Part shown: positions 1 through 64,000 of the stretch, in pieces
Layout: each line of letters begins with the position of its first letter
Numbering within the stretch: the stretch's first letter is position 1
Origin: Psilocybe cubensis
Taxonomy: Eukaryota
Length of the DNA: 64,000 bases
Direction: 5' to 3'
Assembly (NCBI GenBank): GCA_017499595.2
Contig: CM039008.1
Span: 1,178,001 to 1,242,000 of the forward strand
Position numbers and translations under genes: made by a program
Notes under the pieces: model-generated
Told to the model about the DNA's origin: nothing
What the model saw: the letters and a program-made list of their open reading frames with translations, nothing else
Database searches by the model: none

Positions 1-2850
1 TCGTATTCGTTGTGCAACACCATTCCTTCTCTCGTACACTATAATCCCTCATCACATATGCGCGATCGAATTCCCCCATGCCTCCTTTACAGGATTGTAT
101 GTTGCAATCGCTCGACTTTTGATAGTCGCTTACACTCTTTCTTTGCGGAACTTGGTTTTATCGATTAAATACAACCTCTTTTCATATACTCCCTGCTTTC
201 GTCACTTTGCACACGCTTTCCATGTTCTTGATCATGCTCTGTTGTGAAATTGACTGTACTCCTCCGAACAACGTTTGCAGATGAAAATACATGCACCCGA
301 AATCTTGGGTTTGGTATAGGGGCTGTTAGATGGTGTTAGAACTGTGCCACGGAGAAATAATCCGCTGAAGTGCGCCGACGACGTAGATCCATGTTGTGGA
401 TCATGACCACGCGACACCGAGTCTGCAGTCAGGCATATACCGACTGAAGTAATTAATTGATCGCTGTACTTACGTCCGTCAACGTCCGTGTTGGCAATTG
501 CAAACGCGCTGTGCACAGTGTCATTGCCAACGACAGATTATTTTCGATCAGTCTCGTGCTGCAGTCCGAGATAATTCCATAAAAACATTTTTGTTGGCCC
601 GTTCCAATAATAGACTATGTGCAGCAGAGGCTGCAATGTGCACTGCAACTCTATGAGGCTCTGATAACTCCTGCCTGACCAGAGATCCTTTAAAAGACCA
701 TGTGGCTATTATGATCCATCCATGACACAATGACGACGCGACGCTGAAGATATCACGATAGTGCCCTGTGCCAGCTACGGGTCACAAGCGGCATTCGTTC
801 TCCTCGGTTTACTTCACCGTATGACTATAGGAATAAGACAGGATTCTGGTCTTTGCTAGCTTAGAACTTCTCTAGATGAAATTATCAGCCATTCGGAGAA
901 GGTTTGAAGACTTTTCGGTCTAAATGACTGCGCACATCGAACGCGTGATGACGCTATTGAGAAACACTCGAAACGGTCAACAAAGTATAAGTGTTATCAA
1001 TTGGCTCAAGATAATATTGCGATACGAGATAAGTGACGAACAGGAAAGCTCAACTTTTATTACAGGAAAGGGAACGACTGAGAGCAAAATGGCACAGAAA
1101 CGTGTCCATTATCCATTCGGCTCGTGCAGGTATTAGTACTAGCTTGAAACTCCTTGGTATTCCCGGTATGTGTGATGCTGAATTACAAGGTAAAGCTATT
1201 TCTGTGATTGTCCATTAATTTAGGCAACACTCCAATTTCAGGATTTAGCGCCATTGAGGATAACGAGAAGAAAATAGCAAGGATCTGTTTACTTGATATA
1301 GCGCGTCAATTTTTGCAACGATGCAAGTAACATGACGGTCCTTAGAGATCGAAAAGCAAGTAAAAATGGCAGGGTTCCATAGCATGCCGACAGACACTTC
1401 CTAAGTCTCATATTTCACGCCACGACACGAGGTTCTCGACACAGTGTACCGTATAAGAAATGATGAGGACTGTCTGAATCAGTGATGGAGACCATATTAT
1501 GATCACGACCTTGCAACACGTTTAATAGCGTAGATGAGTGGTGTACCCAGTTTCTCGTGTGATTGTCAAACAAGTACCCGAATCGCAACTTCCTATTCGA
1601 CGTCGACGGTGCAATTGATGAGATACGTCCTGATGCGTCGTTGCCCCGAGAGAAGCGTGTCATTCCGCTCGGATGGAGGTCAAAAGAATGAGAATAAGAA
1701 GGTATCCGGCCGCTTTGTAAGACTTAAGTCCTGAAGAAAAGAAGAATGATACTGTGTGAAATCAGCAGATATGGTTACTTCCCAGGTGATAAGGAATAGG
1801 ACAATGGTATCGTGTCTGAGATAATGGACTCTGGATGCCTTTTCAACAGACTTTACAGTAAAATGGCAGTTCGTATGACTTGGTCACCGGAATGCTTCGA
1901 GTCCATTGCATCCTACCAGAACTATATGGCACTTCAATGGGGCATAGTCATAGCCTTGAAGCTTGAGGATTGAGGCCTGAGGATTGAATTGAAGGAAAAG
2001 GTGGTAGCCTCACGTGGTTCCGGTTTTATGCTCTTGTGACAAATATTTGCAGATGTGTGGATGGCTTTGAACGAACGGGTTTGACCTTCGTCGACGAACC
2101 TAGCTACCTCGGAACTGGTCTGCAGCTTCTCATCCGAATGATATCTACCATGTGCGCCCCCCGACTTCTATCTGTGCTTTATCTATTACTTTCTGAGTCC
2201 TGAGGCTTTCAGAGCGCGCACGAGGTTCTTGGATCATCCTTTCCTTCTTATCGCGGAATTGTTCGGGTGACGAAATCATACCTGTAACCCAGTAAAGAGT
2301 ATGCAGAAGATTTTTGGACTACTAGGTTCAAACGTCTGTCTCAATATTGATCGAATATCAGTCGCCGTGGACCCCAGCGTGGTAGATGTTCCCGCTACAC
2401 GCCAGACTATACCGAACAAAGGCAGAGCGACCCATACGCTAGACCGTGATTTGGTTAGCAACCAAACCTGGTATAAATTTTCGCGGCAGAATACGGTAAT
2501 ATACTTACATCTGATGAATACAAGCCTCTAAAGATATCTTTCCCCGACGCATGGACTATCATCGCCTGATCCTACCTACCTCGCTCTTCTACTATTGCTG
2601 AGCCGTCTGTTCCGCACAAACCTGGCAACGACTGTCGAGCTGAGACTGTGAAGAACCATGTGGCTGACCATTAAAACGAAAGAATGACAAGATAACCACA
2701 TGTCTTTTTGAAAACTTCTCTTCCCTCTGCAAGATTCAGGAAGCCTAGAGGGATAGAGGTACAAATAGTCAGAAAATGGGAGGTATCCTGTCACTTTCCA
2801 AGCAGGCCTAGCGCTCCTCCGGCACTTGTGCCTTCATATAACAGCTCAAG

Positions 2851-5210
<2,360 letters not shown>

Positions 5211-5709
5211 GTGCACTTTTTCCGTATTGCTGTTATGTGAAACGCAATCGCATCCTGATTGTGTCTGTGCATAGTATTTACCCAGTTATTGGTTATTTTG
5301 AGAATCAATATTTATGTATACCCGCAAATATATCCATTTCCCAAACAGTCCAATGTGGAAGCATCGCCACCTGTCTGTTGGCAGTTGATGTTGAAGGAGG
5401 AATTGTGTTATTGGATAGTTCTTTGCTCCTTTCTTCAAGTTATCAAGATATTTTCCAAGGTCTGAGACTCTTTCAAGTCATGGGAGAACGATAAAGAATT
5501 TTTAAAATGTAATAAATAGCAACGGATGCGTCTTCCAAGTCCAAATGCCAATGCCAGGTGCTTTCATGAGTGAAGATGTACTGGGACCTAGATAAGATTA
5601 GATTTAGATTAGATCATGTAAAATCTATTTATACTACTGTACAAGTCACACAAAGTGACGGCATTGGGGTAACGCGAGTGTGACAATATTCTGAAAATCG
5701 TTTTCTGCA

Positions 5710-8700
5710 ATGAACTCCACCGATCTGTTTTCGTTCCTTGAAGGAGGAGCAGAGGATGATGAATTCGACAACCAGGACTCTATACCAGTAAACGAGCCTC
5801 CTCAAACCTCAAAAGCTGCTCAGAAACGAAAAGCGAGCTCCAGTCCCCCACCACCAAAAGCCCAACAAGAAACCAACGGCGACATAGACTCCAGTACCAT
5901 TAATGGCGCTGGCCCTTCAGAACCCAAAAAAGCCCGAATTTCGTCTCCGAAACCAGTTGTACTTGATGATTTCGAGACAGAGGCAAAGCGTGAAGTAGCA
6001 GCAAGCGCTGGGTTGGATAGCGGCTCCGCTGAAGCCGGTTCGCGTCTGGAGTTGAGGCATCAAGTGAGTTCCTTGTTGGTGTGGATTGTCGCTTTCTTAC
6101 GCATCTCTCTAGGTCAGACATCAAGTAGCTGTTCCTCCTGGTTACAATTACACTCCAATATCTAAACATGTCCCACCTGCGAAACCAGACCGCGAATACA
6201 AGTTCGAACTCGATCCTTTCCAGAGGGTGTCGGTGTACGCTATTCAGAGGAATGAAAGCGTTCTTGTATCTGCTCATACTAGTGCTGGAAAGACTGTCGT
6301 AGCAGAATATGCCATCGCTCAATGTTTAAATCGAAAACAGAGAGTCATTTATACCAGTCCTATCAAGGTTCTTTATTCATTTAAGTACTGAAGCGTGATT
6401 TATTTACATGGATATTCTTTAGGCTTTAAGCAATCAAAAGTACCGCGAAATGTTGGCTGAGTTCGGAGACGTTGGACTCATGACTGGAGACGTAACTATC
6501 AATCCCTCTGCAACCTGCTTGGTGATGACTACGGAGGCATGCAAATTATTTTTTTCTTAAAAGTTTGCGGAACTAACGCGCCACCAGATTCTAAGATCAA
6601 TGCTGTATCGAGGCTCTGAAATTATGCGTGAAGTAGCTTGGGTGATCTTCGACGAAATTCATTACATGCGCGACAAAGAACGTGGTGTCGTATGGGAAGA
6701 GACTATCATTCTTCTCCCTCACACTGTCCGATACGTCTTCCTTTCTGCCACCATCCCTAATGCTATGCAATTCGCCGAATGGATTTGCAAATCTCATGAA
6801 CAACCATGTCACGTAGTTTACACCGACTTCCGGCCCACACCTCTTCAACATTATCTTTTCCCTGCAGGCGGTGAAGGCATTTACCTTGTAGTAAATGAGA
6901 AGGGGGAATTCCGAGAGGATAATTTCAGCAAGGCTATGGGCAAAATCCAGGATGGGTTGGGAGAGGACCCGGCTGATTCCAAAGGCGGTAAAGGCAAAAA
7001 AGGAAAGACTAAGAAGGGAGGGGACAAGAAAGGTGAATATCATATCTAAGCATCTTCCTATGTCGTGTGTTGAAAAAGTTACAGGGCCATCCGATATATC
7101 TAAGATTATCAAGGTCATCATGAAGAAAAATTATAATCCAGTTATCGTCTTCTCCTTCAGCAAACGAGAATGTGAAGGCCTGGCACTCACACTATCCAAA
7201 TTTGAATTCAATTCCACCGAAGAACAGGACCTCGTCAGTAATATCTTCAATAACGCCATTGAAAATCTCTCGCAGGATGACAGGCAGCTACCACAAATTG
7301 CCAACCTCCTCCCTCTCCTCCGCCGTGGCATTGGTATCCATCATGGTGGTCTTCTACCCATCCTCAAAGAGGTGATCGAGATTCTCTTCCAAGAGGGTCT
7401 CATCAAAGTCCTCTTTGCTACCGAGACGTTCTCCATCGGCCTCAACATGCCCGCCAAAACTGTAGTCTTCACGGCTACAAGAAAGTTCGATGGGCGCGAG
7501 TTCCGTAACATCTCTTCAGGTGAATATATCCAAATGTCGGGGCGTGCCGGACGAAGAGGGTTGGATGATCGTGGAGTTGTGATCATGATGTGCGATGAAA
7601 AGCTGGAGCCATCTGCAGCGAAGGAGATGGTGAAAGGAGAAGCTGACAGATTGGACTCTGCCTTCCATTTGGGCTATAACATGGTTCTGAACCTTATGAA
7701 GGTAGAAGGCATCAGCCCCGAGTTTATGCTGGAAAGATGTTTCTTCCAATTCCAAAGCAGTGCAGGAATACCTGCCCTCGAGGATGGTAAGCGCGGTTTT
7801 GTCCGTGTGATATTCTTCTCTGACCTTTCTTTTTTATAGAATTGAAGAAAGAGGAAGAGACTAAATCTTCAACAAACATCCCAGACGAGCACCTTGTATC
7901 ACAGTACTACGACTATCGACAGCAGCTCGACCAAATGACGGCCGATTTCAGAGAAGTCATTACCCACCCGTCGTATTCCTTGCCGTTCCTTCAACCTGGT
8001 CGACTCGTCAAGGTCAGGCACCAAAAGCTTGACTTCGGCTGGGGAATCATTATCAACTACGAAAAAAGATTAGCACCTAAAGTCCGTCTCTGCTTGTCGG
8101 CTACACCCGTTTTTACCTCACTCATCGCCTTTGGCGTGTGTTTCTAGAATAAACTTGGCCCTAAACCTGAAGAACTCCCGCCCCATGAGCAGTATATTGT
8201 CGACGTTCTGCTCAACTGCGCTCCAGGTGGCACACTTCCCAAAGACAGATCAGGATTGACGCCAACACCTGGTGGTATCCAGCCTTGTCCCCCAGGGCAG
8301 AAAGGTGTCCCATTGGTGGTTCCTGTCCTTCTTTCAACATTAGATGGTATCAGCCATGTTCGAGTCTTCCTCCCCAAAGATCTACGTCAAGATCAGGCCC
8401 GCGAGACGTTATGGAAGACCATGCTAGAGGTCCATCGACGTTTCCCAGATGGTATCACCCTGCTGGATCCAATAGAGAATATGGGCATAAAAGACGAAAA
8501 ATTCAAGGAACTCGTCAAAGTAAGTGCATGCCAATTTGTTTATGGAGCTGAGACGCCACGTACCAACTGGAATTCTGTAGAAAATTGCCGCGATGGAGCA
8601 AAAGATGTTCTCTAGCCCCCTACACAAAGACCCACGGCTACCTGAGCTGTACACACTCTACTCCAAGAAGAAAGAAAGCCAAGAGCGCATCCGAAACCTC

Positions 8701-9453
8701 AAGAAGCGCATACAAGCAACGCACGACGTGCTACAGCTTGAGGAGCTCAAGTGCCGTAAGCGTGTGCTACGGCGCCTCGCGTTCACTGACGCGTCCGACA
8801 TCGTCGACATGAAGGGTAGAGTCGCGTGCGAGATTAGCTCGGGTGATGAATTGCTCTTGACGGAACTTATATTTAATGGTGTCTTCAACTCCCTTGGACC
8901 GGAGCAATGTGCTGCCCTCTTAAGCTGTTTTGTCTTCACTGAAAAGGTGCGTATCTCTTTGGATTACTACTCCTTCATTCTTCATTTTTTTGGCTTTAGA
9001 GCGAACAAGCTACCAAGCTTAAGGAGGAACTGGCCGCCCCTCTCCGAGTGATGCAGGAAATCGCTAGACGGATAGCCAAAGTGTCCAAGGAGTCCAAGCT
9101 TACCATCGACGAAGATGAATATGTCTCTTCGTTCAAGGTCGAGCTGATGGACGCCGTCATGCAATGGTGTCGTGGTGCATCCTTCTCAGAGATCTGCAAG
9201 GTCCGTCCCGTCCTATCATATTTCCTTCTTGTCGCAAACACACGTTTGCTGATGATGATTCATCCTCTAGCTCACGGATCAATTTGAAGGAAGTCTTATC
9301 CGTGTGTTCAGACGGTTGGGCGAGCTTCTCCGTCAGATGGCTCAAGCCGCCAAAGTAATAGGCAATTCAGAACTAAAGGAGAAGTTTGAAAAGGCATCGG
9401 AACTCCTAGAGAGACCCAACTCGGTGATATTCTGCTCATCTTTGTATCTCTAA
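5710..9453 (+). CDS. MTR4: Ski2-like DExH RNA helicase Mtr4 (TRAMP/exosome cofactor); multi-exon, includes a GC-AG intron at 6537-6587
   Basis: [46 protein letters not shown]/arch region; DSHCT C-terminus ending [10 protein letters not shown]. Confidence 0.95.
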
Positions 9454-9788
9454 AACTTTATGTATCCTTCTACTCTTGGCCTTTTATATTTGGTTGCTTT
9501 TCTTGCTGGATACTTACTTGCTATTCCCCTGATATACCACTCGGTGAGGTTTAATCAAAATAATAATGAGCAAACATTTTGTACAAAATTGTGATGCTAT
9601 TTAATGCGAGCAATTCGGGAATCTTTTCTTTCTTTCTTTCCAACAACGTGCCGCTAATTCTTGAGACAGAAAATGTACCCGACATGTGTAACGAACCTTC
9701 CCACTATGAGGGTGGAGTTACGGAGCGAGGTTCAATCTACTGCAACTTGAATCTACAAAATACAGAGAATGATTAGAACACCGACGCT

Positions 9789-11832
9789 CTATATCCTTGA
9801 TTGGAAAGTAAATGCGAACCCGAGGTTGGCCCTGAACTGGTCAGCTGCGCTGGCCGGCGCGACCTTGAGAGGCGGGACGCTAGGGTGGCCGATGGCAGCT
9901 GCGATGCGGTCTGAGAGGCCTTGGTCGACGGCAGCCCATACGGACACTACATGATACAGAGTCAAACTTTTTTTATTATTGTGAATGGTGGTTTATGAAC
10001 TTACGTTGCCTGGCCTTGACGGTCGCGTTCTTGACGTTCTTAAAGTGACCAACGACATTGTTGACATACGCCGCTTTCTCCTTCTCACCCCAGACTTTGG
10101 TCCACAAAGCGCGTGGTTGCTCGAAATCGACTGTATACACGCAACAAATCAGAAACGATGAACAGAAAGGCGCATAGATATTGATAGTATGACGCACGTT
10201 CGGTAATGACGCTCAGGTCACGCCAAGCGCCGCCAATGAAGGCTTCGTGGCGCGCAAGGCGCTCAACATCACGAGCACTGTAGTCGATACCCGCTGGAGG
10301 CGCCTTGTACAGCAATGGTTGGATGCTGCTTTGGTAGTTGGGTGCGCTGCCTTGGGAAATGAAAGTCATGGCACCAGCGCGCTGGAAGTTGTTGACGGGG
10401 GCAACGGGGGCATTGACCGGCAGTTGCTGGTAGTTGACTCCCAGACGGTGGCGGTGGGTATCAGGGTACGAGAACAAGCGGGATTGAAGAACAGGGTCAG
10501 CCGACGGCTCGATGTATGGGATAAGGTGAGAAGGTGAGAACGCAGCCTAAAGTCAAATGAATGGTTGGTGAGTAACCTCTGGGTTTAATTTGAAGAATTA
10601 TAGATAATAGAAATAGAACTGCACCTGTTCAATTTCCGCGAAGTAATTTTGAGGATTTTCGTTGAGAACGAACTTTCCGAATGGACGTAATGGGAATTCC
10701 GAGTGTGGCCAAACTTTCGTAAGGTCAAGAATGTTGTAGCGGAATTTCTCAGCTTGTTCCACAGTCATGGTTTGCTATTTTTAGAAGAAGCTTCATCAAA
10801 GTCGATCGCGTGTATAATTAATGTCCTGCACTCACGACGTATACGGTCCAGGATGGGTAATTGCCCGATTCAATAGCATTGAAAAGAGACTCGATACCGT
10901 ATTCCGGGTTCTCACCAGCAAGCTTAGTGGCTGTGGCATCGTCGAGAGTCTGAGATCAGGAAGGTTCGGTAATTATATGCATCCGGATAAGGTGAGACGA
11001 TTGAGTATACCTTGAATCCCTTATCTGCCCGGACATGAACCTGAGTATACACGAAGGTTCCGTCGTCCTTGAGCCACTTGAACGTGTGTCCGGAATAACC
11101 GTGCATGTTGTGGTAACCGTCTGGAGTTCCACGGTCAGAGAAGAGAATCATAATTTGATGGATGGATTCTGGGTTTTGGGAGAGATAATCCTAAATAAAC
11201 AATGAATAAAAATTTGTACCGAGTGACAAAGATGAGAATTTACCCAGAACATATCAGCATCTTTCAAGTGGGACTGTGGGTGTCTCTTTTGGGTGTGGAT
11301 GAAGTGGGGGAACTTGGCCGGGTCACGAATGAAGAAGACTGGGGTGTTGTTGAAAACCCAGTCCCAGTTGCCCTCATCAGTCCTTAACTTGAGAGCGAAT
11401 CCACGAGGATCACGAGCAGTATCAGCAGATCCTGACTCGCCTCCGACGGTAGAAAAGCGAGCAGTAACTCGAACTTTCTTGCCGACGGACTTCAAGAGAG
11501 GGGCCGAAGTTATGTCACTGAGATCGTGAGTGACCTCGAAGTAGCCGTGAGCACCAGCAGCTTTGGCATGGACCTAGGATACCTGAGCATCGAAGAACCA
11601 TGAAAGAAAGACAACACTTACGACACGCTCAGGGATACGCTCGCGATCGAAGTGAGCAAGGAGATCGATGTGGTGGAAGTCTTAATTAATGTGCGGGGTA
11701 AGGGGCTGATGGCGATCAGGTACAGCGATCAGGCTTACCTTGGAGAAGAAGAGGCCCGTTGATGCCAGCGCGTTGGGCGGCATAGGGCTCGTTGACTGCA
11801 GCGCCGTTGGAGGTGGTGTATACAGCGGACAT
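9789..11832 (-). CDS. Small-subunit monofunctional heme catalase, possibly peroxisomal (ends -SRI); multi-exon
   Basis: [67 protein letters not shown] heme-ligand motif. Confidence 0.95.
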
Positions 11833-13537
11833 GATGGAAAGAAAGATGGAGAATATGGGGTTCAAGTGGACGAGTTTCTTTATATACTGGCTCTCCCCAT
11901 CCTCCCATTCTTCAGATCGAAGCACCAGATCTTTCCACGTGATCGAGGAATGATCAGTAAGGCTTATAATCCTTGCCTTCTGATTGGACAAAGAACTTCA
12001 TTTCAAATCCATCCTCCCACAAGAACGGCGCTTGCCCTCGCCTCAGAGACTGATGCCGTCCATGGCTTTATTAAAGGTGGCTCAAGGTTAACAGGTTCCT
12101 TCCACCTTTTCAACAATTCATACCACTTCTCATGTCAGGGCTTCATGTCTCCAAGTCGGCTTAACATGACCCACATTTTCAAGCGTGGTCCATGCTTAAG
12201 TCTGGACAGGACTTCGATCATTCTCGAATGTACCATCGTTCTATAGCGAACTCCCTGTGACTTGGGGACGCCGTCACCGCGGCGAGTCACCGGACTGCTT
12301 AGATAATGATTATGTAATACTCCCGCGAATCTGATCTTTCGTTGACCTCCACCTTCATTCTGCCTCACTCCCCTTCATTCCCGCCTCCTGCTAACTCATC
12401 GCGCTGGGACCCGCCCTCGATCGCTCGCCGCTCGTCACTCTCCGGTCACCAGCTTTTCGCTGGTCGACCTCCGCTCCGGTCACAACAATTTCGTCCCCCA
12501 ACGCCGTCAATTCCCAAATACGTGTGCTCACGGGCACCCGCTTTCCTTGTTGGATTCGAGCGGCCGATCTGCGCAAAACGTGAGTGTTCTCTGTTCATTT
12601 TTTTGCTCGCTCTACCCCCCTTCTCCGTGCACTGGTGGATGGGAGCTGAGGAATGATCAGGCATGGTCATACACTCACTGCCTACCACCCGGTGTTCTTT
12701 TAACTCCACTGTATACTTTTTACTAATGCTGCTGACAATCTAACGATGTTAATCCCATATCTTCTCGCCCACTGGCTAATGTACGCCTCCGCTGCATTGT
12801 AGGCTTGACCCCAAGGATGTTTGTGGGGGTTAGCTTTTGGGCGGCATTGTTTGTATTATTTTTTGTGAGTTTCCTCTTCCTCCCATGTGCCGCTAACATT
12901 TATCATATCCATGTGTTACAGAAGACCTTGCTTTCAAATTCTTTATGTTTCTGGGTGGTGTGTTTGTGTGGCTATGGAGGGATTTGGGTATGGTGCGAGA
13001 GTTTGCGAACAATGTTGAGCGTGCGTTCGTTTTTCTTTCTTTTTCTGGTTTAATATAGTTGAAGAATTTTGTTGCCACTTAGAGAGATCTACGTCGTGGC
13101 GCGCGTCCACGGATCGCCACAATCTCTGCCATCGCCAGCTTGTGCTCCTACACGAGATGCTGAACAACTCCAACGCTGCCGCCATCATGGATGCGGAGGA
13201 GTCACATTTGTCTATCCCTGAAAGAAGACTCTATAATGCCTGCACGCCAGTTGTTACCAGCCATCAACCGTGATTGGCGGTGAGGTTAGCTTTTAGGTGT
13301 GGCGTTGTTTCTGAGCAGTAGAGTGGCATATTGTTTTTGTGAGTTAACAGTCCTACACCCCCTTCCCCTCCCCAATGCTCAGACGTTCACCGCTAGCGTT
13401 TATCTGGTAGAAATTCTGTGCTGTACCACTGCAGACCTCGCTTTCAAATAATCAAATAATTCCTTGTGTACATTAATCACTACTCTTTGTTACTTTTCTA
13501 CGCTGTTACATACTTGCTACGTCTGTTGAAGCCAGAA

Positions 13538-15353
13538 TTAATCCTGAGTCAGATCAATAACATTGGATGTAGATTGAATGTTCGAGACCTCGGTCTCGTC
13601 AGTCAAATCAATGACCTCAAAATGCCGAATGGAATTGTTTTGTTCTTCCATCGTGGAGCTGCTGCTGCTGGGTCTGCGCCTTCGACTGGGATTTATCTTC
13701 ATTCTTGTTACGGATTGAGAACCTGAGCAAGTGGTTAGTAGTATACAATGTGTAGGTCAGTTAGATAAAACTACCTTCGACTGTAGTATGTAACTCCTGG
13801 GGCAAAATACTCCGAGGAACCCAGACTCGAAATTGGTCAACCTCATTGGATTGGTTTGAGTGGAAACCCATCAATGTGACGAAGTTCTGAGCCGACACAA
13901 GCAATCGGGCATGTAACTCTGAAGCGTTGGGTTGTACACAGCCTTTGCGCTTGAGCAATTTACAGGTCAGAACCAAAGCTTGGGTATTTGGCGTAGCGAA
14001 AAGTTTCCGGGAAGAGTCGTATAATATGAGGGGCTAGAAGCAGCATGAGACCTTGTTTTGCACTCGTAAATGTGAATAGATGACTTACAGAATAAAGCAT
14101 TTGAAGAAAAATACCCTCCCAAACCTTGGCTTTGAACCTTTTCCTGAGTACATCCTCGGATCGCCATCCCAAGTGTGTCGACGAAACATCAATTAGGCCG
14201 GGAACTGATGGCTCTTGTAAAATCCACGGTTGAAATTTTTGACCTGGGGCAGAAGTTAGTGGATTCAAGTAAAGATCAAGAATGTCAAGGTCGGGGAAAG
14301 ATTCTGTGAGACGTTCGGACAGGACAGGTGAACGGCTATGTAGATGGCCATGGGAATTTGTCAATAATTCATGCTTGATTTCTGTGCGCCAGTGGTTGAG
14401 AAAATCCTGAAGAGCAACACCGCTTAACGTCTGGAATGCTTTGACAAGCTGATCCCCAAATCCGCACGATGCAAGAGCATGTGCATGGGACGGCCCAAAT
14501 CCTTTGAGACCCGCGCAATCGTAATCGCCACCACAGACTAGGGCAAATAAAACAAGTCCACCGGATGTTAATCCTAAATCCAAAAGATGCGAGTACGTGT
14601 AGGCAATCATTTCATCTTCAAAATGTCTTTCCTTGGTTGGAATGCTAATAAAATTTGATGTTCAATATCCAGTATACTGAGCAAGTTTGAAGAATGTTCT
14701 TACGTGCGGTATACTGTTTGTGCGCCAAAGACAAAAACATCACTATCGTTAGTGATGATTCCATCAATCAATCCTCTACGGTTTAGCATAGCTAATTCCG
14801 CTTCAGCCTCTCCGGGCGCCTATTTTGGAGTTAATATTAAATACAATTACACAGACAGCATGCAATACCTGGTGTATGTGATATCCGAATGCCCGAATGA
14901 TATCTTTAGATGGATTGGTCCAAAATGGGCTTTGGTTTACACGAACATTAGTCCCGCGTTTTATGAGAGGTCGACCAGGGCCATCATAAACAAATACTAG
15001 AGTCAAGGGATATTTGATGAATTCACACATTTTCATGAATAGAATGTGCAGTGCACCGCCATAGAATTGGCCACTGATTGTTGGTCCCTGTAGTGCTGCA
15101 ACACACTCGCTCATAAGTGTGCTTTTGATTCTAATTAAGACTAATAGATCAAAATTTTAAACCATGAAATACCTTATATCAACCCCAAGCTTCATCGCAA
15201 TTTTTCCGGAACTCTCTCGATGGTCAAGAGCAGTAGAGAGAATTGAGATCCTGCTTTCCGCTTCTTTGATTGTCTGTAGTAGCCAACTCAGCACACCAAG
15301 ACTCAGACATGACATTGAATGGTTCTTACTGGCCATAACCCATTAATTCCCAT
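13538..15353 (-). CDS. XPG/Rad2-family nuclease, GEN1/Yen1-like Holliday-junction resolvase; multi-exon
   Basis: MGINGLWP start; LGVDIS; VFVYDGPGRP..KRG; APGEAEAELAML; ITNDSDVFVFGA; H2TH motif GGDYDCAGLKGFG..AHALASCGFG; RVWVPRS C-terminal motif; two terminal VIDLT motifs; exons join in frame. Confidence 0.85.
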
Positions 15354-15535
15354 TGTCAATTATCAACTTGTCAATGTGATTTGCCGCTGTGTTGTGTGTA
15401 TGGATAAAAGAGATGTCAAATAACTCAGATTGGATTGTTGATATAAGAGTATGACCATTGTATTATGAGACTTCTCAAACTAAGTTACGTGCGGGCTCAA
15501 TACTACTAAGTAAGGTTACACTGTCATCGATTACA

Positions 15536-40775: not shown

Positions 40776-41326
40776 ATGCAAATCATCAGCTATGAGGAAA
40801 TTTTACGAATCGAAGCAGAAGTATTGGCCCCTACTTTCCCAGATCTAATACATCCTACAACTTTCCCAGAGGCCGCCTCACTTGCTTCTCAAAGACAGCA
40901 ATACGACTTGGAAATGGCTCAGTTAGTTGAGCAGACCCAAAAAATGGTCCTTTTGACCGAGAACAGGCTGATACTGGCCATCCTGGCCCTTTTCAATGAA
41001 ATTAACTGGACCACCCTGGACCCAAGGTTACTATCGTTGGCTAAAGCCAAGATTACCGAGGGTGACCAGTGGCTCAAAGCACGAGCCGTGAGTTTTCTGT
41101 TTCTTCAAGTTTCAAGTTGATACTCTTGCTTAAGATAACTAGGAGGAGACACTTCGGGATGCAGACTCAGGCAGCCCCGAGCACATATTGACCCAAGGGA
41201 TGTCCATTATAGCCAACGGCCAGATTCATATTCGAACGGTAGAGGTGAGTCACAGTGATAACTACTTTGTTTCTACACTTTCTTAGTAATGGGCAGGATC
41301 TCATACGAGAATGTCAGGATCATTAA
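40776..41326 (+). CDS. Small helical hypothetical protein (element cargo), three exons
   Basis: MQIISYEEIL..LKARA / EETLRDAD..RTVE / DLIRECQDH* joined in frame across GT-AG introns. Confidence 0.6.
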
Positions 41327-43656
41327 TAGGGTCAAGATACTACATTGTAAATAGACACTTAATTGCCTTTAAAAATGTACATTTTATTGCTTGATATGAT
41401 TGAAGAGCTTTACTGAGACCAATCACATTGGACATCAAACTCTCCTAAGTCTGGAATTGTACATAGAGATAGCTAGGAAAATCCAAAGCTCGCAGTAGTA
41501 ATGTTGGAATGCTACAGAGCTCAACGGAGCATCCCGCCGATGACACATGACGCTATACTGTCTACAGCCCACTTTGATGCTACATCCGGTTGGCAGGACA
41601 ATACGTTGAGTTACCTCCAAAAATCCGGATTTACTGATGTAACAAAGTTCTTTTTCAGTACCGTACACGCCTCCTGATCAACAACGGCATATAGAATGTC
41701 ACAATGCAACTTCCGGTTATTTTTGTCAGTTCGGATGAATGGAAGACATCTGTTTCTTTAGCACGCAGTCCGACAGTCACAAGGGTGCTTTTTTCTGCTG
41801 TTTCACTCATTCACAGGGGATACTATTATCATTTGAATAGATGAGGCTTCATAGAAGAGTCAAATGCCAGCTCATGGATGTAGCATTCAATTTTCATCGA
41901 TCGCAATGATGTCGGTAGGCATAATTAATCACATAAAGCGTGTAGATGAGAGCTGATATAGATTATGACCTCGTCATCTCAATGAAAATGACCAGATGTT
42001 GTCTGTTGAAAAGAATAAACTTTAAGCGACGTTCAATTGCATCTGAGCATCCCTAATCATCTCTTCATTGTCACCTCTAGTCGAGTTACCACTTCAGCTC
42101 CTTACACACCGTTACAACAATGGCCAAACCTCCTCCACTAGTTGTCAGGTTGATTGGGATAGGAAAATACGAGTATTACCCTTTTCTTGACGCAAAAGGG
42201 GACACCAATGCCGACGACCTTTACAATTTCCTTAACAAGGAATACAAAGATGGCAGAGAATGCGACATAAAGGTGGTCAAAGATGCTACGAAAGAGGCGA
42301 TTCTGGCAGAGCTGAGATCCCTTCGGGAACCAGTCGATCGAACCAAGGGAATAGTCGTTTTCTTTTCTAGTTACGGAGGCAGCACGGGCGAAGGCACCTC
42401 GATAATATGTCCTACGGATATTGCAAGAACAGAGAAGAGTAAAGGTATCACCGACAAAGAGCTTACGCAGTTATTTGACTCAATTGCCAAGTTCCGCGGG
42501 AAAAATATTGTAAGTCGATTACACGAATCGCCGAGTCAAACGTTGAATAAAAATTGAATATAATCACGCAGACCTTTTTCCTGGATGCCCCTTCTTTGGC
42601 CTTTGATTGGGGATGGCCAAGTTCTTTTTTTTTTTTTTTTTTTTATTTTTTTTATTTTATGTTATAGCCTCTGAGGGGTGGGCCCCTCCCTTGGCTTAGT
42701 ACTACCATTACAGTTTCTCTATATAGGTTGTAATTCTACTGTTCCATGTGTACTGTGTAAAGGAATAAAAAGTGTTGCTTATGAGAGATTACTAACATTT
42801 ATTGCGGCGTGGTGTTTTCTGCGTGGGGTGCTAGAGTTGGAGTTGAAGGTTGAGGTTTCCTCTTCCGCTCCCGATATCGAGAGACTCGACACCAGGAGCC
42901 AAAGAGAAAAATGCCAGAGTGATAGAGCCGTTCTGTGATGTTCTTGTCTTCAAACCTAATGAGAATAGAAAGTCGGTCCTTCTGGAACTCCTCCCCATCG
43001 CGACAAAGAGCCCGTATTTGCCCTCGGATATCCTGCCTAGATACCCCTGCCTCGTTTTCAAGTAATGACCATATGCTGTTTTTTGGAGTGGCGGAGTCGA
43101 AAGAGTCGCGAAGTGAATCGGCTGGGAGATCATGGACCACTATACCATGCCATGGCACATCCGAGTGAACTGTGGGTGGGTCACCAATAGTTGAATCAAA
43201 ATTAGGAAAGCAATCGGAGGCCTGAGCTGCTTGAAGAATAGTCATCGGGCGAGCTTTTATTCTAGCAGTTCCAGTGTCGTTTGCAGTGTGGATAATGAGC
43301 CTTCCTGATTTTGAGACATTAGCTCCGAGAACATGACGAGGGGGGTCCCGTGACATTGGCGAGAGCTCGCTATTGAGTCGCTCCACAAAATCAGTGAGTG
43401 GACCAGATGGCTGTGTAAGTGGAAAGTCATCCCAGGATGCAATAAGGCGATTATTTGAGGAATAATGGCGGGTTGGACCGCTCCTTGATCCGCTACCACC
43501 ACCTTCAGCTGCTTTCCCACGCACTTAGAGCGCGAGAAAAGACTGCCAGGGGTTACAAGCAATCGAGTAGAGTATCTAAAACACAAAAACGTACCTAAAA
43601 GTACACAAAACACCCAATTCTCACAACAAAACACCCACGCCAACTTAATCTGTCAA

Positions 43657-46600
43657 ATGAATGTCAACACCGGCACAGCTCGTGCCAGGAAGACAACCTT
43701 GGGAAATCCGCCTACCCCGGGTCAAAACGACCAGGCCAACACTGAGAGATCATCGCGGAGCAAAGGAACGGTGGTCAACGAAGACCTCCAACAGGTCCAG
43801 GATGCCAAAGGAGGGAGATCCATACTCGAGGAACACCAACTCCTGGTGCCAGCGGGACAAGGTCTGACGGCACACCGGGCCGCCGCTTGCTTATTCCAGA
43901 TCTCGCAAATGTCGAACAAAACGCCGCCGATAGTGATACAAGCAATGCGAGGATTGGCCTTCCTACTAGAGGAAATGGAGATCCCGCTGGCAACGCAGAC
44001 TTATCACGACGGATTCGGAGAGGAACTGGCCACATTCACGAACGAAATCCGGTCGCTAGTACAACACGCGCAGGAGAAGGTGGACCAAAAACTCGAGGAG
44101 ATCAACAAAGCGACTGCCGATCTAGTCAAGACAGCCTCAACCGCGAAGCCTCAGCAAACCCTGAACCCAGGGGCGGCCTATAGTCAGGCACTCATGAAGG
44201 GTCTACCCACGCTCAGTCAAGTGATCGTCCAGTCCAACATAGCCACAAACCCAAGGCTGCTTGCTCGCCACGGCATACGAGCACGACAGACAATGTTGGA
44301 GGGCCTAGGTAAGGACTCCAAAATAAGCACGATGGGCGATCGCGAGGCAAAGGATCATATCAACAAAGTTCTGCAGATGCTGGAACCGGAAGGGACGGTG
44401 CGTATTCGTTCTGCAATCAAACAGAGAAACGGTGGGCTACTCATCGAATTTGACGCCGATTACGGAGCGGCGTGGATCAGGGTAGAGGAAAACCGCAGCA
44501 ACCTGTGCAAGGAGCTAGGCGAAGATGTCACCACTAGAAAGCGCACCTACGAGCTGATTGCAATGGGTGCGCCTCTGTCAGCCAAGCCTGAAGACGCAGA
44601 TTTCGTGAAAGAGACGGAGGAGGCCAACCGAGTCGAAGAAGGTACCATCGTCGCGATGCGATGGGCAAAGAAAGTATCGCGACGGGCGGTAGGTCAAAAA
44701 TGCGCTCACATCATTCTCACAGTAAACGACGCCTGCAAAGCGAACAGACTCATAGCCATGGGGATGTTTGTGGCAAACAAGCGAGTGAAAGTGCAGAAGT
44801 GCAAGACCGACCCGGTAAGATGTCTTAAATGCCAAGGCTATAACCACTTTGCAAAGGAATGTACGTCGAAACATGACATCTGCGGACATTGCGGCGAGAA
44901 GGGCGGCCACCGCACCCCGGACTGTGAAAAGACATCGACGCATTGCGTCTCCTGCGACTCGGACGATCACCCGAGCTACGACAGGGCCTGTCCAGTATTC
45001 CTGAAGAAGTCAGCAGAAAAGAACGATCGCACCCCCGAGAACAAACTCCCCTTTATCCCAACGGATGAGCCATGGACATGGAGCATGGACCCGAACGTGT
45101 CAGGGTTTCTCCAGTTTCCCCTCTTTATCTTCACAGAATTATCTTATCCTTTCATTATCTTATCAATTATCTGATTAGATAGTTTATTTCTTTCATCACA
45201 GCCTTCTTGCTCCACTTCTTTCTAGTAAATTCTATATGATTCCTAGTCTTACTCATCCTTTTTCTATATGATGTCACTTTTATTCTTTAACCTTCCTTTA
45301 TGATGTAATGTAGGGAATATTCTAGAATAGCTGTAGAGTATAAATACTGGACTTGTAGGTAGCTGTAGCTTCAGCTTCAATCTCTTAGGATATCCACTAT
45401 CATTGGTGTGATCTCTTAGAACCATTGAATCTCTCTCACTCTCTTATTCTCTCTTTGCTCTCTTACTCTCCCTCTGCTCTCTCTCTCTCTCTTGCTTAAT
45501 CTTTGTTGGTGGCCTTGTCACACTGATTATAGTGTTGCCCTGACAGAAGATTGAAGCTCTCTCAAGACAACTCCACCATCTCTCTTTCAACACCAAACTC
45601 TTCACCTCTTCAACCTCTTCAACATCATTACCTCAACCTTCTTCCTCCACTTCCAACCCACCAACCTCTTCATCAACCTCTCCACCAATCTTCTTACCAA
45701 TCTCTACATCTCCACCAATCTTCAACATCCTCCTCAAGACCTTTCCTCAAGACCTTTGGCTCATCATCTTTCCTACTCTCTGTTGTGTGCTGTGTGTGAA
45801 CTTAGTAGATAGGGATACCAACTGTTGGGGCAGACACAGTCCTACTAGTGTTCTGTTTTTGGTGGTCTAGGAAATATCCAGTAACCCTGTGATCCTAGGT
45901 TTAGAGCCCTGAGTGGTGTGACAACTGGGTATCCAGTAGATAGATATTTTTTTAGAATACTTAGTATAGTTTCAAGGGCACTTTCAGTAGATAGCTTCTC
46001 CCACACACACATCAGAGAGCCTACCTACCCCTACCCATGGACATGGACCCCTCCCAATTGCCTCCCACCACTCCTTCTGTGGAAGAGCTCATGCATCAGG
46101 TCCAGCTCCTTACCCAAGAGTTGAATTTTCTTAGACAGCAGCAGCAGTCATTATCCACTCCACCACACCCTCAGCAACCAGTCAGTCAGTCACCATTACC
46201 ACCACCACCACCACCACCTGCTGCTCTAGATATTCACTCTTTCCCTACCCCTCATGTTGCCCCTTCCTGTTCACACTCTGCCATTAAAGTCTCACCTCCA
46301 GATCCATTTGATGGTTCTATGGAGAAGGCAGAAAACTTCCTCAGTCAGCTTAAATTATATTTCTATGGGAAAGGGATTACAGATGACTTTCAGAAAGTTA
46401 TTTGTGCTCTATCTCATATGAAAGGAGGTACTGCTGGGAAGTGGGCATATGAGAAGACTAAAGTAATAGACAATGCTCAGTCCCAAGAAGGTCTTTGGGC
46501 TGACTTTGTTTATGAATTTAGGGAAGTGTTTGCAGATCCAGACCCCTCCAACACAGCTAAGCATAAAATGCATATGCTCAAGCAAGGCAGACAGACTGCT

Positions 46601-49600
46601 GATGAGTATGTTGCTAGCTTCAGGGCTCTGATCTCAGATACTGGGTATAATGATGCTGCTTTGGTAGACCAATTCAAGGCTGGGCTTAATGAAAATCTCA
46701 GGAATGCAGTCTACTATGTTCCTGACATGCCCAAAACCTTGGATGGATGGATTAAATGGAGTACTAGGCTAGATAGGCAGTGGAGACAGAGTGAGGCCTT
46801 TACCAAGTCTCTTTCCTCCTCCTCTTCTTCTCCCTTTCTTAAAGCCCCAACTCCCAAGGCTGTTCCTAAGCCTACTCCAAATCCTCCAGTCTTTTCCAAC
46901 AGCAGCTCAAGGACCTTTGGTGCTCAGGCAAAGCAACCAGATGTAGTTCCCATGGAGGTTGACTCTGGATGGAAGTCAGTTAGGCCAATTGTTTGCTTCA
47001 AGTGCAGAAAGCCTGGTCATAAGGCTGTAAACTGCAGGTCATCAGTTAACATCAATGCTATGACCCATGAAGAACTGGCTGACTACTTTGGGAAATTAAT
47101 CTTGGAAGGCAAGGAGCAGAAAGATGAGGAAAAGAAAAATTTTTAGAAGCACCATTGGTGAAAGACATGTCCCAATGGAATAGATTTAATGTACTAGAAA
47201 ATGAAATTGACAGACTTGATTCTCAGTCTTCAGATTCTGGTGCAGAAATCATGTCTTCTTCTTCCTCTCTTTCTACCTTCCCTGAAAAGATCTACATCCT
47301 CAACCATAATCCTAAAACCTCTACCCATTTGTCTGTCATCTTAAAGACAATGGACACAGAGAAAAGGTTATCTGTTGATGCTTTGCTTGATTCTGGAGCT
47401 ACTGGCCTCTTTCTGCATTCTGGTTTTGTGAAGTATCATAATCTCAACACAAGGAAACTTCCTAGGGCCATTCCAGTCTATAATGTTGATGGTACTCTCA
47501 ACAAGAGTGGCTCTATCCATGAGGAAGTAGACTTAATTATGGTACACAAAAACCATACAGAAAGGGCCACCTTTGCTGTTTGTGACTTGGGAGACAAATC
47601 TGCTATCATTGGACATACTTGGCTTTGGCACCATAATCCAGATGTTGATTGGAAGACAGGGGATGTCCAGTTTATTAGATGTCCCTCTGACTGCCAAATG
47701 GAAGCCAAAAGAGCCAGAAGAAAGAGGCAGAGAATAGCTGCAGTCAAAAGGAGGAAACTCCCTCAATTTGATGAAGAAGAAGATGATTCTATTGAAGATT
47801 CTTCTGATTCTGAGATTGAGCCTGAGGATAGAATTTTTATCTCATACCTTCATCCTCAGAAGCAGTCTATTAATGCTACTTCTACTATGTCTCAAAGATT
47901 AGCAGAAGAGTCTCATCAGCAAGCTGATTCCCCTAAGAAAACCTTTGAAGAAACTGTTCCTAAGCACTATCATCAGTTTAAAGGTGTTTTTTCAAAGGAA
48001 TCTTTTGATAGGCTACCAGACAGAAAGCCTTGGGATCATGCTATTGAGCTGAAACCTGGTTCTGAACCTTACAGATCCAAGATTTATCCTCTTTCTCCCA
48101 ATGAACAAAAGGAACTTGATGCCTTTTTAGAGGAAAATCTGAAGTCTGGCAGGATTAGACCCTCCAAGTCACCTATGGCCTCCCCTGTATTCTTTGTCAA
48201 GAAGAAGGATGGATCTCTTAGGCTTGTCCAGGACTATAGGAAACTGAATGAAATGACCATCAAGAACTCCTACCCCCTTCCATTGATTTCTGACATTATC
48301 ACCAAACTCAGCAAAGCCAAATACTTCACCAAACTTGATGTTAGGTGGGGATTTAACAATGTCAGAATCAAAAAAGGAGATGAATGGAAAGCAGCCTTTA
48401 GAACCAATAGAGGGCTGTTTGAACCATTGGTCATGTTCTTTGGTTTAACCAATAGTCCTGCTACCTTCCAAAATATGATGAATGATATCTTTATTGAGCT
48501 CATTGATGGAAATGTTGTCATTGTCTACATGGATGACATTTTAATTTTCACTGAGACTCTTGATCATCATAGAGAGGTAGTCAAGCAAGTTCTGCAAATC
48601 TTAGAACAGAACAAACTCTACCTTAAAGCAGAGAAATGTGAATTTGAAAAGGAAAAGATTGAATATCTTGGACTAATCATTTCACAAGGCAGGATTGAGA
48701 TGGATCCTGTCAAGGTAGAGGGAGTTTCTAAATGGCCTGAACCTGAAAATGTCAAGGATGTCCAATCATTCTTGGGATTTGTTAATTTTTATAGAAGGTT
48801 CATAGAGGATTTTGCAGACATTGCTAAGCCCCTTCATGAATTGACAAAGAAAGGAACAGTCTGGAGATGGAGTCTTAGACAACAGGAAGCCTTTGACCAG
48901 TTAAAGAAGAAAGTCACTTCTTCACCTGTCTTGATTTTCCCTGATGATAACAAGCCATATAAAGTTGAAGCAGACAGTTCAGATTATGCTACTGGGGCTG
49001 TTTTATCTCAGGAAGGATCAGATGGGAAATGGCATCCTGTAGCCTTTATGTCTAAGAGTCTATCTGAAGTAGAAAGGAATTATGAGATCCATGACAAAGA
49101 GATGCTGGCTATTATCAGAGCACTAGATGAATGGAGACATTATCTTGAAGGAACCCAACATTCCTTTGAGATTTGGACAGACCACAAAAACTTAGAGTAC
49201 TTTATGGTTGCCCAAAAGCTCAGCAGAAGGCAAGCCAGATGGTCACTCTTCCTGTCCAGATTTGATTTTACTCTTCATCATAGGCCTGGTAAAAGATCTC
49301 TTAAGCCAGATGCTTTGTCTAGGAGACCAGATCATAAAAAGGGAGAGGATGATAACCAAAATGTAGTTCTCCTCAAACCTTCCTACTTTAAAATCCAGGC
49401 TCTCAAGCAGGGTCATGCTACCATTACTGGTGCAGAAAATGATCTTCTTAAGAAGATTAGAGAAGCTAAGGAGATGGATGAAAAGGTGGTCAAGGCAGTT
49501 CAGGAGCTCAAGAAATCTTCTACCAAGAAGATTGAAGGACAGGAATGGTCAGAAGAACAAGGCCTTATTCTCTACAGGGGGAAGGTGTATGTTCCCAAGG

Positions 49601-51641
49601 ACAAAGATCTTAGAAGAAAGATTGTGGAACTGCACCATGATGCCTTCATTGCTGGACATCCAGGGAAATGGAAGACAATTGAGCTAGTCTCTAGGAATTA
49701 TTGGTGGCCAGGAATGTCACATTTTATTGCAGCCTATACCAGAGGTTGTGATAGATGCAACAGAACCAAAACCTTTCCAGCCAAACCTCTTGGCCTTTTA
49801 ATTCCTACTGAGATTCCCTCTGATGTCTGGCAATGCATCTCTGTGGACTTTATTATGGGGTTACCAGAATGTCAAGGGTATAATGCCATTATGGTGGTTG
49901 TGGATAGACTTAGTAAAATGATCCACATTATCCCTACTACAGATGAAGTCACTTCTGAAGGGACAGCCAGACTATACAGAGATTATGTCTGGAAACACCA
50001 TGGCTTACCCATTAAAATTCTGTGTGATAGAGGTCCACAGTTTGTCTCAAGGTTTATGAAAGAACTCAACTCAATACTTGGTATCCAGACAGCCTCATCT
50101 ACAGCCTACCATCCCCAAACTGATGGTCAGACTGAAAGAGTTAACCAAGAAATTGAGCAGTATCTTAGACTCTTTATAAACCATAGACAAGATGATTGGG
50201 TTGAATGGTTAGCTCTAGCTGAATTCTCTTATAACAATAGAGTTCAGGCTTCAACCAGGCAGACACCATTTATGCTCAATAATGGCAGACATCCCAGAAT
50301 GGGCACTGAACCCCTCAGAGATAGTAAAATGGACACTGTGGATACCTTTGTGAAAAATATGGAAGAAGCCAGGATAGAAGCAGAGTCTGCACTTAGAAAA
50401 GCTGCTGATGATATGGCTAAATTCTATAATAGACACAGAGGTACTCCAACTCAGTACAAAGTTGGGGATTTGGTATGGTTGGATGGCAAGGACCTCAAAA
50501 CTGATAGGCCCTCCAAGAAATTGGATGATAAAAGATATGGGCCTTACAAAATTACCAAAGTTATTAGCCCTAATGCCTATGAGCTTAAGCTGCCATCTAC
50601 CATGAAAATCCATCCAGTGTTCAATGTGGTTAAACTTCTACCTTATCACCCAGATATTGTAGGAAGAAAGCCTCCTTCTAGACCACCACCTGTCATTCAA
50701 GGAGAAAGTCCTGAGTGGGAAGTTGAATTTATCAAGGACAGCAGACTTTTTAGAAACAAACTTCAATATTTGGTCAAGTGGAAGAACTATCCTAATGAAG
50801 AATGCACTTGGGAGCCTGCAGAGCATTTGAAAAATGCTTCTAAGGCTATCAAGGACTTCCATGCCAAACATCCTTCAGCACCTAGAAGGATTTCTGCTGT
50901 GACCTTTGATAGACTTTCTTTCACTCCTATTATTAACTTTACTGAACCTCCTCCTCTTCTTAAACCCTCTAAACTAACCCATCCATGTGCACATTGTGGA
51001 AAATGTGCCTTAGAGAGGGGGTGATGTCAGGGTTTCTCCAGTTTCCCCTCTTTATCTTCACAGAATTATCTTATCCTTTCATTATCTTATCAATTATCTG
51101 ATTAGATAGTTTATTTCTTTCATCACAGCCTTCTTGCTCCACTTCTTTCTAGTAAATTCTATATGATTCCTAGTCTTACTCATCCTTTTTCTATATGATG
51201 TCACTTTTATTCTTTAACCTTCCTTTATGATGTAATGTAGGGAATATTCTAGAATAGCTGTAGAGTATAAATACTGGACTTGTAGGTAGCTGTAGCTTCA
51301 GCTTCAATCTCTTAGGATATCCACTATCATTGGTGTGATCTCTTAGAACCATTGAATCTCTCTCACTCTCTTATTCTCTCTTTGCTCTCTTACTCTCCCT
51401 CTGCTCTCTCTCTCTCTCTTGCTTAATCTTTGTTGGTGGCCTTGTCACACTGATTATAGTGTTGCCCTGACAGAACGACGCCCCAACAACTTTCAAAAGA
51501 AAGGAGTTCGCGAGGGGACAATCACCCCGATGGACCGTGGAACCGCCCACAACATCGAGGAAGGACCTCCCCAAGACGCCGCAACAGAGCCCAGAACCAG
51601 AGCAAATGGGAAAGGAAGGAGGCTCAGCGGGTGATATCTAA
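43657..51641 (+). CDS. LINE ORF1 (gag-like, three CCHC knuckles); coding parts 43657-45097 and 51478-51641, split by the LTR element
   Basis: RCLKCQGYNHFAKEC, CGHCGEKGGHRTPDC, CVSCDSDDHPSYDRAC; frame restored when the Gypsy element and one TSD copy are removed. Confidence 0.9.
45098..45545 (+). repeat. 5' LTR (TATA box at 45339)
   Basis: Direct repeat of 51025-51472; no difference seen by eye. Confidence 0.97.
46037..47146 (+). CDS. Gypsy Gag (capsid plus CCHC knuckle)
   Basis: PDPFDGS, LKQGRQTADEYVASF, VPMEVD, CFKCRKPGHKAVNC. Confidence 0.95.
   Translation: MDMDPSQLPPTTPSVEELMHQVQLLTQELNFLRQQQQSLSTPPHPQQPVSQSPLPPPPPPPAALDIHSFPTPHVAPSCSHSAIKVSPPDPFDGSMEKAENFLSQLKLYFYGKGITDDFQKVICALSHMKGGTAGKWAYEKTKVIDNAQSQEGLWADFVYEFREVFADPDPSNTAKHKMHMLKQGRQTADEYVASFRALISDTGYNDAALVDQFKAGLNENLRNAVYYVPDMPKTLDGWIKWSTRLDRQWRQSEAFTKSLSSSSSSPFLKAPTPKAVPKPTPNPPVFSNSSSRTFGAQAKQPDVVPMEVDSGWKSVRPIVCFKCRKPGHKAVNCRSSVNINAMTHEELADYFGKLILEGKEQKDEEKKNF
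47155..51024 (+). CDS. Gypsy Pol (protease, RT, RNase H, integrase, chromodomain); -1 frame relative to gag
   Basis: LLDSGAT, YMDD, EADSSDYATGAVL, HH-CC zinc motif, CDRGPQF, DGQTER, GPY module, WEVEFIKDSR..YLVKWKNY..TWEP chromodomain. Confidence 0.97.
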   Translation: MVKDMSQWNRFNVLENEIDRLDSQSSDSGAEIMSSSSSLSTFPEKIYILNHNPKTSTHLSVILKTMDTEKRLSVDALLDSGATGLFLHSGFVKYHNLNTRKLPRAIPVYNVDGTLNKSGSIHEEVDLIMVHKNHTERATFAVCDLGDKSAIIGHTWLWHHNPDVDWKTGDVQFIRCPSDCQMEAKRARRKRQRIAAVKRRKLPQFDEEEDDSIEDSSDSEIEPEDRIFISYLHPQKQSINATSTMSQRLAEESHQQADSPKKTFEETVPKHYHQFKGVFSKESFDRLPDRKPWDHAIELKPGSEPYRSKIYPLSPNEQKELDAFLEENLKSGRIRPSKSPMASPVFFVKKKDGSLRLVQDYRKLNEMTIKNSYPLPLISDIITKLSKAKYFTKLDVRWGFNNVRIKKGDEWKAAFRTNRGLFEPLVMFFGLTNSPATFQNMMNDIFIELIDGNVVIVYMDDILIFTETLDHHREVVKQVLQILEQNKLYLKAEKCEFEKEKIEYLGLIISQGRIEMDPVKVEGVSKWPEPENVKDVQSFLGFVNFYRRFIEDFADIAKPLHELTKKGTVWRWSLRQQEAFDQLKKKVTSSPVLIFPDDNKPYKVEADSSDYATGAVLSQEGSDGKWHPVAFMSKSLSEVERNYEIHDKEMLAIIRALDEWRHYLEGTQHSFEIWTDHKNLEYFMVAQKLSRRQARWSLFLSRFDFTLHHRPGKRSLKPDALSRRPDHKKGEDDNQNVVLLKPSYFKIQALKQGHATITGAENDLLKKIREAKEMDEKVVKAVQELKKSSTKKIEGQEWSEEQGLILYRGKVYVPKDKDLRRKIVELHHDAFIAGHPGKWKTIELVSRNYWWPGMSHFIAAYTRGCDRCNRTKTFPAKPLGLLIPTEIPSDVWQCISVDFIMGLPECQGYNAIMVVVDRLSKMIHIIPTTDEVTSEGTARLYRDYVWKHHGLPIKILCDRGPQFVSRFMKELNSILGIQTASSTAYHPQTDGQTERVNQEIEQYLRLFINHRQDDWVEWLALAEFSYNNRVQASTRQTPFMLNNGRHPRMGTEPLRDSKMDTVDTFVKNMEEARIEAESALRKAADDMAKFYNRHRGTPTQYKVGDLVWLDGKDLKTDRPSKKLDDKRYGPYKITKVISPNAYELKLPSTMKIHPVFNVVKLLPYHPDIVGRKPPSRPPPVIQGESPEWEVEFIKDSRLFRNKLQYLVKWKNYPNEECTWEPAEHLKNASKAIKDFHAKHPSAPRRISAVTFDRLSFTPIINFTEPPPLLKPSKLTHPCAHCGKCALERG
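51025..51472 (+). repeat. 3' LTR
   Basis: Direct repeat of 45098-45545. Confidence 0.97.
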
Positions 51642-51646
51642 ATCAG

Positions 51647-54600
51647 ATGAGTGACATACCCACCTCAGAGCAGAGTACCGCCCAAATCAGACTGCTGCAG
51701 ATAAATCTCAACAAATCAGAAGTGGCACACCTCGAGACACTCAACGACAATCTACACGACCGATTCGACATTGTTCTCCTACAAGAACCGCATATCACCC
51801 ACTTCAAAAACATACGCACCAACAACAATTTCCGGCCGGTGTATCCGTCAAATAGACATATGTCGACAACACGCTCTGGCATCTGGGTCAACAAAAGGCT
51901 CGATACCAACAACTGGAGTGAAATCACTTTCCCCGAGTCCAACGACATCACAGCAATACGGATTCGATGCGAAAGAGGTAATGTCTACATTTTCAACATC
52001 TACAATCCGGGACACGAGGGCAGCGCAATCCGACAACTCCAGAAATACCTGCTGGACAATCAAGAAGCAATAACAAATGACAACACACACATGATATGGG
52101 CCGGCGACTTCAACCTTTACCACCCGATGTGGGACCGTGACGAGGACACCCGCCTCTTCACAAGGACTGCACTGGCAGATGCCGAAAAGCTGATCGAGCT
52201 GCTCGACCACCACGACATGCACATGCCACTGCCCAAAGGCCATCCAACTCTGGAACACATGGTCTCGAAACGCCTCTCACGCCCCGACAACGTCTTCTGC
52301 TCCTCAAGCTTAACACCCTACGTCATCCGTTGCGAAGTGCTCTATGAGGCAAGGCCAGCCAACACTGACCATTACCCCATCGTCACCACGTTAGACACGA
52401 ACTACACGAAGATCGATGAAGCCATGACCAGAAACTTCAAGCTAGTTAATTGGGACAAGTTTAACTCAGCACTGAGGACGCGTCTACAACGTGAACAGCA
52501 ACCTAGGGCGTTGACAACCAAGGAAGAAATAGAGGATACGGTGAGAGTACTGACCTCGGCCTTGCAGGATACCATAGCAAGCGAGGTCAAACTACGAAAG
52601 CCGCTTCCAGACAAGAAAAGATGGTGGACAGGTGATGTAGAAACTGCCAAACGATACAAGAACAGACTGAGCAGCCTTCACAATAGGTACCGAGCAATGC
52701 CAGACCATCCATGCCACCAGGAATACAAGGCCGCCAAACGAGCATTCGCAAGACTGGTCATCGAGGCAAAGAAGAACCACTGGGAGGACTGGCTGCTCGA
52801 CGCCGAAGGCGGGGACATCTGGACGGCAAACCGGTACTTTAAGAACCCAGCCGGCGACGGCGGCCGACCGCGCATACCCTCGCTTCACGTTACAAATGAG
52901 TACGACGAAACGGAGGAAGTTACCACCAATGAGGAGAAAGCGCAAGTATTTGCGAGAGCGTTCTTCCCCAAAAAACCGGATCAGTCCTCAGTACCAGCAA
53001 ACTACCAGTACCCTGAAGCTCTGCCAGACTTGGGTAAAGTAACGAGGAGTCAAATAACCAGGCAGATCCGCCGGCTGGCACCACACAAAGCACCAGGAAT
53101 GGACGAAATCCCAAACATAGTATTGCAAAAGACCGCCCCAATCATAGCCGATCACCTCGTCTGCCTATACAATGCAATACTTGACCTGAATTACTACCCG
53201 GACTCATGGAAGCACTCCATCACGGTCGTGCTGCGCAAGCCCGGAAAGCCTAACTACAAGATGGCGAAGGCATACCGCCCGATTGCCCTGCTGAACACCC
53301 TCCCGAAGGTCCTGACGGCAATAATAGCAGAGCGGTTAAGCTATTTAACAGAAACTCACAAATTACTTCCAGACACACACTTCGGAGGGAGACCAGGGCG
53401 TACAACATCGGACGCCATGCACTATCTTACAGACAAGGTCAAGTCAGCGTGGAGAAGAGGTAAAGTAGCATCAATACTCTTCCTGGATGTTGAAGGCGCC
53501 TTCCCGAACGCAGTCACGGACCGGCTTATCCACAATCTGAGGAAACGCCGAATACCAAAGAAATACATCGATTTCATCGAGAATCTACTCAAAGGGAGGA
53601 AAACAAAACTGAGATTCGACGACTTCGTATCGGCGTTAATGGAAATTGACAATGGAATTGGACAAGGTGACCCACTTTCAATGATTTTGTATATAATCTA
53701 TAACGCAGATCTGCTCGAAATTGTCAACCGAGAGGATGGCGAGGACGCGATAGGCTACGTGGATGATGTCACGATCATTGCAACGGGCGACACCACTGAC
53801 GACACAACCGACAAACTAAGTATCATAATGAATGATGAAGGCGGTGCACAAACATGGAGCGAAGAACACAACTCCAACTTCGAAGTATCAAAACTTGCAA
53901 TAATGCATATGGACCCTCGTGATCCGGACACACTTGAACACCCCAGGCTGGAGGTAAAAGGCGAACTAGTCAAACAGGTGAACAACTTTCGTTGTCTTGG
54001 GTTTCAGATTGACTGCCGTTTGCAATGGAAGGTACACCTCCAAAAAGCGACAGAAAAAGCCACCAGTTGGCTATCAAACTTCCGAAGACTGTCAAAACCG
54101 AGCACCGGAATCCAATCAAAACTCATGCGGCAACTCTACATCACGACCATTATCCCTCAACTATCATATGGAATCGACGTATGGTACACCCCACCCACAA
54201 AACCCACCGGCTTCCGGCGAAACACAGGATCTGTTGCAGCCCTGCGGCAGATGACCATGATACAAAGAAAAGCCACGCTCATCATCACGGGCGCAATGAG
54301 AACCACCCCGACAGAATTGCTGGACGCCCATGCAGGTGTCCTGCCACTCGAGCTCACGCTGCTGAAAATATGTCACAGGGCAATAACGAGATTGTGCACA
54401 CTGCCGCCGACACACCCGTTACACAACACAGTGCGAAAGGCATCAACAAAACAACAACGTCGACACAAATCTCCGATATATCAACTCCTCAGGATTTTCG
54501 ACTTGAGACCGGACGAACTAGAAACCATACACCCGTACACAACATCGCCGGAATACACACCGCCCTTCAAAATCGTAATCGCAAAGTGCCGGGAGGAATC

Positions 54601-55600
54601 AATAAAAATTGAGACGAAATGCCTAGCTAAGTACCGAATATACTCAGATGGCTCAGGTCATGACGGTCGAATAGGTGCCGCGGCGGTACTGCTAAAAACA
54701 CGCAAGGATCGGCATGGAACCACATTACGACTACACCTCGGAACTAAAGAGGAGCACAACACCTATGAAGCGGAAGGCGTGGGCGGAATACTTGCACTCG
54801 AACTAGCCAAGAAGGAGAACCCAGAGGAAAACGATGAGATTGCAGTATTCAGCGACAACCAGTCCATGCTGCAGAATGCCAGCACACCCAAAGCTAAGTC
54901 GGGCCAGCACATTGCATTAAAGCTGATTGATGCAGCGAGGGAAATACAGGGGAGAGTTACACTCTACTGGATCTCCGGCCACTCAGACGTACTGGGCAAT
55001 GAACGAGCAGACGAAGAGGCCAAGAGAGCAGCGGATGGCGACAGTAGCCCGATAGACACCTTGCCCGAGTCACTGCAACACGCTCTGCCAAAGAGCGCAT
55101 CAGCAGAACGTCAAGCGTACCACGAAGAGCTAATGACCATATGGACATCGCGTTGGAACGAATCCCGACGAAAAATCACCTTCAAAAACAAGAAAATCGA
55201 TTCAAGCTTCCCATTCACGAAGTTCAGGAAAACCGCACATAAGCTAAATAGAGCACAAGCCAGTGTCCTAATCCAACTGCGAACGGGGCACATTCCTTTG
55301 AACTCACATATCAGCAAGTTCGACCCACACTTCAACCAATTCTGCCCAAGATGCAACGAGAGACGATCGGGCGAGAGGGCCACGGAGACCGTAGAACACT
55401 TCCTGTTCGAATGCAGAGCACACAAAGAGCTACGACAGGACATGTGGACCAAACTAGGGAAGAAAATCATGAACATAGAAGAACTCACGACGAATGTCAC
55501 GAACGCAAGAGCATTAATCAAATATATCGCGAGGACGAAGCGACTAAAACCGTACAAAGAAGACATACTCGTTAGAGGAATACAAGAAATGGAAGAGTAA
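51647..55600 (+). CDS. LINE ORF2: APE endonuclease, reverse transcriptase, RNase H, C-terminal zinc motif; intact 1317 aa
   Basis: LQINLN, LLQEP, GDFNL, TDHYPI; YRPIALL, QGDPLS, YVDD; IYSDGSG, WISGHSDVLGNERADEEAK; CPRC..ETVEHFLFEC. Confidence 0.97.
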   Translation: MSDIPTSEQSTAQIRLLQINLNKSEVAHLETLNDNLHDRFDIVLLQEPHITHFKNIRTNNNFRPVYPSNRHMSTTRSGIWVNKRLDTNNWSEITFPESNDITAIRIRCERGNVYIFNIYNPGHEGSAIRQLQKYLLDNQEAITNDNTHMIWAGDFNLYHPMWDRDEDTRLFTRTALADAEKLIELLDHHDMHMPLPKGHPTLEHMVSKRLSRPDNVFCSSSLTPYVIRCEVLYEARPANTDHYPIVTTLDTNYTKIDEAMTRNFKLVNWDKFNSALRTRLQREQQPRALTTKEEIEDTVRVLTSALQDTIASEVKLRKPLPDKKRWWTGDVETAKRYKNRLSSLHNRYRAMPDHPCHQEYKAAKRAFARLVIEAKKNHWEDWLLDAEGGDIWTANRYFKNPAGDGGRPRIPSLHVTNEYDETEEVTTNEEKAQVFARAFFPKKPDQSSVPANYQYPEALPDLGKVTRSQITRQIRRLAPHKAPGMDEIPNIVLQKTAPIIADHLVCLYNAILDLNYYPDSWKHSITVVLRKPGKPNYKMAKAYRPIALLNTLPKVLTAIIAERLSYLTETHKLLPDTHFGGRPGRTTSDAMHYLTDKVKSAWRRGKVASILFLDVEGAFPNAVTDRLIHNLRKRRIPKKYIDFIENLLKGRKTKLRFDDFVSALMEIDNGIGQGDPLSMILYIIYNADLLEIVNREDGEDAIGYVDDVTIIATGDTTDDTTDKLSIIMNDEGGAQTWSEEHNSNFEVSKLAIMHMDPRDPDTLEHPRLEVKGELVKQVNNFRCLGFQIDCRLQWKVHLQKATEKATSWLSNFRRLSKPSTGIQSKLMRQLYITTIIPQLSYGIDVWYTPPTKPTGFRRNTGSVAALRQMTMIQRKATLIITGAMRTTPTELLDAHAGVLPLELTLLKICHRAITRLCTLPPTHPLHNTVRKASTKQQRRHKSPIYQLLRIFDLRPDELETIHPYTTSPEYTPPFKIVIAKCREESIKIETKCLAKYRIYSDGSGHDGRIGAAAVLLKTRKDRHGTTLRLHLGTKEEHNTYEAEGVGGILALELAKKENPEENDEIAVFSDNQSMLQNASTPKAKSGQHIALKLIDAAREIQGRVTLYWISGHSDVLGNERADEEAKRAADGDSSPIDTLPESLQHALPKSASAERQAYHEELMTIWTSRWNESRRKITFKNKKIDSSFPFTKFRKTAHKLNRAQASVLIQLRTGHIPLNSHISKFDPHFNQFCPRCNERRSGERATETVEHFLFECRAHKELRQDMWTKLGKKIMNIEELTTNVTNARALIKYIARTKRLKPYKEDILVRGIQEMEE

Positions 55601-55880
55601 GCGAAGGGATCAGAATGCACAAAAGTCGCCAAGGAAAGGCGCACCACAGGGACAACAAAGAGAGGAGTAGAGGAAGCGCGAAGGGAGACTCTGCCTACAA
55701 AGAGGCGCCAGAGGCGCTACTCAAAACGGCCTAGGAAAGGCCGGATCCAGCAAGGGGACGTGAGGGCCCCTTGGGATGCTTGAGTAGGTCGAAGACGGCA
55801 ATCTCACAGCGACAGGAGCTGTTAGGTAGAATAAGTAGCACAAGGCCAAAGGAGGGGCCCTCCCCTTAGAGGCAATAACA

Positions 55881-55921
<41 letters not shown>

Positions 55922-58533
55922 GGGTTGGACGAGTGACGTGAGGGCGGGTCTTAACAGGGCCTCCAGCAATTGGGGCTGGGGATGTCCTCTGCGGCGTGTG
56001 AGCTGGCTGAGCCACTGGTGTAGTTTTGGCCACCGTAGCGTATGACCGGGGCTCAGTAACCCTTTCAGGGTTTTGGGGGTGATATTCCGGGTCTGCCGGG
56101 AATAAGGTTGAGTGTAGCAGCAGAGCGGCGTGCATCGTTCGGTCACTGAGTGTGACGGTACCGTGAGAAATGCTCTGTATAATCGCGACCGTTGCCAGAA
56201 TGGAGTCCAGCAGAGTCTCGAGGTGAGCAACCTGTCCGGCAACAATGTCCGAAGACACAGCTGGCGGGGGCAGAGTAGATGGGGGTGCAGCATCGGTGTT
56301 TGGGGCACTGTGTGGGTCCGCCAATGGTATGGGTGTGTTGACAGAGTGCTGTGGAGAGGGACCCGGAGGGGCATCCACTGATTTCCGAGGGTGAGTTCTG
56401 CCTTTCTTTATAAGGCGCTTCGTATGGGGTGACCTCTTGGTCTGTAGCAGCTTTCGGCCATCACTCTCTGACTCTGTTGGGCCTGGGGTTGAGTCTGGAG
56501 AGCGCTGTCGCCGTGTACCCAGCAGCGGGGCCGGTGAGCTGGCACGCTGACCATGTTGATGGTGGTGGTTAGTGCGTGAGAACATCATGGCCAAGTTCAT
56601 TCGTCGTTGTTGCACCTCAGCAAATTCCGTCCAATCGCAAAGCATTCACCACTGCTGTCATTGATGCTTTACGCTCAGAGAAGGAATCGATATCAACGCT
56701 CACTGTGAAATCGTTCGCTGCAAAGATACACAGTTTTATGTGCGTCACAATATATCACATAATTTCAATGTATTTATGATCAGGTTTTTGCTCATGCAGG
56801 CCCAATGGAATAGAAATTGATTGCCACGGACAGAATTCTGACCGCCTTCTATTCAATCCAGCAGGAGGATGGGCCCACCCTGCCTTCATAGCAGGCAGAG
56901 TCGAAGAAAGCAGAAGAAAGCCGACGAAACGACTTAATAAGCGTAACCATCTTTGCTGGAGCCGCACACGGTATAGAAAATGGGACGACATTTAACGTCT
57001 ATGCAAATCATGTCGACACGAACCAGAAACCCATTGGCCATCTCGAGGTTGTTGACAGATACCATCCCGTTATTAACTCCACCACGACTAAGCTAGAACT
57101 TCCTCTCGACACAAAATTACCTGTAGTATTTTTTGTCGTGGAGACAGGTTCCTTATCTCGAGCTTTGAATGTCTACGCTGATAAGGTGGCTATGTCGATG
57201 GTCAAGGGTCCAAGGTTGAACATGGTCAACGAATCTATGGCGCATATTATTCTCAGGAATGCCAACGACAAAGTCGAGGTCTTGTGGAATGACTTTCCAA
57301 AAAGTGGCCTCGATTCAGGGAAGAATCTCGTTCATAATATCGCTGTATTGAACAACCCTGCGGATTTGGAAAAGGCACTCAGTAATGCTGCATGGTTTAC
57401 TCACCGTGTCAGTTATATGCGCAACCCGATGTCTTCGTGTGCATTCTTCGAGGCAGAATTGAAGGCGGTCGATGAAAATCAGGAACCGACTGGAAAGAAT
57501 TTGTTACTCGATGACGCCGTCACCCTGGATATCACTCAGGACAACAATAGAACTACTTACTGCCTCTTGCTTTCAAACAAAACCGATCACGAAATCTGGC
57601 CGTACGTGTTCATTTGTAACCCAAGCGATTTTAGCATCCGTGGGTAATTCTGGAATGTCTGATTTATTATACCTTGCTGATAAATGCTATATTAGGTCCT
57701 TGGTATACCGCGACGAAGGCTTTATCTCCAAAAATGATGGGAGCAACGAACACAGTTGAAATTGGATGCGGAGATGAGGATGATCTGGCATTCGAATGGA
57801 CTGCGGACCAGGGAGTAGATGTGGCATATATCAATATTATTGCTACAAAGGAACGTACCAACTTTTCTTGCTTGACGCAAAGCGAAACTACAACCGTCGA
57901 GAGACTCAGAGGTATGTTCTGCCTAATCAAATTGCTGGCACACAGACTAAGGTATTTTATCCAGAAGTAGCCCCAAATCAATCGATTTCGACGCAGGCAA
58001 ACGAGGAACCACGCAAGCGTCGTGGTATGTCAATCAAAAAGGACTGGGAGATGGCGCAAATTCCAATCACACGAAAATATGTTCAGAGAACGAGTCGTAC
58101 TGTTTCTCCATCAGCATCGAGGAAACCTTTCTGGAATAAGTTTGGCAAATAGGTTGTACAAGATAGCATTTTATACCAGCCTATTTTCCGCACTAATCAG
58201 CATAAACTCTGTTTTTTGAACATCTTGCGTTTGGTTTGATGAAAGAGTCAGACTTGAAAGCTTTCCAATGAAGAAGATAGAATCATTGAAAAGAATCCGA
58301 GATGCTCAAGTCATCCTAGAAGTGCCAGTAAGCGGTGAACGGGAAGCAAGGGAATACCTGTAGACATTGTTACATATCGCTAATTCGACGTGACGAAGTC
58401 CGGGGCGACACGGATTTTACCGATGAACTGTACAGATAACAAATGCCGTTTTCGGCACGCAAACCTTGATTTGGCCCTGTGACCTTTGGTTACGGGCAAG
58501 TTTCGCTCGACATCCTCAAGACTATCCTCAAAA

Positions 58534-59466
58534 ATGGCAGCACAACGCGGTACGCAGTCTACTTCCTATGATTACTGTTATCCGCTTTGCTGACGAGTCT
58601 TTCTTGTTTCCTCCATTTACCCTTTCTGACTCCCCAAACTCGTACATAATCCTCGGACCTATGATCTTACACTGTTCACTCCCTTCTCGTCTCTCGTCAA
58701 TCTCCGATCCTACGTCGACTTGGAATTTGACCTTGATGCTGGTGTTGGTTTTGGTGTGGCGATAAAACAGGTGGAGGCGCCTCTGGCACAAAATTCCGTC
58801 TGACCCTTGGTCTTCCCGTCGGCGCTGTCATCAATTGCGCTGATAACAGCGGTGCCAAGTCCCTGTTCCTCATCGAGCCCTTCGGCTTTGGTGCCCACCT
58901 TAACAGACTCCCCGACGCTGGTGTTGGTGACATGGTTGTCGCCTCTGTGAAGAAAGGAAAGCCTGAGCTGAGGAAAAAGAGTGAGTTCATTTTACCATTT
59001 TTGTGTATTGGGAAATAGGTTGTGGAGTTGAGTGGTAGTGGAATTATGACTTGTTTCCTTGAGTCAAGGAGAAGAATTGGAAGAGGTTGGAGAGGGAATG
59101 CTGCCGATGGTTTGTGTTATCTTGAATATGGAGCTGACCTTCTTCATATAGCTATGCCCGCTGTTGTCATCCGTCAACGCAAAGCATGGCGCCGGAGAGA
59201 TGGCGTGTTCCTCTACTTCGAGGTGCGTTTCATAGATCTCACAATCTGACCGGTATTCTTATCGCATTTTTTGCAGGACAACGCTGGCGTCATCGTCAAC
59301 CCCAAGGGCGAAATGAAGGGCTCCGCCATCACTGGACCCGTGGCTAAGGAATGCGTACGTAAAAATTCCCCTCGATTAGACCACCACCTGGACCTGACTA
59401 TTTGCCTCGTATATTTAGGCGGATCTGTGGCCCCGTATTGCTTCCAACGCTGGAACTGTTGTCTGA
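58534..59466 (+). CDS. RPL23: 60S ribosomal protein uL14 (L23); multi-exon
   Basis: [81 protein letters not shown]. Confidence 0.96.
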
Positions 59467-59695
59467 TTTTTCTTTTTCCCTTCTATATCATGTTCAACCA
59501 ATGCATTTTTATGAGATGACATGTTTAAAAGAGACTGCCTCGTCAAATAATGTGAGATTACCAGAAAGTCACTTCATTGCCATAATCATTATCTACGTCA
59601 TGACTTCCAGCACTTGGAGGCCTTCGAGGAGTCATATCTACATACACAATACCCAAAAGATGTTACCTGAGATGTATAAAGATCATGAGTGGTCA

Positions 59696-61331
59696 TTACG
59701 GCTGGCTCTTCTCCTTTGCCTTGATCTTCACGCCTGTCAGCTTTGTGGTCTTGCTCGTTCGAGGATGGGCATTCGCCCCGGATTGAAGCGTTGGTTGCAG
59801 TCCAAGTAATTTGGCTTCCAGTAGCGGATTCACTTTCGCTTTAGCTGCGGATTGTAACATGGTCAATGACGGCAATGAATTGGCAGTCTTGGATGCTCCA
59901 TGTTTTGAATTCTGGGAAGAAGAGAGGTCGAGCGTGCTCGCAAGGTGCTTCGGGAGTGGGGGAGGAGGTTTCATCGGTAATGAGGGATGGTATGGCAGGG
60001 ACGATGTGGCTGGAGGCGATGGTCGGTTCGCTACCACTGCTGCGTCATCCATTTGAACATCTTGGCCATGGGTAACGAGAGGTGCTGTTGACTTTGGAAC
60101 TGGATTAGTTCGCTCCATTTGGCGGAGCTTGGCTTCCATCATAGCGATTTTATCTGTCGTTTTCCTACTTGGAAAAGTTTATATGGTCAGAAATTTCACG
60201 AAATTATATTCTCCGAAACGAAGTAATGATACATACCCTTCACCCCTGTGACTCATCCCTGTCTTCATCAAGCTGAGTGCTGTCGGCCTTCCAGCGTCAT
60301 TCATGGTTTTCCGATTTTTCAACGACGACGGTAGCGCAATGCCGCTACCGCTGCCGTATTGATCTAGCGGCGCCTGGTGAGCAAAGGTGACCACAAGTTT
60401 TCGCCCGCGCAGTGGCTTCTCGTGCGCCATTGTCAGCGCTTTCCGTGCGTCCTATTGTTCAAAAGAAAACACGGAGCCAGATGTCAGTGTTCTTTTCCAA
60501 CAAATTGGGCTAAAAGTTGGGGGCTAAGAGCTATCCAGTGGAAAGAGGACAATGCAGAATTGAATCGCCAGATGCCCCGATGTCTCCTCCCGCCTTCATC
60601 AAAGAACACGAGGAAACATTGTATGACTGTGAATTATGCCATTTCGGGGGCATTCATCGGGTTCCACAGATGATTGATCACAGCCAGCAGTGCAGGGCAA
60701 AGGCAGGGTGACATAGATTAAACAAGCAAAGAAAATAAGAGTAAGCAATATGTTCTCCGGTTGACGAGTCAAAATGTGCATCTCGCAGGCTGGCCAGTGG
60801 CAAAAGAAAGGGTTTTCATGGAAGAATGAACAAAGAATAAAGAAGAAAGGGCATAATGGAACATGACGGAATCGAAAATAAACTCACATCTGGATTCCCA
60901 TATTCAATAAATGCATAACCCCTAGGCTTTCCCTTCAACGCTCCGCTCTTATGAAACAAAAAATCCATCTTCGTGACCTTTCCGAACTTTGAGAAAATTT
61001 GTAGTAATGTATATCTGCAACCACCAGTAAGCAATCACATCGAAAGTGTCAACGATGAAAATGGAATAACAACGTACTCATCAACAGTAGGATGCAGGTT
61101 CCCGACGTACAGCCTGTCTTTCAGAAGCTGCCGTGGTTGTTCTTCAGGAGGACTTTTGGACCTCTCTGATATCGGATCTTTATCATCAAGAGAGGGGTAG
61201 AATAGGTGCTCGTCAATAGAGGAATTAGATGGTGCTTGAGCATTCGCATTTGCAGTTGGTGTCGCAGACGACGACGACGCCCCCGACAACGCTGTAAGGT
61301 CGTCCAATTTCACAGCGCTACTGCTGGCCAT
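59696..61331 (-). CDS. RBM18-like single-RRM RNA-binding protein; multi-exon
   Basis: [74 protein letters not shown]. Confidence 0.85.
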
Positions 61332-61456
61332 ACTAGAAAAGAGAAGAGCAGCAGAGAGCGACAGAATACAAGGCCAGATAAATGTGATGGTAATGTCAAT
61401 GAATCCGGAATACAACGCGAGTGGTTAAAAGTGGTTGGTTAGATGCTTGGAACTTA

Positions 61457-62662
61457 CACGATGGGCACCTAACTGTCATGTGGCTATCTAACATGTTAGC
61501 TAGGTTGTTGCCATAATATTGTACTATGTTAATTGTCATGTAATTGTCATGTTAACTGTTGGTTATATTAACTGTCATGTTTTTTGAGTCACACTCTGTC
61601 TTGTCACTCAAGACCATGGGGTCCAGTAGATACATATCCGGTTGACTTGGGGGAAAAATGAAAGGACATGTAGAGTGTATATATTAACACTGCACCACCT
61701 GGCCAATATTAAACACTAGGGGCATTGGCTTAAGAAAACAGTAATTTGTCTGAATTTTTTTGATTGATCAAGTTGCAATTAAATTTCAAGATTTATTGAC
61801 AATAAAATTCATGTGGTGCACATCATGGCGGTATTTGAATCCATCAATACCCATGCCGAACGGCCGTTCTCAAAGGTATTAATCATGCTCGCTAGAATCC
61901 CCCTATTCATATCAATTTCTTCCAATATGGCGCGTACTCGCGCGTTAGAGAGACAGCATGCACCTACTAGATATCAGCAAAATAAGGACAAGAATCTCAC
62001 TTCCTGGGAAAAAATGGCAATTTTCCTCATTAACGATGCAAAAACGGTCGACGAGCAAATAGTCGCAACCATGTTCTCACATCTCGCAAACTAAGATTGG
62101 AAATCACGTCGATTACAGGTTGAGAGGCTTTCTATAGATGGGTGTGATCGTTGACAGAATGCGCACCTTGCCAGGCATTGGAAAACATAGCTGAAAACGC
62201 GCGCAAAGAGGAGACACGCCGCGAAATAAAGACGCGTTTCGACGCGTCAAAGCTCCTTGACTACGCCGTTGCTGCGGTCGGCATGTTGGCCGCTTTTAAG
62301 CTCATTCAAACTCAGAAAAGCACACCAACAGTATATACCACATGAATTTTACTACCAAGAACGTCAGCTAAACTGTTCCACATGGTTTTAAAAATTAAAC
62401 AACATCGTAAAAAAGAGAATTGAGTAGCACTATTGTCCCCAAGTCGACCGGTTATGTAACTGCCAGTTTGGGACTTGAAGACTATTCACGGTTCACAGAG
62501 ACTTACTGGGTCTTGAGTGACAAGGTAGAGTGTGACCCAAAAAACATGACAGTCAACATGACAATTACATGACAATTACATGACAATTAACATAGTACAA
62601 TATTATGGCAACAACCTAGCTAACATGTTAGATAGCCACATGACAGTTAGGTGCCCATCGTG
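61457..62662. mobile_element. Non-autonomous DNA transposon (1.2 kb) with long TIRs; superfamily unresolved (CAC termini, 3-bp TTA TSD)
   Basis: About 96-bp perfect TIR CACGATGGGCACCTAACTGTCATG..., extending imperfectly to ~155 bp with TGTCATGT repeats; TTA on both flanks; no transposase ORF. Confidence 0.92.
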
Positions 62663-62737
62663 TTACAAGTGGAAGGTAAAAACTCGACAAAACAGCATAT
62701 ACCGCGTGATTGGATTTTGTGACTAACGATTCCTCAA

Positions 62738-62824
62738 GCATTAATGGGGTAGTGGTAACCTGGGTCGTTGCCATCTCGAGCAAAAAAGCTCGACCCGCCG
62801 GGGGTTCGATTCCCCCTTAATGCA
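62738..62824 (+). tRNA. tRNA-Gly(GCC) with a 16-nt intron (62774-62789)
   Basis: Acceptor stem GCATTAA/TTAATGC, D-loop TAGTGGTAA, anticodon stem GGTCG/CGACC with GCC at 62770-62772, T-loop GGTTCGATTCC. Confidence 0.95.
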
Positions 62825-63127
62825 CAATTGTGCAGGGATAATACGAGCGATCGTGCTATCCCTGTATAGTTATTTTTCTCTCCCTCTTTTTATTATTACG
62901 GTTAGCTTTACGGAAAAATATCCTGGGTCTTGTCATGTTTACGAGAACTCAGCGGGACGTCAATATTTCGAGCTACAGACATATACGATTTTTTATACAC
63001 ATGCATGCTGATTGCACACCAATTCGTGTTTAGGGTAGGCCACATCGGTTTGGTTCTCTCATCCATTTTGCCGTCTAATTCCAGACTCACTCCAATTATC
63101 CGTTTTTCATGCTGTTTTCACATTGAT

Positions 63128-64000
63128 ATGATATCCTTTGCTGAATTAGTCGGAAACTCCACAGTGGTGCTTTTGGATGGCGGCCTTGTAAGCTTCAAAA
63201 GTTTAGCCTCTTTCCTGGCATACTTTAATTTAATGCCTTGATGAAAAACGTTACTCACACTAACATCCAGGGAACCACACTCGAGGACTACGTGGGCCTC
63301 GAAATATCTCAATCACCGCTCTGGTCTGCGCAACCTATTGCTTCTGCGAGTGAAGAGATAATGAAGGCCCATCTACTGTTTCTGCGTGCTGGGGCTAAAA
63401 TTCTGTCAACGTCAACGTGCGCTTCGCTGAGCGGATATCACTGTTAAAATTATTCTGAGTATGTTTGCTAGATACCAGTGCTCTGTAGAGACATTTCAGG
63501 CCGCAGGATTTGATTCAGAGCTGGCAAAGTCGCTTATGCTTAAGTCTGTTCTCATCGCTACAAAAGCAAGGGAAATTTTTGAAGCAGAATCCATACAAGC
63601 AGGCTTCCCACTTCAGAATCCAACTATCATTGCACTATCTCTAGGGCCTTTTGGCGCTATCCTAAAGCCAACACAGGAGTTCCGCGGGTTCTACCCACCA
63701 CCGTACGGTCCTTTGGAATACAGTGATGATCATATAAATCACAATTCATTCAAAGAGAACGAATCGAAACAAGAGGCTGATGCGATAGATGCGCTGACGC
63801 AATTTCATTATGAACGTCTCTTGGTATATGCATCCTCTGTTAATACGTGGAAGAGCATAGACTGCATTGCTTTCGAAACCGTCCCACTCAAGCGCGAGGT
63901 AATCGCAATTCGCCACGCCATCCAACTGCTGCATACTTGGATTGTAAAAAGAGGAGGTGAAATGAAACCCTGGTGGATCAGTTGTGTCTTCCCCGACGGG
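63128..64000 (+). CDS. Homocysteine S-methyltransferase (Sam4/Mht1 family), 5' part; runs off the window
   Basis: LLDGGL-GTTLED, PLWSA, AHLLFLRAGAKILSTSTYQ, LSLGPFGA, IAFETVP. Confidence 0.9.

Follow-up and report, generated by a model that had tools for sequence, protein, structure and literature searches.

The window analysed here is a stretch of 64,000 nucleotides of Psilocybe cubensis DNA (positions 1,178,001 to 1,242,000 of contig CM039008.1, assembly GCA_017499595.2) and contains a set of transposable elements nested in one another. The outermost, at 42625-56586 on the minus strand, is an ORF1-only element of the poly(A) type inserted in a caspase-like (Peptidase_C14) gene, within an exon. 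An exact 12-bp target-site duplication (TSD), ATGGCCAAGTTC, bounds it at 42613-42624, adjoining the poly(A) end, and at 56587-56598, on the 5' side. The element is interrupted by a LINE (43479-55916, plus strand) with a TSD of its own, ATGGCGGGTTGGAC, the two copies of which lie at 43465-43478, a stretch that is also part of the outer ORF, and at 55917-55930. The LINE encodes an ORF1 of 533 residues with three Cys/His knuckles (43657-45097 joined to 51478-51641 once a Gypsy element is removed) and an ORF2 (51647-55600) with APE, RT and RNase H domains (Pfam Exo_endo_phos, RVT_1 and RNase_H), and ends in an A-tail (55882-55916). The Gypsy/chromovirus LTR element that interrupts LINE ORF1 (45098-51472, plus strand; TSD GAACG) has LTRs at 45098-45545 and 51025-51472 that are identical at 448/448 positions. 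The ORF1-only element first entered the Peptidase_C14 exon, the LINE then entered the element, and the Gypsy element in turn the LINE. As the LINE insertion postdates the outer element and the two Gypsy LTRs show no divergence, the LINE was active in the same recent period.

Removal of the nested LINE leaves what the first-pass annotation of this DNA had described, namely an element of about 1.5 kb with a TSD, a poly(A) tail and one frame of about 444 codons devoid of reverse transcriptase and endonuclease. Indeed, joining 42625-43478 to 55931-56586 gives 1510 nt with its 12-bp TSD and a single open frame of 444 amino acids, which starts at nucleotide 2 and stops at 42799-42801, and in which Pfam finds neither of these domains. 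From its 5' end, the element comprises a terminus made of an extra G, the ATG and 27 bases conserved at the nucleotide level, including a ACCACCACC box (56559-56586); the N-terminal part of the ORF (55931-56585; residues 1-218 and the first base of codon 219, its other two lying at 43477-43478); the C-terminal part (42799-43478; residues 219-444 and the stop codon), which holds a tandem RRM domain and a basic C-tail; the rest of the 3' UTR (42706-42798); a 46-nt 3' tail (42660-42705); and an A-rich tail (42625-42659). Two proteins encoded on different P. cubensis contigs independently confirm the join: P0143, of the same length, matches at all but 1/444 residues, and P0001 aligns collinearly over the 43478/55931 junction. 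A search of the whole window against Rfam at gathering thresholds gave no match, i.e. no tRNA, 5S, 7SL, ribozyme or small-RNA head.

The outer ORF was described at the outset as very unlike that of LINE ORF1 and free of CCHC knuckles, and this proved accurate. In Pfam, neither half of the ORF gave a match above threshold, to an L1 ORF1 family or any other; a DUF2103 match (E 0.025) fell below threshold and was discarded. BLASTP detected no similarity to the ORF1 of the nested LINE (best E 0.45), and comparison of a profile with a single sequence reached 71.7% only. Homology was detected only when two profiles were compared: hhalign aligned the profile of the ORF family with that of LINE ORF1 over 200 columns, at 97.4% (E 1.2e-11). 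The outer ORF is a remote homologue of LINE ORF1, about 13% identical to that of the co-resident LINE. This profile check against the RRM of LINE ORF1, which the first-pass annotation had suggested, is matched by the predicted structure, the AF2 model of the C-terminal region being a tandem RRM (pLDDT 91.1). Its best Foldseek matches are tandem-RRM proteins, e.g. IMP3 RRM12, HuR and U2AF65 (26 at E<=1e-3), although TM-scores reach only 0.23-0.34, the mutual orientation of the two RRMs being unlike that in solved proteins. The N-terminal half (residues 1-218) is basic and for the most part disordered, apart from a long conserved helix (residues 112-139); AF2 models it with low confidence (pLDDT 56.5) and with two helices only.

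According to the description in PMC4120745, Type I LINE ORF1 proteins (I, Jockey, R1, Tad1, plant L1 and L2 clades) carry one or more RRMs immediately upstream of a CCHC knuckle. The fungal ORF resembles them by its tandem RRM core and by its homology to the co-resident LINE ORF1, itself of Type I. By contrast, it has a short basic tail after the second RRM in place of the knuckle: a loose pattern (C-x2-C-x3-8-H-x3-8-C) found a CCHC knuckle in 0/116 family proteins, whereas 35/37 relatives of LINE ORF1 have two or three. The family proteins belong to no Pfam family, are publicly annotated as 'hypothetical protein', and match unnamed clusters only in the ESM Atlas (0.90-0.91). The ORF is under purifying selection, with dN/dS values of 0.25-0.31 in six unsaturated pairs, and 8/9 full-length metagenome ORFs are intact.

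The 46-nt tail of the element (42660-42705, minus strand) and the 3' tail of the LINE (55835-55880, plus strand) are identical at exactly 39/46 positions, the figure given in the first-pass annotation. Their local alignment scores 48, as compared with 15.9 +/- 2.2 (maximum 29) in 2000 shuffles, none of which equalled it. Upstream of the tail, identity is only 1-4 per 10-nt block in every block, so that the two elements share nothing but these 46 nt at the 3' end, the rest of the UTR being unrelated. Upon folding, both tails form the same hairpin, GAGGGG-CCCW-CCCCUY within GCC..GGC, which had been noticed as AGGGG-cccw-CCCCT; it belongs to a two-helix stem-loop and lies about 5 nt upstream of a poly(A)-signal-like motif, AUAA(C/A)A. 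Because the single-sequence folding energies of the two tails are not unusual (z -1.1 and -0.6), the case for a structured tail is built on covariation. In the alignment of family tails, 87% of the cells pair, compared to 75% in shuffles, and the covariation score is 0.437, compared to 0.197 (0/500 shuffles as high in both cases); 5/9 pairs change on both sides, slid controls pair at 56% or less, and a 20-row alignment gave a similar result. A covariance model, which had been proposed as a check, was built (R1); in 7 loci outside the building set it located the tail beyond the ORF, two of these being cut-off matches only (E 0.13).

The 5' end is conserved too. Homology starts exactly at the ATG in 10/10 elements, and the DNA upstream is unrelated: the first 27 nt are 94% identical among the 10 elements, with synonymous sites elsewhere saturated, as opposed to only 28% for the 27 nt that precede the ATG. 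The ACCACCACC box lies at +17-25 of the element (56561-56569) and again at +17-25 of the LINE (43495-43503). Two points count against the mechanism proposed below. The one abundant transcript contig observed diverges from the element sequence 15 nt in from the 5' end, then continues for 1346 nt; it thus gives no evidence of a promoter belonging to the element and may represent read-through from a defective copy. Moreover, an RNA with the AUG at its very start would lack the usual route to translation.

The element is repeated. Raw DNA reads of run X14 cover the element to a depth of about 267, against about 24 for the flanks and about 20 for LINE ORF2, which in single-copy units corresponds to about 11 for both halves of the element and 0.8 for the LINE. 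Four X8 contigs stop at the same element 5' end (56586) with unlike flanks, a 2804-nt contig of run X5 carries an uninterrupted copy, and X5 also contains the empty site, showing that the window insertion site is polymorphic. At E<=1e-3, 105 cluster representatives were retrieved in a protein search, the named relatives coming from four genera of Agaricales (Psilocybe, Cyclocybe, Flammula and Mycena). In 22 related metagenome loci, tblastn with LINE ORF2 and ORF1 gave 0/22 matches. The 3' stem-loop follows the ORF in 18/18 of the loci with enough downstream DNA (two of them as weak cut-off matches only, E 0.13), the 4/22 without it ending 19-252 nt after the stop codon; an A-run of at least 10 starts 233-381 nt after the stop in 11/22. 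Tail or A-run thus lies within about 400 nt of the ORF stop in family loci.

Two of these loci, L007 and L012, are complete; counted from the ATG through the A-tail they measure 1634 and 1656 nt, so that element length in the family is about 1.5-1.7 kb. Each has a 12-bp TSD, which brings to three the complete elements with TSDs, all from different lineages and all with the 3' A-tail and TSD of a non-LTR retroposon of the target-primed type, a class marked by TSDs of variable length and no terminal repeats. The search for uninterrupted copies with distinct TSDs advocated in the first-pass annotation was therefore successful for the X5 copy, as regards continuity, and for the diverged L007 and L012, as regards TSDs, but not for L001 and L009, whose candidate TSDs (5-6 nt) are not convincing.

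These data bear on whether the element arose by a one-off internal deletion that removed ORF2 from a two-ORF LINE, as the layout of the window copy, and nothing further, might suggest. The single deleted copy that the first-pass annotation had set against its own reading is contradicted by the depth of about 11, the uninterrupted X5 contig and the unlike flanks. Moreover, both ends are conserved among the copies, the ORF-only layout is kept in relatives at 32-53% protein identity, and the ORF is highly diverged from LINE ORF1. We consider this origin refuted for practical purposes by copy depth, P0143 and P0001, the complete L007 and L012 and the R1 tails. With an ORF that shares only about 13% identity with ORF1 of the co-resident LINE, the ORF1-only element represents an independent lineage of long standing; it did not split off recently as one half of that LINE.

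A host origin was also envisaged, in which a host gene once domesticated from LINE ORF1 gave rise to a family of retrogenes or processed pseudogenes passively copied by any LINE. The 'hypothetical protein' annotation and the intact ORFs under purifying selection agree with this explanation, which we nevertheless hold to be very improbable. Pseudogenes have random 5' ends and decay, whereas here the 10/10 elements compared have a common 5' end, the ATG, with unrelated DNA upstream, and all but one of the nine full-length ORFs are intact. Furthermore, the tail motif is present in every locus with enough downstream DNA (counting the two cut-off matches), TSDs flank three complete elements of different lineages, about 11 copies exist with a polymorphic insertion site in the window, the 3' tail is common to a LINE, and no intron-bearing parent gene was found among the sequences examined, which cover part of the genome. 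The host gene or processed pseudogene mentioned as an alternative in the first-pass annotation is likewise at odds with the homology to LINE ORF1 and with the retroposon ends of every copy seen. We therefore favour, as likely, the interpretation that the window element belongs to a non-autonomous family of poly(A) retroposons, long-lived and multi-copy in Agaricales, that is mobilised in trans by a tail-matched LINE.

To spread, the ORF1-only element probably makes use of the copying enzyme encoded by a LINE with the same 3' end signal. Transcription would be driven by an internal promoter in the first ~27 nt of the element, and because of this proposed position the RNA would begin at the AUG or 1 nt before it. 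The element's own ORF1-like protein would coat its RNA in cis; the ORF2 protein of the tail-matched LINE would recognise the stem-loop and the A-tail, and target-primed reverse transcription of the RNA at a nicked target would follow, giving rise to TSDs of 10-15 bp. We infer mobilisation in trans via the shared tail from the sequence comparisons described above. A more detailed version, which we put forward tentatively and believe less probable than not, holds that this ancient Agaricales-wide lineage is an obligate LINE parasite that keeps its own RNA-binding protein and mimics two signals of its helper, the covarying 3' stem-loop, read by the RT, and the 5' ACCACCACC box (+17-25), a shared internal promoter or 5' recognition signal, and that its mRNA is capped, leaderless and starts at the AUG.

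Whether the nested LINE itself represents the helper was considered separately. The 46-nt tail is the only part it shares with the element, the other UTR being unrelated and the ORF unrelated or very remote, and among 19 family tails the one nearest to the LINE tail is that of its genome-mate (37/44); the next nearest belong to the closest ORF clade, L001-L003 (29-32 of 44-45), and the remaining tails are at 55% or less, a matching that involves a single LINE tail (n=1). The LINE insertion is also later than that of the outer element and, given identical LTRs in the Gypsy element, LINE activity falls in the same recent period. On the other side, the two tails differ at 7/46 positions, the nested LINE is present in about one copy only, its ORF1 in the window is broken by the Gypsy element, and its depth is zero in the RNA-like run X5, where the ORF1-only element is abundant. 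In addition, three X1 contigs continue from the tail of the outer element into a different sequence that, judged by eye, resembles a LINE 3' UTR, and for this reason the true partner may be another LINE subfamily. The location of the hairpin, ~5 nt before the poly(A)-signal-like motif, would also suit a role in polyadenylation or in packaging by the ORF1 protein, with the A-tail alone recruiting the RT. That the same ORF1-only family uses another LINE subfamily, or uses its stem-loop in such a way, seems to us rather unlikely, and mobilisation by the tail-matched LINE remains our preferred reading.

The family is a fungal variant of the HAL1/TRE5-A.2 kind: it has an ORF1 homologue, neither reverse transcriptase nor endonuclease, and several copies at different sites. 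HAL1 (half-L1) of mammals is described in PMC5753468 as a non-autonomous LINE derivative that encodes ORF1p only, the LINE supplying ORF2p. Both elements have ORF1 without ORF2, dependence on a helper being inferred for the fungal one. The analogy with HAL1 made in the first-pass annotation holds for this functional class (ORF1 homologue, no RT, multi-copy), but the fungal element is not a direct half of the co-resident LINE. Whereas HAL1 was derived directly from L1 and arose repeatedly, the fungal ORF is merely a remote homologue, the element shares only 46 nt of 3' end, and the lineage appears old and Agaricales-wide. HAL1 ORF1 is of the L1 type (coiled coil, RRM, CTD), as opposed to an RRM type without CCHC and without a Pfam family; HAL1 proper has an L1-derived ORF1 and 3' end, and the fungal element has neither, its candidate helper being an APE-RT-RNase H LINE with a CCHC-type ORF1.

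In Dictyostelium discoideum, TRE5-A.2 has ORF1 and the 3' module but no part of ORF2, and the ORF2 protein of TRE5-A.1 mobilises it in trans, as reported in PMC5391098. TRE5-A.2 comes from its helper by simple deletion, the ORF1 and the ends being identical in the two, and its targets are tRNA genes; the ORF and UTRs of the fungal family, by contrast, are its own and diverged. HeT-A is the name given to a type of Drosophila ORF1-only telomeric retrotransposon. Such telomeric lineages are described as depending on the ORF2 of other families and as able to seed new ORF1-only lineages (bioRxiv 10.1101/2025.06.09.658640). They are Jockey-clade elements confined to telomere arrays, unlike the fungal element, which is dispersed (here in a gene exon) and has TSDs. 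Finally, according to PMC5786205, the tail of a SINE is the part that is recognised and has its origin in the 3' region of a LINE, and SINE-LINE pairs of that description resemble the fungal pair in that the 3' tail alone is common to parasite and helper. SINEs are short and non-coding with a pol III small-RNA head, whereas the fungal element is 1.5 kb long, protein-coding, under purifying selection, and has no small-RNA-derived head (0 Rfam matches).

Our literature searches found no fungal case of an ORF1-only LINE parasite, in agreement with the first-pass annotation, which knew of no described basidiomycete example; such parasites have been documented so far in mammals, Dictyostelium and Drosophila telomeres. 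In P. cubensis, the window copy disrupts a caspase-like gene in one strain, and in mushroom genomes more generally ORF1-only elements are being annotated as host genes. With 1.5 kb, one gene and two short conserved ends, the family is a compact natural system in which to ask what a fungal LINE reverse transcriptase recognises, why a parasite keeps its own ORF1 protein, and how an RNA beginning with its start codon is transcribed and translated. If true, the leaderless mRNA would represent an unusual translation route for a fungus.

Three insertions lie one inside another in the region 42625-56586. The outermost, an ORF1-only retroposon on the minus strand (42625-56586), has a copy of ATGGCCAAGTTC, its target-site duplication (TSD), on either side (42613-24 and 56587-98) and interrupts a plus-strand host ORF (42120-42624 and 56587-57206) with a caspase-like domain (Peptidase_C14, E 1.3e-5). 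Inside it, an autonomous LINE (43479-55916, plus strand) is bordered by ATGGCGGGTTGGAC on both sides, and the ORF1 of this LINE is itself split by a Gypsy/chromovirus element (45098-51472; TSD GAACG; LTRs identical at 448/448 positions). With the Gypsy element taken out, LINE ORF1 spans 533 aa and contains three Cys/His knuckles; ORF2 (1317 aa) contains endonuclease, RT and RNase H domains. In sequencing run X8, one contig carries the LINE free of the Gypsy element. The reads of run X5 look like RNA: the contig of the host gene omits 63 and 60 nt, one of these with GT..AG ends, and depth over the Gypsy element is nil. Because a spliced X5 contig carries the empty site (815 nt, both host flanks, only 42 letters between them), the outer-element insertion is polymorphic among strains. 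Inspection by eye places the priming of both nested poly(A) insertions at T^ATTC on the primed strand (42624/42625, ..AAGTTC^ATTCG; 55916/55917, ..GCCATT^ATTCC); this fits a single endonuclease specificity, but is anecdotal at n=2.

When the outer parts were joined by script, the resulting element was 1510 nt long and consisted of a single additional G, a 444-aa frame opening with ATG, ~135 nt of 3' UTR past the stop and an A-rich tail. The join is correct: P0143, a database entry listed as 'hypothetical protein JR316_0007746 [Psilocybe cubensis]', has the same length of 444 aa with one residue different, and a second P. cubensis protein, P0001, is collinear with the joined ORF across the junction. 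The single ~444-aa frame, flanked by a TSD and a poly(A) tail, that the first-pass annotation had described is thus borne out, as is its statement that the element contains no RT or endonuclease: none of 22 related metagenome loci matched LINE ORF2 or ORF1 by tblastn.

These loci (34-53% protein identity) came from a metagenome scan, and a search with the C-terminal half of the ORF retrieved 105 cluster representatives at E<=1e-3, many of them 415-445 aa long, starting with MFSRxNHHH and ending soon after a CRVSxY motif. The named relatives, from Psilocybe cubensis (two contigs), Cyclocybe aegerita, Flammula alnicola and Mycena galericulata, are all annotated as hypothetical. A-runs of at least 10 nt begin 233-381 nt past the stop in 11 of the 22 loci. 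Complete elements are present at two loci, L007 and L012, which measure 1634 and 1656 nt from ATG to A-tail end; both have a 12-bp TSD, which stops 1 nt upstream of the ATG in L007 and 5 nt upstream of it in L012.

The outer ORF has no Pfam match and none to LINE ORF1 by BLASTP, and a CCHC knuckle occurs in 0/116 family members, in keeping with the marked dissimilarity to LINE ORF1 noted on first inspection; two or three such knuckles are found in 35 of 37 LINE ORF1 relatives. Homology was nevertheless detected by comparing the family profile with that of LINE ORF1 (97.4% probability, E 1.2e-11, 200 columns), the aligned span beginning at a common SYA motif and ending immediately ahead of the first knuckle of the LINE protein. 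The fold predicted by AlphaFold2 with 39 sequences (pLDDT 91.1) is a tandem RRM: the best Foldseek matches are tandem-RRM proteins (26 at E<=1e-3), with low TM-scores owing to a different relative orientation of the two domains. For the N-terminal half the prediction is disorder, except for a conserved helix at 112-139. The CCHC knuckle is the defining feature of type I ORF1 (PMC4120745), and by that definition the family protein is a type I ORF1 core minus its knuckle. Selection maintains the ORF: of nine full-length metagenome ORFs eight are intact, and six unsaturated pairs give dN/dS values of 0.25-0.31.

The tails of the outer element (42660-42705, minus strand) and the LINE (55835-55880, plus strand) are identical at 39/46 positions, exactly as first reported, and the match reaches the A-tail in both; upstream of it, every block shows chance-level identity (1-4/10). 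Their local alignment score is 48, compared with 15.9 +/- 2.2 in 2000 shuffles, none of which reaches 48. Folding gives the same hairpin of two helices for both tails, with unremarkable single-sequence energies. In a 13-sequence alignment, the helices pair in 87% of cells vs 75% after shuffling (0/500 reach 87%), the covariation score is 0.437 vs 0.197 (0/500), no slid register pairs above 56%, and 5/9 pairs vary on both sides; a 20-row model-fitted alignment, biased towards the model, agrees. The covariance model built from these 13 tails matched 7 further loci, on the correct strand and 3' of the ORF (two are cut-off matches only, E 0.13); four of the 22 loci lack a tail, and their sequence stops 19-252 nt past the stop codon. 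Within the window only the two known tails match. An A/T run at 21285-21315 matched the outer element's A-tail by blastn, and the model found no stem-loop there.

Three tail types can be distinguished by the outer helix: GCC/GGC, GUC/GAC and UCUC/GAGA, and they appear to track ORF clades. Five tails (L006, L016, L018, L019, L022) combine a UCUC/GAGA outer helix with a UUCG loop on the inner helix. The LINE tail, of the GCC/GGC type, is closest to that of the outer element in the same genome (37/44), followed by those of L001-L003, the outer element's nearest ORF relatives (29-32 of 44-45), the remaining family tails being at 55% or less.

Copy number was estimated by counting raw X14 DNA reads at >=85% likeness and summing depths. 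Relative to the single-copy flanks (~24), both halves of the outer element stand at ~267 (~11x), LINE ORF2 (seven bins) at ~20 (~0.8x) and the Gypsy element at ~1200-1760 (50-70x, or ~50-70 copies). Another repeat, at 41500-41640, is read at ~7x single-copy depth, with numerous loose ends at 41639-41641. In X5, the outer element is found uninterrupted in a 2804-nt contig (depth 128; 42671-43476 joined to 55929-56571), which diverges from the element sequence 15 nt short of the 5' terminus and continues for 1346 nt more; it is evidence of RNA abundance, not of the element's own promoter. In four X8 contigs, the match ends exactly at 56586, with unlike sequences beyond. That the element is a single copy left by internal deletion fails on the ~11x depth, the uninterrupted X5 copy and these four flanks.

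Homology starts at the ATG in 10/10 elements, whose first 27 nt are 94% identical despite saturation of synonymous sites elsewhere; over the 27 nt upstream, identity is 28%. The outer element is essentially without a 5' UTR, its ATG being at nt 2 (56559-56586, minus strand), and the short stretches that separate TSD from ATG (G; A; GGGGA) resemble untemplated additions. The element RNA may be effectively leaderless. Within the conserved 27 nt, ACCACCACC occupies +17-25; the same 9-mer, for which the window has just 6 distinct loci, lies at nt 17-25 of the LINE, in its 5' UTR (43479-43503, plus strand), and could be an internal promoter or 5' signal common to both. Other contigs (4 in X8 and one of depth 177 in X5) match the LINE over its first ~56 nt (43477-43532) and have unlike upstream flanks, which suggests a 5' module common to several elements.

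The outer element thus ends like a retroposon, is present in many copies and encodes an ORF1-like RNA-binding protein under selection but no polymerase; it has in common with a LINE a conserved, covarying 3' hairpin. We infer that it is mobilised in trans by LINE ORF2p: an internal promoter would drive its transcription, its own protein would coat its RNA in cis, the hairpin and A-tail would be recognised by the ORF2p of a tail-matched LINE, and the RNA would be inserted by target-primed reverse transcription. The partner may not simply be the LINE nested here: the comparison has a single LINE tail, the tails differ at 7/46 positions, run X1 has other LINE-like 3' UTRs bearing the tail (by eye) and the nested LINE stands at roughly one copy. 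Full-text searches that covered little of the subscription journals and Repbase brought up no ORF1-only LINE parasite from a fungus, a result short of proof that none exists. The closest known systems are HAL1 (PMC5753468), TRE5-A.2 (PMC5391098) and the ORF1-only telomeric elements of Drosophila (bioRxiv 10.1101/2025.06.09.658640), all of which the outer element resembles in working, not in descent. The observations behind the first-pass reading of an ORF1-only parasite are confirmed and support that reading: the outer element is a fungal form of a known kind, the ORF1-only LINE parasite, and is probably mobilised in trans.

Follow-up and report, generated by a model that had tools for sequence, protein, structure and literature searches.

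The stretch of Psilocybe cubensis DNA analysed here, a window of 64,000 nucleotides, contains a complete chromovirus, probably of the Tf1/sushi type (a Ty3/Gypsy LTR retrotransposon of the Metaviridae), that was inserted very recently and that lacks CpG dinucleotides altogether. At 45098-51472 the computed count is 0, against 267.5 expected from base composition (6,375 bp, G+C 41.07%), and no part of the element holds a CpG, from the promoter and leader through gag and pol to the two LTRs. An initial annotation, made by reading the letters, had described an intact, young Gypsy element with apparently zero CpG where a few hundred would be expected by chance; the computation bears this out, and the element can be placed more narrowly among the chromoviruses. 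It interrupts the first open reading frame of a LINE and is organised as follows (coordinates in the window).

43657..55917, +, host LINE receiving the insertion, poly(A) up to about 55917
43657-45097 and 51478-51641, +, LINE ORF1, 534 aa with the element removed
45093..45097, +, left copy of the target-site duplication (TSD) GAACG, holding the last CpG ahead of the element (45096)
45098..45545, +, 5′ LTR, 448 bp, TGTCAG...CTGACA, 0 CpG, TATA-like site at 45339
45373..45383, +, 11 nt in the LTR complementary to the PBS (complementarity only), about 34 nt 3′ of the TATA site
45548..45558, +, PBS of the putative self-priming type, 11 nt, 2 nt past the 5′ LTR, reverse complement of 45373-45383
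46037..47146, +, gag, 369 aa, with a CCHC zinc knuckle at 46994-47035 (gag aa 320-333)
47137..47143, +, candidate −1 frameshift heptamer AAATTTT, abutting the gag stop TAG (47144-47146)
47155..51024, +, pol, 1,289 aa, PR-RT-RNaseH-IN-chromodomain
47383-47400, +, PR motif LLDSGA (aa 77-82)
48196-48681, +, RT (RVT_1, aa 348-509), YMDD at 48526-48537
48868-49263, +, RNase H (aa 572-703)
49600-50115, +, integrase (aa 816-987), HHCC and D,D,E
50464-50649, +, SH3_Tf2-1
50716-50865, +, chromodomain (PF00385 Chromo, E=2.5e-15, aa 1188-1237), C-terminal to the integrase
51012..51021, +, polypurine tract AGAGAGGGGG, just 5′ of the 3′ LTR and overlapping the end of pol
51025..51472, +, 3′ LTR, 448/448 identical to the 5′ LTR
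51473..51477, +, right copy of the TSD GAACG, holding the first CpG past the element (51476)
51647-55600, +, LINE ORF2 (APE, RT, RNase H)

The assignment to Ty3/Gypsy follows from TG...CA LTRs with a TSD, an integrase located after the RT, and a gag with capsid and CCHC knuckle (Ty3_capsid E=3e-10, Retrotrans_gag E=3.5e-9, zf-CCHC E=3.3e-4); the chromodomain at the integrase C-terminus identifies a chromovirus. Besides the LTR termini, the gag knuckle and the C-terminal chromodomain, the element shares with fungal Tf1/sushi-type chromoviruses the 5-bp TSD, the PR-RT-RNaseH-IN order and the SH3_Tf2-1 fold; its 11-nt self-complementary PBS would be of their self-priming type. Both reading frames are open, the catalytic motifs (LLDSGA, YMDD, HHCC, D,D,E) are intact and the two LTRs are identical, all as initially annotated. 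Judged from its complementarity to the PBS, the segment at 45373-45383 is the presumed 5′ end of the transcript for Tf1-type self-priming and hence the putative start of transcription. No stop interrupts the pol frame from 47128 onwards, and the relation of this frame to that of gag fits a −1 shift, for which AAATTTT is the candidate site. Run X14, only guessed to be RNA, was discarded as evidence of transcription: one of its six small pieces (45334-45564) starts 5′ of the presumed start. A comparison of the LTR with a phage collection gave no match and is uninformative.

By a Poisson estimate, a complete lack of CpG would arise by chance with a probability of about 1e-116; taking the observed/expected ratio (O/E) for CpG in the host as the baseline gives about 1e-95. 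The CpG-free run measures 6,380 nt and is bounded by the CpGs at 45096 and 51476, both within TSD copies; CpG thus returns exactly at GAACG, as had been claimed. The second-longest such run anywhere in the 64 kb measures 238 nt. The two parts of the LINE, which had been described as CpG-rich, do carry CpG, with an O/E of 0.93 and 0.95, and the values for the flanks are 0.85 (left 5 kb) and 0.91 (right 5 kb).

The avoidance of CpG is context-dependent and reflects no general shortage of C or G; GpC, said to be common in the element, occurs 215 times. Arginine is indeed encoded by AGA and AGG only (57 and 34 codons; CGN 0/91), and all NCG codons are absent. The 17 relatives whose ORF reaches 800 aa or more encode arginine 1,011 times by CGN and 431 times by AGR. 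Across codon boundaries, C is followed by G in 0 cases against 89.3 expected from 309 C-ending and 480 G-starting codons. Third-position C is found in 0% of the 374 codons that precede a G-starting codon and in 25.7% of the 914 other codons; the corresponding figures for the 17 relatives are 25.6% and 33.0%. TpG (1.22) and CpA (1.14) are only slightly in excess of the host values (1.15 and 1.13), and no signature of fresh deamination is visible in these two dinucleotides of the element.

In relatives of the element, CpG loss normally accompanies decay. We examined 74 near-full-length relatives from metagenomes (38-58% amino acid identity) and counted as intact those whose pol ORF reaches 1,000 aa or more. 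The 11 intact relatives have a CpG O/E of 0.71-1.30 (median 0.97); in the 63 broken ones the median is 0.57 and the lowest value 0.03. Across the set, CpG O/E is correlated with ORF integrity (Spearman rho 0.70, P=6e-12). Since intact relatives are CpG-normal and CpG-poor ones are broken, an element with an O/E of 0 and a 1,289-aa ORF is a clear outlier, unlike any of the 11 intact relatives. Among the 691 in-frame stops of the broken relatives, 139 (20%) align to arginine, 159 (23%) to tryptophan and 65 (9%) to glutamine. The share at arginine led us to reject the idea that the stops arose mostly from CGA to TGA; decay proceeds by general C-to-T/G-to-A changes and not purely at CpG. Because tryptophan and glutamine stops arise outside CpG, being CpG-free lifts only part of the mutational risk.

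Insertions of the family are polymorphic between strains, a point which the initial annotation had proposed to check. In raw Illumina reads of another strain (X19), the element has a depth of about 1,480 versus about 560-600 for the left flank, corresponding to about 2.6 copies; the surrounding LINE is nearly missing (depth about 20). Where reads pass beyond the LTR edges, their loose ends lead into a mixture of other flanks. From the high depth of the element, the near absence of the LINE and the mixed flanks, we conclude that the family occupies other sites in X19. The X1 contigs have little or no LINE depth in any bin (0 to at most 0.44), and the insertion site is vacant in both X19 and X1. 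Family copies in X1 differ at 6 of 2,820 and 7 of 2,779 bases (about 99.8% identity). Of the 39 listed family variants, none creates a CpG; 19 of them change a base to C or G, and by expectation 4.6 of these should have created one (P=0.005). The indels listed in X19 all fall within the non-coding leader.

We consider it somewhat probable that methylation and mutation directed at CpG cleared the lineage of this dinucleotide, leaving a "stealth" element that cannot be methylated; that such pressure acts in this host, that the element is unmethylated and that it benefits from this are inferred. That CpG is the relevant methylation context is suggested by other Agaricomycetes (PMC6191308) rather than by this genome: in Pleurotus, CpG-context 5mC is reported to be concentrated on TEs (PMC6191308), and repeats of Agaricomycotina are described as carrying a surplus of CpG transitions, ascribed to 5mC deamination (PMC3318451). 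Agaricomycete 5mC lies almost wholly at CpG and targets transposons, which mushrooms normally silence and wear down in this way, and methyl-CpG readily mutates to TpG/CpA. CpG-directed pressure of this kind has most likely acted on the lineage over a long period. With a functional gag-pol under selection, only protein-preserving changes would have been retained, such as arginine CGN to AGR, NCG to NCH, and no C ahead of a G-starting codon. The resulting element would leave CpG methyltransferases and methyl-CpG hypermutation nothing to act on, and could not be CG-methylated even when its chromodomain steers integration to repeat-rich chromatin, here another transposon; this freedom would help it to remain intact and mobile. 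With 0 CpG in 6,375 bp, it lacks the context presumably required by the host's maintenance methyltransferases.

The initial annotation had suggested a lineage that escaped CpG methylation by purging its target. The total absence of CpG, the association of CpG loss with decay in relatives, the strain-dependent insertion sites and the avoidance of CpG among family variants agree with this. The LINE speaks against a strong form of the idea: it is also intact, poly(A)-tailed and polymorphic between strains while being CpG-normal, so that CpG-lessness is unnecessary for recent activity in this genome. A bolder reading, which is possible and which we advance tentatively, is that a lineage of "methylation-proof" mushroom chromoviruses has lost every CpG from its whole genome, including coding sequence, through recoding by natural selection, as a counter-defence that takes away what the host's CpG methylation and methyl-CpG hypermutation act on. 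If so, it could enter heterochromatin via its chromodomain and yet remain transcribable and undecayed.

Elements with related properties have been described. ONSEN has no symmetric sites for maintenance methylation and, according to its authors, circumvents MET1 and CMT3 (PMC3907296). The two retrotransposons are alike in offering no maintenance-methylation sites; as described, however, this concerns only the LTR of ONSEN, at 28% G+C, whereas here it concerns all 6,375 bp at 41% G+C, 1,658 codons included (PMC3907296). ONSEN is also reported to be still open to CHH methylation by RdDM, and it is a plant Copia, whereas the present element is a fungal Gypsy. In basidiomycete TEs, Horns et al. 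(2012, PMC3318451) described CpG-depleted decaying copies and a "RIP-like" hypermutation at TpCpG, and noted that TpCpG is scarce in Microbotryum TEs where C-to-T would be nonsynonymous; for the three Agaricomycotina that they analysed, they found no clear RIP-like signal. CpG is the mutational target in repeats there as here, and the paucity of TpCpG in Microbotryum represents the same kind of co-evolution. The cases described are of partial depletion or dead copies, whereas the present element is intact and its depletion complete. Animal RNA viruses and retroviruses, finally, suppress CpG strongly but not totally, and the sensor is an RNA-binding restriction factor. They resemble the element as parasites that shun a dinucleotide recognised by host defence, and differ in kingdom, in the defence (an RNA-binding sensor instead of DNA methylation) and in the partial extent of suppression.

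DNA methylation counts among the main defences against transposons, and the mutations that it causes are seen as slowly killing them. The element bears on how far transposons can evolve beyond the reach of this defence: the known example, ONSEN, concerns a 440-bp promoter, and here an autonomous element of 6.4 kb and about 1,660 codons is free of the target dinucleotide with no domain lost. We know of no earlier full-length autonomous transposon shown to be fully rid of its host's methylation target. The article texts searched contain no account of an autonomous fungal TE wholly without CpG, nor any of TE methylation in Psilocybe. The element and its CpG-containing neighbours form a natural experiment in a culturable fungus with many sequenced strains, and its promoter and coding sequence, a natural CpG-free cassette, could be used in basidiomycetes as an expression backbone that resists methylation.

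Among the other explanations, one is that the CpG-less state merely marks where strong CpG-directed mutation has left an old lineage and confers no present advantage. RNAi, H3K9 methylation or some other mechanism would then control the element, and its recent activity would be unrelated to CpG content. Mutation alone can indeed go far: dead copies have an O/E of 0.03-0.08 in other genomes (L108, L060) and of 0.005-0.04 in G001 (L095, L170). We dropped the idea that an equilibrium under mutation alone cannot approach zero CpG, as L095 retains 2 CpGs in 8,962 bp of dead sequence, and since dead copies reach 0.005 in this way, CpG loss need not have been selected for as such. The equally young and intact, CpG-normal LINE and the low copy number of the family point in the same direction. 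We nevertheless consider such a neutral origin unlikely, as all 11 intact relatives have an O/E of at least 0.71, mutation pressure usually killing an element before its CpGs are exhausted; as 91 of 91 arginine codons of the AGR type are impossible to reach by C-to-T transitions and require selection among rare transversions; and as new CpGs are avoided among the family variants.

Quite improbable, in our view, is a recent horizontal arrival from a host with extreme CpG-directed mutation or a CpG-poor genome. The low copy number, the identical LTRs and the strain-specific sites would fit such an arrival, as would the lack of a close relative in named genomes, where the best match, from Lyophyllum shimeji, has 55-57% identity. 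The closest pol proteins have 61-85% amino acid identity, those at 84-85% coming from metagenomes and sequencing runs, and a relative about 88% identical occurs at very high depth in run X13. Searches for close relatives at the DNA level gave 42-60% amino acid identity in metagenomes (80 loci kept of 595 confirmed), at most 59% in genome contigs (4 loci) and at most 53% in two viral-contig scans. Against a horizontal arrival, the family is about 99.8% identical in other strains, where the host flanks differ by about 0.5%, so that nothing suggests identity across species, and the CpG-free state of a donor would require the same explanation.

Selection at the level of RNA or cDNA, by a host factor that senses CpG in RNA or in unintegrated cDNA, is highly improbable. 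Some animal viruses are restricted by a CpG-sensing host factor, and in the element every transcribed part avoids CpG and UpA is also low (0.69); UpA is, however, equally low in host sequence (0.71), and U3, which lies 5′ of the presumed start and acts in the 5′ LTR as promoter without entering the RNA, is CpG-free as well. U3 is nonetheless transcribed from the 3′ LTR. We know of no fungal factor that senses CpG in RNA or cDNA and found none in the literature searched.

A sequencing or assembly artefact, such as miscalls at methylated CpG, is rejected as having a negligible chance of being correct: miscalls predict stops and missense changes, not 91 clean AGR codons and open frames of 369 and 1,289 aa, and the X19 Illumina reads and the contigs of other runs independently cover the element at an identity of at least 99%, with no listed variant that restores a CpG.

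A dinucleotide count of the whole window found no CpG in the Ty3/Gypsy element (45098-51472, + strand; 6,375 bp, 41.07% G+C), against 267.5 predicted from its base composition, while GpC occurs 215 times; both the zero and the abundance of GpC had been read from the sequence by the initial annotation. By a Poisson estimate, the probability of such an absence is about 1e-116. The 64-kb window overall has 2,628 CpGs (O/E 0.79), and the 5-kb flanks of the element have an O/E of 0.85 on the left and 0.91 on the right. The CpG-free run is 6,380 nt long, the second-longest in the window being 238 nt, and it is bounded by CpGs at 45096 and 51476. Since each of these lies inside one copy of the target-site duplication (TSD), the depletion matches the borders of the element to the base, and CpG indeed returns right at GAACG. 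The absence is thus real, exact and far beyond chance. We exclude a sequencing or assembly artefact because the frames are open, other runs cover the element at at least 99% identity, and independent Illumina reads and contigs have no listed variant that restores a CpG.

The absence extends to codon choice. In the 1,660 codons of gag and pol, arginine is encoded by AGA (57) and AGG (34) and never by CGN, so that the claimed exclusive use of AGR holds for 91 of 91 codons, and TCG, CCG, ACG and GCG each occur zero times. Codon junctions of the type C|G are also missing, where 89.3 would be expected from 309 C-ending and 480 G-starting codons. The adjoining LINE, by comparison, has CGN in 77 of 130 arginine codons and 148 such junctions. 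In pol, none of the 374 codons before a G-starting codon has C in third position, compared to 25.7% of 914 codons elsewhere; C is replaced there by T (47.9% vs 33.3%) and A (32.6% vs 22.9%). Relatives of the element have no such void.

The features of the element and of the LINE into which it is inserted are as follows.

Features of the nested insertion (element on the + strand)
45098-45545: 5' LTR, 448 bp, starting TGTCAG and ending CTGACA
45339: TATA-like site inside the 5' LTR
45373-45383: 11-nt stretch about 34 nt downstream of the TATA-like site, putative transcription start
46037-47146: gag, 369 aa, matching Ty3_capsid, Retrotrans_gag and zf-CCHC
47137-47143: heptamer AAATTTT, directly 5' of the gag stop
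47155-51024: pol, 1,289 aa, -1 frame relative to gag (frame open from 47128), with LLDSGA, RVT_1 with YMDD, RNase H, integrase with HHCC and D,D,E, SH3_Tf2-1 and chromodomain
51012-51021: polypurine tract, adjoining the 3' LTR
51025-51472: 3' LTR, 448 bp, the same as the 5' LTR at every position
Both sides of the LTR pair: TSD GAACG, 5 bp
From 51647: LINE ORF2, 1,317 aa, APE-RT-RNase H
Ending near 55917: LINE poly(A) run of about 35 nt

With LTRs, TSD, gag, pol domains and polypurine tract all present, the element is, judging from its sequence, a complete chromovirus, and structurally an ordinary member of the Tf1/sushi type. The open reading frames, intact catalytic motifs and identical LTRs that had been noted at first sight are all there. 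The 11-nt stretch at 45373-45383 is the exact reverse complement of 45548-45558, two bases past the LTR, which would be the arrangement of self-priming Tf1-type elements if transcription starts at the putative site.

Removing the element and one TSD copy in silico restores a LINE ORF1 of 534 aa that ends at 51641. The LINE has a CpG O/E of 0.93-0.95, in agreement with the earlier description of it as CpG-rich. It also looks like a recent, strain-specific insertion, as its ORF1 (without the Gypsy) and ORF2 are intact, it has a poly(A) tail and it is absent from two of the sequencing runs. We mapped the reads or contigs of four runs to the window. X19 (raw Illumina reads of another strain) and X1 (contigs) lack 41640-55917, the block with the LINE and its nested Gypsy, and both break off at 41639-41641 with loose ends. 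LINE bins are almost empty in X19 (about 8-19 reads per orientation over 51841-55842) and have zero or near-zero depth (at most 0.44) throughout in X1. Yet X19 has about 670-880 reads per orientation on the element and about 250-320 on the left flank, equivalent to about 2.6 copies per flank, and hundreds of its reads run beyond the LTR edges on both sides into a mixture of other sequences (consensus agreement 0.34-0.37). Depth and mixed edges together place the family at other sites in this strain, with the nest absent; the insertion polymorphism between strains that the initial annotation had proposed to look for therefore exists. This chromovirus is intact, young and present in few copies, and its sites of insertion vary from strain to strain.

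The X1 element contigs differ from the window at 6 of 2,820 and 7 of 2,779 bases, and its flank contigs by about 0.5%. The listed X19 indels (8 further rows apart) are confined to the leader (45603-46020), leaving gag and pol free of them. None of the 39 variants listed (1,128 further rows apart) creates a CpG. In 19 of them the new base is C or G; from the TpG, CpA, GpG and ApG frequencies of the element, 4.59 creations would be expected (P(0)=0.0053). Loose-end and inserted strings from relatives of the element, which are short, have no CG either. The contigs of X13 contain a relative that is about 88% identical (30 differences in 240) over 48222-51472, with differences almost all in third codon positions and none creating a CpG among those listed. 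Its contig depth of 3,000-9,000, against about 3.5 for P. cubensis-like flank contigs of the same run, may reflect either a family with many copies in a different organism or RNA in abundance.

A protein search with the element's pol gave 2,963 matches among 8,000 scored candidates. The closest proteins (84-85% identical) came from sequencing-run and metagenome sources, and the closest from a named species, Lyophyllum shimeji, was 55-57% identical. The comparison at the DNA level covered more distant relatives, namely 80 metagenome loci (42-60% identity), viral-contig loci (at most 53%) and four genome-contig loci (at most 59%). Whole-locus CpG O/E of the 80 had a median of 0.63 (range 0.07-1.22), with one below 0.1. 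After re-alignment of all loci to pol, we kept the 74 that matched 1,000 or more residues of the query with an identity of 38% or higher. The 11 whose pol ORF reaches 1,000 aa or more had an O/E of 0.71-1.30 (median 0.97) and the 63 broken ones of 0.03-1.12 (median 0.57); longest ORF and O/E were correlated (rho 0.70, P=6e-12). Within this clade, therefore, intact copies are CpG-normal and CpG-poor copies are dead, a rule that the element breaks with an O/E of 0 and an ORF of 1,289 aa.

In the database genome G001, two intact reverse-transcriptase loci have an O/E of 0.94-0.96, and the broken loci L170 (0.044) and L095 (0.005; 2 CpGs in 8,962 bp) represent extreme CpG-specific decay of dead copies. 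The stop spectrum of the broken relatives cuts the other way, against CpG-only decay: 691 in-frame stops in 62 of them include 159 aligned to W, 139 to R and 65 to Q, indicating general C-to-T/G-to-A decay in which only the arginine share is CpG-dependent.

In the cited parts of the sources, Pleurotus 5mC is mostly in CpG and concentrated on transposons (PMC6191308, which also cites premeiotic methylation of repeats in Coprinus), and repeats of the Agaricomycotina that Horns et al. analysed have an excess of CpG transitions, which these authors ascribe to 5mC deamination (PMC3318451). Under CpG-directed methylation and mutation, every CpG would be a liability to a transposon lineage: its methylation would silence the element, and it would mutate fast, turning an arginine CGN into stop, Trp, Cys, His or Gln. 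A lineage that replaced CGN by AGR and NCG by NCH and avoided C|G junctions would become immune to both, although CGN to AGR is a transversion and so would need selection among rare variants. The chromodomain may direct the element to repeat-rich chromatin, the target here being another transposon, and an unmethylatable state might be especially useful to an element with such a habit. We argue that the CpG-free state is maintained and not the mere remnant of decay, given that only AGR codons are used, that codon choice depends on context and that the variants avoid new CpGs. Escape from methylation by purging its target is the best available explanation, and somewhat more likely than not.

That the state is a neutral scar of mutation pressure we consider unlikely. 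It is conceivable because dead copies elsewhere reach an O/E of 0.005-0.08 and because the CpG-normal LINE is equally young, but it fails to explain why this is the only lineage to have shed all its CpGs and remained intact. Recent arrival by horizontal transfer, which would fit the few copies and the absence of close relatives among named sources, is more doubtful still, as it merely passes the question on to the donor, and no cross-species identity is seen in the strain data. CpG sensing at the RNA level found no support and is very improbable.

Partial parallels to escape by purging exist. The authors of the ONSEN study, in its cited part, read the lack of symmetric methylation sites in the LTR of this plant Copia element as circumventing maintenance methylation (PMC3907296); there, the lack is confined to a promoter about 440 bp long with 28% G+C, whereas here all 6.4 kb at 41% G+C are CpG-free. 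Microbotryum transposons, in the cited part of Horns et al. (PMC3318451), have few TpCpG at positions of nonsynonymous risk, a partial version of the same idea. Full-text searches of the main articles turned up no description of a fungal transposon that is autonomous and entirely free of CpG.

A host exon (6895-7839) matches a Psilocybe cubensis UniRef entry at 100% identity (next match Galerina, 97%). The window also carries an SPT5 exon, an MTR4-like helicase and a Plavaka transposase ORF, which fit an Agaricales genome. The latter (36559-38157, 532 aa, open) matches Plavaka transposase (E=1.4e-52), a DNA transposon typical of Agaricomycetes, and DUF6830; it lies about 7 kb upstream of the nest, with normal CpG (O/E about 0.78). 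Between X19 and the window over 36500-56499, differences are skewed (C>T at 293 and G>A at 270 places vs T>C at 113 and A>G at 138), a pattern compatible with the X19 strain having older paralogues of the window's repeats that have decayed by C-to-T change.

Two groups of database records drew our attention. In record OZ255840.1 (G001), whose title names a Lapillicoccus MAG chromosome (6.65 Mb), 62 reverse-transcriptase matches cluster at 4.4-6.65 Mb, where G+C is 40-50%, compared to 66% at 0.9 Mb. Apparently, eukaryotic DNA of fungal type has here been either fused with an actinobacterial genome or wrongly labelled as one. Many IMG/VR "viral genomes" (UViG; L081-L166) of 5-7 kb are fungal-type chromoviruses, 33-53% identical to the element's pol and several of them broken. 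A large further IMG/VR group (26-32% identity) matches query residues 235-786 only, which take in the RT-RNase H part together with some sequence upstream.
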